This document shows, piece after piece, positions 1-64,000 of a DNA stretch of 64,000 nt. Source of the stretch: Vicinamibacteria bacterium. GTDB lineage: Bacteria; Acidobacteriota; Vicinamibacteria; Marinacidobacterales; Marinacidobacteraceae. The position numbers were made by a program, and so were the translations under genes. Positions within the stretch are counted from its first letter, which is position 1. Each line of letters opens with the position of its first letter. Below the pieces are notes generated by a model. That model saw only the letters and a program-made list of their open reading frames with translations, did no database searches and was not told the origin of the DNA. The stretch covers positions 1,664,001 through 1,728,000 of the forward strand of contig OY821641.1 in assembly GCA_963555995.3 (NCBI GenBank), given 5' to 3'.

Positions 1-92
1 GCGGTACGGCTCATGGGGCGAAATCGTATCCGTGAGGAACGCGGCGTTCTTGTGTGGATAAATAATGTAGTTTTTTATCTGTATAAGAGGCT

Positions 93-101
93 TGGTACAA
101 T
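93..101 (+). promoter_or_regulatory. Extended -10 promoter (TGGTACAAT), probably a leaderless mazEF transcript
   Basis: TG-n-TACAAT ends 6 nt before ATG 108, in an AT-rich patch with no SD sequence. Confidence 0.55.
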
Positions 102-107
102 GGCTAT

Positions 108-368
108 ATGAAAGCTGTACAGATCACTCTGGATGAGGACCTGCTCCGCGACTTCGACGCCGATGATGAAGTCCGACGCAGTGGACGTTCGGCCGTCTTC
201 CGCGCCTTTGCTCGCGAATACCTCCGCCGCCGACGGAGACGGGAAATTCGGGAGCAGTACGCCCGGGCTTACGCCGAAGACGGCGGGCTCGATCCCGACT
301 GGGAGAACTGGGAGGAGCAGGGCGAATGGCCCCCGTGGGAGGATGGCGCCCCCGGGGAGAAAGATTGA
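108..368 (+). CDS. Ribbon-helix-helix (CopG/MazE-like) antitoxin
   Basis: MKAVQITLDEDLL beta-strand/helix RHH pattern and acidic C-terminus; its stop overlaps the toxin ATG (TGATG). Confidence 0.8.
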   Translation: MKAVQITLDEDLLRDFDADDEVRRSGRSAVFRAFAREYLRRRRRREIREQYARAYAEDGGLDPDWENWEEQGEWPPWEDGAPGEKD

Positions 369-727
369 TGGCGGCGCCGGTTCGACGGGGTGACCTCCGC
401 ATGTTTCGCTTCCGTCCGCCCGACAAGGAACGCCCCGTTGTCGTTCTGACCCGTGACGACGTCATCCCCTTTCTCAATGCGGTGATGGTCGCGCCGATCA
501 CGACCGCCGTTCGGGACGTTCCCTCCCAGGTGTTCCTGGACGAGCGGCATGGGTTGAGAACACCGAGCGCGGCGAAGCTGGACTCCGTGATGACGGTGCC
601 CAAGGCACGCCTCGGGCGCTGGATCGCGCGCCTGGGCCGCAAGGAGATGGGCGACATGTGCGAAGCTCTCCGGGTCGCCACCGGATGCGATCCGACGATG
701 ACCTCCGACGAGAGTTGGACCTCCTGA
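368..727 (+). CDS. mazF: MazF/PemK family endoribonuclease toxin
   Basis: RRGD...DKERPVVVLTRD...VMVAPITT PemK signature; coupled to the upstream antitoxin. Confidence 0.9.
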   Translation: MAAPVRRGDLRMFRFRPPDKERPVVVLTRDDVIPFLNAVMVAPITTAVRDVPSQVFLDERHGLRTPSAAKLDSVMTVPKARLGRWIARLGRKEMGDMCEALRVATGCDPTMTSDESWTS

Positions 728-788
728 TGCCCTGCCTCACGAATCGGCGTGGGAGACGGAACGGGTTTGTCGAACAAGGAGCGGCGTC

Positions 789-2462
789 ATGCGCACCCTC
801 TTCTACCTGAGCCTTGCGTCGAGCGCGGGCATCCTCGGAGCCCTCCACCACGCGGCCGCTCAAACCGAACGGCCGCGCGCGCCGGAAGTGGAATCCATCA
901 CCGCCGCCGACCTGCGCGCCGACCTGTTCTTCCTGGCCTCGGACAGCATGCAGGGCCGGCTCAGCGAGACGCCGGAGAACCGCCTCGCCGCGGAGTTCGT
1001 CGCGAGCCGTTTCGCGCGCGCCGGCCTGGACCCTCCCGGGGGTTCGTTCTTCCACAACTACCGCCTCGCGCACGCCGCGCTGGGTAACGGCAACCGGCTG
1101 GAAGTCGTGGGAGAGGTGGTCCGGACAGTGCAACTGCGGGAAGGCTTCTATCCCCAGCGCTTCTCGCCTTCCGCGGAGGCAGAGGGCGCGCTGGCCTTCG
1201 CCGGGTACGGCATCCGGGCGCCTGACTACGGCTGGGACGACTGGGAGGGCGCCGATCTCTCCGGCCGCATCGCCTTGATCCTCGACCACGAACCTGGGGA
1301 GGCGGACCCGGCGAGTCTCTTCGACGGCCTGGTGACCTCGGAACCGTCGCGCGCCTTCCGGAAGGCGGTCGCCGCGGCGGGCGCCGGCGCGGCGGGAGTG
1401 CTCTTCGTCCGCGACGTCCACCAGCACCCCGGCGGCTTCGACTTCGCCGCGAGCGCGGCCGGCGCCTGGCCGGACCCGCCCCGGCGGGTCCCCCGCATCA
1501 CGCTTGCCGAATGGGTGGAAGCCGTCGAGATTCCTGCGGCGGTGATCTCACCGCGGGTGGCCGAGATCCTGCTGGCGGGAAGCGGCCACAGTCTGGCGAG
1601 TCTGGGCGCGATGGCGGACGGCGGCATGAGCGCGCCGCTCCTGCTCGATACCCGGGTTCGGCTCGCCACCGCGGTCACCCGCACCACCACGCCCGACCGG
1701 AACGTGGTGGGTCTCCTGCGCGGCAGCGAGGCTCCCGACGAGTGGATCATCCTCTGCGCCCACTACGACCACAACGGCGCCGACGGCAACCTTGTCTGGC
1801 CCGGCGCCGATGACGACGGCTCCGGCACGGTCGCGCTCATCGAGATCGCCGAGGCGCTGGGGCGCGCCGCCGCCCGCGGCGAACGGCCCCGCCGCTCGAT
1901 CCTGCTCGCGGGCTGGAACTCCGAGGAACGCGGGCTGCTGGGCGCCTGGGCCTACACCCTGAATCCCCTGAACCCGCTGGACCGGACCGTCGCGGTGCTC
2001 AACATGGACATGATCGGGCGGAACGAGGAAGTCCGGCGCGGGGGCGGGAGACGTTTCCGGGGCCTCGCACCCCAGACGGCCGCGTCGAACGCCAACGCCG
2101 TGAACGTCCTCGGCCACAGCTACAGCCGCACGATGACGGAGATGGTGCGGGCGGCGAACCGGGAATCCGAACTCGACCTCAAGATGCGCTACGACAACAA
2201 CGAGTCCAATCTACTCCGCCGTAGCGATCAGTGGCCGTTCCTGCAGACCGGCGTCCCTGCCCTGTTTTTCCACACCGGGCTCCACCCGGACTACCACACG
2301 ATCTACGACCGGCCGGAGAAGATCGAATACGAGAAGCTGGGACGGATCGTCCGGCTCGTGTACCAGCTCGCCTGGGACCTCGCGGACTCCGAGGTGCAGC
2401 CCGATTTCACCGGCCCGAACCGGGGTTCCGCTTTGCCCGCCGCGACCGGCCCCGGCCGCTGA
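789..2462 (+). CDS. Secreted M28 family metallopeptidase with PA domain
   Basis: Signal peptide; motifs AHYDH, GADDDGSG, SEERGLLG, LNMDMIG, RSDQ, DYH. Confidence 0.92.
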   Translation: MRTLFYLSLASSAGILGALHHAAAQTERPRAPEVESITAADLRADLFFLASDSMQGRLSETPENRLAAEFVASRFARAGLDPPGGSFFHNYRLAHAALGNGNRLEVVGEVVRTVQLREGFYPQRFSPSAEAEGALAFAGYGIRAPDYGWDDWEGADLSGRIALILDHEPGEADPASLFDGLVTSEPSRAFRKAVAAAGAGAAGVLFVRDVHQHPGGFDFAASAAGAWPDPPRRVPRITLAEWVEAVEIPAAVISPRVAEILLAGSGHSLASLGAMADGGMSAPLLLDTRVRLATAVTRTTTPDRNVVGLLRGSEAPDEWIILCAHYDHNGADGNLVWPGADDDGSGTVALIEIAEALGRAAARGERPRRSILLAGWNSEERGLLGAWAYTLNPLNPLDRTVAVLNMDMIGRNEEVRRGGGRRFRGLAPQTAASNANAVNVLGHSYSRTMTEMVRAANRESELDLKMRYDNNESNLLRRSDQWPFLQTGVPALFFHTGLHPDYHTIYDRPEKIEYEKLGRIVRLVYQLAWDLADSEVQPDFTGPNRGSALPAATGPGR

Positions 2463-2474
2463 GGAGATCCCCTG

Positions 2475-3653
2475 ATGCGAAGCGACCTGACGCTGCTCCC
2501 GGCGCACGGCTGGATCCTGGCGGCGGCCATCGCCGCCGGGTGCGCGGCCCCGGAAACCGAGTCGGAGCAAGCCGGAGCGGGCGCGGTCCCGCCCGCGCCG
2601 CTCGAGGCGGACCACTTCGTGCCGTCGTCCCCGGAGAACGTGAGTTGGGGCTGGTTCCCGATCGACAAGCAACCCGTGCTCCGGGTCCAGCCCGGCGAGA
2701 CCGTCCGGATGGACACCCTCACGCACTCCGGCGCGGTCCAGGATGAGGACCCGGTCACGTGGCTCACCGCCCTCGGCGTGCCGCGCGAGGAGATCCATCA
2801 GGACATCCTGGACTTCTGGGCCTCCCGGGAGGGACGGCCCCGCGAAGGCCGGAGCGGCCACGTCATCACTGGCCCGATCTACATCGAGGGCGCCGAGCCC
2901 GGCGACATGCTCGAGATCGAGATCCTTTCCATCGAGACCCGATCCCCCTGGGGCGTCAACAACACCTCAGCCCGGGGTGGGGTCTTCTCCGAGAGCTATC
3001 CCGGGTTCCGCCCGGACGACCCGGCGCTGGACATCCCGCCGGGAACCCGCCACCTCATCCGGACCGGCTGGACGGACGGGCGCGAAGTCGCCTTCCTCGC
3101 CGAGGACATCCACGTTCCGCTGGTCCCCTTCATGGGGATCCTCGCGGTGGCCCCCGATCCGGTCGTCGGGCAGCCCGGCGTGACTGTCCCCGGCGTCCAG
3201 GGTTCGCGGCCCCCGGGAGCGTTCGGCGGCAACCTCGACGTGAAGGACCTGAAAGCGGGGACCACCGTTTATCTCCCGGTCTTCCACCCCGGCGCCCTCT
3301 TCTATGCCGGCGACCCGCACGGCGCCCAGGGCGACGGCGAGGTCAGCGGCACCGCGATCGAGCAGTCGCTGAGCGGCGTGTTCCGCTTCGCCGTCCACAG
3401 GGGACGCGCCCCATCCTCCCCCCGGGCGGAGGACGACGAGTACTACATGGTGATGGGGATTGATCTCGACCTGGACCGCGCCGCCCGGCAGGCGACCTGG
3501 GAGGTGGTGGAGTTCCTCGGCGAAGAAAAGGGCCTCTCCCCCGCCAAGGCGCTCTCCCTCGCCAGCATCGCGGTGGACTTCCGCGTGAGCGAGGTCGTGG
3601 ACCTCACCCAGGTCGTCACCGGATACATCCCCAAGTACATCTTCGTACGGTGA
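2475..3653 (+). CDS. Acetamidase/formamidase family lipoprotein
   Basis: GHVITGPIYIEGAEPGD, FGGNLD, GDPHGAQGDGEVSGTAIE; lipobox-like IAAGC. Confidence 0.9.
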   Translation: MRSDLTLLPAHGWILAAAIAAGCAAPETESEQAGAGAVPPAPLEADHFVPSSPENVSWGWFPIDKQPVLRVQPGETVRMDTLTHSGAVQDEDPVTWLTALGVPREEIHQDILDFWASREGRPREGRSGHVITGPIYIEGAEPGDMLEIEILSIETRSPWGVNNTSARGGVFSESYPGFRPDDPALDIPPGTRHLIRTGWTDGREVAFLAEDIHVPLVPFMGILAVAPDPVVGQPGVTVPGVQGSRPPGAFGGNLDVKDLKAGTTVYLPVFHPGALFYAGDPHGAQGDGEVSGTAIEQSLSGVFRFAVHRGRAPSSPRAEDDEYYMVMGIDLDLDRAARQATWEVVEFLGEEKGLSPAKALSLASIAVDFRVSEVVDLTQVVTGYIPKYIFVR

Positions 3654-3669
3654 CGTGCAATCCCCACTT

Positions 3670-3694
3670 GAAACACCGGTCTCCAGACCGGCAC
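3670..3694 (+). repeat. REP palindrome variant
   Basis: GAAACACCGGTCTCCAGACCGGCAC, related to the REPs at 39734 and 51347. Confidence 0.7.
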
Positions 3695-3854
3695 CGCGGC
3701 GCTCCGCTCCGCGCCGCGCCGCGCCAATTCGCCCTACTCCACCGCCCGCGCGGAACACCGGGCGCACAGGTTCACCCCGGCTGATCGGCGCTCGACTGCC
3801 GTGCGTTTTCCAGAACACCACACTAGCAACACCGAATCAACGAAAGGAACGTCC

Positions 3855-4154
3855 ATGCCTGCCTACGTAGTGGCGATGATCCAGGTCCACGATCCCGAGA
3901 TCTACCGGAAGTACACCGACCGGACCCCGGCCACCCTGAAGAAGCACGGGGGCCGCTTCGTGACCCGCGGCGGCGCCGTCACCGCCCTCGAAGGCGACGG
4001 GTTCGACGGACGGATGGTCATCCTGGAGTTCCCCGACCGGGCCTCCGCCGAAGCGTGGTACGCGGATCCCGAATACGTCCAGGCGAGGACCTTCCGCCAC
4101 GCGGCCTCGAGCGCGAAGCTCTTCGTATTGCAGGAGGGCGGGCCGGGCGCCTGA
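3855..4154 (+). CDS. DUF1330 family protein
   Basis: MPAYVV...HGGRFVTRGG...LEG...VILEFPD...AWY..PEY; SD-like AAAGGA upstream. Confidence 0.88.
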   Translation: MPAYVVAMIQVHDPEIYRKYTDRTPATLKKHGGRFVTRGGAVTALEGDGFDGRMVILEFPDRASAEAWYADPEYVQARTFRHAASSAKLFVLQEGGPGA

Positions 4155-4172
4155 AATCGGTGGCCGTGAGGT

Positions 4173-7100
4173 TCACCCGGTCCGGAGCGACTCCAGGATC
4201 GGGCGGTTGGCCGCCGCGCGGGCGGCGAACGCGCCCGCTCCCAACCCGAACGCAAGGATTCCCGCCAGGAGCAGCATCAGCAGCACGATGCTGCCGCCGG
4301 CGTCGCGCTGCCCGAGCACCGGCAGGATCGCGATGACGGCGGCGGCGCTGCCGGCGGCGAGCCCGGCGGCGAGCAGGAGCGCGTTCTCCCAGAAGCCCAG
4401 CTCCGCGAAGTCCCGCCGCCGGTAGCCGGCGGCGCTCAGGAGCGCCCACTCCTGCCGCCGCTCGTCCGCGTTCCGCAGCAGCACCGCCCCGAGCCCGAAC
4501 GTCCCGAGCAGCAGCCCGAGACCCCCGAGCGCCTGGAACGTGGAGAGGTACGTGTTCTCGACCTGGTGGAACTCCGCGAGCCGGGCGCGGGTGGACGTCG
4601 TGACGGCGCCGTAGTCGAGGAGTGCGCTGGTCACCATGCGGTCAGCCGCGGTTTCCGCGGCGAGGAGCGCCTCTTCGCCCCGCGGCGCCTCCTTCCAGTC
4701 GGTGAGGAAGAGCCGATAGCCGTCCGCAGCGGGCAGTGTCTCGAGCAGGTCCTCCTCCGCCATCAGCAGTTCTCCCTGGAAGAGGCTGTCCCAGAGCGTT
4801 CCCACGAGCCGGAGCCGGACCGGGGCGCCCCCCTCTCCGATGGGAAAGACGCGTTCCTCCCCGACCGGCCACTTGAGCACGTAGGTCATGGAGTTCTGGT
4901 CCCCGATCACCGGAATCGCCTCTCCCGGCCCGCGGTCCCGCCACAGCAGGCGCCAGGGGTTCTCGTTTTCCTCGGGGCTATCGCCGAGGTGGGCGCCGAA
5001 AGGAAAGCGGTTCTCCTCCGCGAGGTCCCTCGGAAAGCCGATCACTCGGGGCCGTGAGGGAACGTAGAGGTTCAGGCAGCTCGCGTCCTCGTCGCCGGCC
5101 AGTCGCAGGGGCCGGATGCGGAATTCGGCGAGGTCCGGCGGCAGCAGGGCGAACGGCGTGTCGCTGTCCCGGTCGCTCGGGTCCCACGGCGAACCGAAGG
5201 CGGTCTCGGTGATGGAGACGAAGCCTCCGGTCCCCGGGGGGAGGGTTCCCGGTTCGGACCGTTTCCGGAACGCTTCGACCGCGACCAGCGTGAACGCCGC
5301 GAACGCCACCAGGATCATGGCCGCGAGACTGCGCCCCGGCCGGAACGTGGTGGCGCGGAAGGCCAAGCCGCGCAGACCCGCACGCCTCGGGCCGGAGGCG
5401 GCGCGCCGCCCCGGATCGGCCAGACCCTTCAGGCGCGACCACGCCGCCAGGAACGCCGTCAGGAGGAGCGCCGCGCCCGCTCCGAAGAAGCCGCCGGCCT
5501 CCGGGATCGCCTCCGCAACGCCGAGCCCGAGAAGCGCCAGGCCAGCCGCCCCGGTGACCACGGCCCAGCGCCGGGCCCCCGCACCGGGGGAACGCGCGGG
5601 CGTCAGCCCCGGCCAGCCCGCGAGTTCTCCCGCCGGTCTCCCGGCGAGGAGGCTGCGCGGAGAACAGCGGACGAGCTTCCTCAGGGTCCACCAGGCGGCC
5701 CCCAGGGCCATCACGATCCCGGAATACCCGCCGGCGAGCACCGAAGACCACCTTACGGACACGGCCAGGGCGCTCCCCGGCGTTCCACTGCCGGGATCCG
5801 TGGAGAGGGTTCCGGCGACGGCGCCCTCCCAGACGCCCGAAAGCAGGCCGATCATTCCGGTGGCGTAGGCGATTCCCACGAACGCCCCCACCACCGCCCC
5901 GGCGGACGCGACGACGGCGGCCTCGAGCATCAGGCTTCGGGAAACCCGGCGCGGCGACCAGCCGCACGCGAGCAGCATGCCGATCTCCCGAAGCCGGCGC
6001 TCCACCCCCAGCCGGTAGAGGAGCGCCAGCAGCACGAACGCCGAGACCAGCAGGAAGTACGAGAAATAGAGGAAGTAGAGCCCGAAGTCCGTGGCCCCCC
6101 GGGAAGCTTCGAGACCCTGCTCGCGGACCGGCAGGGGCGCGAGGCCGAAGTCCTCCGCGGGGAGAGCCGCGCGGAGGGCGTCGGCAAGCTCCGTCGCGCC
6201 CGGCGCTCCCTCCGCGGGGACGAGGCGGACCGAGGTCGCGCTTCCCTGCCGCATCGTCCAGAGCCGCTCCGCCACCGGAAGGGGAACGAACGCCTTGGGG
6301 AGGGTCCGGAACTCCTCCCAGTAGAGCTCGTCGCGCTCCCGGATGCGGCTCAGGTCCACCGGGAAGGGCGGGTCCCAGTCACCCATCCGGGCCGAGTCGC
6401 TCACCCCCGGGAACTCGGGCGCCAGGGTCGGGTCCGTGAAGAGGGTGTCCCCCGCAACCACCGGCCCGGCCACGAACGATGCCGTGTCGGAGTGAAAGCG
6501 GCCCTGCTCCTCCCAGACCAGAAACGACAGGTCGAGCCGGTCCCCGGGGCCGAGCCCGAGATCCTCCGCCAGCCAGGGGCCGGGATACAGCACGTTCTCG
6601 CCGCTCTCCCGCCCGTTCCCCGGGAGCAGGGCTGCCGGAACTCCGCTGACGAGCGAATAGGGGGTCTCCCGGCCGGCGGAACGGATCGAGGTGGCCAGGT
6701 AGGTCAGCACGGGGGCGGCGGCGACTTCCGTCCGCTCGGCCGCCGCCAGCGCCCCGGCGACCACCCCGTCCGCAAGCACCAGGCTGCGGCTCTCGAGGAC
6801 GAACCCGCCTCCCGCCGCTCCGGTCAGGCTCAGGCCGCGGTCGTCGAGGGAACTGCTCCCGGCGAGGGCGGCCGCCAGCGCCGCGGCCGCTTCTTCGGGA
6901 CCGCCGCCCCCCTGCCCCGAGGCGCGGATCAGGAGCGCGTTCGCGCGCGGCGGAGCCGCCGCGCCGCGCCGCCCTGCCTCGGAGCCGTCCACCACCCGGT
7001 GCAGATCGTCCAGCGGCAGGAACACCGCGCGGGACGCCCCCTGCTCCGGGAAGAGCGCGAAATCACCCGAGCCCACCCCGGGCGCCGGGTTCGGCCACGC

Positions 7101-7664
7101 CGCCACCTGGCGCCGAACGGTGATGCCCGCGTCGTCCTTTTCGCCGAAGAGGGAGGCCGCCGCAACCTCCTCGTGGCCCCCGATCCCGACCAGCAGCCCG
7201 TCGCCGGGAACGAAGCCGAGGCGCCGGAGACCGCTGCTGATCCGGGCGGTCCCCGGCTCGATCACGTCTTCCAGCCCGTGGAACGCGAAGTAGCGCTCGT
7301 CCACCCCGAAGACGGTCGCCGGCACCGCCCGGCCGTCGGGCGCCGCCACGGTGCCCGGCAGCCGGTAGATCGGAACCGCGGGTTCGAACCGTTCCCGGTA
7401 GTCCTCCCGCGCCCCCAGCCGGGCGGCGAGGCCGGTGTCCGGGTCGTCCGAGAAGGGGTGCAGCGGGAGGACCGCGTAGTCGGTGGCTCCGAGGCGCTCG
7501 GTGAAGGCCGCCCGCAGGCTGCCCCGGACCGAATCCCCGACCACCAGCGCGCCGACGAGCACCGCGACCGCCACGGCGGTGGCGACGGCGACGAGGACGT
7601 GTTCGCGGAAGTAGTGCCGGAGACCGCGCCGGGCGAACGGGACTGCCCCAAAGGGAGTGGCCAT
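4173..7664 (-). CDS. Large FtsX/LolE-type ABC transporter permease (two permease repeats)
   Basis: 1163 aa; two TM clusters with ERRLREIGMLLACGW and ERRQEWALLSAAGY motifs. Confidence 0.88.
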   Translation of the reverse strand: MATPFGAVPFARRGLRHYFREHVLVAVATAVAVAVLVGALVVGDSVRGSLRAAFTERLGATDYAVLPLHPFSDDPDTGLAARLGAREDYRERFEPAVPIYRLPGTVAAPDGRAVPATVFGVDERYFAFHGLEDVIEPGTARISSGLRRLGFVPGDGLLVGIGGHEEVAAASLFGEKDDAGITVRRQVAAWPNPAPGVGSGDFALFPEQGASRAVFLPLDDLHRVVDGSEAGRRGAAAPPRANALLIRASGQGGGGPEEAAAALAAALAGSSSLDDRGLSLTGAAGGGFVLESRSLVLADGVVAGALAAAERTEVAAAPVLTYLATSIRSAGRETPYSLVSGVPAALLPGNGRESGENVLYPGPWLAEDLGLGPGDRLDLSFLVWEEQGRFHSDTASFVAGPVVAGDTLFTDPTLAPEFPGVSDSARMGDWDPPFPVDLSRIRERDELYWEEFRTLPKAFVPLPVAERLWTMRQGSATSVRLVPAEGAPGATELADALRAALPAEDFGLAPLPVREQGLEASRGATDFGLYFLYFSYFLLVSAFVLLALLYRLGVERRLREIGMLLACGWSPRRVSRSLMLEAAVVASAGAVVGAFVGIAYATGMIGLLSGVWEGAVAGTLSTDPGSGTPGSALAVSVRWSSVLAGGYSGIVMALGAAWWTLRKLVRCSPRSLLAGRPAGELAGWPGLTPARSPGAGARRWAVVTGAAGLALLGLGVAEAIPEAGGFFGAGAALLLTAFLAAWSRLKGLADPGRRAASGPRRAGLRGLAFRATTFRPGRSLAAMILVAFAAFTLVAVEAFRKRSEPGTLPPGTGGFVSITETAFGSPWDPSDRDSDTPFALLPPDLAEFRIRPLRLAGDEDASCLNLYVPSRPRVIGFPRDLAEENRFPFGAHLGDSPEENENPWRLLWRDRGPGEAIPVIGDQNSMTYVLKWPVGEERVFPIGEGGAPVRLRLVGTLWDSLFQGELLMAEEDLLETLPAADGYRLFLTDWKEAPRGEEALLAAETAADRMVTSALLDYGAVTTSTRARLAEFHQVENTYLSTFQALGGLGLLLGTFGLGAVLLRNADERRQEWALLSAAGYRRRDFAELGFWENALLLAAGLAAGSAAAVIAILPVLGQRDAGGSIVLLMLLLAGILAFGLGAGAFAARAAANRPILESLRTG

Positions 7665-7670
7665 GCGTGG

Positions 7671-8375
7671 CTAGCCGTCCGTGAGCCGGCCCCCCTGCAT
7701 CCGGTAGCGCCTCGGGAACCGGTTTCCGAGATCCGCGTCGTGGGTTACGAGAACAACGATCCGGCCCTCGTCGAGCGCCCCCGCCTCGAGCAGGAGGTCC
7801 GCGACGCCCGCCGCGGATGCGCCGTCCAGATTGCCGGTGGGCTCGTCGCAGAGCAGGAGTCGCGGGGCTCGGATCAGGGCGCGCGCGATGGCCACCCGCT
7901 GCTTCTCACCGCCGGACAGCTCCGCCGGGAGATGCGCCAGCCGTCCGGAGAGCCCCACCCGGTCCAGCAGTTCCGCGGCGCGCGCGGCGTCGTCCGGGCG
8001 CGGGTCGGGGAGGGTCGGCGCCAGCACGTTCTCGAGGGCGGTGCACTGCGGCAGGAGGCAGTGGTCCTGGAACACGAACCCCACCCGGTCCCGGCGGAAC
8101 CCGGCCTGGTCGTCGGGCGCGAGTTCGTGCGGGTCCACGCCGTCGAGGCGCACCTCGCCGTCGGAGGGCGCCTCGATGGCCCCGAGCACGAAGAGCAGCG
8201 TGCTCTTCCCGCAGCCCGACGCGCCCATCACCGACGCGGCCTCCCCGGGTCCGAGCGCCAGGTCCACCCCGTCCAGCACCCGGAGCAGGCCCGCCGGGGC
8301 CGGGTAGTCCTTGACGAGGCCCGCGACCCGGAGGCCGTGCTCGCCGCCTCCGGCGGCCGATTCTCCGGTCGTCAC
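7671..8375 (-). CDS. LolD/MacB-type ABC transporter ATP-binding protein
   Basis: Walker A GASGCGKS, signature LSGGEKQRVAIARAL, DEPTGNLD, H-loop VTHD. Confidence 0.95.
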   Translation of the reverse strand: MTTGESAAGGGEHGLRVAGLVKDYPAPAGLLRVLDGVDLALGPGEAASVMGASGCGKSTLLFVLGAIEAPSDGEVRLDGVDPHELAPDDQAGFRRDRVGFVFQDHCLLPQCTALENVLAPTLPDPRPDDAARAAELLDRVGLSGRLAHLPAELSGGEKQRVAIARALIRAPRLLLCDEPTGNLDGASAAGVADLLLEAGALDEGRIVVLVTHDADLGNRFPRRYRMQGGRLTDG

Positions 8376-8378
8376 CGA

Positions 8379-9800
8379 TCAGGCGGTCTGGAAGGCGCGC
8401 GCCCGGTAGAGGACGTCGAGGATGTTCCCCTCGTGCGGCTGGAGCCAGTTGAGTCGGGTGGTCGGGATCGGCCCGAAGTTCAGCCGGTCAATCGAGGTCG
8501 TCTCCAGCAGGTCGGCGCGGAAGGCCGCGTCCTCCGTAATGGCGGTCGCCACCAAGGTGTCCCCGATGTGCGTCAGCATCTCCTCCTGCGGGCAGCGCAC
8601 CACCGAGACGAACGGGAACATGTACTCCACGTTGGCCGCGGCCGCTTCCGGACTCTCGCAGTGGACGACCGTCGGCCGCAGCCAGGAGGCGCGTCCGTCC
8701 TGCGTGAGGCGCGGCCCGTCGCGCCGGGGCGCGGTGAGGTCCGTCGCCCCGCCCCCGCCGAGACGCTCCTCGATGTCCCGGTCAATCGCCTCGGCCATGC
8801 CCGGAACCGTGAAGGCGGCGAGCGCGCTCTCCGGGTCCTCCGGCGGCAGCGGCGCGACCGGGGCGAGGCGCTCCGCGAGGGCGGCGGCGATCTCTTCGGT
8901 ATGCCGTGAGGCCCAGACCCCCGAACAGGAGATGCAGCTCCGCCCGCTGTTGAGAAAGACGCTCTCGAAGAGGACGTCGAGGTGCTCTTCCCAGCGGTCC
9001 ACTACGTCGTCGCCCAGCAGGATCTTGGAGAACCCGGGACCGTGGACCCGGACCGACGGGTTGCTGCGGTACCGCTCGACGGTCGCCCGGCTCCCGAAGA
9101 TGAGCGTCCTGGGGGCGGCTTCGACGACGGCCGCGCCCACCTCGGCGCCCCCGGGATAGACGGCGATCGCTTCCCGCGGAATCCCGGCGGCGAAGAACGC
9201 CTCCGCCATGCGGTACGGGGTCCACGGCTCCTCCGGCCCCGGTTTGAGGACCAGGCCGATCTGCAGCGGGATCACCGGCAGCCAGAGGGTGTGGACCCCC
9301 GGCGAGTTCGACGGCAGCACGCAGGCGAGCACCGGGGTCTGCGCCTGGTAGGAGATCGGGACGCCGCGCTCCTCGATCCCGTGGCCGGCGGAGAGAACGT
9401 CGAGGTCGAGCCCGCGGGTGAGCGCGTCGAGGACCTGGTCCATCCGCTCCAGCACGAAGCGGTTCTTTTCCATGTTCGCCCGGCACATCGCCTCGGGCAG
9501 ACCGGTGGTGGCCGACTGGGCGTGCACGAACTCCTCGGGCGTCTGGACCCCGTCGCCGAGCGGCAGGTCGGCTTCCATGTAGAGCCGGGCGGCCTCCCGG
9601 ATGCGGTCCAGCAGTTCCCGGATCGGGAGCTCCCGGAGCGCCGCCCGCGCCCGTCCCGCGCGGCGCAGGTCGCGCTTGACGATCCCGGCGGTCGCCTGGT
9701 CCACCTCCGCGATCGGTTCGCCGGTCAGGAAGTGGGAGACGGTCGTCGTCTCGAGACTCCGGTAGGGCTTTCCCCAGCGGAGGACGGGAACTCGGATCAC
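8379..9800 (-). CDS. Aldehyde dehydrogenase-fold protein, GriD/EhpG/LuxC-like acyl reductase
   Basis: PSNSP, LKPG, catalytic-type NSGRSCIS and EYMFP; HGPGFSK replaces ELGG. Start taken at GTG 9800; the longer ORF runs through a repeat. Confidence 0.8.
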   Translation of the reverse strand: MIRVPVLRWGKPYRSLETTTVSHFLTGEPIAEVDQATAGIVKRDLRRAGRARAALRELPIRELLDRIREAARLYMEADLPLGDGVQTPEEFVHAQSATTGLPEAMCRANMEKNRFVLERMDQVLDALTRGLDLDVLSAGHGIEERGVPISYQAQTPVLACVLPSNSPGVHTLWLPVIPLQIGLVLKPGPEEPWTPYRMAEAFFAAGIPREAIAVYPGGAEVGAAVVEAAPRTLIFGSRATVERYRSNPSVRVHGPGFSKILLGDDVVDRWEEHLDVLFESVFLNSGRSCISCSGVWASRHTEEIAAALAERLAPVAPLPPEDPESALAAFTVPGMAEAIDRDIEERLGGGGATDLTAPRRDGPRLTQDGRASWLRPTVVHCESPEAAAANVEYMFPFVSVVRCPQEEMLTHIGDTLVATAITEDAAFRADLLETTSIDRLNFGPIPTTRLNWLQPHEGNILDVLYRARAFQTA

Positions 9801-9836
9801 GCGGCGAGGGAGTGTAGCCGGGTGGGAGGGGAGCAA

Positions 9837-9999
9837 GGGAGCGCCGCTCTTCAGAGCGGCACAGCGGGCCGAAGGCCCGCGGATGTTGTGTCGCTGTCCG
9901 CGGTGATGAACCGGGAGGAGAGCGCCACCGCGCCGGCCAGCGTCGTGCCGTGCGCTGCGCGCTCGCGCAGCGCGTGCCGGTCTGAAGACCGGCGCTCCC
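9837..9999. repeat. REPIN (~163 bp, inverted REP pair with internal hairpins), copy 1
   Basis: GGGAGCGCCGCTCTTCAGAGCGGCAC ... GTGCCGGTCTGAAGACCGGCGCTCCC; homologous to the copies at 14257, 29035, 56939, 57191 and 57436. Confidence 0.9.
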
Positions 10000-10147
10000 A
10001 GGCGTTCCCGCTGCGTTGACGGCGGTGGGTGGAACAGGGCCGGGCGGCAGCGGCCGGAAGCGGGTGGAAGAAGCGTGGATGGCGTCCCGCGGGCATGGCT
10101 GGTACCTTGGCGGGCCGTCTTCACTCCCTGAATCGAGGAGCTTTCCG

Positions 10148-12163
10148 ATGCTCAGGATGACTTCACTTGCCGGCCTCGTCGCCGTGCTGGCCCTGCCCGC
10201 CGCTGCGGCGGCGCAGACGCCCTTCCAACCGATGGACGTGTTCGAGCTCGAGTTTGCGGTGGACCCGCAGATCTCGCCGGACGGAGCGCGGGTCGTCTAT
10301 GTCCGCACCTCCATGGACATCATGACGGACCGCCAGCGCACCGAGCTCTGGATCGTGAACGCGGACGGGTCGGGCCACCGCCGCCTCGACACCGGGGCCG
10401 GACCCCGCTGGTCGCCCGACGGGACCCGCATCGCCTACGTCGCGGACGGACAGATCCGGCTGCGCTGGATGGACACCGGCGAGACGGCCACCCTCACCCA
10501 ACTCCTCGAATCCCCGACCGGGCTCCGCTGGTCGCCGGACGGTCGGCGGATCGCCTTCAACATGCTGGTGCCCTATCCCCCGCCCCGGCTCGTCGCCCCG
10601 CCGAAGCCGCCTCCGGGGGCGGAATGGGCCGACCCGCCGATCATGGAGGACCGCTTCAAGAGCCGGCAGGACGGGGTCGGCTATCTCGACTTCGGGTTCC
10701 ACCACCTCTTCGTGCTCTCGGTCGAAGGCGGGACGCCGGTGCAGGTGACCGGCGGCGACTTCCAGCATGCGAGCCCGGCCGCCTGGACGCCGGACGGCGC
10801 GCACCTCGTCTTCTCCTCGAACCGGAAGGAGGACTGGGAGCGCGACTACCGCAATTCGGAGCTCTACCTCGCGCCGGTCGGCGGCGGCGAAATCCGCGCG
10901 CTGACGGACCGGCACGGCCCCGACCAGAGCCCCGCGGTGTCCCCCGACGGGCAGCGGATCGCGTTCGTGAGCAACGAGGACCGGCTCCGGACCTACCAGG
11001 TCCGCCGCCTCGAAGTGATGAACCTGGACGGGAGCGGCCGGCAGGTGATCACGGAGGGTCTCGACCGGAGCGTCGCCAACCCGGTGTGGGCCGCCGACGG
11101 GCACCGCATCTACTTCCAGTACGACGACGAGGGCAACCGGAAGGTGGCCTTCACCACCCTCGACGGCGAGGTCGCGGTGCTCGGGGAGAGCGTCGGCGGC
11201 TCCTCCTACGGCCTCCCCTACGCGAGCGGCTCGTTCTCGGTGGCCCGGAACGGGGCCTTCGCCTTCAACCAGACCCGTCCGGACCGGCCGGGCGAAGTGG
11301 CGGTGGGCGCGCCCGAGGCGGCGGTGCGCCGGATCACCTCCCTCAACGACGACCTGCTGGGCCAGCGGACCCTGGGCGAGGTCGAGGAGATCTGGTGGGA
11401 GTCCTCCGCGGACGGCCGCCGGGTGCAGGGCTGGATCGTCAAGCCGCCCGGCTTCGACCCGGAGCGGAAGTATCCGTTCATCCTCGAGATCCACGGCGGA
11501 CCGATCTCCCACTACGGCGACCGCTTCTCGGCCGAGATGCAGATGTTCGCCGCCGCCGGCTACGTCGTCCTCTACTCGAACCCCCGCGGCAGCACGAGCT
11601 ACGGGGAGGAGTTCGGCGACCTGCTCTACCACCACTATCCGGGCAACGACTACGACGACCTCATGTCCGGGGTGGACGCGGTCATCGCCCGCGGCTACGT
11701 GGACGAGGACAACCTGTTCGTGACCGGCGGCAGCGCCGGCGGGATCATGACCGCCTGGATCGTCGGGAAGACCGGCCGCTTCCGCGCCGCCGTCTCCGAG
11801 AAGCCGGTCATCAACTGGATCAGCAAGACGCTCACCGCGGACAACTGGTTCAACTACTTCGGGAACCGCTACGAGGGCCTCCCCTGGGAGGATCCGGAGC
11901 CCTACTGGAAGTTCTCGCCGCTCTCGCTGGTGGGGAACGTGACCACGCCGACGATGGTGCTCACGGGATCGCTGGACCTGCGGACGCCGCTCTCGGAGAC
12001 CTACCAGTTGTTCCACGCCCTCAAGTTCCGCGGGGTTGACACCGCGGTGGTCCGCATCCCCGGGGCGTACCACAACATGAGCCGCCGGCCGAGCGAGCTG
12101 ATCGCGAAGGTCGCCAACCAGATCGCCTGGTTCGAGAAGTACCGGACGTCCTCCGGCAACTGA
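10148..12163 (+). CDS. Secreted S9 family peptidase (acylaminoacyl/dipeptidyl peptidase), paralog 1
   Basis: WSPDG propeller repeats; IHGGP, GGSAGG nucleophile, DLRTP Asp, GAYH His. Confidence 0.93.
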   Translation: MLRMTSLAGLVAVLALPAAAAAQTPFQPMDVFELEFAVDPQISPDGARVVYVRTSMDIMTDRQRTELWIVNADGSGHRRLDTGAGPRWSPDGTRIAYVADGQIRLRWMDTGETATLTQLLESPTGLRWSPDGRRIAFNMLVPYPPPRLVAPPKPPPGAEWADPPIMEDRFKSRQDGVGYLDFGFHHLFVLSVEGGTPVQVTGGDFQHASPAAWTPDGAHLVFSSNRKEDWERDYRNSELYLAPVGGGEIRALTDRHGPDQSPAVSPDGQRIAFVSNEDRLRTYQVRRLEVMNLDGSGRQVITEGLDRSVANPVWAADGHRIYFQYDDEGNRKVAFTTLDGEVAVLGESVGGSSYGLPYASGSFSVARNGAFAFNQTRPDRPGEVAVGAPEAAVRRITSLNDDLLGQRTLGEVEEIWWESSADGRRVQGWIVKPPGFDPERKYPFILEIHGGPISHYGDRFSAEMQMFAAAGYVVLYSNPRGSTSYGEEFGDLLYHHYPGNDYDDLMSGVDAVIARGYVDEDNLFVTGGSAGGIMTAWIVGKTGRFRAAVSEKPVINWISKTLTADNWFNYFGNRYEGLPWEDPEPYWKFSPLSLVGNVTTPTMVLTGSLDLRTPLSETYQLFHALKFRGVDTAVVRIPGAYHNMSRRPSELIAKVANQIAWFEKYRTSSGN

Positions 12164-12222
12164 TCCGGGTAGCCTCTGCCGCCTTGCGAAACCCTCCCTT
12201 CCCCCAACCCGAGAATCGCCCC

Positions 12223-14238
12223 ATGCCCAAGATCACCCGAGTCCTCGCCCTCGCCGCCGCGCTGGCCCTTCCCGCTTCCGCCGGCGCCCAGACGCCGTTC
12301 GAGTCCATGGACGTGTTCCAGCTCGAATTCGCGAACGACCCGCAGATCTCGCCGGACGGCAGCCAGGTGGTGTACGTCCGCAGCTCGATGGACATCATGC
12401 GCGACCGGGTGCGCTCCGAGCTCTGGATCGTGAACGCCGACGGTTCCGGCCACCGCCGCCTCGGCGACGGCGGGTCCCCGCGCTGGTCCCCGGACGGCAC
12501 CCGCCTCGCCTACACCGCCGGCGGCCAGATCCAGCTTCGCTGGATGGACACCGGCGAGACCGCCACCCTCACCCAGCTTCTGGAATCGCCCAGCGGAATC
12601 CGCTGGTCGCCCGACGGCCGGTCGCTCGCCTTCAACATGCTGGTCCCCTACCCGGCGCCGCAGCTCGTCGCCCCGCCGAAACCGCCCCCGGGCGCCGAAT
12701 GGGCCGACCCGCCCATCATGGAGGACCGCTTCAAGAACCGGCAGGACGGGGTCGGCTACCTCGACTTCGGCTTCCGCCACCTCTTCGTCCTGCCCGTGGA
12801 CGGCGGAACCCCGGTCCAGGTGACCTCGGGTGACTTCCAGCACCAGAGCCCCGCCGCGTGGACACCGGACGGCGCGCATCTCGTCTTCTCCTCGAACCGG
12901 AACGCCGACTGGGAACGGGACTTCCGCAACTCGGAGCTCTACATCGCCCCGGTCGCCGGCGGCGAAATCCGCGCCTTGACCGGCCGGAACGGGCCGGACC
13001 GCAGCCCGGCGGTGTCCCCCGACGGGCAGCAGATCGCCTTCGTGGGCTACGAGGACCGGGTGCGGACGTACCAGCTCACCCGGCTCTGGCTGATGAACAT
13101 GGACGGGAGCGGCCTGCGCGCGCTCAGCGCGGGGCTGGACCGCAGCGTGTCGAGCCCGGTCTGGGCCTCGGATGGCGGCGGCGTCTACGTCCAGTACGAC
13201 GACGAAGGCAACTCCAAGGTCGGTTTCGTGACCCTCGACGGCGAGGTCGAGGAACTCGCCGGGGACCTCGGCGCGGTGTACGCCCGCCCCTACGGCGGCG
13301 GCTCCTTCTCCGTCGCCACCACCGGCGCCTTCGCGCTCAACCAGAGCCGCCCGCACAGTCCGGGCGACGTGGCGGTGGGTACGCGCGGCGGCGCGGTCCG
13401 CCAGATCACCTCGCTCAACGAGGACCTGTTCGCCGGCAGGACGCTCGGGGAAGTGGAGGAGATCTGGTGGGACTCCTCTTTCGACGGCCACCCCGTCCAG
13501 GGCTGGATCGTCAAGCCGCCCGACTTCGATCCCGGCCACCGCTATCCCCTCATCCTCGAGATCCACGGCGGGCCGATCTCCAACTACGGCGACCGCTTCT
13601 CGGCGGAGATGCAGCTCTTCGCCACCGCCGGATACGTGGTCCTCTACGCGAATCCCCGCGGCAGCACCAGCTACGGCGAGGAGTTCGGCGACCTGCTCTA
13701 CCACAACTATCCCGGCGAGGACTACGACGACCTCATGTCCGGGGTGGACGCCATGATCGCCCGCGGCTACGTGGACGAGGACAACCTCTTCGTGACCGGC
13801 GGCAGCGCCGGCGGGATCATGACGGCCTGGATCGTCGGGAAGACGGACCGGTTCCGCGCCGCCGTCTCGGCGAAACCCGTCGTCAACTGGATCAGCAAGA
13901 CGCTCACCGCCGACAACTGGTACGGCTACTACCACAGCCGCTACGAGGGCCTTCCCTGGGAGGACCCGGAGCCCTACTGGAAGTTCTCACCCCTCTCCCT
14001 CGCCGGGAACGTCACCACCCCGACCCTGGTGCTCACCGGAGCCGCCGACCTGCGCACCCCCTTGTCCGAGTCCTACCAGCTCTTCCACGCCCTCAAGTTC
14101 CAGGGCGTGGACACCGCCGTCGTCCGGCTGCCCGGCGCCCCCCACTTCATGGGACGCCGCCCCAGCCAGTTGATCTCCAAGGTCGAAAACATCATCGCCT
14201 GGTTCAACAAGTACCGCACCCACCCCACCACGAACTGA
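12223..14238 (+). CDS. Secreted S9 family peptidase, paralog 2
   Basis: Same motifs as the upstream gene and highly similar to it along the whole length. Confidence 0.93.
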   Translation: MPKITRVLALAAALALPASAGAQTPFESMDVFQLEFANDPQISPDGSQVVYVRSSMDIMRDRVRSELWIVNADGSGHRRLGDGGSPRWSPDGTRLAYTAGGQIQLRWMDTGETATLTQLLESPSGIRWSPDGRSLAFNMLVPYPAPQLVAPPKPPPGAEWADPPIMEDRFKNRQDGVGYLDFGFRHLFVLPVDGGTPVQVTSGDFQHQSPAAWTPDGAHLVFSSNRNADWERDFRNSELYIAPVAGGEIRALTGRNGPDRSPAVSPDGQQIAFVGYEDRVRTYQLTRLWLMNMDGSGLRALSAGLDRSVSSPVWASDGGGVYVQYDDEGNSKVGFVTLDGEVEELAGDLGAVYARPYGGGSFSVATTGAFALNQSRPHSPGDVAVGTRGGAVRQITSLNEDLFAGRTLGEVEEIWWDSSFDGHPVQGWIVKPPDFDPGHRYPLILEIHGGPISNYGDRFSAEMQLFATAGYVVLYANPRGSTSYGEEFGDLLYHNYPGEDYDDLMSGVDAMIARGYVDEDNLFVTGGSAGGIMTAWIVGKTDRFRAAVSAKPVVNWISKTLTADNWYGYYHSRYEGLPWEDPEPYWKFSPLSLAGNVTTPTLVLTGAADLRTPLSESYQLFHALKFQGVDTAVVRLPGAPHFMGRRPSQLISKVENIIAWFNKYRTHPTTN

Positions 14239-14256
14239 CCGAGGGATTCGGGAGCG

Positions 14257-14436
14257 GGGAGCGCCGGCCTTCAGACCGGCACCCGCTGCGCGGAGCGCAG
14301 CGGACCGCGTGGCGCTCCCCCGCGCGATGGCGTTCGGTTCTTGGTCCTTCACCACCAACAGCGACACGACACCCGCGGGCCTTCGGCCCGCTGTGCGGCA
14401 CGCCCACCGGAAGAACTGATGGACAGCGGCGCTCCC
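14257..14436. repeat. REPIN copy 2 (reverse orientation, one REP degenerate)
   Basis: GGGAGCGCCGGCCTTCAGACCGGCAC start; internal GCGGGCCTTCGGCCCGC hairpin; ends GGCGCTCCC. Confidence 0.8.
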
Positions 14437-14531
14437 CGTCGTTTCGAAGCGCCAACGGCGGGGATCGCTGAAACCCTGACAACTTCTGGCGTCGGGCGCG
14501 GGTATCGTCTGCGCTCCGAGGAGAGACATTC

Positions 14532-15302
14532 ATGCGAATCGCAACGTTGATGATCAATGGCCTCCGCCACAAGTTGCCCGAACTGCTCGGCTGGATGGAG
14601 AACCGCCAACCCGATCTCCTGGCGCTGCAAAAGACTTTCATGTGTGACGACGACTTCCCGAAAGGGGCATTCGGAGGCATTGGCTACCGGAGCCTGTCCT
14701 TCCGGGCGAGGTCGTCCGAATACAACCCCGGAGTCGCGATCCTGATCCGCGAGAAGGGCCGTTTCGAACAGGGAGAGATTGTCACGGGGCTCCCCTGCCC
14801 GGACGTAACGGGCTCTCGGTTCTTGAGCGTGGATCTGGACGGAGTCCACTTTGCGTCGGTATACGCTCCCTATCTCGACTACCTGAAAAAGGCCGAAGCG
14901 ATCAGGCGTCGCGTCGGTTGGCTGCGGCGGCTTCACGATCACGCCATGAACCTGGCACGGACAGGTAGCCCCGTCATCCTCTGTGGCGACTTCAACGTCA
15001 AGATTGACGGCCTGCCCGAGAGGGAAACGGCGAAATTTTCCGAGGACGAACGGCGAGAGCTCATCGCATGGCGCAAGAGCGGCTTGGTGGACCTGTACCG
15101 CGAAGCGCACACTCTTCACGACGATCCGGGATACACGTTCGGCTTCAGTTCGACGTGCCCCGAAGGTACGTCCCGACTCCACCTGGCAATCGCGAGCCAG
15201 AGCTTGGCACGTCACCTCGTTCGTGCCTACGTCGACACCAGAGCCGAGATTCGGAAAGAGGCTCGTCCTCTGGTGGTCGAATTCGCCGAGCCCGTCCGAT
15301 GA
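14532..15302 (+). CDS. Exodeoxyribonuclease III (Xth/EEP)-like protein with degenerate active site
   Basis: PDLLALQ, GVAIL, SVYAP, ILCGDFN, GLVDLYR and YTF match Xth; the catalytic E, D and SDH positions are altered. Confidence 0.75.
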   Translation: MRIATLMINGLRHKLPELLGWMENRQPDLLALQKTFMCDDDFPKGAFGGIGYRSLSFRARSSEYNPGVAILIREKGRFEQGEIVTGLPCPDVTGSRFLSVDLDGVHFASVYAPYLDYLKKAEAIRRRVGWLRRLHDHAMNLARTGSPVILCGDFNVKIDGLPERETAKFSEDERRELIAWRKSGLVDLYREAHTLHDDPGYTFGFSSTCPEGTSRLHLAIASQSLARHLVRAYVDTRAEIRKEARPLVVEFAEPVR

Positions 15303-16474
15303 GTAAGGCGGGGCCACCCGTCACCAAGAGCGGCGATTCGGGTCCCCTGGCCCGACTCGCGCTCGTCGCCGCCCTCCTGCTGACGAGCGCCGTGGCGCCG
15401 CCCAGCTCCGCCCTCGCCCATCCGCTCGCGTTCACGGAGGTAACCCTCACGCTGCGGGACGACGGCGGCTTCGAGGCGGACCTGATCTACGACCTCGACG
15501 CGCTGGCGCTCGGCGTGCCCTTGGACACCGATGACGCCGAGCTCGCCGCGGCGCTCGCGAGCCTCCCGCCGGACGAGTTCGCCGCCCGCGTCGCCGGCCT
15601 GCGCCAACTGTTCGAGCGGCGCGTCCGCGTCCGGTTCGACGGCCGGCCCACCCCTTTCGACGTCTCGTTTCCCGACCACGGCACGCCCCGCGCGACGGAC
15701 GCCGCGATCCCGACCGTCCTCGGCCTGACGGCGCGCCTCACGGGAGCCATTCCCGAGGGCGCGTCCACGGTCGGATTCTTCGCGTCGCGCGCCTTCGGCG
15801 AGGTGCACCTGACCATCGTGGACACCGCGCGCGCGGTGGAGGTCCGTTCCCTCCTCGAACCCGGAGCCCGGAGCGACCCGCTCGACCTGACCGGACCGGT
15901 TACCGCGCCGGGCCGCCTCGAGGTAACGGCGCGCTATGCATGGCTCGGGTTCGTCCACATCGTGCCGGAGGGCGCGGACCACATCCTGTTCGTGCTGGGC
16001 CTCTTCCTGCTGAGCGCGCGGCTCCGGCCGCTGGTCTGGCAGGTGACCGCGTTCACGGCAGCGCACGCCGCCACGCTGACCCTGGCCACGCTGGGCGTCG
16101 TCGCCCTCGCCCCGCGCCTCGTCGAGCCGCTCATCGCGCTCTCGATTGCCTACGTCGCGATCGAGAACGTCCTGACCGACCGCCTGACCCGCTGGCGGCC
16201 GGCCGTCGTCTTCGGCTTCGGCCTGCTGCACGGACTGGGCTTCGCGGGAGTCCTCGGCGAACTGGGCCTCCCCGAGCACGAGCGCCTCCTGGCGCTCGTG
16301 ACCTTCAACGCCGGCATCGAGCTGGGACAACTCGCGGTCATCGCCGCCGCCGCGGGAACGCTCGGCTGGTTCCGCGCGAAGCCGTGGTACCGCCGGCGGC
16401 TCGCCGTGCCGACCTCGGCGGTCATCGGGCTGGTCGGCGTGACCTGGGCCATCCAGCGGGCCTTCAGCCCCTGA
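15299..16474 (+). CDS. HupE/UreJ family membrane protein with N-terminal extracytoplasmic domain
   Basis: GFVHI..GADHILF, TAFTAAHA, EPLIALSIAYVA, FGLLHGLGFA, FNAGIELGQ. Confidence 0.9.
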   Translation: MSKAGPPVTKSGDSGPLARLALVAALLLTSAVAPPSSALAHPLAFTEVTLTLRDDGGFEADLIYDLDALALGVPLDTDDAELAAALASLPPDEFAARVAGLRQLFERRVRVRFDGRPTPFDVSFPDHGTPRATDAAIPTVLGLTARLTGAIPEGASTVGFFASRAFGEVHLTIVDTARAVEVRSLLEPGARSDPLDLTGPVTAPGRLEVTARYAWLGFVHIVPEGADHILFVLGLFLLSARLRPLVWQVTAFTAAHAATLTLATLGVVALAPRLVEPLIALSIAYVAIENVLTDRLTRWRPAVVFGFGLLHGLGFAGVLGELGLPEHERLLALVTFNAGIELGQLAVIAAAAGTLGWFRAKPWYRRRLAVPTSAVIGLVGVTWAIQRAFSP

Positions 16475-16565
16475 CTGGCCGGTCGCCGCTCACCGGGCGG
16501 ACCCCGGCATCCCGGTGCTAAACTCGCCGCCCGCCGCAGGGCCGACACTCCACCTCAGATTGCGA

Positions 16566-18776
16566 ATGACCAGGGCGACTCACGGCGCCACCGCGCGCGT
16601 GTCCGCTCTCGCTGCGCTCCTCGCGCTAGCGGCCGGCAGCGTGGCGGCCCAAGACTGGCCGAGCTGGCGCGGCCGGATGCAGACCGGCGTCTCGGACGCG
16701 ACCGGGCTCGTGTCGAACTGGTCGGTGGACGGCGAGAACCTCATCTGGTTCCAGGAGTACATTGGCCGCTCGACCCCCGCCGTGTTCGACGGGCGCGTCT
16801 GCGCCAACGGCCGCACCGGCGACGGGGTGGCCAAGAAGGAGATCGTCACCTGCTGGAACGCGGAGGACGGCGCGAAGCTCTGGGAACACACCTTCGCCGT
16901 CTTCAACACGACCGTCCCCTTCAACCGGGTCGGCTGGGGCAGCGTCACCGGCGATCCGGAGACCGGCATCCTCTATGCCCTGAACGTGGACGGCCACCTG
17001 CACGCCTTCGACCGTGGCGGGGACATCGTCTGGAGCTGGCGGCTCGGCGAGGACCTCGGCCGCGCGTCCGGATACGGCGGGCGGACGTCCACGCCGATCC
17101 TTGACGAAGACCGCCTGGTGCTCAGCGTCATCGGCTCGGCCTGGGGCGACCTGGGCGGGCCGCCGCGGCACCGCTACGTGGCGTTCGACAAGGCGACCGG
17201 CGACGTCCGCTGGGTGGCGACGCCGGGCGGCCAGCCCGCCGACCTCAACACGCAGTCGGTCCCCGTCGTGGCCGTCGTGGGCGGCCAGCGGTTGCTCATT
17301 GACGGGAACGCCGACGGCAACATCTACGCGCTGCAGGCGCGCACCGGCAAGAAGGTCTGGGAGTTCCACCTCAGCAAGCGCGGCATCAACGTCTCCCCCG
17401 TGGTGGACGGCGACACCGTGTACATCGCGCACAGCGAGGAGAACCTCGACGGAGGAGCGATGGGACGGGTCGTGGCCATGGACGCGACCGGCAGCGGCGA
17501 CATCACCGCCACCGGCGAGAAGTGGCGCATCAACGAGCTCGCGGTCGGATTCTCCTCGCCGGCCATCCACGACGACCGGCTCTACGTCATTGACAACTCC
17601 GCGAACCTGGTGGCGATTGATGCCGCGAGCGGCGCCGTCCTCTGGGAGCACAGCGTCGGGACCGTCGGCAAGTCGTCCCCGGTCTGGGCCGACGGCAGGC
17701 TCTACGTCACCGAGGTCAACGGCAACGTCCACATCCTGGAGCCCGGCCCCGACGGCGTCACCGAACTCGACAGCGACGACATCGAGGTGGCCGGCGGCCG
17801 CGAGGCGGAGATCTACGGTTCGTTCGCCCCGGCGTACGGGCGGCTCTACGTCACCGCCGAGTCCGGCATCTACTGCATCGGCGACCCGGACGCGCCCTTC
17901 GACCCGGCCCCGTCCCCGAGCCCCGTTCTCGGCCCCGAGAGTCCGCCGAGCGGAGCGGTCGCGAGCCTGCAGGTGGTCCCCGCCGAGGTCATCGCATCCG
18001 CGGGCCAGGCGACCCGGTTCCGGCTCCTGGCCTTCGATGCGAACGGGCAACCGGTCGGCGACCAAACCGCCACCTGGACGCTCGACGGCCTGACCGGCGC
18101 GCGGCTCGACGATGACGGCGCGTTCCAGGCGAGCCCCGACGCCGCCAACCAGGCGGGACGGGTCGTCGCCACGGTGGGCGGCGTCTCGGCCGCCGCGCGG
18201 GTGCGCATCTTCTCGCCGCTGCCCTGGACCGAGGACTTCGCGAACGGCCGTCCGCCGCACTGGATCGGCGGGGGCGGCAGCCTCGCCGCCGTGGAAGAGG
18301 GGGGCGAACCGCTCTTCCGGAAGGGAGCGTCGCGCACCGGCATCCACCGGCACGCCATCTACATCGGCCCGTCGAGCATGTCGGACTACACCGTGCAGGC
18401 CGACGTGCTGTCCACCGAGCGGGGACGGCGGCGTCCCGACATCGGGCTCATCAACAGCGGCTACACGATGGACCTGCAGGGCAACCACCAGCGGATCGAG
18501 GTCCGCTCGTGGGCCGCCGAACTGCGGATGGCCGAGCGGTTCCCCTTCGCGTGGGACACCGACGTCTGGTACACGCTGAAATTGCGGGTGGACCTTGACG
18601 ACGACCGGGCGCTCATCCGCGGCAAGGTCTGGCGGCGCGGCGAGACCGAGCCCGACGACTGGACCGTGACCGTCGAGGACCCGGAGCCGGTCCGCCGGGG
18701 AAGCCCCGGCCTGATCGGCTACTCGCCGATCAACATCTACTACGACAACGTGCAGGTGATGGAGAACCCCAGGTGA
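16566..18776 (+). CDS. Secreted PQQ-binding-like (BamB-type) beta-propeller protein with C-terminal beta-sandwich
   Basis: QDWPSWRG start; repeated A.D..TG...W blades. Confidence 0.85.
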   Translation: MTRATHGATARVSALAALLALAAGSVAAQDWPSWRGRMQTGVSDATGLVSNWSVDGENLIWFQEYIGRSTPAVFDGRVCANGRTGDGVAKKEIVTCWNAEDGAKLWEHTFAVFNTTVPFNRVGWGSVTGDPETGILYALNVDGHLHAFDRGGDIVWSWRLGEDLGRASGYGGRTSTPILDEDRLVLSVIGSAWGDLGGPPRHRYVAFDKATGDVRWVATPGGQPADLNTQSVPVVAVVGGQRLLIDGNADGNIYALQARTGKKVWEFHLSKRGINVSPVVDGDTVYIAHSEENLDGGAMGRVVAMDATGSGDITATGEKWRINELAVGFSSPAIHDDRLYVIDNSANLVAIDAASGAVLWEHSVGTVGKSSPVWADGRLYVTEVNGNVHILEPGPDGVTELDSDDIEVAGGREAEIYGSFAPAYGRLYVTAESGIYCIGDPDAPFDPAPSPSPVLGPESPPSGAVASLQVVPAEVIASAGQATRFRLLAFDANGQPVGDQTATWTLDGLTGARLDDDGAFQASPDAANQAGRVVATVGGVSAAARVRIFSPLPWTEDFANGRPPHWIGGGGSLAAVEEGGEPLFRKGASRTGIHRHAIYIGPSSMSDYTVQADVLSTERGRRRPDIGLINSGYTMDLQGNHQRIEVRSWAAELRMAERFPFAWDTDVWYTLKLRVDLDDDRALIRGKVWRRGETEPDDWTVTVEDPEPVRRGSPGLIGYSPINIYYDNVQVMENPR

Positions 18777-20224
18777 TGGACACACGACAGGCGCTGATTC
18801 TCGGAGTCCTGGCGGCGCTGGCGGCGCCCGCCGCCGCTTCGGCCCAGGAAATCGCCATGTTCGGCAACACGCCGTCCCGGAACATGGTGTCCGACGAGAC
18901 GGGCGTCGTCGGCGACTGGGACGTGGACACCGGCCGGAACGTCCTCTGGTCCCAGCCGGTCGGTTCGCAGGCCTACGGCGGCCCGGTGGTCGCGAACAAC
19001 CGGGTTTACGTCGGCACCAACAACGAGGGACTCCGCGACCCGTCCATTGAGGGCGACCGGGGCGTCGTCATGGCGTTCGCGGCGGACACCGGCACGTTCC
19101 TCTGGCAGATGGTGCATCCCAAGCTCCCGGCCGGCCGGGTCAACGACTGGCCGCGGCAGGGCGTCTGCTCGACCGCCTACATGGAGGGCGACCGCATCTA
19201 CTACGTCTCGAACGAGGCGCACATCGTCTGCCTCGACGCGAACGGCTTCGCCAACGGCAACGACGGCCCCTTCACCGACGAGGACGACACCGGCGAGATC
19301 GCCGGAGACATCATCTGGTCCTACGACATGATCGGCGAGCTGGACGTCTTCCCGCACAACCTTGCCACCGGATCGCCGCTCATCATCGGCGACGTCCTCT
19401 ACACCGTCACGAGCAACGGCGTGGACGAGGGACACGTCAACGTCCCGTCGCCCTTCTCGCCGGACTTCATCGCCCTCGACAAGAACACCGGCGAACTGCT
19501 CTGGGAGAGCACCCCGGTCGGCGAGAACATCCTGCACGGCGCTTGGACGAACCCGGCCTACGCGGTGATCAACGGACGGGCGCAGGTCATCTTCCCCGGC
19601 GGCGACGGGGTGATCTACAGCCTCGATGCCGCCACGGGCGAGCTCATCTGGCAGTTCGACTGCAACCCGAAGGACTCGGAGTGGATCCTCGGCGGACGCG
19701 GGACGCGCAACAACATCCTCTCGACGCCGGTCGTCCATGACGACAAGGTGTACATCGGCGTCGGCCAGGACCCGGAGCACGGCGAGGCGCCGGGCCACTT
19801 CTGGGTGATTGATGCGACCGGCAGCGGTGACGTCACCGACACCCACGCGGTGTGGCACCGGGGCGGCGAGGACTTCTACCGCACCATGTCCACGGCGGCC
19901 ATCAGCGACGGGGTGCTCTACATCTCCAGCCTGTCGGGCTTCCTCCACGCGCTCGACCCGGAGACCGGCGAGGAGTTCTGGACCTACGACACCTTCGCCG
20001 CAGTGTGGGGCTCTCCCTTCGTGGTGGACGGCAAGGTCTTCCTCGGCGACGAGGACGGCGACGTCGTGGTCCTGCGCGCCGGCAAGGAACTGGAGGTCCT
20101 CGGCGAGTACAACCTCGGCGCCTCCGTCTATTGCACCCCGGTGGTCAAGGACGGCGTCCTCTACATCCTCACCCGCAACCGGCTCTGGGCATTCAAGGAA
20201 GGCGCCCAGTCCGACCCCCTCTGA
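18776..20224 (+). CDS. Secreted PQQ-binding-like beta-propeller protein
   Basis: Signal peptide; MFGNTPSRN; repeated D..TGE..W blades; coupled to the upstream gene. Confidence 0.85.
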   Translation: MDTRQALILGVLAALAAPAAASAQEIAMFGNTPSRNMVSDETGVVGDWDVDTGRNVLWSQPVGSQAYGGPVVANNRVYVGTNNEGLRDPSIEGDRGVVMAFAADTGTFLWQMVHPKLPAGRVNDWPRQGVCSTAYMEGDRIYYVSNEAHIVCLDANGFANGNDGPFTDEDDTGEIAGDIIWSYDMIGELDVFPHNLATGSPLIIGDVLYTVTSNGVDEGHVNVPSPFSPDFIALDKNTGELLWESTPVGENILHGAWTNPAYAVINGRAQVIFPGGDGVIYSLDAATGELIWQFDCNPKDSEWILGGRGTRNNILSTPVVHDDKVYIGVGQDPEHGEAPGHFWVIDATGSGDVTDTHAVWHRGGEDFYRTMSTAAISDGVLYISSLSGFLHALDPETGEEFWTYDTFAAVWGSPFVVDGKVFLGDEDGDVVVLRAGKELEVLGEYNLGASVYCTPVVKDGVLYILTRNRLWAFKEGAQSDPL

Positions 20225-20231
20225 CCGCATC

Positions 20232-20255
20232 GGAGCGCCGGCCTCCGGCCGGCAT
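20232..20255 (+). repeat. REP palindrome (GGCC variant)
   Basis: GGAGCGCCGGCCTCCGGCCGGCAT, identical to 28917 and 48409. Confidence 0.85.
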
Positions 20256-20438
20256 CGCGCGATAGCGCGAAACGAGCGAAGAGGGTGCTGCACCCCACCA
20301 AAGCGGCCGCTGCAGATCAGCCGGGAGTTTTCGTAGCCCGGCCGGTAGAAGAAACTTGGCTCCATCTCACGGTAGCGAGCCACTCCGGAGATTTCCAGGC
20401 AGGGCGATGCCCGTCACAACACGGGGAGCCCGGTGTGC

Positions 20439-20648
20439 CTATTCGGCGGAAGACAGATTTGCGGCGTGCGTCTTGCCGTTGCTTCCGACCTGAACCTCAT
20501 ACGAGACCTTCTGGCCTTCGCGAAGCGAATGCAGTCCGGCTTTCTCGACCGCCGAGATGTGTACGAAAACGTCCTTCGAACGGTCCTCGGGCTCGATGAA
20601 CCCGAAGCCTTTCGCCGCGTTGAACCACTTTACTGTGCCAGTAGCCAT
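20439..20648 (-). CDS. Cold-shock protein (CspA family)
   Basis: [16 protein letters not shown] (RNP1), DVFVHISA (RNP2). Confidence 0.97.
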
Positions 20649-20912
20649 GAATCGTTCCTCTAACAAAACGCTGTTGATTCAGCACCCCGCACAAAGTGCC
20701 GGCGCGCCTTGTTTGAAGCTCACATCGTCAGGGGATCGGGAAACCAGTCGCGGGAGCGACCGCTCCAGATCGCACCGGGCCAATGCGCGCCAGAAGGCGG
20801 GAGTAGACGCCAGAAACGGTCAGGAAGTCAAGGATGCGCTCCCAGGAACTGACCCGCGCCCCTCCCGGTGCGCCGGCCAAGGCCCGCAGTCCGGCAGCCG
20901 CCGCTCGCCAGG

Positions 20913-23387
20913 CTAAGGAGGGCCGCCCGCCTCCAGCCGCCCGTCCACGAACACCCAGTCCGGCACCACGCGGTAGTCGAAGGGATGCCCTTCCAGGATG
21001 ACGAAGTCGGCGTCCTTGCCCGGCTCGATGCTTCCGATCCGGTCGCCCAGGTCAGCCAGCTCGGCGGCGTTGAGCGTCGCCATCCTGAGCGCGTCCACTT
21101 CCGGGACGCCGTTCCGGAAGGCCCACGCCGAGTTGAGGATCGGCTCCCCGCCCAGCCGCCCGATGGGTGAAGCGCGCCGGGAGGCGCCCGGACCGGAGAA
21201 CGCCACCTTGACGCCGGCCCGGTTCAGGATGGCGGGCCCCTCCACGCTCCAGCCCTCGCCGCCCCCCCGGATGTCCGACGCGTAGCTTCCGGAGTTCCCC
21301 AGAATGACTCCCGCACCGACCGCCGCCAGCCGGCCGGCCAGCCGGTGCGCCTCTACCCCGCCGGTGATCACAAGCCGCAGGCCGTAGTCCTCCGCGAGGC
21401 GGAGCGCCGCTTCGATCTCGGGCACGCGGTCCGCGTGGACCATCGCCGGCACGTCGCCGCGGAGCAGCGGCAGGAGCGCTTCGAGGCGCGCGTCGTATTC
21501 GCGGGGCTCTCCCGCCTCGGCGTACGTCCGCGCAGCGTCCAGCGCCTCCCGGATCATCCCCGAGGCGCTCTCCAGCGTCAGCCCCGCTCCCGCCTCGTCC
21601 GTCCACTCCCGGAGCGCCGAGGCGGTGAGGGCGAACGCCATACTGGCCGGCTCGCGGCGCACCATCTTCTCGAAGTCAATGCCGGGCGTCTTCACCACGA
21701 CCCCATTGCCGCCGATCAGGTTGCGGGTGCCCGGCGTGACGTGGATCGCGGTCACGCCGATCGTGGTGTTCACCCGGTAGGAGGGAAACCACGGGTCCAC
21801 GGCGTAGAGGGCGTTCATCTCCGGCGCCACCGGCTCGGTGATCTCGTCGTTCTGCACCTGCCACTTGAGGTCGCCGATCCAGTCGTTCGGAAAGGCCCGG
21901 GCGATCACCGTCCCCGGCATGACCACCCTGCCCCCCACGTCCATGACCGCCAACCCCGCGGGCGGCGCGGCGTCCGCCTCCACCAGCGTGAACCGGCCGG
22001 CCTCGACGACGAGGGTGGCGTTCCGGATCTCCCCGCCGCCCACCGTGAACACGTGCGCGCCGGTGATGGCGAAACCCGCGTCCTCCGAAGTGACTTCCCC
22101 GGTCACCGGGCGGAACGGCCCCACCGCGCGCGGCCGGTCGGCCTGGAGCACCCGGTCGCGCTCGTACTCCAGCCGCCCGTCCACGAACACGCGCTCCACC
22201 CGGTCGGCGGTCAGGTCGAGGAAGTGCCCGTCGAGGAGCACCAGGTCGGCGTCCTTCCCAACCTCGATGCTGCCGATCCGATCCTGGAGCATCATCGCGC
22301 GTGCTCCGTTGATGGTCATGATCTCGAGCGCCTGGTCGTCGGTCAGCCCGTGCCGCGCCAGGAACGCCCCGTACTCGCGGAAGTCCTTGAAGTGCTGGTT
22401 CGACATGTCGGTCTGGATGCTGGCGTGCACGCCGGCGTCGAGGAGGTCCTTCAGCAGGTTCAGGGGCTTCGGATCGCCAAAGTACTGGACGATCATCATC
22501 GGGCCGATCACCGGAACGATCTTGGTCCCGGCGAGCAGTTCGGTGAGCGGGAAGATCTCCTCCGCGTGGGCGAGAGCCAGGCGGTCGAAGAAGCCGTACT
22601 TGCGCGCGAGGCGCAGCACCATCATCACCTCGCTCGGATAGTGCGCATGGGCGTGGACCATGACCTCGCCCCGGATCACGGCGGCGAACGCCTCCAGGCG
22701 CTCGTCGCGCTCCGGCGCCGGTCCGGTCCCGGCGGCGTGCGCGTCCTGCGCCCGCACGTAGGCCGCCGCGCGGCGGAAGTACTCGTCGGCGGTGGCGTAC
22801 CAACCCATCACCGTCTGCGGCGTCTCGCCGGGCCGCAGGTTGATCAGCGGTCGCACCGCCATCTTCAGGTCCACGTAGGGCTTGAGGATCATCCCGGGAC
22901 CGGGCGTCCGCTTCAGCTTGAGCGCCACCGCCTGCCCGCTGGAGATGATCCCGCTCCCCGAGCGCGTAACCAGCGAGGTCACGCCTCCCGAAAGCGCCAC
23001 CTGGAGCATGGGGTCCGACAGGTCCAGGTGCTCCACGGCCTTCCATTCGGCGGTCACCGGCCCCGGAATGCGCGCGCGGCTGGAACGGTCCAGCGCCACG
23101 TGCGCGTGCGCATCAATCAGCCCCGGGATCACCACCTCCGCTTCGTACACCGGCGCGCCCGCGGGAGCGTCCACCGACGCGCCCACCGCCTCGATGATCC
23201 CGTCCCGGATCAGGATCTCCCCGTCCCGGAGCGTCCCCCCGGTGACGGTGTGGACCGTCCGTCCGCGAACGAGGACGGTCTCGGACTGGGCGCCCGCCAC
23301 GCGCGGGCCGGCGACCGCGACCGCCGCCGCCAAGATGCCCGCGAACCACGCGCGCCCGCCGTACCGGTCCCGGGTCCGCCTGGTCAT
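20913..23387 (-). CDS. Secreted amidohydrolase family protein with two tandem amidohydrolase domains
   Basis: PGLIDAHAH in domain 1; two GSIE.GKDAD C-terminal motifs. Confidence 0.88.
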   Translation of the reverse strand: MTRRTRDRYGGRAWFAGILAAAVAVAGPRVAGAQSETVLVRGRTVHTVTGGTLRDGEILIRDGIIEAVGASVDAPAGAPVYEAEVVIPGLIDAHAHVALDRSSRARIPGPVTAEWKAVEHLDLSDPMLQVALSGGVTSLVTRSGSGIISSGQAVALKLKRTPGPGMILKPYVDLKMAVRPLINLRPGETPQTVMGWYATADEYFRRAAAYVRAQDAHAAGTGPAPERDERLEAFAAVIRGEVMVHAHAHYPSEVMMVLRLARKYGFFDRLALAHAEEIFPLTELLAGTKIVPVIGPMMIVQYFGDPKPLNLLKDLLDAGVHASIQTDMSNQHFKDFREYGAFLARHGLTDDQALEIMTINGARAMMLQDRIGSIEVGKDADLVLLDGHFLDLTADRVERVFVDGRLEYERDRVLQADRPRAVGPFRPVTGEVTSEDAGFAITGAHVFTVGGGEIRNATLVVEAGRFTLVEADAAPPAGLAVMDVGGRVVMPGTVIARAFPNDWIGDLKWQVQNDEITEPVAPEMNALYAVDPWFPSYRVNTTIGVTAIHVTPGTRNLIGGNGVVVKTPGIDFEKMVRREPASMAFALTASALREWTDEAGAGLTLESASGMIREALDAARTYAEAGEPREYDARLEALLPLLRGDVPAMVHADRVPEIEAALRLAEDYGLRLVITGGVEAHRLAGRLAAVGAGVILGNSGSYASDIRGGGEGWSVEGPAILNRAGVKVAFSGPGASRRASPIGRLGGEPILNSAWAFRNGVPEVDALRMATLNAAELADLGDRIGSIEPGKDADFVILEGHPFDYRVVPDWVFVDGRLEAGGPP

Positions 23388-23399
23388 CGTCGTCGCGCC

Positions 23400-23819
23400 T
23401 CACGCCGCCCACGGGTTGATGATGGGGACGCCGCAGTTCCTGAAATGCCTGACGTTCCGCGTGGCGACGGAGGCCCCGACAGAATGCGCGATCGCCGCCA
23501 TCTGGCAATCCGCATGCCCGATGGGATCGCCGGCAGATCGCCGGCTCGCTCCGACATCGGCGTAGGCGCGCGCCGCGTTGCGGTCGAAAGGCAGGATGCG
23601 GCCGGCAAAGTCCGTTTGGAGCACCTCCTCGATCTGCGCCCGAAGCCGATCCCGCCGGCGTCCGGGCGGCAGGATCGCCGCTCCATAACGCAACTCGGCC
23701 TCGGCGATGACGGAGAGGAAGACCTGAGGCACGGGTTGGGCCGCCAGCCATGCGAATACGCCGGGGTCCGGTTCCGGCCGCATGAGTTCCGAGACGACGT
23801 TCGTGTCGAGCAGGATCAT
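23400..23819 (-). CDS. vapC: VapC/FitB PIN-domain toxin
   Basis: MILLDTNVVSE, AELRYG, ADCQMAAIA, ATRNVRHF, INPW. Confidence 0.95.
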   Translation of the reverse strand: MILLDTNVVSELMRPEPDPGVFAWLAAQPVPQVFLSVIAEAELRYGAAILPPGRRRDRLRAQIEEVLQTDFAGRILPFDRNAARAYADVGASRRSAGDPIGHADCQMAAIAHSVGASVATRNVRHFRNCGVPIINPWAA

Positions 23820-23828
23820 GCGCCTCGC

Positions 23829-24071
23829 CTATTCGAAGCGCGGTGGATCCCGCATCGGATCTCGTGGCGGGATCTCGAGTTCCACGCCACCGAGCGGTCT
23901 GAATCTCGCCCGGATTGCCTCTGCAAGATTCCTCGGCGACGCGGTCCCGGTCAGCGCGGTTCGCAGGATGACCCGGACTTCTTCCTCCATGGACCGGCCG
24001 TTACCGGCAGCGCGCATGCGGAGAAGATGCTTCAGGGGATCGTCGAGGTTTCGGACGGTCAGGCTGGCCAC
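23829..24071 (-). CDS. FitA-like RHH antitoxin
   Basis: VASLTVRNLDD..K..LR.RAA.NGRSMEEEVR.IL; SD AAGGAGG. Confidence 0.92.
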   Translation of the reverse strand: MASLTVRNLDDPLKHLLRMRAAGNGRSMEEEVRVILRTALTGTASPRNLAEAIRARFRPLGGVELEIPPRDPMRDPPRFE

Positions 24072-24084
24072 GGCGCGCCTCCTT

Positions 24085-24106
24085 TGATTGCGTCGCAATC
24101 ATTGTA
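24085..24106 (-). promoter_or_regulatory. Operator palindrome and -10 of the fitAB-like operon
   Basis: TGATTGCG-T-CGCAATCA (24085-24101) abutting a minus-strand TACAAT. Confidence 0.65.
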
Positions 24107-24137
24107 GTCACAACGCCAGAAGCTCATGGGCTGGACG

Positions 24138-25235
24138 TCAGTACACCCCCACGGTGGTGCCGCCGGCGAGGCGGCCGAAGGGGCGGACGCCGCTGACCCC
24201 GTCCCAGGCATAGGGGCCCCAGGGCGGCTCCCGCTCGCCCTCGTCGCGTTCGAGGAAGCCCGGGACGAAGAACTCGCGCGTCAGCGTGGTGAGGCGGACC
24301 CGTCCGGTCGCCCCGTAGTCCACCACCTCCCCGGTGTCGGGGTCCACGACCTCCAGCACCGCGCGGGGCATCGGCGGGTAGTAGGCGATCTTGTAGCCGT
24401 CCTCCGGCGTCGGCGGACGCGCCGGCGCGAGCCCCATCAGCGTGTTCCCGTAGGTCGGCTGCAGGAACACCCCGTCGAGCAGCTCCTCCATGGCGAACCG
24501 CGTCCACTGCGGGGTGAACTCGGTGCCCCCCGAGAAGATGCCCCGGATGCCCGTCTCCGCGAGCGTCTTCCCCTCGTCCTCGAGCCGCAGGCAGAGCGCC
24601 TCCAGCAGCTTCGGCGTCGTGAAGAGGCACCGGATGTCATGGCCGGCCGACAGCACGGTCAGCGCCTGGTCCACCACGTGCGCCTGGTAGGCCATCAGGT
24701 GCTCGGTCCAGCCCTTCTTGATCAGCTTGATGACCCACCGGGGGTCGAGGTCCACGCAGAACGCGATGCCGCCCCGGAACTGCGCCAGATGCTCCACCGC
24801 GAGCCGCAGCCGGCGCGGCCCCGAGGGACCCAGCATGAGCCAGTTGGACCCCGGCGGGAAGTGCTCCTCGGACAGCACCGCGCTGAACAGCTCGTAGTCA
24901 ATCCGGAAATCGTCCACCGAGGTGCGGCTCTTCGGGATGCCGGTGGTGCCGCCGGTCTCGAAGACGTAGAGCGGCCGCTCCTGGTAGGGCGCGGGAATCC
25001 AGCGCCGCACCGGCCCGCCCCGGAGCCACTCGTCCTCGAACGGCGGAAACCGCTTCAGATCGTCGAAACCCTGCACGTCGGAGAGCGGATCGAAGTCCAG
25101 CCGCTTCCGGAAATCGAGCCAGAAGGGACACCCCGTCTCCTCGGAGAAGTGCCAGCGCACCATGTCCCGGACGTGCTCGTCGAGGTCATGGCGCGCCGCC
25201 ACGGCGGCTTCGGAGTCTCGCAGGTCGGTTTCCAT
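24138..25235 (-). CDS. EhpF/GriC-like atypical adenylating enzyme (arylcarboxylate reductase component)
   Basis: RWHFSEETGCPFWL...FDP..DV, FETGGTTGIPK P-loop, VDLDPRWV, YGNTLMG; matches EhpF/GriC motifs as recalled. Confidence 0.8.
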   Translation of the reverse strand: METDLRDSEAAVAARHDLDEHVRDMVRWHFSEETGCPFWLDFRKRLDFDPLSDVQGFDDLKRFPPFEDEWLRGGPVRRWIPAPYQERPLYVFETGGTTGIPKSRTSVDDFRIDYELFSAVLSEEHFPPGSNWLMLGPSGPRRLRLAVEHLAQFRGGIAFCVDLDPRWVIKLIKKGWTEHLMAYQAHVVDQALTVLSAGHDIRCLFTTPKLLEALCLRLEDEGKTLAETGIRGIFSGGTEFTPQWTRFAMEELLDGVFLQPTYGNTLMGLAPARPPTPEDGYKIAYYPPMPRAVLEVVDPDTGEVVDYGATGRVRLTTLTREFFVPGFLERDEGEREPPWGPYAWDGVSGVRPFGRLAGGTTVGVY

Positions 25236-25261
25236 CTCTTCCCTTTGTTCGGTAGCAGTGT

Positions 25262-26569
25262 TCAGGCGGCGATCACCCGGGCGAAGGCCGCTTCGGCGTC
25301 TTCGGCCATCCGGTCGAGGGAGTGCTCTTCCCGGATGCGGGCGAAGCCGCGCGCCCCGACGCTCGCCCGCCGCTCGGGATGCAGGACCAGTTGCGAGAGC
25401 GCCGCCGCAAAGTCCTCGGGATCGCTGCTCTTCGCGAGCACCCCTCCCTCGGCCCGGTCCAGCAGGGCGGGATAGGCCCCCTGCTGGGGAACCACCACCG
25501 GCGTCCCCGCCATCATGGCCTCGATGGCCGGGATGCCCTTCGGCTCGGGGAACGTCGCGGGAATGCCGATGAGGTCGGCCTCGCGGAGGAAACGGATCTT
25601 CTCCGCGTGATCGAGTTCGCCCACATGCTCGAAGGAGACGGCGGACCCGTCCGCGGCGAAGAGCCGCCGGACCTCCTCCAGGTACCCCTTCCCGCCGCGG
25701 CTCATCCACCCGGCGGCCCGCACCCGGAGCGGCGGCGCTTCCGGTTGTCCGGCCAGTTGGAGCGCGGCGCGCGCCAGCCGGTCGAGCCCCTTCTCCGGAG
25801 CGATCCGGGAAAAGAAACCGATCGTCACTTCCCGCGCGCCAGCCGCGTCGTCCGCCGCCGGCGGGGCCTTCGGTTCCGGGGGATATCCCTCGGGGTCCAC
25901 TCCCAGCCGCACGAACGACACGCGCTCGTCGGGGATGCCCAGCATGTCCGCCATGCCGCGGGCGTGATGCTCGGTGACGCCCACGAAGTGGTGCGCGGCG
26001 CCCGCGGCCTCCCGCATCAGGCCGAGCGCCCGCTCGCGGTCCCCGGCGGGCAGCCGGGCCAGGAACAGGTCCTCCCCGGAGAAGGTCACCACCACCGGCG
26101 CCCCGGTGGCCGCGGCCAACGGACCGGCCAGTCCGAGGAGCAGCGAGTTGGGCAGCACCACCACGTCGGGGCCGGCGTCGCGGACGGACTCCGCCAGCGC
26201 CTCGACCGCCCGCCGGGCCGGGCCCCGCGCCCCCGCGAGCGTCGTGACCGTCAACGGCCCCAGCCTGGTCGGGTCGTTGGACGACGAGAACCGCTCGACG
26301 AGGCCGAGCAGCGCCGGCGAATCCAGCAGCCGGCCGAGACCGGGCAGCGCCCCGAAGAGCGGGGCCGCGTGCTGCAGGTACACCGAGACGCCCCCGAAAC
26401 GCACCCGCTCTTCCGAGACGCTCGTCTCGTCGGTCCGGCTGCGCTGGTAGAGGGGCACGAGCCGCACGTCGTGCCCGCGTTCGGCGAGCGCCCGCGCCAG
26501 CGCGTTGTCCCGGATGCAGCTCCCGCAGAGCATCTCCCCCGCCCCGGCGGTGAAGCTCAGGATCCGCAC
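25262..26569 (-). CDS. Glycosyltransferase family 4
   Basis: AGEMLCGSCIRDN N-terminus; RIAPEKG; EPKGIPAIEAM (GT-B ExxGxxxxE). Start inferred at GTG 26569. Confidence 0.88.
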   Translation of the reverse strand: MRILSFTAGAGEMLCGSCIRDNALARALAERGHDVRLVPLYQRSRTDETSVSEERVRFGGVSVYLQHAAPLFGALPGLGRLLDSPALLGLVERFSSSNDPTRLGPLTVTTLAGARGPARRAVEALAESVRDAGPDVVVLPNSLLLGLAGPLAAATGAPVVVTFSGEDLFLARLPAGDRERALGLMREAAGAAHHFVGVTEHHARGMADMLGIPDERVSFVRLGVDPEGYPPEPKAPPAADDAAGAREVTIGFFSRIAPEKGLDRLARAALQLAGQPEAPPLRVRAAGWMSRGGKGYLEEVRRLFAADGSAVSFEHVGELDHAEKIRFLREADLIGIPATFPEPKGIPAIEAMMAGTPVVVPQQGAYPALLDRAEGGVLAKSSDPEDFAAALSQLVLHPERRASVGARGFARIREEHSLDRMAEDAEAAFARVIAA

Positions 26570-26634
26570 GGCTTCGGGTGGTCGTGTCGGTCCCGGACGG
26601 CGCGGCGTCTCCGGCGGAACGGTCCGAGGGGCAC

Positions 26635-27771
26635 TCAGTCGGACGCGCTCCCCTCCAGGAACGGCTCCATGGGCAGCGACTGCGGACCGTTCTCGTCGCA
26701 GACCGCGTAGCTGGACCGGGCGCTCGTGTACATCGAGACCCCGGCGTGCACGCCCGCCTTGTTCACCACGTAGAAGGACAGCCCGAAGGCCGGCAGGCCC
26801 CGGCTGTTCAGCAGCCGCTTCTCGACGGTGTTGTCCTTGACGCGGGACAGGGCGGTCATGGCGGCGTCCTTCGGGTGCGCGCCGCGCCGCATCTCCTCGA
26901 CGATGAGGAAGGAGCAGAGGCCGTAGAGGTTGGCCTCGCCCCGGCCGGTCGAGCCCGCCGCCCCCACCGCGTTGTCCACGTAGAGCCCGGCGCCCAGGAT
27001 CGGCGAATCCCCGACGCGCCCCGGAATCTTCCACGCGAGGCCGCTGGTGGTGGTGACCCCCGCCAGGTCCCCGTTCGCGTTCAGGCCGTCGCAGTTGATC
27101 GTCCCGTAGTACTCCTCCTCGTCCATCAGCCCGTCCCGGACCATGGAGAGCCCGGCGGCGTGCCCGGCCGCGGCGCGCTTCTTCGGGTCGAGGTAATGCC
27201 CCGGGTCAATCCGGCGCTTCCACTCCAGCCACATCTCCCGCGACCGGGGGGTATTCAGGTCGTCCTCGACCTCGAACCCCATGTTGCGGGCGAAGTGCTG
27301 GGCGCCCTTCCCGACCAGCAGGTGGTGGTCGGTGACCTGGAGCACCTGGTAAGCGACGCTCGCCGGGGTCCGCACGCCCTCGATGCCGGCGACCGCCCCG
27401 GCGCGCCGGTTGGGGCCATGCATGCAGCACGAATCGAGCTGGACCACGCCGTCCGCGTTGGGACGGCCTCCGAATCCGACGCTCGCGTCCTCGGGATCGA
27501 GTTCCGTGATCTTCACGCCCTCGATGAGGCTTTCGAGGATGTCCTTCCCCTCGGTCATCATCCGGAACGCGCGTTCGACGACGACCTCGTCGCCGCCGTT
27601 CTTGTAGCGGTTCCCGTTCCCGGAGGCGATCACCACCGGTTTCGGGCCGGAGGACTGGACGGCCGGGGCTCCCGAGGCCGCCGCCCCGAGCGCCGCGGCG
27701 CCCGCCGCGCCGACCTGGACGAACTGCCGGCGGCTGAGATCGCGGCCGGTCCACGGCGCCGTTTTCTTCAT
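26635..27771 (-). CDS. Tat-exported N4-(beta-N-acetylglucosaminyl)-L-asparaginase (Ntn hydrolase)
   Basis: SRRQFV Tat motif; SVGFGG, GTI cleavage site, TTSG, GRVGDSPILGAG, TGRGE. Confidence 0.9.
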   Translation of the reverse strand: MKKTAPWTGRDLSRRQFVQVGAAGAAALGAAASGAPAVQSSGPKPVVIASGNGNRYKNGGDEVVVERAFRMMTEGKDILESLIEGVKITELDPEDASVGFGGRPNADGVVQLDSCCMHGPNRRAGAVAGIEGVRTPASVAYQVLQVTDHHLLVGKGAQHFARNMGFEVEDDLNTPRSREMWLEWKRRIDPGHYLDPKKRAAAGHAAGLSMVRDGLMDEEEYYGTINCDGLNANGDLAGVTTTSGLAWKIPGRVGDSPILGAGLYVDNAVGAAGSTGRGEANLYGLCSFLIVEEMRRGAHPKDAAMTALSRVKDNTVEKRLLNSRGLPAFGLSFYVVNKAGVHAGVSMYTSARSSYAVCDENGPQSLPMEPFLEGSASD

Positions 27772-27902
27772 TGGCTGCTGCATCGGTTGCCCCTCTCCCG
27801 CCCCTCGCGTCCCGGCCTTCCGGCGGCGCGGAAACGCTTCTCCGAACGGGGGCCGAAGTGTATCGGTCCCCGGGTGCGAGTCCGCGCCTTACCATCCCCG
27901 CC

Positions 27903-28907
27903 GTGCCGACCGAACCCACGCCGGCGGGCATCGAAGCCGCCCGCGCCGCCATCCCCCGGGAATTCCGGGACACCCCGCTGTTCGACTCCGCTCCGCTCGG
28001 GGCCGCCACCGGCTGCCGGGTGACCGTCAAGGTGGAATGCGTGAACCCGATCCGCAGCTTCAAGGCCCGCGGCGCCTGCTGGTTCGGGGCGCGGCGGGGG
28101 CCGGAGACCGTCGCGCGGCTCCGCGGCCTCCCGGCCGGGACGCCGGGGTGGGTCACCGGGTCGGCCGGGAACTTCGGCCAGGGACTCGCCTGGGCCGCCC
28201 GGCGGTCGGGGATCCCGCTCACGGTGTTCTCCTCCCTCCACGCGAACCCCGACAAGGTCCGCGCCATGCGGGATCTCGGCGCGGCGGTCCGCCTCGTCGG
28301 GGACGACTTCGACGCCGCCAAGGAAGCCGCCCTCGCCCACGCCGGAGAGACCGACGCCACGTTCGTGGAGGACGGCCGCGAACCCGAGATCACTGAGGGC
28401 GCCGGCACCATCGCGCTCGAATGCGTCGAGGCGGGCTTCCGCGCCGACACCGCCCTGATCCCCGTCGGCAACGGGGCGCTCATCGGCGGCATGGGCCTCT
28501 GGCTTCGCCACGCCGCCCCCGAAGTGGCGGTGCTCGGCGTGGTCGCGCGCGAAGCACCGGTCATGCGCCACGCCTTCGAGTCCGGAGACCCCTCTCCCGC
28601 CGACACCGCACCGACCACCATCGCCGACGGCATCGCCGTCCGCGTCCCGGTCCCCGAGGCCCTCCCCCTCATGCGCCGCGTCGTCCACGAGGTGGTCGAA
28701 GTCGGCGAGGACGCCCTCCTGGAAGCCGTCCGCCTCCTCCACCGCACCCTCGGCCTCGTCGTCGAACCCGCCGGCGCCGCCGGAATCGCCGCCCTCCTAG
28801 AACACCCCGACCGCTTCCGGAACCACGCCATCCTCACCCCCCTCTGCGGCGGCAACGCCGACCCCACCCTCCTCACCGACGTTCCGCGCGCCGGCCTAGC
28901 CCCGTGA
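27903..28907 (+). CDS. PLP-dependent threonine/serine dehydratase family protein
   Basis: KVECVNPIRSFKARGA, SAGNFGQG, PVGNGALIGG, TIADG, EPAGA. Confidence 0.9.
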   Translation: MPTEPTPAGIEAARAAIPREFRDTPLFDSAPLGAATGCRVTVKVECVNPIRSFKARGACWFGARRGPETVARLRGLPAGTPGWVTGSAGNFGQGLAWAARRSGIPLTVFSSLHANPDKVRAMRDLGAAVRLVGDDFDAAKEAALAHAGETDATFVEDGREPEITEGAGTIALECVEAGFRADTALIPVGNGALIGGMGLWLRHAAPEVAVLGVVAREAPVMRHAFESGDPSPADTAPTTIADGIAVRVPVPEALPLMRRVVHEVVEVGEDALLEAVRLLHRTLGLVVEPAGAAGIAALLEHPDRFRNHAILTPLCGGNADPTLLTDVPRAGLAP

Positions 28908-28916
28908 TGGCGCCTC

Positions 28917-28940
28917 GGAGCGCCGGCCTCCGGCCGGCAT
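28917..28940 (+). repeat. REP palindrome (GGCC variant)
   Basis: GGAGCGCCGGCCTCCGGCCGGCAT. Confidence 0.85.
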
Positions 28941-28977
28941 CGCGCGGGAGCGCGAAACCCGCGCTGATTGGGGTGCG

Positions 28978-29197
28978 TTGCTGTGAAATGAGGTTCGGGC
29001 GAAAGGTCAACCAGCGCAGGTTGCGCCGCCGGGTGGGAGCGCCGGTCTTCAGACCGGCACGCGCTGCGCAAACGCGCAGCGCACCGCACGATGCTGAGCG
29101 GGAGAGTGGCGCTCTGCTCTCGGTTCGTCACCGTGAACGGCGACACGACATGCGCGGGCCTTCGGCCCGCAGTGCCGGTCTGAAGACCGGCGCTCCC
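28978..29197. repeat. REPIN copy 3 (29035-29197, reverse) plus flanking unit sequence shared with the 57-kb array
   Basis: Inverted REP pair; the preceding TGCTGTGAAATG...GGGCGAAAGGTCAAC is the reverse complement of the linker in the tandem array. Confidence 0.9.
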
Positions 29198-29247
29198 TGC
29201 TGTTCGTGTCATTCCCATCCGGCCCGGGTGTGCAGGATGACGCGGGC

Positions 29248-30996
29248 ATGAGCGTTTCGCTGCGCGAGCAGGTCCCCCGGCCCGACCGCTCGCGGGTTGC
29301 CGGCAACGCCGGGGCGGTCACCGCGATGACCGCGAACGCCGCGCGCGCCGGCGCGGAGACCCTCGCCGCTGGCGGCAACGCCGCCGACGCGGCGGTGGCC
29401 GCGATGCTGGCGGCAGGCGTGGTGGAACCCGCCATGAACGGCCTCGGCGGCACCGCCTACGCCGTGGTCTTCGACCCGACGCGCGCCCGGATCACCGCGC
29501 TCGACGGCAGCGCGCGATGCCCCGCGCGGGCGCACGAGACCATGTTCGAGCCCCTCGAAGGAGTCGGCGGCGGTCTCTACGGCTTCCCCCCCACCCGGGG
29601 AGACCGCGCCGAGACCGGCCCCCTCAGCGTCCTCGCGCCCACCGCCCCGGCCACCCTCGTCGAACTCCACCGCCGGTTCGGTTGCCTCCCGTTCCCCGCC
29701 GTCGTCGAACCCGCGGTGCAGCTCGCGGAGGAGGGGTTCGTCCCCGACTGGGTCTTCGCCGTGCACGCCGCCGCCGGCTACCGGCGCCTCCGCCTCTCCC
29801 CGGCAGCCTTCGCGCTCTACACGCGGAAGGACGGCATCCCCTTCGTGCCCGCCAGTGAAGAGGATCGGCTCCGCAACCCCGACCTCGCCGCCTCGCTGCG
29901 GGTGCTCGCCGCAGAGGGCCCCGAGCCCTTCCAGCGCGGCCCCCTCGCCCGCCGCCTCCTCGCCACCGTGAGCGAGGCGGGCGGCATCCTCTCCGAATCC
30001 GACCTCGCCTCCCCCGCCGTCCGCGAAGTTCCCCCGCTCAACTGCCACTTCCGCGACCTCACTGTCACGACCCTGCCCGGCAACTCCGGCGGCCCCACCC
30101 TCGCGGCGGCGCTCTCCCACCTGAACGCCTTTCGCCCGGCAGGACCTCCCGGCGGCGACGCGGCCGGCGAGGTCCGCTTCCTCCACCTCGCCGCCGAGTC
30201 CCTGCGCCTCGCGTTCCTCGACCGCTTCGCGCACCTCGGCGACCCCGAGAGCGTGCCGGTCCCGCTCCCGGGGCTGCTCGACCCCGGCTACCTCCGCGAC
30301 CGGCGGCGGGGAGTCACCCCGGACGGCCCCCGCGTCGACACCCCCGCAGAACCCCCACCGCCCGGGAGCGGAGCGGCAACCGGCGCTCCCCCCTCCGGCG
30401 CCCCCACCTCCGACTGCACCACCCACGTCAACGCGATGGACGCGGACGGCATGGCCGTCGCGCTCACCGGGACCCTTGGCGGCCGTTTCGGGTCCGCGTT
30501 CGCCGTTCCGGGCCTCGGCTATCCCCTGAACAACGGCATGATGTGGTTCGACCCGCGGCCGGGCCGCCGCATCTCACCGGCGCCGGGCCGCCGGGCGCTG
30601 CACGCCGCCGCCCCGACGATCCTGCTGCGGGACGGCGTCCCGTGGGCGGTGGTGGGATCCCCCGGCGGACGCCGCCTCATTTCGGCGGCGGCGCTCGGGG
30701 TCGCACGCCTGGTGGATCGCGGGGCGTCCATGCAGGACGCCGTGGGCGGTTCGGGATTCCACGCCGACGTGGGTCCGCTCACCCTCGACGAGCGGACTCC
30801 GGACTGCGGGCAAGTCGCCCGCGGCCTCGAAGCGCGCGGCCACCGGGTGCTCGTGCGGCGGGAGACGGCGCTGACCGGCCACTTCGGCCGCGCGAGCGGC
30901 ATCCGGCGCGTCCCGACGCCCGCCGGGGAGGCCTTCGAGCCGGGGATGGACCCGGTGCGGACCGGCGCCGGGATAGCGGTGGACGGGCAATCTTGA
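29248..30996 (+). CDS. ggt: Gamma-glutamyltransferase family Ntn hydrolase
   Basis: GGNAADAAVA, VVEP..NGLGG, TTH autoprocessing Thr, LNNGM, GSPGG. Confidence 0.88.
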   Translation: MSVSLREQVPRPDRSRVAGNAGAVTAMTANAARAGAETLAAGGNAADAAVAAMLAAGVVEPAMNGLGGTAYAVVFDPTRARITALDGSARCPARAHETMFEPLEGVGGGLYGFPPTRGDRAETGPLSVLAPTAPATLVELHRRFGCLPFPAVVEPAVQLAEEGFVPDWVFAVHAAAGYRRLRLSPAAFALYTRKDGIPFVPASEEDRLRNPDLAASLRVLAAEGPEPFQRGPLARRLLATVSEAGGILSESDLASPAVREVPPLNCHFRDLTVTTLPGNSGGPTLAAALSHLNAFRPAGPPGGDAAGEVRFLHLAAESLRLAFLDRFAHLGDPESVPVPLPGLLDPGYLRDRRRGVTPDGPRVDTPAEPPPPGSGAATGAPPSGAPTSDCTTHVNAMDADGMAVALTGTLGGRFGSAFAVPGLGYPLNNGMMWFDPRPGRRISPAPGRRALHAAAPTILLRDGVPWAVVGSPGGRRLISAAALGVARLVDRGASMQDAVGGSGFHADVGPLTLDERTPDCGQVARGLEARGHRVLVRRETALTGHFGRASGIRRVPTPAGEAFEPGMDPVRTGAGIAVDGQS

Positions 30997-31094
30997 AACC
31001 CGGTTTCATGTTGTAGACTTCGGGCGACGAACCGTTCCCGCCAGCTCCTGTCCACCTTCCCCGGATCCGCCGGGCCCTTCTCCGGAGTGTTCCG

Positions 31095-31838
31095 ATGCCG
31101 TTTTTCCGATCTCGCCGAGCGACCCTCCCGCTGCTGACCGCCGCTGGAATCGCGGCGGTCCTCGCGCTGTCCGCCTGCGACGACGGCGGGTCCACGCCGG
31201 CGGCCCCCGCACCCGCCCCGGCACCCGCTCCCGCTCCGGCCCCGGAGCCCTCCGAGCCGGCCACCGCGATCTACAGCTTCGCACCGCCGGACGTGCGGAT
31301 CAGCCCGCGGGTGCCGGGCACGTTGCCCGACGACGTGGATTTCGCCCCTCCCCTCGCGCTCGTGGCCCACGCCCCCGGCGAGGCCCCCTTCGCGGTGGAC
31401 AAAACGGCCTCCGACGGCCTGAAGCTGCTCGCCGAAACGGGCGCTTCCGCCACGTTCGTCACCGAGGCGGAAGCCGCCGGGATGGACATCCTGGCGACCT
31501 CGTTCCCCGAACTGCTGGCGGTCTTCCTGAGCCCCGATCCCTCGTTCGAGCTGAACCTGGAGCGACCGTGCCTCAGCTACGCGCAGATGATCGCGCCGAG
31601 TCCCGACTGGTTCATCGGCTTCACGAACATCTGCGCGACCGACGAGGACGGGAAGTGGCTTCCCGATATGAGCGCCGACCTGCTCGCCTACGACGCAGGC
31701 ACCGCCGAGGGCGAGGACTTCGAGCCCAAGTCGGCGGACTCGGAGCCCCGCCAGCCGATTTCCCTCCTGGACCGGCCACCCTACTTCGTAGCGCCCGCCG
31801 TCGTACAGGTGTTGAGCGCCACCCGCCAGCAGGAATAG
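31095..31838 (+). CDS. Spondin_N-domain lipoprotein with (PA)n linker
   Basis: Lipobox LSAC; ASDGLKLLAE.G; MIAPSPDWFIG; YDAGT. Confidence 0.85.
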   Translation: MPFFRSRRATLPLLTAAGIAAVLALSACDDGGSTPAAPAPAPAPAPAPAPEPSEPATAIYSFAPPDVRISPRVPGTLPDDVDFAPPLALVAHAPGEAPFAVDKTASDGLKLLAETGASATFVTEAEAAGMDILATSFPELLAVFLSPDPSFELNLERPCLSYAQMIAPSPDWFIGFTNICATDEDGKWLPDMSADLLAYDAGTAEGEDFEPKSADSEPRQPISLLDRPPYFVAPAVVQVLSATRQQE

Positions 31839-31987
31839 CCCCGGTGGCGGGCCAGACGCGCGCCCTTCGCCCTCTTTTGCCCCTCATCGGTGTGGGTGTG
31901 CGTTTGCGGTACGATGCCGCCGAGCAACGTCAGAGGTTCGGCACGGGAAGGCCCGCGCCGTTTCGCGACCGCAAAGGAGGATCCGCG

Positions 31988-32752
31988 ATGAAGACCCGAA
32001 ACATCTGGATGGGAACCGCGCTGCTGCTGAGCGCCTTCCTGCTGGCCGGCTGCGGAGGCGACTCCGGGACCACCCCGGCGCCCGCACCGGCTCCGGCCCC
32101 TGCCCCGGCGCCTGCCCCGGCCCCGGCTCCCGAGCCCGAGCCGGAAACGCCGGACACGGCGACCTACACGTTCGGAACGGAGTCAATCAAGGCTAACTAT
32201 GCGAGCCCCGGTTCGATCTTCCTCGTACTCGGCGCCCAGCCCTACCCCGAGGGCGCGAGCGCCGTGGAGGAAGTTGCGTTCGTCGCCCACCCCGTGGGCA
32301 CCACCGTCTGGGCGGAAGGCGGTATGGCTTCCGAGGGTCTCAAGCACCTGGCTTGGGACGGCCACGCGCACGACCTGACGAAGGAGGCCAAGGATATGGG
32401 CTGGACGGTCCTTGCGGAGGACTTCAGCACGGTTCAGGGACTTCTGACGGCCGGGAGCATCACTCTGAGCGCCGAGTTTCCCTGCCTCAGCTACGCCCAG
32501 CGGCTCGACCCGAGCCCCGACTGGTTCGTCGGCTTTAACGTCTGCGCCCTCCACGATCACGATGGCGAACTCCACTGGGAGGAGACGATCACGATTGAGG
32601 CCCAGATGTGGGACGCCGGCACCCGGGACGGCGAGCCCTACATGGAGGCCACCGGGGACTCCGACCCACAGCAGCCCATCAACAGGGTGATGACGCCGCC
32701 GTGGGACACGGACGCGGTGCTGGAAATCACCGCAACGCTCGCGGAGGAGTAG
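31988..32752 (+). CDS. Spondin_N-domain lipoprotein with (PA)n linker, paralog
   Basis: SD AAAGGAGG; lipobox LAGC; ASEGLK; PSPDWFVG; WDAGT. Confidence 0.85.
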   Translation: MKTRNIWMGTALLLSAFLLAGCGGDSGTTPAPAPAPAPAPAPAPAPAPEPEPETPDTATYTFGTESIKANYASPGSIFLVLGAQPYPEGASAVEEVAFVAHPVGTTVWAEGGMASEGLKHLAWDGHAHDLTKEAKDMGWTVLAEDFSTVQGLLTAGSITLSAEFPCLSYAQRLDPSPDWFVGFNVCALHDHDGELHWEETITIEAQMWDAGTRDGEPYMEATGDSDPQQPINRVMTPPWDTDAVLEITATLAEE

Positions 32753-32860
32753 GTTCACCTCCGGGTTCGCCCAAGGGACGCGGCCCGGCGTGCCCGGTCC
32801 GCTCCCTCGCGCGACCACCTCCGGGGCCTGAGTCCGCGCGGGTCCGGCCTCTCCGCCTCC

Positions 32861-34333
32861 ATGTCTGAACGCCACCCGGAACCCGCTACGGAGAGCGAAG
32901 CGGCGCCGCCGCACGACCTCCCCCGGGTCGTCATCGTCGGCGCCGGGCAGACCGGCCGGGAGCTCGCGCGCCAACTCGCCGGCGAGCGGCGGGTGGTGGT
33001 CCTCGACACCGACCCGCAGAAGCTCGAACGCCTGCGCGAGACCGCTCCGCACCAGACGTTCGAGACCCTGACCCGCGACGGAACGAGCGCGCTGTCCCTG
33101 CGCGCCGCCGCCGGTGACGGCGCCGAGTGGGTGATCGCCGCCACCGACCAGGACGGGGTCAACATCGAGGTCTGCCGGGTCGCGGCCGCGCTGAGCCCGC
33201 GGCCGTCCACCGTCGGCACGCTGCGCGATTCCCACCGCGCCGGGCGGCTGCGCGCCACCGGCGCCCAGTGCATCGCCCGGCCGGGGGTGATCGCCAACCA
33301 GATCCGCAACCGGATCGAACGCTCCCACCAGGTCGAGACGTCGCTCGGTCTCGGCCGCGGCGAGATCCGCGAGATCCAGGTGCTCCCCACCTCGCCGGCG
33401 GTGAACGTGAAGCTCCGGGACCTCGGCGCCCGGAAGTGGCTGGTCGCGGGGATCTACCGGGGCGGGCGGTTCGTGGTCCCCGACGGCGACGCGGTGATCG
33501 AGGCCGGGGACCGGCTCCTCATCACCGGCGAGCCCGAGGTGGCGCCCGGCGCCGCCGAGTTCCTCCGCGAGGGGAAGTCCCTCTTCCCCCTCCAGTTCGG
33601 CAGCCACATCGTCGTCTTCGCCGAGCGCGAGCTCCCCGAGGTGGCCTGGCGGGAGGCCGAGTACCTGTTCCGCACCTCGCGGGCGCACCGTTTCCGGATC
33701 GTGGCGCCCGACGGCGTGGAACCGCCGCCGGACCTCGGCGTCCCCGCCGAGCGCCTGGCCCGGATCGTCCCCGGTGACGATGCCTTTGCGGCCGCCCGGC
33801 CCGATGCCGGCTGCGTGGTGATTGACCGGCGCGAGCCGTCCTTCCTTGCCCGGATCGGCCTCAACGCGGCGCGCTTCCTCGCCACCATGGCGCGGTTCTC
33901 CTGCCCGGTGCTGATCCCCGCCGCCAGCTTCCCCTGGGAGCGGCTGGTGATCCCGATCACCGACGTGGAGGCGACCCTCCGGGCGGCCGACACCGCGATC
34001 GGCCTCGGCCGCCAGTTCCGGATCCCCCTCGCCGCCGTCCTCGTCACCCCGCCGGCGTTCATCGGACGCGGCCTCGAAGGCACCGAGGACGTCGCGTCCG
34101 TCCTCGCCGCCATCGAGCGGATGGCCGACCTCTACCGCGTCCGGGTCCCCATCATCCGCGCCGAGGGCAACCCCCCCCGCCAACTCACCCGCCTCACCGG
34201 CCCCCGCGACCTCCTCGTCCTCGGCTACGACCAGGGCCACGCCGGCTCCTTCTTCCGCCCCGACCCCGCGGTCCACATGATGATCCGAGCCCGCGCCTCC
34301 GTCCTCGCCCTCCCCATCCCCACCCACCACTAG
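32861..34333 (+). CDS. TrkA-N/TrkA-C (RCK) protein fused to USP-like domains
   Basis: VVIVGAGQTG, IAATDQD..N, VPDGDAVIEAGDRL; C-terminal SCPVLI / ASVLAL USP-type ends. Confidence 0.8.
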   Translation: MSERHPEPATESEAAPPHDLPRVVIVGAGQTGRELARQLAGERRVVVLDTDPQKLERLRETAPHQTFETLTRDGTSALSLRAAAGDGAEWVIAATDQDGVNIEVCRVAAALSPRPSTVGTLRDSHRAGRLRATGAQCIARPGVIANQIRNRIERSHQVETSLGLGRGEIREIQVLPTSPAVNVKLRDLGARKWLVAGIYRGGRFVVPDGDAVIEAGDRLLITGEPEVAPGAAEFLREGKSLFPLQFGSHIVVFAERELPEVAWREAEYLFRTSRAHRFRIVAPDGVEPPPDLGVPAERLARIVPGDDAFAAARPDAGCVVIDRREPSFLARIGLNAARFLATMARFSCPVLIPAASFPWERLVIPITDVEATLRAADTAIGLGRQFRIPLAAVLVTPPAFIGRGLEGTEDVASVLAAIERMADLYRVRVPIIRAEGNPPRQLTRLTGPRDLLVLGYDQGHAGSFFRPDPAVHMMIRARASVLALPIPTHH

Positions 34334-36300
34334 CCGGAAGTTTCGGGCCCTGAATCGGGCCAAGCGACCGAGTGTCATGGAGTTAGGGGTGTTTCGGGAT
34401 GTAATATGTAGCCACTAATATGACTTGACATGAGTCGCTGTGTCCCTAATGCTACGAGGTATGCCGCCGCGAAAATACGCCGTCCACGTAGCCACAACAC
34501 AACGACACTACAAGGGCAAGACCTACCGATCCCACCTCCTGCGCCGAACCTTCCGCGAAAACGGGAAGGTCAAACACCAGACCCTCGGCAACCTCTCCCA
34601 CCTGCCCGATCCGGTCATCACTCTCATCCGCAGAGGACTCAAGGGCGAAACCCTCGTCGCACCCGACGACGCCTTCGACTGCCAGCGCAGCCTCCCCCAC
34701 GGACACGTCGCCGCCACCCTCGGATCCCTCCGACGCCTCGGACTCCACTCCCTCATCGCCCGCGCCCCCAGCCGGCTCCGCGATCTCGCCGTCGCCCTCA
34801 TCGTCGCCCGCGTCATCGACCCCCGCTCCAAGCTCGCCACCGCACGCGCCCTCAACCCACAAACCGCCGTCTCCTCCCTCGGAGAAATGCTCCAACTCGG
34901 CGACGTCGACCAGCACGAGCTCTACGACGCCATGGACTGGCTCCTCCGACGCCAGCCCGGCATCGAACAGCGTCTCGCCCGCCGCCACCTCGAAGACAAC
35001 ACCCTCGTCCTCTACGACCTCACCTCCACCTACGTGGAAGGAACCCACTGCCCCCTCGCACAGCGCGGCTACTCCCGCGACGGAAAGAAGAACAAGCTCC
35101 AGATCGTCTTCGGACTGCTCTGCTCCCCCGAGGGCTGCCCCATCGCCGTCGAGGTCTTCGAGGGCTCGACCAGCGACCCCAGGACCGTCGCCTCCCAGGT
35201 GCAAAAGCTCCGCACCCGCTTCGGCCTCGCCCGCGTCGTCCTGGTCGGCGATCGCGGCATGCTCACCTCCGCCCGCATCCGCGAGGACCTCGCCGGTGTC
35301 GAGGGGCTGCGCTGGATCACCGCCCTCCGCGCCCCCACCATCAAGAAACTCCTCGCCGACGGGACCGTGAACCCCTCCCTCTTCGACCAACGGGATCTCG
35401 CCGAGGTCACCTCCGACGACTTCCCCGGCGAGCGCCTCATCGTCTGCCGCAACCCCCGCCTCGCCGCCGAGCGCCGCCGTAAGCGCAACGAACTCCTCGG
35501 CGCCACCGAAGCTCTTCTCGAACCCATCCAGGCGGCCACCCAACGCGAACGGCGCCCCCTCCGCGGAAAGGATCACATCGGCGTCCGCGTCGGCAAGGTC
35601 ATCGACCGCTACAAGGTCGCCAAGCACTTCCAGACCGACATCACCGACGACTCCTTCTCCTTCGAACGGCTCTGCGAACAGATCGCCACCGAAGAACAAC
35701 TCGACGGCCTCTACGTCATCCGCTCCAACGTCGAGCCCGAGCGCCTCGACGCCCCCCAAACCGTCCGCGCCTACAAGAACCTCTCCCGCGTCGAGCGCGC
35801 CTTCCGCTCCCTCAAATCCGTCGACCTCAAGGTCAGACCGATCCACCACCGACGCTCCGACCGCGTCCGCGCCCACGTCTTCCTCTGCATGCTCGCCTAC
35901 TACGTCGAGTGGCACATGCGAAACGACCTCGCAACCCTCCTCTTCGACGACCACCACCCCGAAGCCGCCGAATCCCTCCGGGACTCCGTCGTCGAACCCG
36001 CCCAGCGCTCGCCCGCCGCCCAGAAGAAGGCCGCCACCAAGCGCACTCACGACGGCCTCCCCGTCCAATCCTTCCGGTCCCTCCTCGCCGATCTCGGCAC
36101 CCTCACCCGAAACACCATGCGGCTCAACGACGCCGAAACCACCTTCACTCTCTACGCCAACCCCACCCCCGTCCAGCAACGATCCCTCGATCTACTCCAC
36201 GTCTCACACCGAATGTAGCCACTACACGACAACACCCAAATCCCACAACTCACTCAAAATACGGGCCTTACACGAAATCAGGCCCGAAACTTCCGGCTAG
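34330..36300 (+). mobile_element. IS1634-family insertion sequence
   Basis: Perfect 20-bp terminal inverted repeat CTAGCCGGAAGTTTCGGGCC, possibly a 16-bp IR plus a CTAG target duplication; encloses a transposase. Confidence 0.92.
34461..36218 (+). CDS. IS1634-family DDE transposase
   Basis: RENGKVKHQT, LYDLTSTY.EG, GYSRD, VGDRGM, YKNLSRVERAFRSLKS, RVRAHVFLCMLAY; exact start uncertain (34440-34461). Confidence 0.93.
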   Translation: MPPRKYAVHVATTQRHYKGKTYRSHLLRRTFRENGKVKHQTLGNLSHLPDPVITLIRRGLKGETLVAPDDAFDCQRSLPHGHVAATLGSLRRLGLHSLIARAPSRLRDLAVALIVARVIDPRSKLATARALNPQTAVSSLGEMLQLGDVDQHELYDAMDWLLRRQPGIEQRLARRHLEDNTLVLYDLTSTYVEGTHCPLAQRGYSRDGKKNKLQIVFGLLCSPEGCPIAVEVFEGSTSDPRTVASQVQKLRTRFGLARVVLVGDRGMLTSARIREDLAGVEGLRWITALRAPTIKKLLADGTVNPSLFDQRDLAEVTSDDFPGERLIVCRNPRLAAERRRKRNELLGATEALLEPIQAATQRERRPLRGKDHIGVRVGKVIDRYKVAKHFQTDITDDSFSFERLCEQIATEEQLDGLYVIRSNVEPERLDAPQTVRAYKNLSRVERAFRSLKSVDLKVRPIHHRRSDRVRAHVFLCMLAYYVEWHMRNDLATLLFDDHHPEAAESLRDSVVEPAQRSPAAQKKAATKRTHDGLPVQSFRSLLADLGTLTRNTMRLNDAETTFTLYANPTPVQQRSLDLLHVSHRM

Positions 36301-36326
36301 CTGACCGGGATGGCGCCGCCGGCCGG

Positions 36327-36350
36327 GGAGCGCCGGTGTTCACACCGGCA
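36327..36350 (+). repeat. REP (GTGT variant), left boundary of the island
   Basis: GGAGCGCCGGTGTTCACACCGGCA, perfect inverse of 45357-45380. Confidence 0.9.
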
Positions 36351-36408
36351 CCGTCCCCCGCAGGGGGACGAATTCCCAACGTGACGCGCCCTCACGGCGC
36401 AACGGCTT

Positions 36409-36564
36409 GGAGCGCCGGCTTCAGCCGGCACAGCCCGCCGCAGGCGGGCGAAGGGATGGACCGTATCCGTGCCGATGGGCCACCGCCCGGAACATCCGAC
36501 ACCACGGCGATTCGCCCTTCCGCCGCGCTCCGCGCAGCGGGTGCCGGCTGAAGCCGGCGCTCCC
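36409..36564. repeat. Second REPIN family (inverted GGAGCGCCGGCTTCAGCCGGCAC pair)
   Basis: Perfect inverted ends; the left ~100 bp recurs degenerately at 39811-39910. Confidence 0.85.
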
Positions 36565-36581
36565 AGCCCACGCGCTACCGG

Positions 36582-36989
36582 GATCATGCCGCGATCCGTC
36601 GCCCATCATGCCCCGATCCGATCGCGCCGTTTCGCACCGATCATGCCTCGATCCACCGGCCCATCATGCCTCGATCCGAGGCGATCATGCTCCGATCCAC
36701 GCGGTTTTCGGCCTCGATCATGCCTCGATCCGTTCCAGAGTCCGGCAGCGACAATCTCCGGCTGCATGGACGAGGCGGACCGATCCAAGACCGAAAAGAA
36801 CGCTCGGAAAGCCGAAATCAGCCGAATTCGAGCCGGTTTCGGCACTCTCTGACCGATTCCAGCCCGTCTGAACCGACTCGGCGCGATCCGCATTCCGACC
36901 GTTTCCGGACGCCGATCATGCCCCGATCCGCGCCGATCATGCCCCGATCCGCCAACATGCCTCGATCCAGCGGGATCATGCCTCGATCC
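36582..36989 (+). repeat. Array of ten 16-bp direct repeats, consensus GATCATGCCYCGATCC
   Basis: Copies start at 36582, 36604, 36639, 36662, 36683, 36716, 36914, 36935, 36953 and 36974. Confidence 0.9.
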
Positions 36990-37224
36990 GTCTCGCTGGC
37001 GAGCCTCGAGCACCATGCAGTGGATGCAGTCCGGAAGCCTCGGGTCAGCGAAGCCGGGGCCGCTGCCGTCCGCCCGGAGAGTGACGGGGACCGGCGTGGA
37101 GACCGCCGGGCCGGGTTCAGGGCGACAGCAGGCGAAGGACCGCAACGGTGATGCCCACACCTGGCCCGCTCGATCAGCCCCCGCGACCTGCTCGTCCTCC
37201 GCTACGATCAGGCGGCGGCGCTGG

Positions 37225-37380
37225 CGGCATAACGCCGTCACTTCCACCGTGACCAATGCTCGTGCAGAAGCCATCAACTCCCGCATCCAGTGGCTCAAAT
37301 AAGATGGCTTGCGGATACCGCAACCGCGCCCGCTTCCGCGAGGCGATCTACTTCCACCTACGCGGATTGGACCCCCGTGA
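37225..37380 (+). pseudogene. ISL3-family transposase C-terminal remnant (frameshifted)
   Basis: TNARAEAINSRIQWLK, then a 1-nt shift to KMACGYRNRARFREAIYFHLRGLD, the typical ISL3 C-terminus. Confidence 0.8.
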
Positions 37381-37401
37381 CGCGCTGATATTGCCACTAC
37401 T

Positions 37402-38316
37402 TCAGAGCTGTTCTTGCGGGTGTCGCCGCCGCAGCGGCTGACTCAACCTCACGTAGCGTCTGGGGTCCTGGAACTCCCACGACGACGTAGCCAGATGCAG
37501 TTGTAAGTCCGCCAAGAACAAGTTCAATAACCTGCCCGCGGCGACCCCAGGATCGGAGTGCGTTTCCTGAAAGGTGGTCCAGCAGTTGGATACGGCGGCG
37601 TCATTCTCCTCTCGATAGACCTCTGCTTGGACACCAAACGTCGCTTGCCCGTTCTTCATCCGATGAGGTGCACAACTGGCCCCGCCACGCTCACTGTCAA
37701 GAATCAATACCCACGCATCCTCGGGTGGTATACCGATTCCTCCGACGTTCTTCGCCAGGTTTCGCAAATCACAACTTCCCATCCCCAACGCAATGAGGAA
37801 CTTGTAACACGAATTGCGCCACTTTCTGCCTGTAACTGGAGCCGTCAAGTCATCCAGAGATGTGTCCGGCGAGGGGCGTCCGAATCGATTTGAGTTTTTG
37901 ATGAGAAGACCGTCCTGCATTCTCTCCATGTCTTGAATCATCTCGACATAGCTCTCCAACACGCGAGCGTCGTGGTACCAGCTGCTCTTGACCTCACCAA
38001 CTGCCGCCACGCATTCCGCTCGCACGAGCTCCGTTGCACCCTTGTCGCGGCTATACATCGTTGCTGTCGGAAGATCGCGAACAACGATGATGTCGATCTG
38101 CTTGGATTTCCTTCCGTCGGCACGAACAACGTGTCCTTCGGTTACGCGATACTGACTTCCTACCACGCCTGCGATCCAGTCCCGGACGGCCTTCTCGGGT
38201 CCATCTCCTAGCGCACGTATGTTGTCCTTGCCTCCTGTCGCGCTGGCCCTCGCCCGCGCGACAAAGAAGTCCTCGGCTATCGCTGCGTACAGTTTGTCTA
38301 CGTCGTACGAGTGCAT
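37402..38316 (-). CDS. DUF6602-like PD-(D/E)xK nuclease-domain protein
   Basis: LGDGPE, Y.VTEGHVV, SKQIDIIVV, AECVAAVGEVKS; lower GC than the backbone. Confidence 0.72.
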   Translation of the reverse strand: MHSYDVDKLYAAIAEDFFVARARASATGGKDNIRALGDGPEKAVRDWIAGVVGSQYRVTEGHVVRADGRKSKQIDIIVVRDLPTATMYSRDKGATELVRAECVAAVGEVKSSWYHDARVLESYVEMIQDMERMQDGLLIKNSNRFGRPSPDTSLDDLTAPVTGRKWRNSCYKFLIALGMGSCDLRNLAKNVGGIGIPPEDAWVLILDSERGGASCAPHRMKNGQATFGVQAEVYREENDAAVSNCWTTFQETHSDPGVAAGRLLNLFLADLQLHLATSSWEFQDPRRYVRLSQPLRRRHPQEQL

Positions 38317-38327
38317 CGCGGAATACC

Positions 38328-38456
38328 CTAGCTCGTGTTTGTCGGCGAGGAAAGAAGGGCGAAGATGCCCGCAGCCCGGCCTGTTGCGTTCAGGTTGATG
38401 ATCGCGCTCGTGTCCGCGACGATCCCACGCCACGACTCACGCAGTGAGTGCGACAC
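38328..38456 (-). pseudogene. Truncated PIN-domain gene (42 codons)
   Basis: GTG start overlaps the ImmA stop; VSHSLRESWRGIVADTSAIINLNATG is a PIN N-terminus, ending at a premature TAG. Confidence 0.65.
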
Positions 38457-39603
38457 GTCCCGCAGCTTCGAGCTTCTCCTCCTCGGCGCCCTCGAGAAGC
38501 TCGCGAATCTCCACCCGGCCGAGGTCGAGCAGACTGGCGAGCTGGCCCTCGCTGTACAGATCGCGCGTCCATGCCTCTCTCACGAGCAGGGCGAGACGCT
38601 GAGGCACCCGGCCTCCGGCGGCCGGCTGCATCCATCGTGCGTCGGGTGGACGCCCGATGACCTTTTCGCTCTGAGCGTCCGTGATTCCACCGTTCTCCTG
38701 GAACCAATCCCACGTCCCCCGCCGCACCAGCCGCAAGTCTTCCAGCCGTCGCACGATGGCTTCTCGCGACACCGCGAATGCATGCGCCAGCAGGATGACA
38801 TGGCGCCGCGTCAGGTGGGACTGTCCGGCGGTGATTTCCTCGAACCGCTGGCGCACGGCTCGACCTGGAGTCAGAAACGACCTCGCGAAAGCGGATGCGT
38901 ACCGCGCTTCCCGTGACCGCGAAGCGTCCTGTTCCACGAGTAGTGCGGGTTCCCCCCGGCTCGTGATGAGACGCCCGAGTTCGTGAGCGCCGGTCTGGGC
39001 AATCCGCCCCACTGGATGATTCGCGTTGAGCAGTACGCAAGCGCCTGCGGCCTCGGTGTACGCGAACAGCCCGGAAATCGCCTCCGCCATCCCTCGCACA
39101 TAGACCCGCATCCCGACCTGCAACTCCAGGAACGGCACCATGTCGAGAACCGGCCCCGACCCCAGTCCGAACCAGGACCGCAGCTCCTGGGCATCCTCTT
39201 CCGCCTGCGTCGCCACGTCGCCCGGACGAATCGGCCTCTCGCTCGGATACCGATGCTTGCGCAGGACTCCGAGAATGTTCTCAAGCTCCACCTCCGCACT
39301 GACGAGCCTGTTCAACAACTGTGCGGCGTCCTCCCGGGCTGGTTCGGAACTCTTCGGGAGCTTCCGGAACCGGGGTACGAGATCCAGATGAACGGCCTCG
39401 CGCCGCAGGATTGCGTTTACGGAGACTCCATAGAGACGGGCGAGCTTCTGGATCTCCTCACTGCGCACCCGGCGGTCCCCCTTTTCGATGGCGACGAGGG
39501 TCGTACGGGCAACCTGGATCTGCTCCGCCGCGTCACTCTGCCGAAGCCCCGCCGACTCGCGCACCGTCCGGAGGCGCTGGCCGATCTGCCGATTCGAGAG
39601 CAT
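38437..39603 (-). CDS. XRE HTH + ImmA/IrrE (DUF955) metallopeptidase-like regulator
   Basis: IGQRLRTVRESAGLRQ..AA HTH; ISGLF, LLNANHP; AHELGR in place of HExxH. Confidence 0.88.
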   Translation of the reverse strand: MLSNRQIGQRLRTVRESAGLRQSDAAEQIQVARTTLVAIEKGDRRVRSEEIQKLARLYGVSVNAILRREAVHLDLVPRFRKLPKSSEPAREDAAQLLNRLVSAEVELENILGVLRKHRYPSERPIRPGDVATQAEEDAQELRSWFGLGSGPVLDMVPFLELQVGMRVYVRGMAEAISGLFAYTEAAGACVLLNANHPVGRIAQTGAHELGRLITSRGEPALLVEQDASRSREARYASAFARSFLTPGRAVRQRFEEITAGQSHLTRRHVILLAHAFAVSREAIVRRLEDLRLVRRGTWDWFQENGGITDAQSEKVIGRPPDARWMQPAAGGRVPQRLALLVREAWTRDLYSEGQLASLLDLGRVEIRELLEGAEEEKLEAAGRVALTA

Positions 39604-39733
39604 GTCGCCTCCTGACGCAGTCGCGGTGACGGCGGCAAGCTCCGATGCCGTCCGTCGTTTGTGGCCTATGTCAGCAGGTTGATTCACTTGCCCGACTTTG
39701 TCAACCCAACTCGGGAGATCGCGCCGGCGGCCT

Positions 39734-39910
39734 GGAACGCCGGTCTCCAGACCGGCACGCGGCCCGCAGGGCCGCAGAGCGCGCGGCGCTCGCCCGTCGG
39801 GAAGACGCGTACGGCTCGGAACTCCAGCTCCCGCCGGCCCAACTCGCCGCAGGCCGGCGACGGGATGAACCTTGTCCGTGGAGATGCGCCACCGCCCGCA
39901 ACATCCGGCG
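39734..39910 (+). repeat. REP plus degenerate copy of the 36402-36500 REPIN arm
   Basis: GGAACGCCGGTCTCCAGACCGGCAC followed by GCCGCAGG..GGGATG.ACC...CCACCGCCCG.AACATCCG. Confidence 0.75.
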
Positions 39911-40399
39911 CTTGACATCCTGCGCACCCCGCGAGTCATGAAAACGGCGGAGACGGCTGGAGCACCGGGACTGCATGTTCACGGCAACCGGGCCCTGAGG
40001 GGCTTGCGACAGGCTGCTCGGACTCGGTTTGGTGGCCATCCCCACCGGCCTGCCGGCGGCGGCTCTCATGAAGGGAACTGCAGAAGATCGAAGCGGACGC
40101 TCGATCGAAGAACCTGTCCGGCATCCCTGACGGACTCCCTCCCGGCCGGGGTGGTCACGACGGGAGCCGGGGTGGGAATGACCGGAGCTCGGGGCGGATT
40201 GACCGGAGCTTTGACCATTGCTCGGACGCATAGGTCAAGCGGGACAGGCACTCCCCGGCAGCGGAAATCCCGATTGCGGCGAGCGTCGAGTGGCCGGACT
40301 CCAAATCCGGGGGTCCGGTTCGTGGCCGGGCGCGGAGAGCCACTCGGACCGGATGCGCAGGTTCATGGCCTCCGCGCCCATCATTCGCGCCGAATCAGC

Positions 40400-41356
40400 C
40401 TATACGAACGTCTCTACATACCGCGGGTGATACCGCAGGAGTTCCTTGTAAGTGCTGATCTCGTCCGGCCCGATACCCAGCGCGTGGAGTTGTCCAATCT
40501 GTTTCGCATTCTTCCTAGGTGCGGTTGCCGCGAGGTCGAGGAGGCCACGTTCCTTCTCCGTGTAGTTGAACTGTCCAATGCTGTACAGATCGTTCGCGCT
40601 CGCTGCGAGAAAGGGCATCCGCTCCTCGAGGCGCCCCACCAACCGTTCACACCGATCTCGACTGTCGAATACGCCGCCCAGAGTGATCATTTCGACGCTG
40701 TCCCGATACCGGACCCGAAAGAACATCCGGAACACTCCATCCTTTCGTCCCCTGAATCCTCTCCGAAGAGCCGACGAAAGGACCTTATCCGCCGCCTGCC
40801 AGAACCCGGAGTCCTCCACATCCGCCACTTTAAGGGAAACAGCGAAGTCTCCCAGCGTCGTTCTCAATTCGGCGAGTCGGTACGCCGTCCCTTCCCGTCG
40901 CAAGTGTTTGGGTGGACGCGCGTCCACGGTAACGAACACGAAGTCTCCAGCGGTGGCCTTCCTTCCAAGAGAAACTACGTCATTCGTTATGCGAGGTCCG
41001 ATGCACGCATCGTAGTCGAGCCAATAGATGCTTCCTCCTGTCGTCCGATCCTCCAGAAGGAAGTCCCCGACACTCCGGTTGTTGACGCTTATGAAACCGA
41101 ACGGACGGTTGAACTCCGCCCTGTGGAACATCTGACGGTCATGTTCCAGGCTCACCATCCGCTCGATCCGGAAGTACTTGTGCATGATCCTGAAATCGTA
41201 AAACCGGTTGCCTCCCATCCCGACATATCGGTACGAAGAAAGGTCGAATCCTACCTCCGTCGCCGTCGCCAGGCAATCCACCATCATGCGTCGCTCGCGC
41301 TGCTTCGCGGGCCGAAGATCGTAAGAGATGCCCCTAGCGCTCGAGTCTGACGCCAT
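40400..41356 (-). CDS. Putative SAM-dependent methyltransferase-fold protein (uncharacterised O-methyltransferase-like family)
   Basis: SYDLRPAKQRERRM, YVGMGG (motif I-like), SLEHD (motif II-like), IYWLDYD; abuts the ATPase stop. Confidence 0.65.
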   Translation of the reverse strand: MASDSSARGISYDLRPAKQRERRMMVDCLATATEVGFDLSSYRYVGMGGNRFYDFRIMHKYFRIERMVSLEHDRQMFHRAEFNRPFGFISVNNRSVGDFLLEDRTTGGSIYWLDYDACIGPRITNDVVSLGRKATAGDFVFVTVDARPPKHLRREGTAYRLAELRTTLGDFAVSLKVADVEDSGFWQAADKVLSSALRRGFRGRKDGVFRMFFRVRYRDSVEMITLGGVFDSRDRCERLVGRLEERMPFLAASANDLYSIGQFNYTEKERGLLDLAATAPRKNAKQIGQLHALGIGPDEISTYKELLRYHPRYVETFV

Positions 41357-42691
41357 CTAGTCCTCGCGGACTTCGTTACGAAGAAAGAAACGAAACGTAT
41401 GTCGACCCACCTGAGCCCCGCTCATATCGGGTCGTGACAAGTATCTGGCAATCTTGAGGACTTGGCTCCATTTGGCGTTGTATTGAATCTTGATGTTGTC
41501 ATCCGTCATCGAAACAGGCGGTTTTTGGAATGGCCTAGCTTCTCCAACGGACGCACGGATGGCGTCCACTGGTTTCTCCCCGTCAAGCCCCAGCTCCGCC
41601 AGCGTAAAGTCGGATCCCTTAGTGGGATAGCGGCTGTCCAGAAAAGCGATAACGGACCTACCCACCGTGCCCATGCACAGCTTTGTGGACTGCCAGACGG
41701 CACTATCCTCGTTGATCCTCGACTTCGTCGTATCCCATGGCAAGTGGTCCGGGTATCGGGACACGAAATGAACCATCCCCAGGAAAGGCCGGTGTTTGGG
41801 CTGGAAGATGGGCAGGCCGTTGTTCTGCCATCCGGTCAACGCGGTCTTGTCCGCACTGATGACGGCTCTCCCGTTGCAGAAGACAAACCAACCGGCTCCG
41901 GCATCGCGGTACTGCTTGCCCTCGGGCGTACCCAGACCTGCCAGCACCGTATACGTCACACCCTCTTCGGAACCGCTGTCCCTGGCTGTGTGTTTGCTGA
42001 AGCCCAACTCCGTGGACGTGACTCTCTCGCCATTAACGAAAATTCGAACGAATTTCTTCAGGAAATAGGCATACGTGGCGGCGATACGGGTCTTTAGATT
42101 GGCCTCGAACGCCTCGTCCAGACGGCTGGCCGTTTCGTGATGGAGCTCGGTAATGACGATTCTCGTGCCACACTCGTTGGCGCTGGCCGCTGGTCGCTCG
42201 GAAATCGGAAATTGCCAGCGGGGCTCATTCTTCTTCGACCACTCATCCACATCCAGATCGAGTTCAAAGCCACCCGATTCATGATCCGATTCGACCTTCA
42301 CGCGGCGCCCGGCTTTGAAAAACGCCCGCTTGAGCCCGAGTCCATAGACCGACAGCCGGTCGGTGTCACTGTCTGTATCGGCGGAACGTCCGAATCGGAA
42401 CACATGTTTCGACGCTGCGGTCAGCGAGATGCCAGGGGCCGTGTCCGTGATGGAAATCCGATCACTTGAGAAAACGATCCTGATGTTCGTTTGCGGCTGG
42501 ACCGTGGCGTCATCGAGCACCTTGACATAGTCCTCAGCCGTCTGGAGGCGGTCCGCGAATGGCGCCACGGCAGCGTTGACCGAGTTGTCAATCAGGTCGA
42601 GAAAGGCAGCTTCCAGCGAAATGTCCCGCGTCAGGAGCGAGATGAAGAGCCGTTTTTCCGGGCTCGCGTCGGCGAAGTCCGTAGCAGTCAT
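41357..42691 (-). CDS. GHKL/MORC-type ATPase
   Basis: N-box DLIDNSVNA, G1 DTAPG, G2 YGLGLKRA, G3 GTRIVI; S5-like GWFVFCNGR and LPWDTTK. Confidence 0.85.
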   Translation of the reverse strand: MTATDFADASPEKRLFISLLTRDISLEAAFLDLIDNSVNAAVAPFADRLQTAEDYVKVLDDATVQPQTNIRIVFSSDRISITDTAPGISLTAASKHVFRFGRSADTDSDTDRLSVYGLGLKRAFFKAGRRVKVESDHESGGFELDLDVDEWSKKNEPRWQFPISERPAASANECGTRIVITELHHETASRLDEAFEANLKTRIAATYAYFLKKFVRIFVNGERVTSTELGFSKHTARDSGSEEGVTYTVLAGLGTPEGKQYRDAGAGWFVFCNGRAVISADKTALTGWQNNGLPIFQPKHRPFLGMVHFVSRYPDHLPWDTTKSRINEDSAVWQSTKLCMGTVGRSVIAFLDSRYPTKGSDFTLAELGLDGEKPVDAIRASVGEARPFQKPPVSMTDDNIKIQYNAKWSQVLKIARYLSRPDMSGAQVGRHTFRFFLRNEVRED

Positions 42692-42704
42692 TGGGTAGTT
42701 CCGG

Positions 42705-43622
42705 CTAGTGCATCGCGAAGTGAGGCGGCGCAAGCGCCACCGATTCGTTGGGCGTCGGCACTCGGACAGGACGATCCGGGCGATACCGAAGGGATTCGCT
42801 GGCGAGCGCCTGAAGGCGCGCGGTGGCGAGTTTCGTGTACTTGTCCGAGATGTCGCACCCGATGAAGTCACGCTTCTCGAGGAGCGCGGCGGCAGCGGTC
42901 GTTCCCGATCCCAGGAATGGATCCGCGGCAGTGCCGTCTTCGGGACACAGCGCCACGATCAGCCGTCTTGCGAGCGCGATGGGAAACTGGCACGGGTGGT
43001 CCGTCTTCTCCACGTGATTGGCCTTGACGTTCGGGATGTCCCAGACGGCACCGATGTCCCAGACGTCGCCCGGGTTCTTCCCGAGCGGGTTCCCGCTGAA
43101 CTTGCCCTTGTTCGGGCCCTTGTAGTGTTTCTTGCCCGGATACTTCTGCGGAACGCGTGCGGCATCCAGGTCGAAGAAGTAGTCATCGCCCTTGGTGTAC
43201 CACAGGATCGTTTCGTGCCGGCCGCTGAACCGGCGGCGCAGGTGCGTGCCGTGGGAGAACGTCCAGATGATGCGATTGCGGAGGACGAACGATGCTCCGC
43301 GGTCCATCGCACGCGCCACGGTGTGATCGAGGGGAAGCAGTTGGTTGTCCCGGACATGGTTGCCCAACTGCCAACACAGGCTGCCGCCGGGCCGCAACAC
43401 CTTGCCGATCACCGGGATCAGCGCGTCAATCTTCTCCTCGAAGTCCGAGGCATCGGTGGATTCGTCGTATTCCTTGCCGATGAAGTAGGGTGGAGACGTC
43501 AGCAGGAGACTGATGGATTCGTCGGGAATCGTGCCGAGGAATTCGAGGCAGTCGGCGGTCGCGATGGTCGCGGTCCTTCCGTTGAAGGACGTCGTGGAGA
43601 TGTTCGGTGGGCTGGGAAGCAT
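42705..43622 (-). CDS. Beta-class N4-cytosine DNA methyltransferase (M.BglII-like)
   Basis: TSPPY motif IV before DPFLGSGTT motif I; SGRHETILW, GKNPGDVW, HPCQFP. Confidence 0.92.
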   Translation of the reverse strand: MLPSPPNISTTSFNGRTATIATADCLEFLGTIPDESISLLLTSPPYFIGKEYDESTDASDFEEKIDALIPVIGKVLRPGGSLCWQLGNHVRDNQLLPLDHTVARAMDRGASFVLRNRIIWTFSHGTHLRRRFSGRHETILWYTKGDDYFFDLDAARVPQKYPGKKHYKGPNKGKFSGNPLGKNPGDVWDIGAVWDIPNVKANHVEKTDHPCQFPIALARRLIVALCPEDGTAADPFLGSGTTAAAALLEKRDFIGCDISDKYTKLATARLQALASESLRYRPDRPVRVPTPNESVALAPPHFAMH

Positions 43623-43935
43623 CGTCCGGGGCGGCGGGACGAAGTGTAGGGCATGACTTCGGATGGAGGGGCCATCCGGTGATTCCGGCCGGCCGTCGGC
43701 GTGCTCGCGCTGGTCCGCTGACCGTCGTGATGGCCGTGTGCGGCCTGGGTGGCCGGCCGAAAGCGCCACTCGTCAAGGCAGACACGCGCTGCGGGGTAAC
43801 ACAGCGCGTGGCGTGGCCGATTCCGGTGGCGTGGTCTCGACCGGGAGCAGCGGGCCGGCGCCCGGACGGACCGGGACGTGGGTCCCGCGTTCACGGGGAG
43901 GAGCGCCTTCGGGGCGGGTTTCACGCTGCCGCGCG

Positions 43936-43959
43936 ATGCCAGCCAGAGGCTGGCGCTCC
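43936..43959 (-). repeat. REP (GGCC variant with compensatory changes)
   Basis: ATGCCAGCC-AGA-GGCTGGCGCTCC. Confidence 0.75.
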
Positions 43960-44070
43960 GACGCGGACCTCCCCCCGGAGACCGGCGTTAGCGACCGGAC
44001 CTCCATCCCGTTGGGACGAACCGGAGCGACACCGTGTTGCACGGCCCGGGGATGGCGACCCGACATCGGT

Positions 44071-44090
44071 TGCCATAATCGGTTATGGCA
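44071..44090. promoter_or_regulatory. Operator palindrome upstream of vapBC
   Basis: TGCCATAA-TCGG-TTATGGCA perfect 8-bp inverted repeat overlapping TTGCCA. Confidence 0.6.
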
Positions 44091-44122
44091 TACCTGTTAT
44101 CCTCATGGCTCAGCGGGACGCG

Positions 44123-44344
44123 ATGAAGGAAACGACCACGAAAATCACCGTCCATATCCCGACGGACCTTCTGCAGCAGGCGCGCTCGATTACGGGCGAA
44201 GGCGTGACGAGCACCGTGCGCCGTGGTCTTCGGCAGATCGCCTCCGTCCACGCGCAACAGGAGCTGCGGAAACTGCGCGGGCGGGTGCCGATCTCGCTGG
44301 ATCTTGAGAAGCTGCGCGAAGATCGGGATCCGGACCACCGGTGA
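44123..44344 (+). CDS. VapB-like antitoxin
   Basis: TKITVHIPTDLLQQARSITG...TVRRGL; overlaps the PIN gene (GTGA); start could be 44105. Confidence 0.8.
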   Translation: MKETTTKITVHIPTDLLQQARSITGEGVTSTVRRGLRQIASVHAQQELRKLRGRVPISLDLEKLREDRDPDHR

Positions 44345-44715
44345 TCGCCGCCGATTCGAGTTCCCTGAGCGCGCTGTTTCGGGGTGACGACGGCCCCGAT
44401 GTCGAGCTGCTGGACCAGGCGCTGGCCCAGGGGATGGTCGTGTTACCGCCGGTCGTACTGACGGAGATCCTGAGCTATCCGGTCCTCGAGTCGGAGGTGG
44501 CGGACCTGATCCGCGATCTTTCCCTGCTGGAGACTCATCCGGGCTTCTGGGAGCGTGCCGCCCGGCTGCGCGCGGGCATCCTGATGCGGGGCCTCCGGGC
44601 GCGGCTGGCGGATACCCTGATCTCCCAGAGCTGCCTGGATCACGAAGTGCCGCTGATCACTCGCGACAGGGACTTTCGGCACTTCGCGGAGCATTCCGGC
44701 CTGGTTCTCCTCTAG
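44341..44715 (+). CDS. vapC: VapC PIN-domain toxin
   Basis: IAADSS, VLTEILS, LADTLI, LITRDRDFRHF. Confidence 0.9.
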   Translation: MIAADSSSLSALFRGDDGPDVELLDQALAQGMVVLPPVVLTEILSYPVLESEVADLIRDLSLLETHPGFWERAARLRAGILMRGLRARLADTLISQSCLDHEVPLITRDRDFRHFAEHSGLVLL

Positions 44716-44817
44716 CGGACCCACGATCCCCGGGCGCCGGCGGCGCTCGACGAGGACCGGAGCGACACCGGCGGACCGGAGCGGATGCGCTACGCTAGCC
44801 TGCGGTTCGGGGAACAC

Positions 44818-45108
44818 ATGCCAGAGATCACGCTGCGAGCGAATTTCCACCGTGAACGCGATCAGTGGATCGGATGGTGTCCGGACCTCGATGTGACCAC
44901 CCAGGGCGACACGCGCGGGGAAGCCGAAGAGAACCTGCGGGAAGCCGTCAATCTCTTCCTCGAAACGTGTCAAGCGATGGGAACCTTGGAAGACGTGTTG
45001 CGCGAGGCCGGACTGCTCCCCCCACCCGAGGTGAAGACCTTCCGGATTCCCGTGCCCTGGCTCGTGGATTCGCAGAAGGACACCCGTGCCTCGGCTCCAG
45101 CCCGTTAG
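44818..45108 (+). CDS. hicB: HicB family antitoxin
   Basis: WCPDLDVTTQGDTRGEAEENLREAVNLFLE. Confidence 0.9.
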   Translation: MPEITLRANFHRERDQWIGWCPDLDVTTQGDTRGEAEENLREAVNLFLETCQAMGTLEDVLREAGLLPPPEVKTFRIPVPWLVDSQKDTRASAPAR

Positions 45109-45322
45109 GGTCGAAATCCTGATCAGGGTCTTCGAGGCCGATGGGTGGGCGCGCGCCCGACAGCGGGGTTCGCACTTGAGCATGACCAAACCGGGCCACA
45201 AGCGTCCGGTGGTCATCATCACGAGCAAGAAGGAAGCGGAGACCTGGCTGATCCGAACAAATCTCAGAACAGCCCGGATGAGCCGGGACCGGTACTTCGC
45301 ACTCCTGGAACAAGTTCGCTAG
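45086..45322 (+). CDS. hicA: HicA family toxin
   Basis: GW..ARQRGSHLSMTKPG, the dsRBD-fold GSH motif. Confidence 0.88.
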   Translation: MPRLQPVRVEILIRVFEADGWARARQRGSHLSMTKPGHKRPVVIITSKKEAETWLIRTNLRTARMSRDRYFALLEQVR

Positions 45323-45356
45323 CCCGGACTGCTTTTCGCTGCGCTGCGCGCACCGA

Positions 45357-45380
45357 TGCCGGTGTGAACACCGGCGCTCC
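45357..45380 (-). repeat. REP (GTGT variant), right boundary of the island
   Basis: TGCCGGTGTGAACACCGGCGCTCC. Confidence 0.9.
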
Positions 45381-45405
45381 TGCTGGCGACCTGCTGGCGC
45401 CTTGA

Positions 45406-47973
45406 TCAGCGGCCCGGGAGGCGCCGTTTTCCGGAAGCGTTCGCGCCACCGATGGGCGAGCCCGGCGGCCGCTCCGGCCGGCTGGCGTTCGGGTCGAGGC
45501 TCTCGTCGCGGTCCGCGAAGCGGCGGATGTCGGCCACGGCGAGCGTCTCGTGCGGCGTCGCGTCGCTCATGTCGGCGAGCGTCCGGCCGAGGGCCATCAG
45601 GCGGTCCTCGATGACCGCGCGCACCCGCGCCGGGTTGTCGGGGTTCATGGCCTCCCGCATCATGCCGTTCAGGACGCTGCGCTCCGCCGCGTCCTGCACC
45701 ATGCGGCGGTAGCTGCCGTCCGGCTCCGCGTTGCCCCAGGTCTTCTCGACCAGCCGGTCGAGGACCTCCGCCAGCCCCGGCTGGTCCGGGTCGAGCGCGT
45801 GGTTGTTCACGAGGCGCGCCATCCGCTCCGGGTGCAGCAGGAGTTCCACGGTGTAGTCGGCCGAGGTGTCCGCGGCGGCGAGCGGGTCGAAGACGAGCCC
45901 GGTGTGGCCGTCGAACCCTTCTCCGCCCGTTTCCCGGTAGGCCGGGGGCGGGATCATCTCGATGATCCGCTCCGGCAGCGCCAGGAAGTCCGTCTCCAGC
46001 GTGTGGAGGACCATCTCCAGCGCCTCCCGCTGGCGCTCGCCCGGCACGGGCGCGACGGGCCGCTGCCCGTCCCCCCGCACCGCGTAGTAGTACTCCTGAC
46101 CGCCGACGGTGTTCAGCGCCGCCTTCATCTGGAAGCGGTGGTGCAGGTAGAGCGGCACCAGCACCGGCTCCAGCAGCGACATGGGTTCGCCCGTCCGGAT
46201 CACGTTCTCCCCGAAGGCGTCGAGGCCGGCCTGCCGGATCTCGATCTCGCGTCCGAGGTGCCGGACCAGGTCCTGGCCGTTGTCCCAGACCGAGGCCAGC
46301 GGATGCGCGCCGGCGCCGATGTAGTTGTCGGTGTGGGCCATGAACCGGGTCTCGGACATCAGTCCTTCCTGCATGATGGCGTCGAGCCGCGCCGCGGTCT
46401 CTTCCGGCGGGAAGTGGCCGTAGGCCCAGCGGACCGAGAGGATGTCGTAGGAGCCGATCCCGACCCCGTAGGCGTCGTCGAGCTTCACCACCCCGTCCTC
46501 GAGGACCGCGAGCGGCGCCGGGTAGTCCATGACGCTCGCCCGGCCGCCGTAGGTGGAGGCCATGTAGTTGTGCGGGAACCCGATGGCGTGTCCCACTTCG
46601 TGCGCCGAGAGCTGCGCCACCCGCGCGAGCGCCAGGTCCACCGGGGTGGCCCCCTCGCCCACCTGCGCGAGGTAGGAGAAGCCCGGCGCCGCCGAGAGCC
46701 CGCAGGAGTGCGGCCCGTCGGGGTCCGGCGGCAGGCCGACCGGCAGCGCGCCGGAGGCCGCGTCGAAGGGGGCCACCATGCCCACCCCGAGGAGGTGGTC
46801 CTGCCTGAGCCGCAGGCTGCCCAGGTTCACGTTGCCCTTGATGATCTCGCCGGTCCGGGGGTCCCGGACGCCCCCGCCGTAGGACCAGCCGCGGGTGCGC
46901 CGGTGGGTCCAGTGGATCATGTTGTAGCGGATGTCCTGGGCGTCAGCGCCCTCCGGCAGCCGTTCGACCTGGAACGCGTTGATGAACCCGGCGGCCTCGA
47001 ACGCCTCGTTCCACCAGCGCGCCCCCTCGATCAGCGCCGTCCGCACCGGCTCGGGGACCCCGCGGTCGAGGTAATAGACGATCGGTTCCACGACCTCCGA
47101 ACGCTCCGCGGAGGGGTCCACCTTGTGGAGGCGGTGGCGGGAGGCCAGCCGCACCGTCATCGGCTGGTCAATCGGGGTCGCGTAGTCCATGTAGGTCGGG
47201 CCGCCCACCCCGATGCGGGGATCGGCCACCCGGATCTCGAATCCCGGCCCGGGCAGGCGCACGAACGAGTGGTGGTGCCGGAGCGTCACCGCGTCCCCGC
47301 TGGAGGCAACCCCCGAGACCAGCCGACCCGGGTTGTCGCTCGTGAAGGTCAGCATCGTCTCGACTTCGGTGTTGTCGGGGAAACCCTTGGTGTTCTCCAG
47401 GTAGAAGACGCTGCGGCTCCGGTCGAGCCGGAAGGTCCCCTGCCCGGCCCGCGCGATCCGCGCCGCCGAGCCGTGGGCGTCCCGCAGGAGGAAATCGGTC
47501 ATGTCCACCAGCACCCGCTCGCCGGTCTCGGCCGCGACCTCGAACCCCCAGTGCACGGAAGGGGCGAACGCGTCGCGGACGGCGCGAATCTCGTCGGGGT
47601 TGTCGCTTACGGCGCGGTAGCTGTAGTTCGGCTCCATGAGCAGGATGCGCGGGCCGACGCGGACCGGCATCAGCACCGCGCGGCGGCTGATCTGCCCCCG
47701 GTCGAGGCCGATGGGGTTGCTGCCGAGGCCGGACGCGGCGGAGACCGAGTACATGAACTCTTCCTCCATCTCGGCGAACTCCGCGAAGAGGTGTCCGGTG
47801 CGCTCGTCCCAGTAGAGGGACACGAACCCGGAGATCGCGGTCATGCCGGCGGTCTTTTCCTCGATGGTGGGCGGCGTGTCCTGGGCGAGGGCCGGCGCGG
47901 CCACGAGCGCGGCGGCCAACAGCAGGAGGCCCGACCGGAGCAGGAAGCGGGACCGAAGCATCGTCGTCATCAT
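45406..47973 (-). CDS. Secreted zinc-dependent metalloprotease (EcxA-like metzincin)
   Basis: HEVGHAIGFPHN, Met-turn SVMDY, WNEAFEAAGF, DPRTGEII. Confidence 0.9.
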   Translation of the reverse strand: MMTTMLRSRFLLRSGLLLLAAALVAAPALAQDTPPTIEEKTAGMTAISGFVSLYWDERTGHLFAEFAEMEEEFMYSVSAASGLGSNPIGLDRGQISRRAVLMPVRVGPRILLMEPNYSYRAVSDNPDEIRAVRDAFAPSVHWGFEVAAETGERVLVDMTDFLLRDAHGSAARIARAGQGTFRLDRSRSVFYLENTKGFPDNTEVETMLTFTSDNPGRLVSGVASSGDAVTLRHHHSFVRLPGPGFEIRVADPRIGVGGPTYMDYATPIDQPMTVRLASRHRLHKVDPSAERSEVVEPIVYYLDRGVPEPVRTALIEGARWWNEAFEAAGFINAFQVERLPEGADAQDIRYNMIHWTHRRTRGWSYGGGVRDPRTGEIIKGNVNLGSLRLRQDHLLGVGMVAPFDAASGALPVGLPPDPDGPHSCGLSAAPGFSYLAQVGEGATPVDLALARVAQLSAHEVGHAIGFPHNYMASTYGGRASVMDYPAPLAVLEDGVVKLDDAYGVGIGSYDILSVRWAYGHFPPEETAARLDAIMQEGLMSETRFMAHTDNYIGAGAHPLASVWDNGQDLVRHLGREIEIRQAGLDAFGENVIRTGEPMSLLEPVLVPLYLHHRFQMKAALNTVGGQEYYYAVRGDGQRPVAPVPGERQREALEMVLHTLETDFLALPERIIEMIPPPAYRETGGEGFDGHTGLVFDPLAAADTSADYTVELLLHPERMARLVNNHALDPDQPGLAEVLDRLVEKTWGNAEPDGSYRRMVQDAAERSVLNGMMREAMNPDNPARVRAVIEDRLMALGRTLADMSDATPHETLAVADIRRFADRDESLDPNASRPERPPGSPIGGANASGKRRLPGR

Positions 47974-48137
47974 GGGGCTCAACCTTTGCGGAGAAAGAAA
48001 GCGCGGCCCCGAATCATGCCGGAAACTCCCGGAGCGCGGCAATACGGGCTGTACGGAGAGCCGGCAGGGACCGCCCGGACTACTCCGACGGGGCCGCGGT
48101 CGGGTGGGCGTGGCGGACGACGCTGGCCTCCGGAAAG

Positions 48138-48368
48138 TCACCACCTTTTGTCGTCATAGAGCTCTTCGCGGGTCCACGGCCCTTCCGAACGGTATCTCTG
48201 CTTCGCCCAAAGCGCTTCGAGCCGCTCGATCACCGACTCCACGTCGTCTTCTCGGGTCAATTCGCTGAGGAAGTCGCAGACAAGCTGATTCAGGCTGGTT
48301 CCCCGGTCGGACGCGATGCGGCGCGCTTCGGCGACAACCCGATCGTCGATGGACAGCGTGATTCTCAT
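48138..48368 (-). CDS. Orphan RHH antitoxin (DUF6364-like)
   Basis: MRITLSIDD..VAEAR..A...GTSLNQLV; C-terminal WTREELY. Confidence 0.8.
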   Translation of the reverse strand: MRITLSIDDRVVAEARRIASDRGTSLNQLVCDFLSELTREDDVESVIERLEALWAKQRYRSEGPWTREELYDDKRW

Positions 48369-48408
48369 GCGGACAGAGAATACGTGTGAGCAGCCGCCGC
48401 TCGGGCTC

Positions 48409-48587
48409 GGAGCGCCGGCCTCCGGCCGGCATCGCCGAGCGAAGCGAGGCGAAACGCACGCCGTCGTGGACCCGTATGGCATGAGCGTCGGAGCGCCGTT
48501 TCCGGTTGGGATCGTGCCGTGGGGGTCGGTGGCGGCGCGTGTTTCGCTCCCCTGCGGGGAGCGATGCCGGCCGGAGGCCGGCGCTCC
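48409..48587. repeat. REPIN: inverted pair of GGCC-variant REPs
   Basis: GGAGCGCCGGCCTCCGGCCGGCATCGC ... GCGATGCCGGCCGGAGGCCGGCGCTCC; the arms extend (GCGAAAC..GTTTCGC). Confidence 0.88.
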
Positions 48588-48672
48588 GAGGCGGGCCGCC
48601 GGATCCGCCTACTAACGGCAGACTCCAAGCCGGCCCCGCGAAATCCTCGCCGCGCGCCGGTCCCCGGTCCGG

Positions 48673-49602
48673 CTAGCGGGACCGGCGCAGGAAGTCGAGG
48701 AACTCGCTGTCGCTCCCGATGACCAGCGTGACCCCCTCGTCCAGCGCGGTGCGGTAGGTCTCGAGCGACTTCATGAAACGGTAGAAGTCGGCGTCCCGCT
48801 GGTAGGCGCGAGCGTAGATCGCCGAGGCCTCGGCGTCGGCCCGGCCCCGGATCTCCTCGGCCTGGCGGAACGCCTCCGATTCGATGGACTTCAGCTCGCG
48901 CTCGCGCTGTCCCCGCACCTCGGCGGCGCGTCCCTGCCCCTCGGAGCGGCTCCGTTCCGCGATCCGCTGGCGTTCCGAGATCATCCGTTCGTACACCTTC
49001 GCCCGGACTTCCTCGACGTAGTTGACCCGCTTGATGCGGACGTCCACGAGCTCGATCCCGAAGCTCGGCGTGACCTCGGACGCCTTCTCGAGGATGCTGC
49101 GGGTGATCGCGTTCCGGCCGAACTCGATCTCGCTCGGCACCTCCTCGGTCGCGAAGGAGACGAGGTCCTCGGTGATCTCGAAGTCGCGGTTGGTGATCCG
49201 CACGATCTCGATCAGGTCGTAGGTGGCCACCGAGTTCCGGGTCTCGCCGTCAATGATGTCGTCGAGGCGGCTCTGGGCGCCGCGCTCGTCGCGCACCGAC
49301 TGGAAGAACAGCAGCGGGTCCGCGATGCGCCAGCGCGCGTAGGTGTCCACCCAGATGAACTTCTTGTCGCGGGTGGTGATCTGGTTGGCGTCCCCGTCCC
49401 AAGGCAGCCAGCGCTGGTCGAAACGGGTCACCCGGTGGATGAAGGGCAGCTTGAAGTGCAGCCCCGGCTCGGTGACCGCGCCGCCCACCGGCTCGCCGAA
49501 CTGGGTGATGATGGCCTGTTCGGTCTCCCGGATGGTGTAGGTGGAGGCGAAGAGGAGGACGAGTCCGGCGAGCGTCCCCACGACCGGTAGCGCGCGCTTC
49601 AT
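48673..49602 (-). CDS. hflC: FtsH modulator HflC
   Basis: TQFGEP, PGLHFKLPFI, DVRIKR, YERMISERQRIA, FYRFMKSLETY. Confidence 0.95.
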   Translation of the reverse strand: MKRALPVVGTLAGLVLLFASTYTIRETEQAIITQFGEPVGGAVTEPGLHFKLPFIHRVTRFDQRWLPWDGDANQITTRDKKFIWVDTYARWRIADPLLFFQSVRDERGAQSRLDDIIDGETRNSVATYDLIEIVRITNRDFEITEDLVSFATEEVPSEIEFGRNAITRSILEKASEVTPSFGIELVDVRIKRVNYVEEVRAKVYERMISERQRIAERSRSEGQGRAAEVRGQRERELKSIESEAFRQAEEIRGRADAEASAIYARAYQRDADFYRFMKSLETYRTALDEGVTLVIGSDSEFLDFLRRSR

Positions 49603-50690
49603 CGGGGGTCCTCCCTTTCCGGCTGCCCGCCCGGGCCCGGCCCACCCGGACTGGGCGGTTGGCGCCGTTCGCCGTTCAGGTTCAGGAGCGGCAGGATGTT
49701 GGCGCCGCTCTCGTCGAGGATGACCTTCTGGCCGAGCTTCGGCATGACCTCGGACAGGGTTTCCAGATACATGCGGGCCCGCGTCACCCGGGGCGCGTTC
49801 CGGTACTCGGCATACACGGACTCGAACCGCGACGCCTCGCCGCGGGCGCGGTTCACCCGCTCGGCCGCATAGCCCTCGGCCTCCTGGATGAGGCGCTCGG
49901 CATCGCCGCGGGCGCGGGGGATCGCCTGGTTGTATTCGGCGAGCGCCTCGTTCGTGAGCCGCTCCTTCTCCTGGATGGCCTCGTTCACCTCGTTGAAGGA
50001 CGGCTTGACCGAGTCCGGCGGGTTCACGTCCTGGAGGACGAGCTGCTGGACGCTGATCCCGGTCTCGTAGCGGTCGTTCATCTCCTGGAGGAGATCCTTG
50101 GCCTGCGCCGCGATCTGCTCGCGGCCGACGGTGAGGACCTCGTCCACGCTGTGGTCGCCGACGACGTCCCGCATGGCGGCCTCGCTCATGTCCCGGAACG
50201 TCGAGCGGATCTCGCGCACGTTGAAGAGATAGGCCCGCGGGTCCTGCACCTTGTACTGCACGATCCACTCGACCACCGCGACGTTCAGGTCGCCGGTGAG
50301 CATGAGCGACTCCTCGAGGAACTGGCGCTCGTCATACGCGGTGCGCACGCCGGCCTCGACCGTCCGGAACCCGAACTCTTCCTTGAGCTGGCGTTCCACC
50401 GGCACCTTGGTCACCGCTTCGAGGAACGGCACGATGAAGTGGAGCCCCGGATCCGTCACGCGGGAGTAGCGGCCGAACCGGGTCACGACCCCGGCCTCGT
50501 CCGGCTGGACCTGATAGACGGAGGTGAAGAAGAGGGCCACCGCCGCGATCCCGATCCCGATCCGGATGGCCGTCCGCCGGGCGTTCCCGCCGAAACGCCG
50601 CAGCAGCCCCTCCAGATCCGGCATCGCCGGGCCGTCTCCGCCGAGCCCCGTCCAGGGGCCGTTGCCCCCGGAACTGTCGTAAAGCGCCAT
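49599..50690 (-). CDS. hflK: FtsH modulator HflK
   Basis: GVVTRFG, MLTGDLN, QDVNPP, IPRARG, RMYLETL. Confidence 0.95.
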   Translation of the reverse strand: MALYDSSGGNGPWTGLGGDGPAMPDLEGLLRRFGGNARRTAIRIGIGIAAVALFFTSVYQVQPDEAGVVTRFGRYSRVTDPGLHFIVPFLEAVTKVPVERQLKEEFGFRTVEAGVRTAYDERQFLEESLMLTGDLNVAVVEWIVQYKVQDPRAYLFNVREIRSTFRDMSEAAMRDVVGDHSVDEVLTVGREQIAAQAKDLLQEMNDRYETGISVQQLVLQDVNPPDSVKPSFNEVNEAIQEKERLTNEALAEYNQAIPRARGDAERLIQEAEGYAAERVNRARGEASRFESVYAEYRNAPRVTRARMYLETLSEVMPKLGQKVILDESGANILPLLNLNGERRQPPSPGGPGPGGQPEREDPR

Positions 50691-50761
50691 TCGCTCTCGC
50701 CTCCTGCCTCGCAGCCTGTGGAGAGGATCGTAGCGCGCGCCCGGCCGCTACCATGCGCCGG

Positions 50762-51262
50762 ATGCGGAGCCACGCGATCTCTCTCGGCCTTCTCGTCCTC
50801 CTTGCCGGCGCCTGCGGAACGCCGTCCGGCTCCGGCGGGTCCGGCAGCGCGGCGCCGGAGGAGCGTCAGGCGGTGACACCGGAGGAGGCGGCGCGCATCG
50901 AGGCGGACATCCGCGCGCTCCTGGAGGAGCAGTCGGGCGCCTGGAACGAGGGGGATCTCGTCCGGTTCGTCGCCGACTACCTCGACTCCCCCGGGATGCG
51001 GTTCGTCTCGGGAGGGAGCGTCCGCTACGGCGCGGGCGACGTGCTCGACCGCTACCGCCGGACCTACCCGGACCGGGCGGCGATGGGGGTGCTGACCTTC
51101 ACCGACCTCGACGTGCGGGTGCTGTCCGACGAGTACGTGTTCGTCTTCGGGCGCTACAACCTCGAACGCGAAAGCGACGCCCCCACCGGTCTCTTCACGC
51201 TGCTCTTCGAGCGCACCGGGGACGGCTGGAAGATCTCCCACGACCACACGTCGTCGGGCTGA
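50762..51262 (+). CDS. SnoaL-like/DUF4440 (NTF2-fold) lipoprotein
   Basis: Lipobox AGAC; AWNEGDL..F; GLFTLLF...GWKISHDHTS; start could be 50753. Confidence 0.85.
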   Translation: MRSHAISLGLLVLLAGACGTPSGSGGSGSAAPEERQAVTPEEAARIEADIRALLEEQSGAWNEGDLVRFVADYLDSPGMRFVSGGSVRYGAGDVLDRYRRTYPDRAAMGVLTFTDLDVRVLSDEYVFVFGRYNLERESDAPTGLFTLLFERTGDGWKISHDHTSSG

Positions 51263-51346
51263 GGGGGGCGGGACGCACGACCTCGTCGAGGTTGTGGTCC
51301 ATAAGGGTGAATGGCGTTACGACGTGCGCAGCGCGGAGCGCCGCGC

Positions 51347-51371
51347 GTGCCGGTCTGGAGACCGGCGTTCC
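51347..51371 (-). repeat. REP palindrome
   Basis: GTGCCGGTCTGGAGACCGGCGTTCC, inverse of 39734. Confidence 0.85.
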
Positions 51372-51388
51372 AAACCGGAGGCGCTACC

Positions 51389-54300
51389 TTACGTGGGGCG
51401 GCGGCTCAGGGCGCGGAAGTATTCCTCGACCATGTCGCGGTAGGCGTCGGGGGGGCGGTCGTCGGAGCCGGTGAGGACGTCGGCGCCGGAGCCGCCGGCG
51501 AGGGCGCGGCGCAGCTCGAATTCGAGCTGGCGCAGGGTGTCGAGCACTTCGGCCTCGAGGATCTCCATGCCGCGCGGGTCGCCGGTGAGGCGCTCGGGGT
51601 TCAGGCCCCGGAGGGCGTCCACCACCTGCCCCAGGCGGTCGGTCCCGCGGTCGCCGCTCGCGCCGATGCCGGTGAGCTCGCGGCGGAGCGCCTCGGCGTC
51701 CTGGACCCGCCGGTCGAGTTCGCGCTGGAGCTGACGGGCTTCCCGCCCCTCGGCGGCGCCACCGCCGCTTCCCCGCCCCTCAGCGGACTCCTCTCCGGCG
51801 GAGCCCTGCGACTCGGCATCGGAGGGGGACTCCGACTGCTCCGCGCGGTCGGCGAGACGGTTCCGCAGGCCTTCGAGCCCCCGGACCAGGCTCGCCGCCC
51901 GGTCGAGGACATCGTCGCGGCCGGCGCGGTCCGAACCCTCCACCACTTCCCGGGCCGCGGTCAGGTCCTCCTCCAGCGCTTCGAGATCGTTCGCGATCAT
52001 CCCCTCGAACTGGTCGGCGTATTCCGGTGAGCGCTGCGCCGCGACGCCCCGGGAGTAGTGGATCTTCTCCTTCAGCTTCCGGTCGCGGATCCCGTCGGCG
52101 GCCTCGCCGACCGCGCCGGCGGCCTCGGGTTCGTCCCGGCTCCATTCGCGGCTGACCTCGTCGAGCTGCTGCTCGAGCCGCTGGACCCGCTCGGCGAGGT
52201 CCTGCTTCGCTCCCGAAACGCTGGAGATCGCCTCGCGGGTGCGCTCCTCTTCGAGGTCCCCGACGGCCGAGCGGATCCGGTCCTGCGCGGCCCGGAGGCG
52301 CTTCGTCTCGTCGAGCGCGTTCTGGACGTCGCGCCCGAGGCGTTCCCGCCGCTGCCCATCGAGATCGCGGCGCGCGTTCCGCAGCTCGTTCGCGGCCGAC
52401 AGGCCGCTTTCGAGCCCCTCGGAACTGTTGCTGGCCGACCGCATGTCCTGGGCCGCGTCACGGAGTCTCCTGGAGACCGCCGCGAGGTCCGGGCGCGACC
52501 GCTCGCGGGCCAGGCGTTCGAGCCGCCGGGCCACGTCCTCGGTCTCCGCGGCGAGCTGGTTCTGGGGCGAACCGGCGCCGCCCCCGGACTGGCGCACGCC
52601 GCGGCGGATCCGTTCGTTCTCCTGCTCCTGGCGGCGGGCGAGTTCGGCGAGCCGCTGGAGGAGCTCGTCCACCTCGTTGTCGGCGGAGGAGCGGCGCTGC
52701 GCTTCCACCGTCTCGTACTGGTTGCGGAGCTTGTCCATCTCGAGTTCGAAGAGACTCGCGAGGTCCTCCGCCTGGGCCCGCGGACCACCGCCGCCTCCTC
52801 CGCCGCCGCCCTGGCCGAACGCGACCTGGGCGTCACGGAAGACCGCATCGGCGCGTTGCAGGTGGGTCAGCGCCTTCTGCTCGCGTGGCAGGGCGTCGTC
52901 CGGATTCCCGGCCACGAGCAGCTCCTCGGCGACGGTCATCTCCACGAGCCCGGCATCGAGATGCTCCACGATCTCGGAGAACTCCGGGGTCGCTCCGATC
53001 CCGCGGTTCCGGAGACGGCGGTTCAGGGTCGCGACCTGCTCGCGGAGCCGCCCCTGGGCGAGACCGATGGTGGCGACGGTCTCGGTGACCGCGCTCGCCG
53101 GCATCCCGTCCCGGTCCCGGAGGACCTTGAAGGTCGCGACGACGATCTGTTTCTGGCGGAGGCTGAGGGTGCCGTCGAGTCCGTCGCCGCCTCCGGCCCC
53201 CCCGCCCGGCATGGTGTCGCCCTGCCGGTAGGTCCGGTCGAAGGGCCGCACCGCAATGAAGAAGATGTCGGTCGCGGCCTCGGCCCCCGCCCCGTCCCGC
53301 GCCACCGCGTAGTAGGAGACGAGATCGCCCGGCACCAGGTCGTGTTCCTCGAGGAACAGGGTGTGCCCGGACTGGATCTCGTCCCGGGCCCCTCCCGAGG
53401 CCAGGACCTCGCGGGTCTCCTCGCCGCCGTTGACGGAGACCCGCATCTCGACCCGCCGGACCGCGTAGTCGTCCTCGGCGAGGACTTCGGTGAACACCTC
53501 CTCCACCGGGTTGGCCTGCGTGTCCCGGCCGGGGCGCACGAACCGGACGATGGGAGGCAGATCGTCGAGCACCTCGATCAGGTAGTCGCGGGAGGCCGTG
53601 CGCAGGTTCCCGTCCGGGCCGGCGAGCGCCACCCGGTAGGAACCGCTCTCCGCGAGCCGGAGGGTGGCGGTCATCACCTCGGCCCCCGCCCCGGTGGGCG
53701 AGTCCCCGGGCGCCTCCGGGGCCTCGAGGGGGATCTCGACCGGTCCCGGCTCGAGGCGCACCACGCCGGTGGCCGCCGGCACCGTGGGGATCACCGTGAG
53801 CTCCACGACCGTGCCGGCCACCGCGGCGATGTCTCCCCCGTCCTCGACCTCGCGGGGGCCGAGTCCGGTGTGCTCCGGATAGCGGTACACGAGACCGATC
53901 CGCGCCACGTAGGGGACGTCCTCGACCTCGATCCGGAAGGTCGGAGAGAGCACCCCGTCCGCGTCCACGTAGTAGTCGGTCGCTTCCGGAATCCCGAGCA
54001 GCAGGTGCCGGAAGGCCCCGTCCTCGGGGTCGGGCAGCATCGGGACCGTCTCCCAGAGCGCGCTCCCCTCGACCCGGGTGCGGAGGTCCACCCGTTCCGC
54101 CGTGAACCCCTCCAGCCGGGCCGCGATCCAGCGGTCCGAGTCGCGCGCCACGGCGGCGTCGCCCGGGTCCACCAGCACCCGGTAGGGATTCGCGTCGCCG
54201 ATGTCCCCCCAGGGCGAGAGGAGGAGGGCGGCGCCGCGCAGCAGCGCGGGAGGGGCGAGCAGCGAGGCCACGAGGGCCACGCCCCCGACGGTGGCGAGCG

Positions 54301-54802
54301 CCCCCCCGGCCCGGCGGAGCGCCGGACTCTCGACCAGCCGGCCCTCGTTCAGCGTCTCGAGGCGGTGGATGGCCTCCTCCACCACCAGCCGCGTGAGGTC
54401 GGGCGAAATCCCGCTGCCGCCGGCGTCCTCCCGCGCGTCGAGGTGGCCCAGTTCGACGCCGCTGCTGACCGTCTCCCGCAGGCTGGGGTCGTGCTCCTCG
54501 ACATAGCGCGCCACCTGCTCGTCGGTGACCCGCGAGCGGAGGGGCCGGACGACGAAGCGCCAGACCGCCGCGCCGAAGGTGAGCCACGCCGCCGCCTGCA
54601 GGGCGCGGACGACCCACGGCGCGTAGCGCAGCGCGTCCATCGCCGCCGACGACACCCCGACGACCAGCACCGCGGCCGCTCCGACCACGGTGAAGCCGAG
54701 AATGAGACGCCGGGTGCGCCAGCGGTTCCGCACCCGGCGGATGACGCGCAGCAGGTCGTCGTAGGAGGACCGCGGTGCCGAATGCAACCCGAGTGTCGTC
54801 AT
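51389..54802 (-). CDS. Large membrane-anchored Ig-like/coiled-coil protein (DUF4175-like) of the MoxR operon
   Basis: N-terminal TMs; YPEHTG, EDDYAV, PGDLVSYYA; long coiled coils; YRDMVEEYFRAL end. Confidence 0.7.
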   Translation of the reverse strand: MTTLGLHSAPRSSYDDLLRVIRRVRNRWRTRRLILGFTVVGAAAVLVVGVSSAAMDALRYAPWVVRALQAAAWLTFGAAVWRFVVRPLRSRVTDEQVARYVEEHDPSLRETVSSGVELGHLDAREDAGGSGISPDLTRLVVEEAIHRLETLNEGRLVESPALRRAGGALATVGGVALVASLLAPPALLRGAALLLSPWGDIGDANPYRVLVDPGDAAVARDSDRWIAARLEGFTAERVDLRTRVEGSALWETVPMLPDPEDGAFRHLLLGIPEATDYYVDADGVLSPTFRIEVEDVPYVARIGLVYRYPEHTGLGPREVEDGGDIAAVAGTVVELTVIPTVPAATGVVRLEPGPVEIPLEAPEAPGDSPTGAGAEVMTATLRLAESGSYRVALAGPDGNLRTASRDYLIEVLDDLPPIVRFVRPGRDTQANPVEEVFTEVLAEDDYAVRRVEMRVSVNGGEETREVLASGGARDEIQSGHTLFLEEHDLVPGDLVSYYAVARDGAGAEAATDIFFIAVRPFDRTYRQGDTMPGGGAGGGDGLDGTLSLRQKQIVVATFKVLRDRDGMPASAVTETVATIGLAQGRLREQVATLNRRLRNRGIGATPEFSEIVEHLDAGLVEMTVAEELLVAGNPDDALPREQKALTHLQRADAVFRDAQVAFGQGGGGGGGGGPRAQAEDLASLFELEMDKLRNQYETVEAQRRSSADNEVDELLQRLAELARRQEQENERIRRGVRQSGGGAGSPQNQLAAETEDVARRLERLARERSRPDLAAVSRRLRDAAQDMRSASNSSEGLESGLSAANELRNARRDLDGQRRERLGRDVQNALDETKRLRAAQDRIRSAVGDLEEERTREAISSVSGAKQDLAERVQRLEQQLDEVSREWSRDEPEAAGAVGEAADGIRDRKLKEKIHYSRGVAAQRSPEYADQFEGMIANDLEALEEDLTAAREVVEGSDRAGRDDVLDRAASLVRGLEGLRNRLADRAEQSESPSDAESQGSAGEESAEGRGSGGGAAEGREARQLQRELDRRVQDAEALRRELTGIGASGDRGTDRLGQVVDALRGLNPERLTGDPRGMEILEAEVLDTLRQLEFELRRALAGGSGADVLTGSDDRPPDAYRDMVEEYFRALSRRPT

Positions 54803-54872
54803 GGGCGGGGGGTTGCCGGAGTATAGGCACCGCCGCCCGGGGCCGCCGCGCCGAGGCGCATCCCGGCGGGAG

Positions 54873-56921
54873 TCATCCCGGCAGGCTGCCCGGGGCGGCG
54901 CTCCGGTTCGCCGCCCAGGCTTCGCTCACGAGGAGCAGCCCGAAACCGGCGAGCAACAGCCAGCCCACGGCCCGCCCCGGGACGTCCGGGGCGACGGGGT
55001 TCGCGGCGGCCGGCGCTTCCCCTTCGGGGGACGCCGCCGCCGCCATCCGGACTTCCGCGGCGTCGAGGGCGCGGAGGTCCGATTCGGCGAGGGGAGGATT
55101 CACCCCGATCCGGCGGAACTCCGCCGCGCCGGGCCGCCGGGCGCGGTAGAAGCCGGGTTCCGCCAGCCGCAGCGCGTCCCTGCCGCCGAGCACGGTGCGT
55201 TCGCCCGAGGGCGCGTCGGCCAGGACCTCCTCCGCTTCCCCGGAGGGCCCCGGGGACAGCCGGAACGCCGCGCCGGGGTCCACGCTCTCCCCGACCCGGT
55301 AGGCGATCGGAATCCGCTCGTGGCCGGCGGCGACCTCCACCATCCGGTGCAGCAGCGGCACGAAGGCCGCGCGCCGGGGAAGGTCGGTCCACTCCGCGTC
55401 CAGCGAGGAAGCGAACAGCAGCGTCCTGCCGTCGCCCCAGGCCGCCTCCACGATGGCCGGCTTGCCGTCGTCGAAGCGCGCCAGGACCGCGGCGTCGGGC
55501 CGGACCCCGGCGAGGTCCCGGTAGCGGAAGAACGCGAGCGCGCCGAGCACCGCGGAGCCCTCGCCCCCGAAGGGCTCGAAGATCGGATGCCGGGCGGCCA
55601 GGTCTCCGAGGCGTCCCGCCGGATCGCGGTCCACGAACCCTCCCGGCGCCGCCGGGACGAACGCCCCGAGTTCGTCGCTCGCCGCCCGCGACAGGCGGCG
55701 CGGCCCCGCGGCCATCACGAGGCCTCCGCCCCCCTCGACGAAGTCCCCGAGCGCCCGCACGGCGCCGGCGTCGAGGCGGCCCGGGTCCCGGACCAGCGCC
55801 ACCCGGACGGCTTCGAGCGCGCCGCGCACCGCGCCTTCGCCCCGGGCCGGGCCGCGGTCCAGCACGAATCCGGGCGCGACGCCCACCCCGAGCGCCTCGC
55901 TGACATAGACCGAGGGCGGACCGCCTCCGAGGTCGGCGACCCGGATCGCCGCCTCCGGGTGGATCACCAAGTGAAAGCGGTCGTCTCCGGCGAAGCCGTC
56001 GCCGGGAAGCCGCACCTCGGCGGCCAGCGGCTCGCTCGGCCGCAGGACCGGGGCGAACCGCACGGTGGTCATCCGGTCGGCGGCGGCGGTCAGGTCCTTC
56101 CTTTCCACCGCGCGCCCCGAGAGCCGGAGCTCGATCTCCCCGCTCCAATCGGGGTTCGCCGGGGACGGCGCGAAGCCCACTTCCGCGGTCACCACGAGCT
56201 GCTCCCGGCCCTCGGACACCACCGTCACGTCCGCGATCCAGGCGTTGGCCGGCGGTCTCGCGCCCACCGCCCGCACCCGGAGCTCGACGCCGGGCGGCAG
56301 GCTGGGTTGCGGCCGGCCGTCCTCGAAACCGCTCCGCTGGAGGTCCGAGATCAGCACCACCTCGCGCCGCCGGCCCGGGGCGGCGGGCAGCAGGCGGCCG
56401 GCGAGCCCGAGCGCGGGGGCGAAGCTCGTGCCGCCGCCCCCCGCCGCCAGACCCGCCACCGCCGGGGTCAGGGTCCCCCGGTCCCCGGTCAGCTCGGTCA
56501 GCGCCGCCGCCCGCCCGTCGAAGGCGACCACGATGGCCCGGTCGTCCCGGCCGAGTCCGCCCAGCTCCTCCTGCGCCGCCTCGCGGGCCGCCGCCATGCG
56601 GTCCCCCACCGTCATGCTCAGCGAGCGGTCCACGAGCACCGCCCGGTCGAGCGCCGTTCCTTCCCCACCCGCGAGCGCTCCGCCGCGCAGCACCGGCTCG
56701 GCGAAGGCGGCGGCCAGCAGCAGCAGCGCGAGGCAGCGCAGGATCAGCAGCGGGATGTTCCGGAAGCGGCGGCGCTTGAAGCGCGCCGTCGCGCTCGTCA
56801 ACTGGAGCAGCAGGAAGGAGGGGAACGCGACCGGCTCGCGCCGCCGCCGGGTGAGGTGCAGGACGATGGGCAGGGCCACGAGGAGGCCGCCGAGCAGGAA
56901 CAGCGGCGCCAGGAAACTCAT
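54873..56921 (-). CDS. BatA N-terminal + VWA domain membrane protein
   Basis: FLAPLFL...PIVLHL, FAEP; MIDAS DRSLSM; LISDLQ; C-terminal ESDL and TM. Confidence 0.85.
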   Translation of the reverse strand: MSFLAPLFLLGGLLVALPIVLHLTRRRREPVAFPSFLLLQLTSATARFKRRRFRNIPLLILRCLALLLLAAAFAEPVLRGGALAGGEGTALDRAVLVDRSLSMTVGDRMAAAREAAQEELGGLGRDDRAIVVAFDGRAAALTELTGDRGTLTPAVAGLAAGGGGTSFAPALGLAGRLLPAAPGRRREVVLISDLQRSGFEDGRPQPSLPPGVELRVRAVGARPPANAWIADVTVVSEGREQLVVTAEVGFAPSPANPDWSGEIELRLSGRAVERKDLTAAADRMTTVRFAPVLRPSEPLAAEVRLPGDGFAGDDRFHLVIHPEAAIRVADLGGGPPSVYVSEALGVGVAPGFVLDRGPARGEGAVRGALEAVRVALVRDPGRLDAGAVRALGDFVEGGGGLVMAAGPRRLSRAASDELGAFVPAAPGGFVDRDPAGRLGDLAARHPIFEPFGGEGSAVLGALAFFRYRDLAGVRPDAAVLARFDDGKPAIVEAAWGDGRTLLFASSLDAEWTDLPRRAAFVPLLHRMVEVAAGHERIPIAYRVGESVDPGAAFRLSPGPSGEAEEVLADAPSGERTVLGGRDALRLAEPGFYRARRPGAAEFRRIGVNPPLAESDLRALDAAEVRMAAAASPEGEAPAAANPVAPDVPGRAVGWLLLAGFGLLLVSEAWAANRSAAPGSLPG

Positions 56922-56938
56922 GCTGGTTGGAGACGGCT

Positions 56939-57650
56939 GGGAGCGCCGGTCTTCAGACCGGCACAGCGGGCCGAAGGCCCGCGGATGTCGGGTCGCAGTT
57001 CGCGCTGATGAACCGAAAGCAGAACGCCACCGCGCAGGACGGCGTCCTGCCGTGCGCTGCGCGGTGGCGCAGCGCGTGCCGGTCTGAAGACCGGCGCTCC
57101 CCGCCGGCGGCGCAACGTGAGCTCGTTGACGTTTCGCCCGAACCGCATTTCACAGCACCCCCCCTGATCGGTCCTCCCGCACGCCCCGCTGGGAGCGCCG
57201 GTCTTCAGACCGGCACAGCCGGCCGAAGGCCCGCGGATGTCGGGTCGCAGTTCCCGCTGATGAACCGAAAGCAGAACGCCACCGCGCAGGCCTGCCGTGC
57301 GCTGCGCGGTGGCGCAGCGCGTGCCGGTCTGAAGACCGGCGCTCCCCGCCGGCGGCGCAACGTGCGCTCGTTGACCTTTCGCCCGAACCGCATTTCACAG
57401 CACCCCCCCTGATCGGTCCTCCCGCACGCCCCGCTGGGAGCGCCGGTCTTCAGACCGGCACAGCCGGCCGAAGGCCCGCGGATGTCGGGTCGCAGTTCCC
57501 GCTGATGAACCGAAAGCAGAACGCCACCGCGCAGGTCAGCGTCCTGCCGTGCGCTGCGCGGTGGCGCAGCGCGTGCCGGTCTGAAGACCGGCGCTCCCCG
57601 CCGGCGGCGCAACGTGCGCTCGTTGACGTTTCGCCGAAACCGCATTCTCA
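56939..57650. repeat. Tandem array of three REPIN units (period ~245-252 bp)
   Basis: REPINs at 56939-57101, 57191-57346 and 57436-57598 joined by near-identical ~89-bp linkers. Confidence 0.95.
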
Positions 57651-57695
57651 CGGAGACCGGCCGGAGGTCGGCGCGCGGGAGCGGGGCGAGGAAGT

Positions 57696-58646
57696 TCATC
57701 GCCGGCGCCGGCGGCCTTCCCGCTCGCTCAGGTAGCGGAACAGCGCGAAGTCGAGCGGGGTGCTGGTGTCGGTGAGGACGTAGTCCACCTCCCGGCGCAC
57801 CAGACCCGCGCGGAGCGCCCGGGTGTGCTCCGCCATCGCCTCCCGGTAGCGCTCCCGGGCGCGGGTGGGGGAGAGGTCGAGCAGGGCGCCCGACTCCAGG
57901 TCGCGGAACCGCGTGCCCGACTCCTCGAAGCCGGGCGCGCCGTCCATGTCCAGGTCCACCTCCGCCGGGTCGAGGACGTGGAACGCCATGATGTCGTGTC
58001 CGGTCACCAGCAGCCGGTCAAAGGCCGCCAGCACCGCCTCGGGCGGCTCGTAGAAGTCCGACACCACGGCCACCAGCCCCCGCCGGCCGAGCGCCGCCCC
58101 GAGCTGGGCGAGCGGCGGTCCCAGGTCGGACGCGGCGGTCTTCTTTCGCCGCGCGTCCGGCTCCGTCGCCGGCTGGACCCGGGCCAGGTGCTGGAGCACG
58201 GTCTCGAGGTGCCTGGCGGACGGCGGGACGAACTCCCGCAGCTCGTGGTCGAAGATGCCGAGCCCCACCCGGTCCCGCTGGGACCGGGAGAAGGCGGCCA
58301 GGCTGCCGGCGAGGAAACGCGCGTAGTCGAGCTTCCGGATGCCGCGCCAGCCGAAGTCCATGGAGCGCGAGACATCCACGGCGACCACGAAGTTGGCGTT
58401 CGTGTCGGCCTCGAACTCCTTGACGTGGAAGCGGTCGGAGCGCGCGAAGAGCCGCCAGTCGAGCCGCCGGATGTCGTCGCCGGGCATGTAGGGCCGGTGT
58501 TCCGCGAAATCAATCGAGCGCCCCAGGAAGGTCGAACGGTGCAGCCCGCTGATGAAGCCCTGCACGACCATCTTGGCCACCAGCGACAGGTTCGAGATCC
58601 GGGCGAGCGCCACGGGATCAAGGAACCGCGTCTGCGCAGCCGGCAT
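57696..58646 (-). CDS. DUF58 family protein
   Basis: GLHRS...G.SIDFAEHRPY.PGDDIRRLDW, VDVSRSM, VVSDF. Confidence 0.93.
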   Translation of the reverse strand: MPAAQTRFLDPVALARISNLSLVAKMVVQGFISGLHRSTFLGRSIDFAEHRPYMPGDDIRRLDWRLFARSDRFHVKEFEADTNANFVVAVDVSRSMDFGWRGIRKLDYARFLAGSLAAFSRSQRDRVGLGIFDHELREFVPPSARHLETVLQHLARVQPATEPDARRKKTAASDLGPPLAQLGAALGRRGLVAVVSDFYEPPEAVLAAFDRLLVTGHDIMAFHVLDPAEVDLDMDGAPGFEESGTRFRDLESGALLDLSPTRARERYREAMAEHTRALRAGLVRREVDYVLTDTSTPLDFALFRYLSEREGRRRRR

Positions 58647-58679
58647 CGCTCGCTGAACCACGGGCCCCGGAACGTCTCG

Positions 58680-59759
58680 CTACATCCGCGAGGCGGGCAC
58701 CGGGACTTCCTCGATCAGCCGCCGCACGATGGCTTCCGAGTCCACCTTCTCCGACTGCGCCTGGAAGTTGGGCAGCACCCGGTGCCGGAAGATGGGCGGC
58801 GCCAGCGCCTGCACGTCCTCGATCGCCACGTGGTGGCGGCCGTGCATCAGGGCGCGGGCCTTGCCGCCGAGCACCGAGAACTGCGCGGCGCGCACGCTGG
58901 CCCCGTACTGGACCTGCTCGTTCACGAAGTCGGGCGCGCCGTCCTCGCCGGGGCGGCTCCGCCGCGCCAGCTCGACGGCGTACGCCAGCACCGGCTCGGA
59001 GACCGGCACCCGGCGGACGAGGCGCTGGAACTCGAGGAGTTCTTCCCCCGAGAGGACGTTTTCCAGTTCCGGGTCGAGGTCCGAGGTCGTCGCGCGCACC
59101 ACCTCGCGCTCCTGGTCCACGGGCAGGTAGTCAATGATGATGTTGAACAGGAAGCGGTCGAGCTGCGCCTCGGGGAGCGGGTAGGTGCCCTCGAGCTCGA
59201 TCGGGTTCTGGGTGGCGAAGACGAAGTAGGGCTCGGGCAGCGGATAGGTGCGGCCCTGGACGGTCACCTGGTGTTCCTGCATCGCCTCCAGCAGGGCCGA
59301 CTGGGTCTTCGGCGGGGTGCGGTTGATCTCGTCCGCCAGCACGATGTTGGCGAACACCGGGCCGGGAACGAACACCAGGTTGCGCTTCCCGGTCTCCGGG
59401 TTCTCCTGGATGATGTCGGTGCCGGTGATGTCCGAGGGCATCAGGTCGGGGGTGAACTGGATGCGCTGGAAGCGCAGGGCGAGGACCTCGGAGAGGGTCT
59501 GGACGATCATCGTCTTGGCGAGTCCGGGAACGCCGGTGATGATGCTGTTGCCGCCGACGAAGAGGCTGATCAACACCTCCTCGATCGCCTGCTCCTGGCC
59601 GATGATCCGCTTCGAGATCTCGCCGATGATGCGCTCGGCGGCCTCCCGCATCCGCCCGGCGAGATCGCCGTCGGAGATGGCCGGCGGTTCGGCCACCGCC
59701 GCCGCGCCCCCGGTTGGGTTCAGGTCCTGATCTGACAAGAGATCCTCCGTTTCGACCAC
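58680..59759 (-). CDS. moxR: MoxR family AAA+ ATPase
   Basis: GVPGLAKT, RIQFTPDLMPSD, LADEINRTPPKTQSALLEAMQE, YPLPEAQLDRF. Confidence 0.96.
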   Translation of the reverse strand: MVETEDLLSDQDLNPTGGAAAVAEPPAISDGDLAGRMREAAERIIGEISKRIIGQEQAIEEVLISLFVGGNSIITGVPGLAKTMIVQTLSEVLALRFQRIQFTPDLMPSDITGTDIIQENPETGKRNLVFVPGPVFANIVLADEINRTPPKTQSALLEAMQEHQVTVQGRTYPLPEPYFVFATQNPIELEGTYPLPEAQLDRFLFNIIIDYLPVDQEREVVRATTSDLDPELENVLSGEELLEFQRLVRRVPVSEPVLAYAVELARRSRPGEDGAPDFVNEQVQYGASVRAAQFSVLGGKARALMHGRHHVAIEDVQALAPPIFRHRVLPNFQAQSEKVDSEAIVRRLIEEVPVPASRM

Positions 59760-59769
59760 GCTCCGGCGG

Positions 59770-60651
59770 TCAGTGGATCATTCCGTAGATTACGTAGTTG
59801 ACGCCGAGCTTGAATGCCTCGTTGGTGAGGTCCACCGGCCAGTAGGCGTTGCCCGACCACTCCCAGTAGTCGCCGATGTCGTGGTTGTAGTTGGCGATCA
59901 CCATCAGGCGCCGGTCGGGGTCGTTGTTCTCGAAGAATCCGTAGTACACGGGGACGAGATCCGGACGCCCGATGTGCTCGAAGTCGAGCGTCTCGATGTG
60001 GAAGAAGGAATCGAAGACGGGGTGCGAGACGTCGAGCTCCACCGCCGTGTAGCCGGGGAGGACGCGCTCCATCTGGACGAGGAAGTTGTCGAGCTGGCGG
60101 GACTGCACGAAGTCGTCCACCACCAGGAACCCGCCCTTGAGCAGCCAGGCCCGCAGGTTCTCGGCTTCCTGATCGCTCGGGTTCCAGAACCCGACTTCAC
60201 ACAGGTAGGCGAAGGGGCGCCTGAAGAGGGCGGCCTCGTTGAGCGAGTAGATGTCGCCGCCGCCCTCGTTGAGCGTGAGCGAGGTGTATTCCCCCAGGAT
60301 GCGGGTGAAGTTCTCCTCGCCCCACGGATAGTCGTGGTTCCACTTCAGGTCGAGCCCCCAGTAGAACGGCCCCCGGCGGTAGCGCGGCGGCTCGAAACGG
60401 ACCCGGGCGAAGGTGAAGCGGTCGCTGTAGGGATAGTTGTCGTATTCGAGGGGGAGTTCCACCGCGTTCGGGTCGGGCCGGAAGGTCGCGGTGAGCGCGA
60501 ACCGGTCCCGGGTCCCCGGGGGGTCGGCCGCCGCCCGCTCCAGCCGGCCGGCCGCGAAGAGGACCGCGCCGAGGGCGCTCAGCCCGACCCCGGCGGCGGC
60601 GATGCGCGCCGCCGTCCTCCATCCGCGGCGGGTCGGCCGGGCCCCTGACAC
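59770..60651 (-). CDS. DUF4159 domain protein
   Basis: W.HDYP, PFAYL, LLKGGFLVVDDF, HPVFDSFF, DIGDYWE, LGVNYVIY. Confidence 0.88.
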   Translation of the reverse strand: MSGARPTRRGWRTAARIAAAGVGLSALGAVLFAAGRLERAAADPPGTRDRFALTATFRPDPNAVELPLEYDNYPYSDRFTFARVRFEPPRYRRGPFYWGLDLKWNHDYPWGEENFTRILGEYTSLTLNEGGGDIYSLNEAALFRRPFAYLCEVGFWNPSDQEAENLRAWLLKGGFLVVDDFVQSRQLDNFLVQMERVLPGYTAVELDVSHPVFDSFFHIETLDFEHIGRPDLVPVYYGFFENNDPDRRLMVIANYNHDIGDYWEWSGNAYWPVDLTNEAFKLGVNYVIYGMIH

Positions 60652-63375
60652 TCAGCCCTCGCTCCGGAGATCCAGCAGCAGCCGGAGGGCGGGGTCGAAG
60701 GTGGGGGCGATCTCGAGCGCCTCCAGCACCCGGCGCCGCGCCGCGGCCCGGTCCCCGGCGCGGAAGTGCGCGAGCGCCAGCGCATGGAGGGCGCCGGCGC
60801 GGTCGGGCGCGCCGCTCGCCAGCACCGCCTGCCGCTCGCGGACCTCCAGCTCGGCGAGTCCCTGCGCCGCCGCGGCCTCGGCGAGGCGCTCGTGCGGCTC
60901 GGGAAGCATGGGATACGCCTCGATGGCGGAGGTCAACGCGGCGCCCGCTTCGCCGGGCTTTCCGGTGTCGGCATAGATGGCGGCCAGTCGGAGCCACTCA
61001 TCGTATGCCGCCGGGAATCGCTTCAAGTGGTCGTGGAGGGAGAGCCGCGCCCGATCGGGTTGATCCGCGTCGGCGTACAGGCGGGAAAGATAGCGGTAGG
61101 GGCCGTCCGCGCCGCCGTATTCGGGGGCGATCCCTGCGGCGCGCTCCAGCCGCTCGATGGCCTCGGCGTTCCGGCCGGCTTCCTGCAGCGCGACCCCGGC
61201 CTGGATCTGGAGCGCGAAGTTCGCCGGCGCCGCATCGGCGCGGGCGACGAGCGTCTCGATGCCCGGATCCGCCGGGGGCAGCGCGTGGCCGGGCGCTCCC
61301 GGTCCCGCGGACCCCGATTGCTCCAGTCCGCGCGCCGTGTCCCCGAAGCGGGCTTCCAGCAGGGCGTCCACCGCTTCGTCGAGCGCCTCCGGGGTGATGC
61401 CGAGGACCCCTTCGATGACCTGCGGGGTGTCCATGCCCCGCCGGTAGCCCTCCAGCATCTCGAGGATCGCGGCGAACCCGTACTCCCCGTCCACGTGTTC
61501 GAGTACGAGCGAGGCGTGGAAGTAGGAAACACCCACCTGACCCGGCCAGGTGGGCCGCACGAAGCCCTCGTCGAGGTGGGGGAGGTCGAGGAGCTTCCCG
61601 TCCCGGAGCGCGAGGTAGAACGGGAGCGCGGCCCCGTCCCCGAAGCGCCAGCGCTCCTCGAGCAAGCTCAGCCCCTCGGTGAACCAGCGCGGGACGCGGT
61701 TGTCGGTGAGGCCCATGGCCGCCGCGTGCGCGAGTTCGTGCCAGAGCGTCGAGGCCCAGTGGTAAGTCCCGATCTCCCGCGCCGACGGGGATTCGAGCGC
61801 GATCACGTCCCCGAAACAGACGCCGTGGGCCCCGATACCCGGGATGCCCACCGTCCGCACCGAGAAGTCGGCCGAACGGTCGTAGATCTCGATGCGGAGG
61901 GTCTGCGGAGGCTCGTACCCGTAGCGGTTCCGGAAGGAGTCCACCGCCTCCCGCGCCAGCGCTTCCACGTAGGGGCGGAGGACCGCCGCTTCGGCGGCCG
62001 GGAGCACGAACTCGAAGGGGGGCGCGCTGATGGTCGCGAAGCCGTCCAGTTCATCCAGCAGGTCGAGGGTGTTCTTCACCAGCGCGTCGAACGGATCGCG
62101 GCGGAAGGCGTCTTCCAGCACCTTCCGGCCCTCGCCGATGTCTCCCAGCCGCAGCAGATTGAGCCCCAGCAGCCGCGAGGCGGCGGCCGAGTCCGGGTTC
62201 CGCCGGAGCGCCGCCCGGCTTCGCCGCGCGGCCTCCCGGTACCAGCGGCGCCGCTCGGCGGCGGACGCCAGGGTCAGGTCGAGAAGCGGGTCGCCCGCCC
62301 AGTCGTGCCGGAAGCGCGCCTCCAGCTCGAAGAGCTCGGGGTCTTGTCCCGTGAGCAGGCGGACCGCCGCCAGGGCCGCGAGGGTCTCGGGGGCGTCCGG
62401 CAGCGCCTCCACGGCGGCGGCCGCGCGGCGCTCCGCCTCCTCGTGGCGGTCCTGCTCCAGCAGCCGCTGGACCTCGAGCGCCCGCGCCGGCGGATGGTTC
62501 GGGTTGACCGCCAGCGCCTGGGCCAGCGCGTCGGTGGGCTCGCCTCCGTCCGCGAGGGCGGCGGCCGGGCGGTCCTGGAGCCGGGCGGTCAGGAAGAGGC
62601 CGTGCGGGTGCCGGGGATTGTTCCGGAGCACCGCGGTGAGGCTCTCCACAGCCTCGGCGGTGTTGAACTTGTCGAGCAGGAGTTCCGCCGCCAGCAAAGG
62701 GGGCCGCGGATCGCCCGGGTCCAGCACCGCCGCCTCGTCGAAGACCCGCAGCGCGTCGCGGAACAGTCCCGGGCTCTGGAACCCGAGCGCGGCGGCGGCT
62801 CTCCCCACCGCGGCGAGTTCGCGGGCGCGGAACACCGCTCCGGGCAGGGTGTTGTAGGCGTCAATCACGCCGTCCAGCCGCGCGAGGCCGGGCTCCCGCT
62901 TGCCGCGGCGGAGTTCGAGCAGGCCGAGCAGCGTCTCGGCCTCGAGGGAACGCCCGTCGGACGCCGGGCCCACGCGTTCGATGTGCTCCCGCAGCAAGTC
63001 CTCCGCCGCCTCCCCCTCCCCGATCTCGAGATGGATTTCGGCCCGGACGAGCCGTTCCGCCGGCGGCCCCGTCGCGGCGCCTCCCTCCAGGACTTCCAGA
63101 GCCTCGCGGTAGCGGCCGGTGAGCCGCAGCGTCTCGGCCAGTCCCCGCCGGGCGCCGGGTTCGGCGTGCGCCGCCCGGTAGGCGGCCTCGGCCTCGTCGT
63201 AACGTCCGCCCCGCAGGGCGGCGGCGGCGACGTCGGGCCCGCCCGGCCACCCGTTCGAGCCGGCGTCCGCGGCCTGCGGCCGGAATGCGGCGGCCGCCGG
63301 GAGGCCCGCGAGAAGCGCGGCGAGCCCCGCAACGGTCGCCGCCGCCCGCGCGGGGCCGCGCCGCCCGCCTCTCAC
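60652..63375 (-). CDS. TPR protein with gluzincin (peptidase MA-like) domain
   Basis: Many TPR helices; TLWHELAH...PRWFTEG. Confidence 0.82.
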   Translation of the reverse strand: MRGGRRGPARAAATVAGLAALLAGLPAAAAFRPQAADAGSNGWPGGPDVAAAALRGGRYDEAEAAYRAAHAEPGARRGLAETLRLTGRYREALEVLEGGAATGPPAERLVRAEIHLEIGEGEAAEDLLREHIERVGPASDGRSLEAETLLGLLELRRGKREPGLARLDGVIDAYNTLPGAVFRARELAAVGRAAAALGFQSPGLFRDALRVFDEAAVLDPGDPRPPLLAAELLLDKFNTAEAVESLTAVLRNNPRHPHGLFLTARLQDRPAAALADGGEPTDALAQALAVNPNHPPARALEVQRLLEQDRHEEAERRAAAAVEALPDAPETLAALAAVRLLTGQDPELFELEARFRHDWAGDPLLDLTLASAAERRRWYREAARRSRAALRRNPDSAAASRLLGLNLLRLGDIGEGRKVLEDAFRRDPFDALVKNTLDLLDELDGFATISAPPFEFVLPAAEAAVLRPYVEALAREAVDSFRNRYGYEPPQTLRIEIYDRSADFSVRTVGIPGIGAHGVCFGDVIALESPSAREIGTYHWASTLWHELAHAAAMGLTDNRVPRWFTEGLSLLEERWRFGDGAALPFYLALRDGKLLDLPHLDEGFVRPTWPGQVGVSYFHASLVLEHVDGEYGFAAILEMLEGYRRGMDTPQVIEGVLGITPEALDEAVDALLEARFGDTARGLEQSGSAGPGAPGHALPPADPGIETLVARADAAPANFALQIQAGVALQEAGRNAEAIERLERAAGIAPEYGGADGPYRYLSRLYADADQPDRARLSLHDHLKRFPAAYDEWLRLAAIYADTGKPGEAGAALTSAIEAYPMLPEPHERLAEAAAAQGLAELEVRERQAVLASGAPDRAGALHALALAHFRAGDRAAARRRVLEALEIAPTFDPALRLLLDLRSEG

Positions 63376-64000
63376 GCGCCCTTCTCCCGGAGCACGGCGA
63401 TCCGTTCCGCGATTTCGGCGATCTGGAGGAGGAGCGCCTCCAGTTCGGCCAGGTAGGTCTCCTCCTCCATCCCTTCCCGGGCGTCGCGGAGAGCATCCAC
63501 GCGGGCGGCGAGCGCGTCCCGTTCGGCGACCAGGCGGCGGATCTCCGGGGTCTCCGCCGACGCGTCCGCGACGGCGTCCGCGCTCCGGACGAGCAGCGCC
63601 CGCCGGCCGGCCAGCACTCCGTCCATCCCCGCCGCCATCTCCGGATCGAGGCTGCCGACCCCGTCCCCGTTGTCGTCCAGCAGCGCGTGCTCGGTCCGCA
63701 ACAGCCCCTCCCGCTCGTATTCGCGCTCCACCCCGCGCCGCGCGAAATCGAAGGCTTCGAGGGCCGAGAGGCGCCCGTCCTTGTTCCGGTCGCCTTCGTC
63801 TCCGGCGAGCGCCGCGATGAAGTGCCGGGGGAAGCGGGTCTCGTTGGTCTCGTTGGCGCGCGTCGCCGCGAGCACCACCCGTCCGGGTCCGGAGAGCGCC
63901 GGCAGGAAGGCCCCGGCGGCGCTCCCGAGATGGGCGACCGTCACCGGCGCCGGTCCGAAGCCGTCCAGCATCCCGCCGAGTCGCTCCGGGGACAGGTCCG
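63372..64000 (-). CDS. Partial CDS, caspase/peptidase C13-like fold with coiled-coil tail
   Basis: Runs off the window end; RVVLAAT, GDRNKDGRLSALEAF, EHALLDDNGDG. Confidence 0.6.
   Translation of the reverse strand, partial: DLSPERLGGMLDGFGPAPVTVAHLGSAAGAFLPALSGPGRVVLAATRANETNETRFPRHFIAALAGDEGDRNKDGRLSALEAFDFARRGVEREYEREGLLRTEHALLDDNGDGVGSLDPEMAAGMDGVLAGRRALLVRSADAVADASAETPEIRRLVAERDALAARVDALRDAREGMEEETYLAELEALLLQIAEIAERIAVLREKGA

Follow-up and report, generated by a model that had tools for sequence, protein, structure and literature searches.

A REP-bordered island of defence and toxin–antitoxin genes in a Vicinamibacteria genome, probably built by stepwise accretion

Described systems and the REP repeats of this genome

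Integrons have an adjacent tyrosine-recombinase integrase, co-oriented and mostly single-gene cassettes, and bottom-strand hairpins of the attC type. The island described here, which lies in a 64,000-nucleotide stretch of genomic DNA (the window), resembles them in that unrelated defence and toxin–antitoxin (TA) modules are parted by hairpin-forming repeats. However, it has no adjacent integrase, its modules are multi-gene and lie in both orientations, and its repeats occur genome-wide beside core genes. The repeats themselves are like those of the REP/REPIN/BIME and RAYT (TnpA-REP) system, or REPtron (PMC8266576, PMC6006769 and PMC3333891), being intergenic, high-copy hairpins that occur as singles, inverted doublets and arrays. 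As in the REPtron, there is a single RAYT gene with the class-2 Y-x-x-x-N-P motif and flanking REP arrays, whereas the tetranucleotide preceding the hairpin is GGAG, GGAA or GGAC rather than the canonical GT[AG]G, a second hairpin follows, and the predicted RAYT lies 0.95 Mb from the island. Atypical feet are known for some REP subclasses, according to the accessible part of PMC6006769, and REP/RAYT classes differ between relatives (PMC3686654), as they do here.

Variable spots, or defence hotspots with stepwise TA accretion, provide a likeness for the site as a whole: as far as the available text of PMC13617665 goes, TA and defence-type genes cluster there at a permissive site, content varies among relatives, and IS remnants are found without a resident integrase. 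Our site differs from those described in that text in being empty in most relatives and punctuated by REPs. Long-target-duplication insertion of restriction-modification genes (PMC2853133) involves a module below 20 kb, direct repeats above 30 bp and no mobile gene, and a 97-bp repeat does surround the nuclease–XRE module here. However, the two copies of this repeat, a REP unit, are 81% identical, and the bracketed module has no methyltransferase; chance insertion between repeats is also listed as a class in the same paper. REPs are described as IS targets in the portion of PMC1525189 available, and in this genus IS elements lie in or beside REP clusters (G009; C1:2683011), whereas the island's IS1634 element used the trkA stop codon, 26 bp outside the REP. 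The REP deserts of PMC3390384, again in its available part, have a counterpart in the depletion of REPs from accessory DNA (7/52 long gaps against 130/338), but the island is no such desert. Both of its long internal gaps carry REPs, as compared with the 7/52 in other indels. A literature search that covered few subscription papers returned no demonstration of RAYT-driven cassette capture; gene capture by REP units is raised as a possibility only in the accessible parts of PMC3333891 and PMC3158064.

About 1,200 REP matches were found in the genome, where a Markov control gave 15 per Mb. They are short, mainly intergenic repeats (88 of 1202 lie inside called genes, the calls coming from a codon-model caller that missed hicA in the window) and fold computationally into hairpins. 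When the first REP lies within 80 bp of a stop codon, it is co-oriented with the gene in 353 of 420 cases, at a median distance of 23 bp. Among convergent gaps of at least 100 bp, 167/241 hold a REP. Of the 111 convergent gaps that contain at least two REPs, 81 have them facing inward. Because REPs are co-oriented just past stop codons, convergent gaps yield inward pairs automatically. REP doublets (n = 149) are a median of 137 bp apart. Isolated accessory genes adjoining REPs, which the first-pass annotation of this DNA had noted, are usual in this genome: among 699 isolated called genes, 424 adjoin REPs, while the other PIN gene in the window (23400–23819) has a REP on neither flank. The orphan antitoxin occupies the same place in L236.

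The RAYT that had been suspected does exist (C1:751129–751821). It carries HUH and Y-x-x-x-N-P motifs (NF047646, 97 bits against a cut-off of 80), and 11 of the 28 genomic exact copies of the REP variant at positions 36327 and 45357 flank it in an inward arrangement. Homologues are present in 12/15 congeners, and no second RAYT was found in the genome.

Layout of the trkA–metalloprotease interval

The left backbone gene, trkA-like with TrkA_N and TrkA_C domains (32861..34333, plus strand), has orthologues in all 15 congeners searched. Its stop codon served as the target of an IS1634-family element (34335..36295, plus; transposase ORF 34440–36218; NF033559, 327 bits against an NCBIfam cut-off of 100). 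The element is intact, has terminal inverted repeats and four genome copies at 99–100% identity, and is bordered here by a 5-bp target duplication that takes in the stop codon. The right backbone gene encodes a Met-zincin with DUF4953 and DUF5117 (45406..47973, minus). The description of the island as enclosed by convergent backbone genes thus holds for the metalloprotease, whereas the left neighbour is the IS at the trkA stop.

The two outer REPs were located exactly as the first-pass annotation had placed them, as a perfect 24-bp inverted pair. The left one (36327..36350, plus), of the variant that flanks the RAYT, lies 26 nt after the duplicated trkA stop and is followed by a second hairpin; the IS1634 element is thus outside the pair. 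The right one, of the same variant (45357..45380, minus), lies 25 nt from the metalloprotease stop. GC content between them is 63.0%, in agreement with the lower GC noted earlier, compared with 74.3% for trkA, 71.5% for the metalloprotease and 70.1% for the window. The internal REPs at 36409, 39734 and 43937 were borne out, while only a decayed copy is present at 39811 (39811–39865). The supposed doublets 36327/36409 and 39734/39811 are same-direction pairs, and a genuine inverted element had been overlooked: the REPs at 36409 (plus) and 36542 (minus) form an ordinary complete REPIN (36409..36563) with a 35-nt inverted repeat and a 109-nt spacer that has five genomic matches. Overlapping its left part is one copy of a direct repeat of about 97 bp (36402..36498, plus), composed of REP, hairpin and a rare spacer; its decayed partner (39811..39907, plus) is 81% identical, and the spacer has four copies genome-wide, two of them in the island. 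Further inward lie ten short 16-nt repeats (36581..36988; no Pfam match), a displaced 55-bp copy of trkA 34181–34235 (37158..37212, plus) and an ISL3 end fragment (37222..37373, plus) that is 86% identical to five copies elsewhere in the genome, one intact copy of which gave the NF033550 match behind the assignment. The REP at 39734..39757 (plus) belongs to an abundant variant with 197 exact copies, and the REP at 43937–43959 sits in a unit (43868..43962, minus) with about ten similar units in the genome.

The cargo had been read correctly, as domain matches agree for the nuclease, XRE–ImmA, MTase–ATPase, vapBC and hicBA modules. A DUF6602 protein that resembles PD-(D/E)xK/NucC-like nucleases by profile (37402..38316, minus) accompanies an XRE and IrrE/ImmA (Peptidase_M78) regulator, RmrA-like by profile (38437..39606, minus). 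The triad comprises a PF20553 (Methyltransf_35) protein (40400..41356), a GHKL ATPase with HATPase_c_3 (41357..42691) and an N6/N4 DNA methyltransferase (42705..43622), all on the minus strand. Both TA pairs are on the plus strand: a vapBC-type pair with a PIN domain (44105..44715), which sits between two copies of a locus-unique 15-bp word (44020 and 44756), and a hicA pair with a hicB-like partner (DUF7387, below cut-off; 44818..45322). The modules therefore run minus, minus, plus, plus, with two to three genes each. The window contains no tRNA, and no integrase was present among the scanned ORFs of the island and its flanks, as had been stated. Moreover, Rfam gave no match at 34–46 kb, no sigma-70-like promoters were found, and a plasmid search returned two weak matches only.

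Elsewhere the modules are found apart from one another. In congeners, their homologues are bounded by REPs in few cases and mostly are not. The best vapBC match (91%, G003) has no REP inside 1.5 kb, all three XRE matches lack a REP nearby, and 4 of 15 TA loci have a REP within 200 bp of one end. The ATPase adjoins PF20553 in 37 of 38 loci, with an MTase within 6 kb in 34, and none of the 38 has this REP type inside 1 kb; the alignment query gave 39 loci, the weakest of which (L221, 25 residues) was left out. A genome scan with the PF20553 protein alone gave no match. The MTase–GHKL ATPase–PF20553 operon is widespread, and PADLOC had no match for its ATPase and PF20553 genes.

The matching outer repeats, the site in relatives and an apparent second strain

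Two copies of the 24-mer, and no more, are present in the window, where shuffles give none, but the sequence is not peculiar to this island: besides its 28 exact genomic copies, it has exact copies in 11 of 15 congeners. Inward same-variant pairs 3–10 kb apart are at chance level (22 against 19.3 expected by shuffling, P 0.29), and one or more such pairs would arise inside 10 kb with a probability of 0.10 for this variant, or 0.84 when any rare variant is allowed. At 0.3–3 kb, same-variant pairs are in excess, both inward (14 against 7.6, P 0.015) and same-direction (18 against 7.2). In G001 and G006, the same 24-mer likewise makes inward pairs, of 8.0 and 9.3 kb, and the genes that these enclose are largely backbone. 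As this variant accounts for 10 of the 353 stop-proximal REPs, the second arm would match independently with a chance of about 3%, and the two arms may share a common origin. They do not constitute a REPIN: they are 9.0 kb apart, their identity ends at the 24-mer, and their inner sequences are unlike those of this variant's two intact REPINs.

Complete intervals between the two backbone genes measure 49–368 bp in 12 of 14 congeners; a further interval, in G006, runs into the end of a contig and is not among the 14. The remaining two hold an IS1634 only (G008) or an IS110 with a REP array (G009). The expectation that the empty site would be a short REPIN was accordingly right in length for these 12, whereas 9 of the 14 hold REPs and 4 have an inward pair. 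No congener has the 36327/45357 variant at the site. REP 36409 aligns with the left REP of four congeners (G014, G015, G002 and G011), REP 36327 is an extra unit of about 82 bp upstream of that position, the position of REP 45357 holds another variant in four congeners, and the 43868..43962 unit is similar to the unit on the right of the empty site in G005 and G012. Unrelated cargo occupies the same site in G017 and G022, in an interval without a REP, and the RAYT query gave no match in either. Site content is thus variable across the genus and family. A metagenome scan with trkA recovered two loci, both from other species and with empty sites; a scan with a 30-mer upstream of vapB gave no match. 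No same-species empty allele with one copy of the 36402/39811 direct repeat was recovered, and congeners share its REP but not its spacer.

Contig depths were compared in four runs (three samples of one study, which may include the source sample; contigs only). Three further runs (X1–X3), with word shares under 0.2, were left out. The inner contigs have depths of 31/49/67/7.5, the contig with both TA pairs 64.5/104.5/157/19 and trkA 56/85/139/20. Depth doubles at 43929–43962, inside the REP 43937 unit, in all four runs, and the genome has one copy of the TA region. These depths point to a second strain in which both TA pairs are retained and only about 37.0–43.9 kb is missing; the ten 16-nt repeats are likely kept as well. 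Cargo breakpoints had been predicted to map to REPs. The right one appears to do so, whereas the left one would fall at about 36.97–37.14 kb, at least 400 bp from any intact REP. In addition, depth does not change at 36327 or 45380, so the island does not appear to vary as one block with terminal repeats, and the 36327/45357 pair seems not to delimit a mobile unit. The junction of the second allele is in no contig, neither an excised circle nor a precise empty junction is among the 15 of 68 joints listed (contigs drop rare forms), and the breakpoint zones gave no microhomology worth reporting (scores 30–35). A 101–130-nt contig over REP 43937, with about second-strain depth, was considered as an alternative junction and belongs to another locus (C1:2580895); contig joints between REP copies were taken to be repeat artefacts, the long-range ones having sides of at most 31 nt.

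Gene indels were compared against congener G014 over 2.4 Mb of the 3.56 Mb; the 196 counted come from that part and do not include this locus, which was itself compared through L003. Of these (96 and 100), REPs lie at both edges in 8 and 4, where independence expects 6.9 and 2.9, while 52 and 70 have them at neither edge; outer REPs that are identical and face inward occur in 0/196. The suggested test for REP enrichment at island edges gave a roughly twofold excess at indel sites (Mantel–Haenszel OR 1.9, p 0.003; logistic OR 2.0, 1.3–3.1). The excess is absent at convergent sites, where indels are not predicted by the presence of a REP (31/44 against 83/123, p 0.85).

Explanations for the island and its significance

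The best reading, and one we consider probable, is stepwise accretion at an insertion hotspot. The IS, the IS remnant, three blocks of defence-type or TA genes and the REPs likely reached the trkA–metalloprotease gap in separate steps, the TA pairs seemingly before the 37.0–43.9 kb block. REPs likely settled beside the modules instead of capturing them, and the RAYT, by analogy with the literature, would spread and replace them. Cargo may have entered by IS-linked or recombination-based insertion, with REP units perhaps sometimes supplying short homology. The agreement of the outer REPs would be due to chance or to a single episode of local copying, and the matching ends are likely a by-product of usual REP placement, not gene-capture machinery. 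Several findings count against this reading: the low chance that the second arm matched independently, the REP enrichment at indel sites, the REPs in both long internal gaps, the apparent right breakpoint in the REP 43937 unit, the rare-spacer direct repeat around the nuclease–XRE module, the accessory genes inside the most similar direct REP repeats and the excess of same-variant pairs at 0.3–3 kb. The depth evidence also comes from one study. The first-pass annotation had proposed the reverse, namely that one REPIN, 36327/45357, expanded by integron-like cassette capture, possibly driven by a RAYT. A motif-bearing RAYT with inward-arranged copies of this variant on its flanks, the inward pair at the empty site of four congeners, the low chance of an independent match and the proposal, in the accessible part of PMC3333891, that BIME units capture flanking genes are all in line with that model. 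However, we regard it as very improbable, as the variable block ends at neither arm and the second strain appears to keep the TA pairs, the pairing is at chance level with no similar indel, the arms differ inward of the 24-mer, 36327 lies beyond the congeners' left REP as an additional unit, the multi-gene modules lie in both orientations, and the variant is missing from the site in every congener. Homologous modules in congeners are, besides, mostly without REP borders, and G017 and G022 took up cargo at the site with no REP in the interval and no match to the RAYT query. An origin of the inner block as a remnant of a composite insertion or rearrangement borne by ISL3 or IS1634 would explain the ISL3 end and displaced trkA fragment at its presumed left edge, as well as the 5-bp duplication of this IS1634 copy (6 bp at the other three), which a rearrangement could leave. 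It too is improbable, given that a second IS end was sought at 43.6–44.0 kb and none was found, and that IS1634 is outside the variable block.

REP clusters could instead act as portable homology anchors, with modules entering or leaving by recombination or long-target-duplication insertion at direct REP repeats. REP-rich gaps would then turn over faster, and the relevant repeats would be the direct ones, 36402/39811 and 43937/45357, rather than the inverted pair. The enrichment at indel sites, the depth step at REP 43937 and the rare-spacer repeat around the nuclease–XRE module are consistent with such anchors. Of 1444 pairs of co-oriented REP units 0.5–8 kb apart, 4.7% likewise show near-identical bodies, against 0.5% of distant pairs, and repeats of 151–448 bp at 92–99% identity bracket strain-specific genes at C1:1104564, 2275248 and 3228089. 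In the compared part of the genome, REP-containing direct repeats of at least 92% enclose accessory genes in 4/4 cases (one being an IS), and those of 80–92% in 4/18 (p 0.01); the accessible part of PMC3158064 also suggests REPs at recombination junctions of E. coli O-antigen loci. However, convergent sites, the type to which the island belongs, show no enrichment, the left breakpoint appears remote from intact REPs, and the matching G014 intervals lack a single copy of the C1 repeats. Core genes, too, lie between direct REP repeats of 80–92%, a pattern that local REP spread would produce, and the enrichment may mark nothing more than transcription-unit boundaries. We therefore hold the anchor explanation to be possible but rather unlikely. 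Somewhat more doubtful is a related idea in which direct REP clusters of this REP-saturated genus are landing pads where RAYT nicks or RecA recombination would insert and delete defence and TA modules without an integrase, the island being a stack of such events.

The locus bears on the question of why bacteria retain RAYTs and REPs, but it gives no proof of gene capture by REP units. Its remaining value includes a natural locus with two alleles, a twofold genome-wide association, a short list of genes bracketed by direct repeats and the widespread MTase–GHKL ATPase–PF20553 operon. Overall, the locus provides a clean account of how an apparently REP-bounded island arises via ordinary REP placement.

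Island content and the outer REP pair

The first-pass annotation proposed that a REPIN, a closely spaced inverted pair of REP hairpin repeats, had expanded by capturing defence and toxin–antitoxin (TA) cassettes, possibly through the REP-associated transposase-like protein (RAYT). The 24-mer concerned has exact matches in the window only at 36327 (+) and 45357 (−), and the DNA between these arms is 63.0% GC compared with 70.1% for the window. Profile searches upheld the cargo names (DUF6602 nuclease-like, XRE with IrrE/ImmA, PF20553, GHKL ATPase, N6/N4 methyltransferase (MTase), a PIN pair, and a HicA pair); as claimed, no tRNA was found on search of the window, and the island had no Rfam matches. 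The convergent flanking genes, trkA and a metalloprotease, are also neighbors in congeners, but an intact IS1634 inserted at the trkA stop intervenes between trkA and REP 36327. The matching duplication of this copy (34329–34334 and 36296–36301) is 5 bp, compared with 6 bp in the other three copies. The doublets 36327/36409 and 39734/39811 are both same-direction pairs, and the ordinary inverted REPIN, 36409/36542, had been overlooked, as had the IS1634 and the displaced trkA fragment and ISL3 end described below.

Within the island, 16-nt repeats at 36581–36988 have relatives in genome G002 and at 3573.9 and 2278.2 kb of the host contig (C1) and no Pfam match. At 37158–37373, a 55-bp displaced copy of the trkA 3′ region is followed by an ISL3 end, a relic of an earlier rearrangement close to the left edge inferred for a strain-variable block. 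The vapBC pair is flanked by a 15-bp direct repeat (44020–44034 and 44756–44770) with only two copies genome-wide, and homology with vapBC of the relative G003 stops within the right-hand copy. Further TA genes in the window, at 108–727 (MazF-like) and 23400–23819 (PIN), have no REP in the adjacent gaps listed.

The 3.80-Mb host genome contains about 1,200 REP-type hairpins in 645 clusters, whereas a Markov control gives 15 per Mb; 88 of 1202 lie within called genes, and most transcription-unit boundaries carry a REP. Its single RAYT gene (C1:751 kb; NCBIfam 97 bits, cut-off 80) bears the motif Y-x-x-x-N-P, described as a class-2 signature (PMC6006769), and arrays surrounding it hold 11 of the 28 exact genomic copies of the 24-mer; the host's REP/RAYT system is genuine. 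Of 15 congeners, 12 yielded a RAYT homologue and 11 have an exact match to the 24-mer. REPtrons, BIMEs, and REPINs have already been described (PMC8266576, PMC6006769, PMC3686654).

The orientation and position of the outer pair are no more than expected by chance because stop-proximal REPs are typically co-oriented and convergent gaps mostly inward-facing. Where a REP lies within 80 bp of a stop codon, the first one shares the orientation of its gene in 353 of 420 cases (median distance 23 bp), and 81 of 111 convergent gaps holding at least two REPs are inward-facing; with the IS excised in silico, the distance from stop codon to outer REP is 26 nt for trkA and 25 nt for the metalloprotease. 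When variant labels were shuffled over 440 unpaired REPs, same-variant inward pairs at 3–10 kb were at background (22 observed, 19.3 expected, P 0.29), and one or more such pairs within 10 kb arose with a probability of 0.10 when only the 24-mer variant was counted and 0.84 when any rare variant counted. The other inward pair of this variant surrounds RAYT itself, and inward pairs of the same 24-mer, spaced 8.0 and 9.3 kb, enclose mostly backbone genes in G001 and G006. Against pure chance, the variant makes up only 10 of the 353 stop-proximal REPs, with an independent match of both arms at ∼3%, and same-variant pairs, whether inward or same-direction, exceed expectation at 0.3–3 kb; it is therefore possible that the outer arms derive from local copying in one episode. 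The arms share no identity beyond the 24-mer, and their inward flanks differ from those of the two intact REPINs of the same variant.

The trkA–metalloprotease site in relatives and strains

The two genes are adjacent in 14 of 15 congeners, the G006 contig ending there. Twelve of the 14 intervals measure 49–368 bp, while that of G008 is occupied by an IS1634 and that of G009 by an IS110 together with a REP array; REPs are present in nine, an inward pair in four, and the 24-mer variant in none. The anticipated short, REP-bearing empty site thus exists, but REPs are usual in convergent gaps anyway (167 of 241 gaps of at least 100 bp genome-wide). In alignment, the left REP of the congeners corresponds to 36409, with 36327 lying farther out as an additional unit. 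On the right, unit 43868–43962 resembles the right-hand unit of the G005 and G012 empty site, and 45357 occupies the position where four congeners carry another variant; either may be ancestral.

Of two species 94.6% alike at the trkA site (loci L236 and L237/L016), only one carries a REP inserted directly behind the trkA stop codon, which points to rapid gain and loss of REPs there. In G017 and G022, from another genus, the interval holds unrelated cargo (arylsulfotransferase-like and ParA-like) and no REP, and no RAYT was matched with the host-type query. A second inverted-repeat element of ∼200 bp, MITE-like by eye, is located at the trkA stop in G013, G001, and G008 (L010, L012, L015), and a similar end follows one host IS1634 copy (C1:2147216).

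Variation within the species was assessed from contigs of four runs (three samples, one study, possibly including the source sample), in which depth does not equal share of cells. Inner-island contigs had depths of 31–36, 46–49, 66–74, and 6–7.5, near those of the backbone contig whose alleles match the window (27.6, 38.3, 55.9, and 7.6). The contig from 43933 with both TA pairs, single-copy in the genome, reached 64.5, 104.5, 156.9, and 19, resembling trkA (55.7, 84.6, 139.1, and 20.1), and the depth step fell at 43929–43962 in all four runs. High-depth variant contigs span 36691 and 36902 and not 37140. We infer a second strain without ∼37.0–43.9 kb that still has both TA pairs and the region of the left REP cluster; no contig spans the junction. 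Its right edge would lie in a REP unit, as the first-pass annotation expected of breakpoints, but its left edge would be close to the trkA fragment and the ISL3 end, with the nearest intact REP at least 400 bp away. With pairs of its spacing class at shuffle level and the inferred edges elsewhere, the 36327/45357 arms do not mark the ends of a mobile unit. Among the joints listed (15 of 68), none corresponds to a circle or to precise excision.

REPs at gene indels and in direct repeats

Comparison of the host with 2.4 of the 3.56 Mb of the relative G014 (own gene caller; 1524 reciprocal best hits with a median identity of 91%) gave 96 and 100 gene indels, with REPs at both edges in 8 and 4 (6.9 and 2.9 expected if independent) and at neither edge in 52 and 70. 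Identical inward outer REPs bounded none of the 196, which argues against the inverted pair as a general boundary. RAYT capture by 36327/45357 is the least probable of the origins weighed for the island; our literature search found no demonstration of RAYT-driven cassette capture. Of the long gaps, 49 of 103 at indel edges and 130 of 338 in core DNA held REPs (p 0.11), as did only 7 of 52 inside accessory blocks (p 0.0003), in agreement with the REP deserts reported in PMC3390384.

Directly repeated REP units might instead serve as homology anchors for gene gain and loss. Orthologous empty sites are REP-enriched about twofold (OR 1.9, p 0.003; logistic OR 2.0, 1.3–3.1), which favors anchoring over passive REPs. 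However, the enrichment is absent at convergent sites (31/44 versus 83/123, p 0.85) and, with indel polarity unassigned in this comparison, may only mark transcription-unit boundaries. At the island, a direct repeat of 81% identity (36402–36498 and 39811–39907) brackets nuclease–XRE, its spacer having four genomic copies, two of them here. Near-identical bodies occur in 4.7% of 1444 co-oriented REP-unit pairs 0.5–8 kb apart versus 0.5% of distant pairs; among the matches listed, tandem duplications of genes, insertions of IS elements into arrays, and pairs bracketing core genes are frequent. In the compared part, REP-containing repeats of at least 92% identity enclose accessory genes in 4/4 cases (one an IS) versus 4/18 at 80–92% (p 0.01). 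The matching G014 intervals contain no single copy of the repeat units, so insertion with long target duplication, the mechanism in PMC2853133, is at most a possible mode of entry. We regard anchoring as unlikely, and integrase-free landing pads at direct REP clusters as somewhat more doubtful. Sequestration of flanking genes by BIME units has been raised as a possibility (PMC3333891), REPs have been suggested at recombination junctions (PMC3158064), and they are reported IS targets (PMC1525189).

Genes lie between 151–448-bp REP-cluster direct repeats of 92–99% identity at C1:1104564–1106325, 2275248–2278112, 3228089–3229295, and 686565–691949, the first three without an orthologue in the compared part of G014. 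A small paralogous, coiled-coil-looking gene is co-duplicated with a REP unit in tandem arrays at C1:699327–702521, 2003514–2007029, and 671515–673061; at C1:3228575, REP-cluster repeats enclose a lone family member. A seven-copy two-gene IS, IS21-like by eye, is found inside a tandem REP array (C1:2682594–2685841), and C1:3320783–3426701 holds a pair of giant ORFs, 19,619 and 15,692 aa long, that by eye resemble polyketide synthases.

Module histories and assembly of the island

Sequence comparison suggests that the modules mostly do not travel with REPs. Among 24 relatives, matches to vapBC, hicBA, and XRE are found at different loci from one another, and the MTase–ATPase–PF20553 triad has no full match. 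A REP falls within 200 bp of one end in 4 of 15 TA loci examined and on both sides in at most one; the best vapBC match (91%) and all three XRE loci, whose downstream gene differs, have no REP within 1.5 kb. Across 38 loci from named genomes of many phyla, the ATPase occurs with PF20553 in 37 and with an MTase in 34, and none has a REP of the host type, the only type searched, within 1 kb.

This conserved operon of MTase, GHKL ATPase, and PF20553 (window 40400–43622; L183–L220) is a candidate restriction-modification-like defence system with no obvious nuclease. PADLOC gave no match for the ATPase or the PF20553 protein; GHKL ATPases are known in restriction-modification operons (PMC2292703).

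What we observe directly is a variable site with stop-proximal co-oriented REPs, IS traffic in three species, and separable modules. That the inner block is an IS-borne remnant seems very improbable. Given a genome this rich in REPs, the apparently REP-bounded island is probably an insertion hotspot filled in steps, with REPs as passive occupants; stepwise TA accretion at permissive sites has been proposed (PMC13617665). Modules would have arrived separately by recombination- or IS-linked insertion, the TA pairs probably before the inner block, which the second allele would lack, and RAYT would spread and replace the REPs.

Follow-up and report, generated by a model that had tools for sequence, protein, structure and literature searches.

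A widespread, mobile cassette of a MORC-type ATPase, a PF20553 protein and a DNA methylase as a candidate defence system

Introduction

Plants and animals use MORC ATPases to silence transposons. A prediction of 2008 reportedly traced the eukaryotic MORC ATPases to bacterial restriction-modification (R-M) helpers, and bacterial MORC operons are usually read as nuclease machines. Methylases of the BglII, BstYI and BamHI type place m4C in GATC-core hexamers.

According to the main text of Iyer, Abhiman and Aravind (2008; PMC2292703), prokaryotic MORCs are proposed to act as nuclease-loading R-M helpers, and a few MORC neighbourhoods consist of a methylase or a nuclease without a helicase. The paraMORC1 group is recognised there by the lack of the MORC motif, a conserved C-terminal extension and occurrence with MORC or HNH proteins.

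Here, a three-gene cassette was analysed in a stretch of 64,000 nucleotides (the window). The cassette is widespread, unnamed and mobile.

Results

The cassette genes lie on the minus strand in the order methylase (43622-42705, 305 aa, PF01555), MORC-type ATPase (42691-41357, 444 aa, PF13589) and PF20553 or Methyltransf_35 (41356-40400, 318 aa). By ORF coordinates, the gap between the methylase and ATPase genes was 13 nt and that between the ATPase and PF20553 genes 0 nt; a promoter scan found no promoter. The GC contents of the three genes were 0.63, 0.57 and 0.58, respectively, compared with 0.70 for the genome, and their GC3 values were 0.82, 0.70 and 0.69, compared with 0.94-0.95 for the flanking core genes.

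The cassette was carried by an insertion of about 11 kb (about 34340-45400, unstranded), whose flanking genes adjoin in congeners. This insertion was missing from all eight congeners examined; the flanking genes were no more than 250 bp apart in six of them, and other inserts of 1.6-2.4 kb lay between them in two. The cassette ATPase was found in none of the 15 other genomes of the genus. Thus, the first-pass annotation, which had described a co-oriented, tightly packed triad of low GC inside an island, was borne out on each of these points. It had also placed REPs on both sides of the triad, and these repeats are real but genome-wide rather than specific to the island. The REP-like repeat 3' of the cassette (39700-39920, unstranded) had 533 blastn matches in genome G000 and was 81% alike to 36402-36498. 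On the 5' side, the region 43625-44060 had 52 blastn matches in G000, and the repeat at 43800-43975 (unstranded; D14/I6) had about 45-50 at its densest part.

Pfam analysis showed that the insertion also carried an IS transposase, DUF6602, HTH-IrrE/M78, PIN and HicAB, which are context outside the system. DUF6602, earlier suggested as an accessory nuclease, was rejected as a part of the cassette, since tblastn gave no match at loci L001-L022, loci L023-L064 or seven further loci. HTH-IrrE was rejected as well, with a Pfam match near only one other locus (L001).

The methylase matched PF01555 (E 6e-48) and PADLOC MTase_II (1.5e-60). Its TSPPY motif (residues 42-46) preceded DPFLGSG (234-240), the SPPY-before-FxGxG order of the beta class, and it is predicted to be a beta-class amino DNA methyltransferase of the N4-cytosine type; its best PDB sequence matches included adenine enzymes such as M.RsrI. 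It was 43-47% identical to methylases paired with BglII/BstYI- and BamHI-family nucleases; for plasmid methylases adjoining annotated BglII/BstYI nucleases, the identity was 43-46%. In the methylase tree, a branch with 100/97 support separated 31 methylases that are linked to the pair and have no BglII-like neighbour from 12 methylases partnered with BglII/BstYI nucleases, DGQHR or unknown proteins. By this tree, the window methylase falls in a clade dedicated to the cassette and sister to the BglII/BstYI-family R-M methylases. Because the partners of the sister methylases are BglII/BstYI nucleases, the pair of ATPase and PF20553 fills the nuclease slot, where the first reading of the locus had placed the SAM-fold protein. 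Searches of the window and of G000 with four BglII-like queries and one BamHI-like query gave no nuclease of either type. GATC-core hexamers were not depleted in G000 (O/E 0.64-0.80; palindrome median 0.81), a signal that a recent insertion would not leave.

The ATPase matched PF13589 (E 1e-11), and its AF2 model (pLDDT 86) consisted of a GHKL domain followed by an S5 domain, matching MORC3 and MORC2 over approximately residues 10-390. The best folds were MORC3 (Z 20.6, rmsd 3.6, 286 aligned), MORC2 (Z 19.6) and SMCHD1 (Z 19.1); a sequence search of the PDB gave no real matches. The S5 segment GWFVFCNGRAV, starting at G267 and containing R275, fits the residue classes of the MORC motif GhXhhpXXRhl. 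Together with PF13589 and the fold, this upheld the assignment as a GHKL/MORC ATPase. Alignment of 114 sequences showed that D32, N36, D83, G87, G117, R275 and K323 were invariant. Of the nucleotide-binding motifs, N36, D83, the G117 region and T176 were conserved, but motif I had Asp for Glu. All 114 aligned sequences showed this exchange, as did 56 of the 61 locus ORFs; the other five were unmatched, and none had Glu. The SPPY, N-box and GMGG motifs described previously were all present in the translations, but the N-box has Asp for the usual catalytic Glu. The protein is a stand-alone ATPase and ends in a conserved C-terminal extension of 45 residues. Neither Pfam nor PADLOC recognised a nuclease domain, and residues 363-444 were hardly covered in the fold searches. 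With regard to paraMORC1, the MORC motif speaks against membership, while the extension, HNH at three loci and a second GHKL protein in L037 speak for it.

The third protein matched PF20553 with E 2e-62 and 211.6 bits (gathering threshold 27) over model positions 2-307 of 309. This family of 1,890 clusters at 50% identity is uncharacterised; the protein was rightly called an uncharacterised SAM-fold protein, though it already belongs to a Pfam family. Its AF2 model (pLDDT 88) was closest to Trm1 (Z 15.1, rmsd 4.1, 223 aligned, residues 5-256), also the top Foldseek row, a match just 1.6 Z ahead of other methyltransferases and without sequence support. Two PF20553 profiles gave no real matches to PDB sequences, Trm1 included, and the viral fold library returned generic methyltransferases only. 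Fold searches and 126 diverse sequences showed a Rossmann-like class I SAM methyltransferase fold in which motif I contains Gly and motif II is acidic: G46, G48 and D114 were conserved in 100% and E71 in 96%. The invariant residues in these sequences were K18, R22, G46, G48, D54, W112, D114, Y217, D219 and E269, and the basic N-terminal motif was conserved. No nuclease fold was found in the fold searches, in which residues 254-318 were hardly covered. PF20553 is a class I SAM-fold protein and, over the part that these searches covered, not of a nuclease fold, in agreement with the earlier view that the third gene has no visible PD-(D/E)xK or HNH motif, and it is likely a nucleic-acid methyltransferase. 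Feature-level look-alikes of PF20553 included phage clusters (scores 0.90-0.92, leads only).

The ATPase and PF20553 occurred together in 63 of 67 loci, which are not all independent (for instance L039/L040, L051/L054 and five genomes from a single Actinomycetota group), and three of the four misses were at contig ends. The pairing was kept in distant members with 24-29% identity. Using 29 of 31 loci, the tree distances of the ATPase and PF20553 were correlated (rho 0.80, 0/2000 permutations), but those of either core protein and the methylase were only weakly so (rho 0.17, 24/2000 permutations). A methylase of one of four cytosine-type families was found in 53/67 loci, within 500 bp in 48, and lay upstream of, downstream of or convergent to the pair. 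Besides the family in the window, these were two further amino-methylase families and one C5 family, the latter linked to the pair in L077. On this comparison of sequences, the fixed core is the ATPase with PF20553, and the methylase is swapped. The triad, expected to be conserved, thus recurs across several phyla, but with an exchangeable methylase; since it is exchangeable, "N4-C", the type first given for the whole system, is a local property of the beta-class TSPPY enzyme only.

The family was patchily distributed: in three phyla, it occurred in 5/401, 4/401 and 2/401 genomes, the seed genomes being counted. About ten triads lay between housekeeping or unclassified genes without any Pfam-recognised nuclease. 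Near other pairs there were BglII-like (5 loci), BamHI-like (1) and HNH (3) nucleases, Vsr in some, and an SNF2+NOV_C cassette (5), which was missing from the window. The absence of a recognisable restriction endonuclease, as claimed, holds for the cassette in the window but not for every locus. In L066, the pair was within DISARM, with the DISARM SNF2, beside an NPPF (adenine-type) methylase, and an unrelated C5 enzyme was about 9 kb off. In L074, an intact-looking pair adjoined dndBCDE without a linked methylase.

Complete triads with a C5 methylase were found in the accessory region of the Pf phage PfAC20 and in an E. coli P2-like prophage, where the triad lies in the gpA-gpQ interval and has the locus tags CRT46_RS12050-12060. 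Sister phages of PfAC20 are described as carrying ShosTA, Kiwa, Gabija and Avs in the text of PMC11878078, and the P2-like gpA-gpQ interval as a defence hotspot in that of bioRxiv 10.1101/2021.01.21.427644. The association with defence put forward at the outset recurs in known prophage defence slots. Neither triad had a nuclease or helicase gene or the SNF2+NOV_C cassette. BLASTn analysis against E. coli gave 0 matches with the PfAC20 pair as query and matches in 49/5,426 genomes with another copy as query. One of 50,697 phage records held the cassette.

No PADLOC or NCBIfam model names the cassette or matches it as a full system, the check for named systems that had been proposed; PF20553 itself gave no match, even with 99 homologues included. 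Full-text literature searches did not find a description of it; the supplement of Iyer et al. (2008) or the P2-hotspot tables may list the arrangement.

Discussion

The cassette probably serves defence of some kind. Whether it is a nuclease-free, methylation-protected anti-phage system of the self/non-self form is about an even question. We infer that the methylase makes m4C, that the pair acts as sensor and effector and that the cassette has a defence phenotype. The methylase would write an m4C self mark on host cytosines, probably in a GATC-core hexamer, and the ATPase, like eukaryotic MORCs, would close with ATP into a dimer clamp on DNA; the Glu-to-Asp change possibly makes hydrolysis slower and the clamped state longer. 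A clamp on unmarked DNA would activate or deliver PF20553, which would move a methyl group from SAM onto a nucleic-acid base (guanine N2, if it behaves like Trm1), thereby stalling phage replication or the infected cell. We put forward only tentatively this immune restriction by clamping and methylating rather than cutting, in which the MORC ATPase traps unmarked DNA and the Trm1-like enzyme adds a blocking methyl, and methyl transfer as the damaging step is likewise rather doubtful. It is proposed that the pair reads the mark alone, without binding the methylase, so that methylases can be swapped.

Several observations count against the self/non-self model. The four methylase families are unrelated to each other and are unlikely to have a common target. 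The core proteins have no obvious variable recognition domain, the L074 pair has no linked methylase, and the L066 pair lies beside an adenine-type enzyme. Nucleases are kept near several loci, and the GATC-core hexamers of G000 are undepleted.

The insertion of the pair into systems with their own effectors (DISARM, BglII- and BamHI-type R-M, SNF2/NOV_C cassettes), its tolerance of four methylase families and the intact SAM-binding motifs of PF20553 would also suit a guard module. Such a pair would watch the DNA-modification machinery (the SAM level or a phage methylase inhibitor) and trigger growth arrest once a phage has disabled it, with the methylase as bait or guarded enzyme and no self mark, comparable to PARIS guarding against anti-restriction proteins. 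We regard this as unlikely: residues outside the SAM pocket of PF20553 are invariant (R15, K18, R22, Y217, D219, E269), which is what an enzyme with a fixed substrate would show; one locus (L074) adjoins Dnd, which makes no use of SAM; and a separate toxic effector was not found. With two SAM enzymes, zero nuclease, prophage carriage and the phage look-alikes of PF20553 (as leads), the two methyltransferases, with help from the ATPase, might instead produce a double mark or a hypermodification by which the carrier DNA is regulated or shielded from host restriction, while invaders are left unattacked. This is improbable, given that the single phage record has the cassette in an accessory slot otherwise occupied by defence systems and that sister lineages of the methylase have effector partners.

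The ATPase might also have a conventional role as an MORC R-M helper, loading or licensing a nuclease whose gene lies elsewhere or which is concealed within these proteins. Such a role would fit the nucleases or helicases that adjoin the pair at a minority of the loci and the poorly covered segments (ATPase 363-444, PF20553 254-318). These segments, however, are short and mostly helical with few conserved acidic residues, no nuclease family recurs, and the PfAC20 and P2-like triads lack such a gene; we hold this role to be quite improbable. The methylase tree is weakly congruent with the pair, as it would be if the genes were chance neighbours in a defence island and the methylase an orphan of a decayed BglII-type system. 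A methylase within 500 bp in 48/67 loci, in several orientations, and the dedicated clade have largely refuted this reading, which we consider extremely improbable.

The cassette is a small three-gene MORC version that has no nuclease; the constant partner of its ATPase is an enzyme with a methyltransferase fold, from a large uncharacterised family. If the clamping and methylating reading is true, it would be a working prokaryotic counterpart of the way in which eukaryotic MORCs silence foreign DNA that is defined by its methylation. PF20553, thereby given a function, would then be a novel type of effector, a nucleic-acid methyltransferase with a new anti-phage chemistry. It would also offer a minimal model of MORC clamps reading DNA methylation. 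The cassette is natural in E. coli and Pseudomonas prophages and therefore directly testable.

Comparison with known systems

The cassette resembles the prokaryotic MORC and paraMORC systems, as given in the main text of PMC2292703, in the GHKL and S5 domains, the MORC motif, the sporadic spread and the mostly cytosine-type methylases. The usual partners there are an SFII helicase and a nuclease, whereas the cassette has neither as a fixed member, and it differs further in Asp for the catalytic Glu and in the obligate Trm1-like SAM-fold partner. No mention of this partner was found there; the supplement may list such loci. Type II R-M systems (BglII/BstYI, BamHI) share the beta-class methylase lineage at 43-47% identity, but in the cassette the ATPase and PF20553 stand in the nuclease's place and the methylase falls in a clade of its own.

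Mza (mzaABCDE)/MORC-Z1-AIPR also has a GHKL ATPase and a cytosine methylase in a defence operon. However, the similarity of the ATPase to MzaB was weak (PADLOC E 0.028; NCBIfam 22.7 bits, cut-off 850), and no Z1, PD-(D/E)xK or AIPR genes adjoin the cassette. Tiamat and type I-D Shedu (VcSduA) are anti-phage GHKL ATPases, and Tiamat is often close to DNA methylases; both have a fused PD-(D/E)xK nuclease, whereas the cassette ATPase (444 aa) has none that Pfam or PADLOC recognises and their PADLOC models were unmatched. Trm1 tRNA (guanine-N2) methyltransferase shares the class I SAM fold and the acidic motif after strand 4 with PF20553, which differs in its 10% identity, its C-terminal part and its defence-type context.

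Genes of the cassette and the surrounding island

The cassette consisted of three minus-strand genes, a DNA methylase (43622-42705; Pfam PF01555), a MORC-type ATPase (42691-41357; PF13589) and a third gene (41356-40400; PF20553). The span of 43622-40400 and the gaps of 13 nt (methylase/ATPase) and 0 nt (ATPase/third gene) agreed with the first-pass annotation, as did the low GC, since both GC and GC3 were below those of the flanking core genes. The repeats reported on either side were present, but they were genome-wide (533 and 52 matches) and not confined to the island. The cassette lay inside an insertion (34340-45400, about 11 kb); in eight congeners compared, the flanking genes were joined within 250 bp in six and separated by other short inserts in two. 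The ATPase was not found in the 15 other genomes of the genus searched.

A DDE_Tnp_1 transposase gene (34440-36218, plus strand) on the left border of the island was bracketed by 20-nt perfect inverted repeats (34330-34349 and 36281-36300), and a related element occupied the same site in the congener G1213. A GATC-rich array of 21-nt GATCATGCCTCGATCC-like repeats lay at 36568-36992. A DUF6602 gene (37402-38433, minus strand; NucC/PD-(D/E)xK similarity, PADLOC E 1e-14 to 5e-9) was directly downstream of an HTH_3 + Peptidase_M78 (HTH-IrrE) gene (38437-39573, minus strand) resembling RmrA/CapH-CapP regulators, and the two are perhaps a separate defence unit. At another locus (L001), a gene 1.7 kb from the cassette encoded a protein sharing the Pfam domains of the HTH-IrrE protein. 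The island also carried a PIN toxin gene preceded by that of a 73-aa partner, and after these a HicB-HicA-like pair (44123-45322, plus strand); both units had relatives elsewhere in congeners. In the whole genome, CAGCTG (O/E 0.08), GTCGAC (0.13), ATCGAT (0.26) and AAGCTT (0.28) were strongly depleted, which suggests long-standing R-M systems for those sites, and at least four other beta-class methylase genes were present.

Distribution and genomic context

Sixty-seven loci were examined (22 GTDB, 33 metagenome and 12 distant, the last from genome samples, plasmids, one phage and E. coli), including near-duplicates and close kin, so that counts overstate independence. The expected conservation of the triad held for the ATPase, found in 63 loci (the misses being three contig ends and one 3' remnant); a methylase was linked in 53 (≤500 bp away in 48) but was exchanged among four families: BglII-like SPPY enzymes accounted for 34, a long SPPY form and a C5 family carrying a TLRAGT motif for 8 each, and BamHI-like DPPF enzymes for 3. 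Among the 14 loci without one, 11 were metagenome pieces, either short or with <3 kb of sequence to one side or both; L052 ran into a helicase cassette, L066 was a DISARM locus, and in L074 the ATPase-PF20553 pair stood beside dndBCDE. Prevalence in three phylum samples was 5/401, 4/401 and 2/401 genomes (seed genomes counted), and the cassette was found in 0/14 control genomes. Frameshifts or IS elements had broken the copies in L006, L009, L015, L022 and L067. Cassettes with different methylase families directly followed the pyruvate dehydrogenase E1 gene in L004 and L075, and those of L030 and L055 directly followed lepA; both sites are possible insertion hotspots.

In Pf phage PfAC20, the first three ORFs were the ATPase, PF20553 and a C5 methylase; the available part of its description gives just a cytosine methyltransferase there, termed incomplete, and lists ShosTA, Kiwa, Gabija and Avs in sister phages (PMC11878078). 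In an E. coli P2-like prophage the triad lay between gpA and gpQ, an interval described as a hotspot (bioRxiv 10.1101/2021.01.21.427644), and GHKL, Hsp90 and methylases are unmentioned in the available main text of that source. On a Microvirga plasmid, the pair was inside class 1 DISARM.

An unknown protein of 440-470 aa, an SNF2 helicase and a NOV_C (DUF3883) nuclease formed a recurrent cassette (L019, L029, L032, L042, L052 and L078), frequently accompanied by a BglII-like nuclease and an SPPY methylase, and in L078 without the ATPase pair. DGQHR-domain proteins directly after SPPY methylases (L083, L085 and L036) are another nuclease-slot replacement.

Phylogenetic analysis of the pair and the methylase

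Across 29 loci (truncated or broken L053 and L022 were dropped), tree distances of the ATPase and PF20553 correlated at 0.80, and those of the methylase with either protein at 0.17; 7/12 and 8/13 supported splits conflicted between methylase and pair trees. In a midpoint-rooted tree of 43 BglII-like methylases (duplicates L040, L054 and L015 excluded), a 100/97 branch separated the 31 pair-linked enzymes that lacked a BglII-like neighbour from the remaining 12. These were ten plasmid enzymes, whose partners were BglII/BstYI nucleases, DGQHR or unknown proteins, and two from pair loci keeping a BglII-like nuclease. Judged from these trees, the methylases are reshuffled among cassettes and the pair takes up an effector position, open to exchange, next to a methylase lineage, which fits a coupling of methylase and pair by a DNA mark and not by a protein complex.

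The PF20553 protein and the ATPase

The third protein had 231 close homologues, and a profile search extended this to 1,890 clusters (50% identity); none of the best 150 exceeded 356 aa. The AF2 model (pLDDT 88) showed a class I SAM fold, bearing out the methyltransferase fold first proposed. The tRNA methylase Trm1 was the top match in both fold searches (Z 15.1, rmsd 4.1, 223 aligned; next rows Z 13.5), which barely covered residues 254-318, and profile searches of PDB sequences gave no support for this kinship. Among 126 diverse sequences, G46, G48, D114, K18, R22, Y217, D219 and E269 were invariant, and E71, R15 and D116 nearly so. The apparently intact SAM pocket and the conservation of a basic N-terminal motif suggest an enzyme that is active on a fixed substrate, probably a nucleic acid. 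Feature-level look-alikes in phage-dominated ESM Atlas clusters (301-384 aa, scores 0.90-0.92) and PF28273 PP_RS20740 are possible distant relatives.

At least 655 ATPase homologues were found. The model (pLDDT 86) matched MORC3 (Z 20.6), MORC2 (Z 19.6) and SMCHD1 (Z 19.1) best, with MutL lower (Z 14.3). GHKL enzymes usually carry a catalytic Glu in motif I; the corresponding residue was Asp32 in 114/114 aligned sequences, and Asp in 56/61 locus ORFs, distant members included, with Glu in none. A conserved 45-residue tail (strand-helix-helix) is a candidate likeness to ribbon-helix-helix dimers.

Proposed mechanism

The methylase would mark self DNA, the MORC clamp would engage unmarked DNA, and PF20553 would act as effector, in the simplest case by using SAM to methylate a nucleic acid; the chances of this whole reading are about even. 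Since 37 of the 53 linked methylases were BglII- or BamHI-like, and the namesake enzymes methylate the C of a GATC core, a mark at that base is predicted for the clade. The Dnd and DISARM exceptions and the mutually unrelated methylase families speak against the proposed mechanism. A guard of the modification machinery is a clearly less probable explanation.

A role in modification only is rather improbable. About ten triads were flanked by housekeeping or unclassified genes, with no nuclease recognised by Pfam. Other loci had BglII-like (5), BamHI-like (1), HNH (3) or Vsr (2) neighbours, and SNF2+NOV_C occurred at five; that the pair helps an outside nuclease, or a hidden one, is slightly less probable still. 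Chance proximity of the genes is very improbable.

Comparison with known systems

PADLOC gave MTase_II for the methylase alone, a marginal MzaB match for the ATPase (E 0.028) and no match for the PF20553 protein, in line with a system not yet named; no NCBIfam match to the three proteins passed its cut-off. The cassette was also compared with type II R-M, Mza, Tiamat and Shedu, and belonged to none of them. No account of it was found in the literature searched: the available parts of PMC12137116, PMC7824862, PMC9523054 and 10.64898/2026.09.30.754977 concern other systems, as do those of PMC12839542, where GHKL and MORC are absent. The ATPase contains the MORC motif described by Iyer et al. and fits their definition except for the Asp in motif I, and the part of their 2008 account available already records MORC-plus-methylase operons without a helicase (PMC2292703). 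A categorically new, cut-free effector chemistry is less likely than not; the cassette is a real, widespread and unnamed variant of MORC-linked R-M-like systems.
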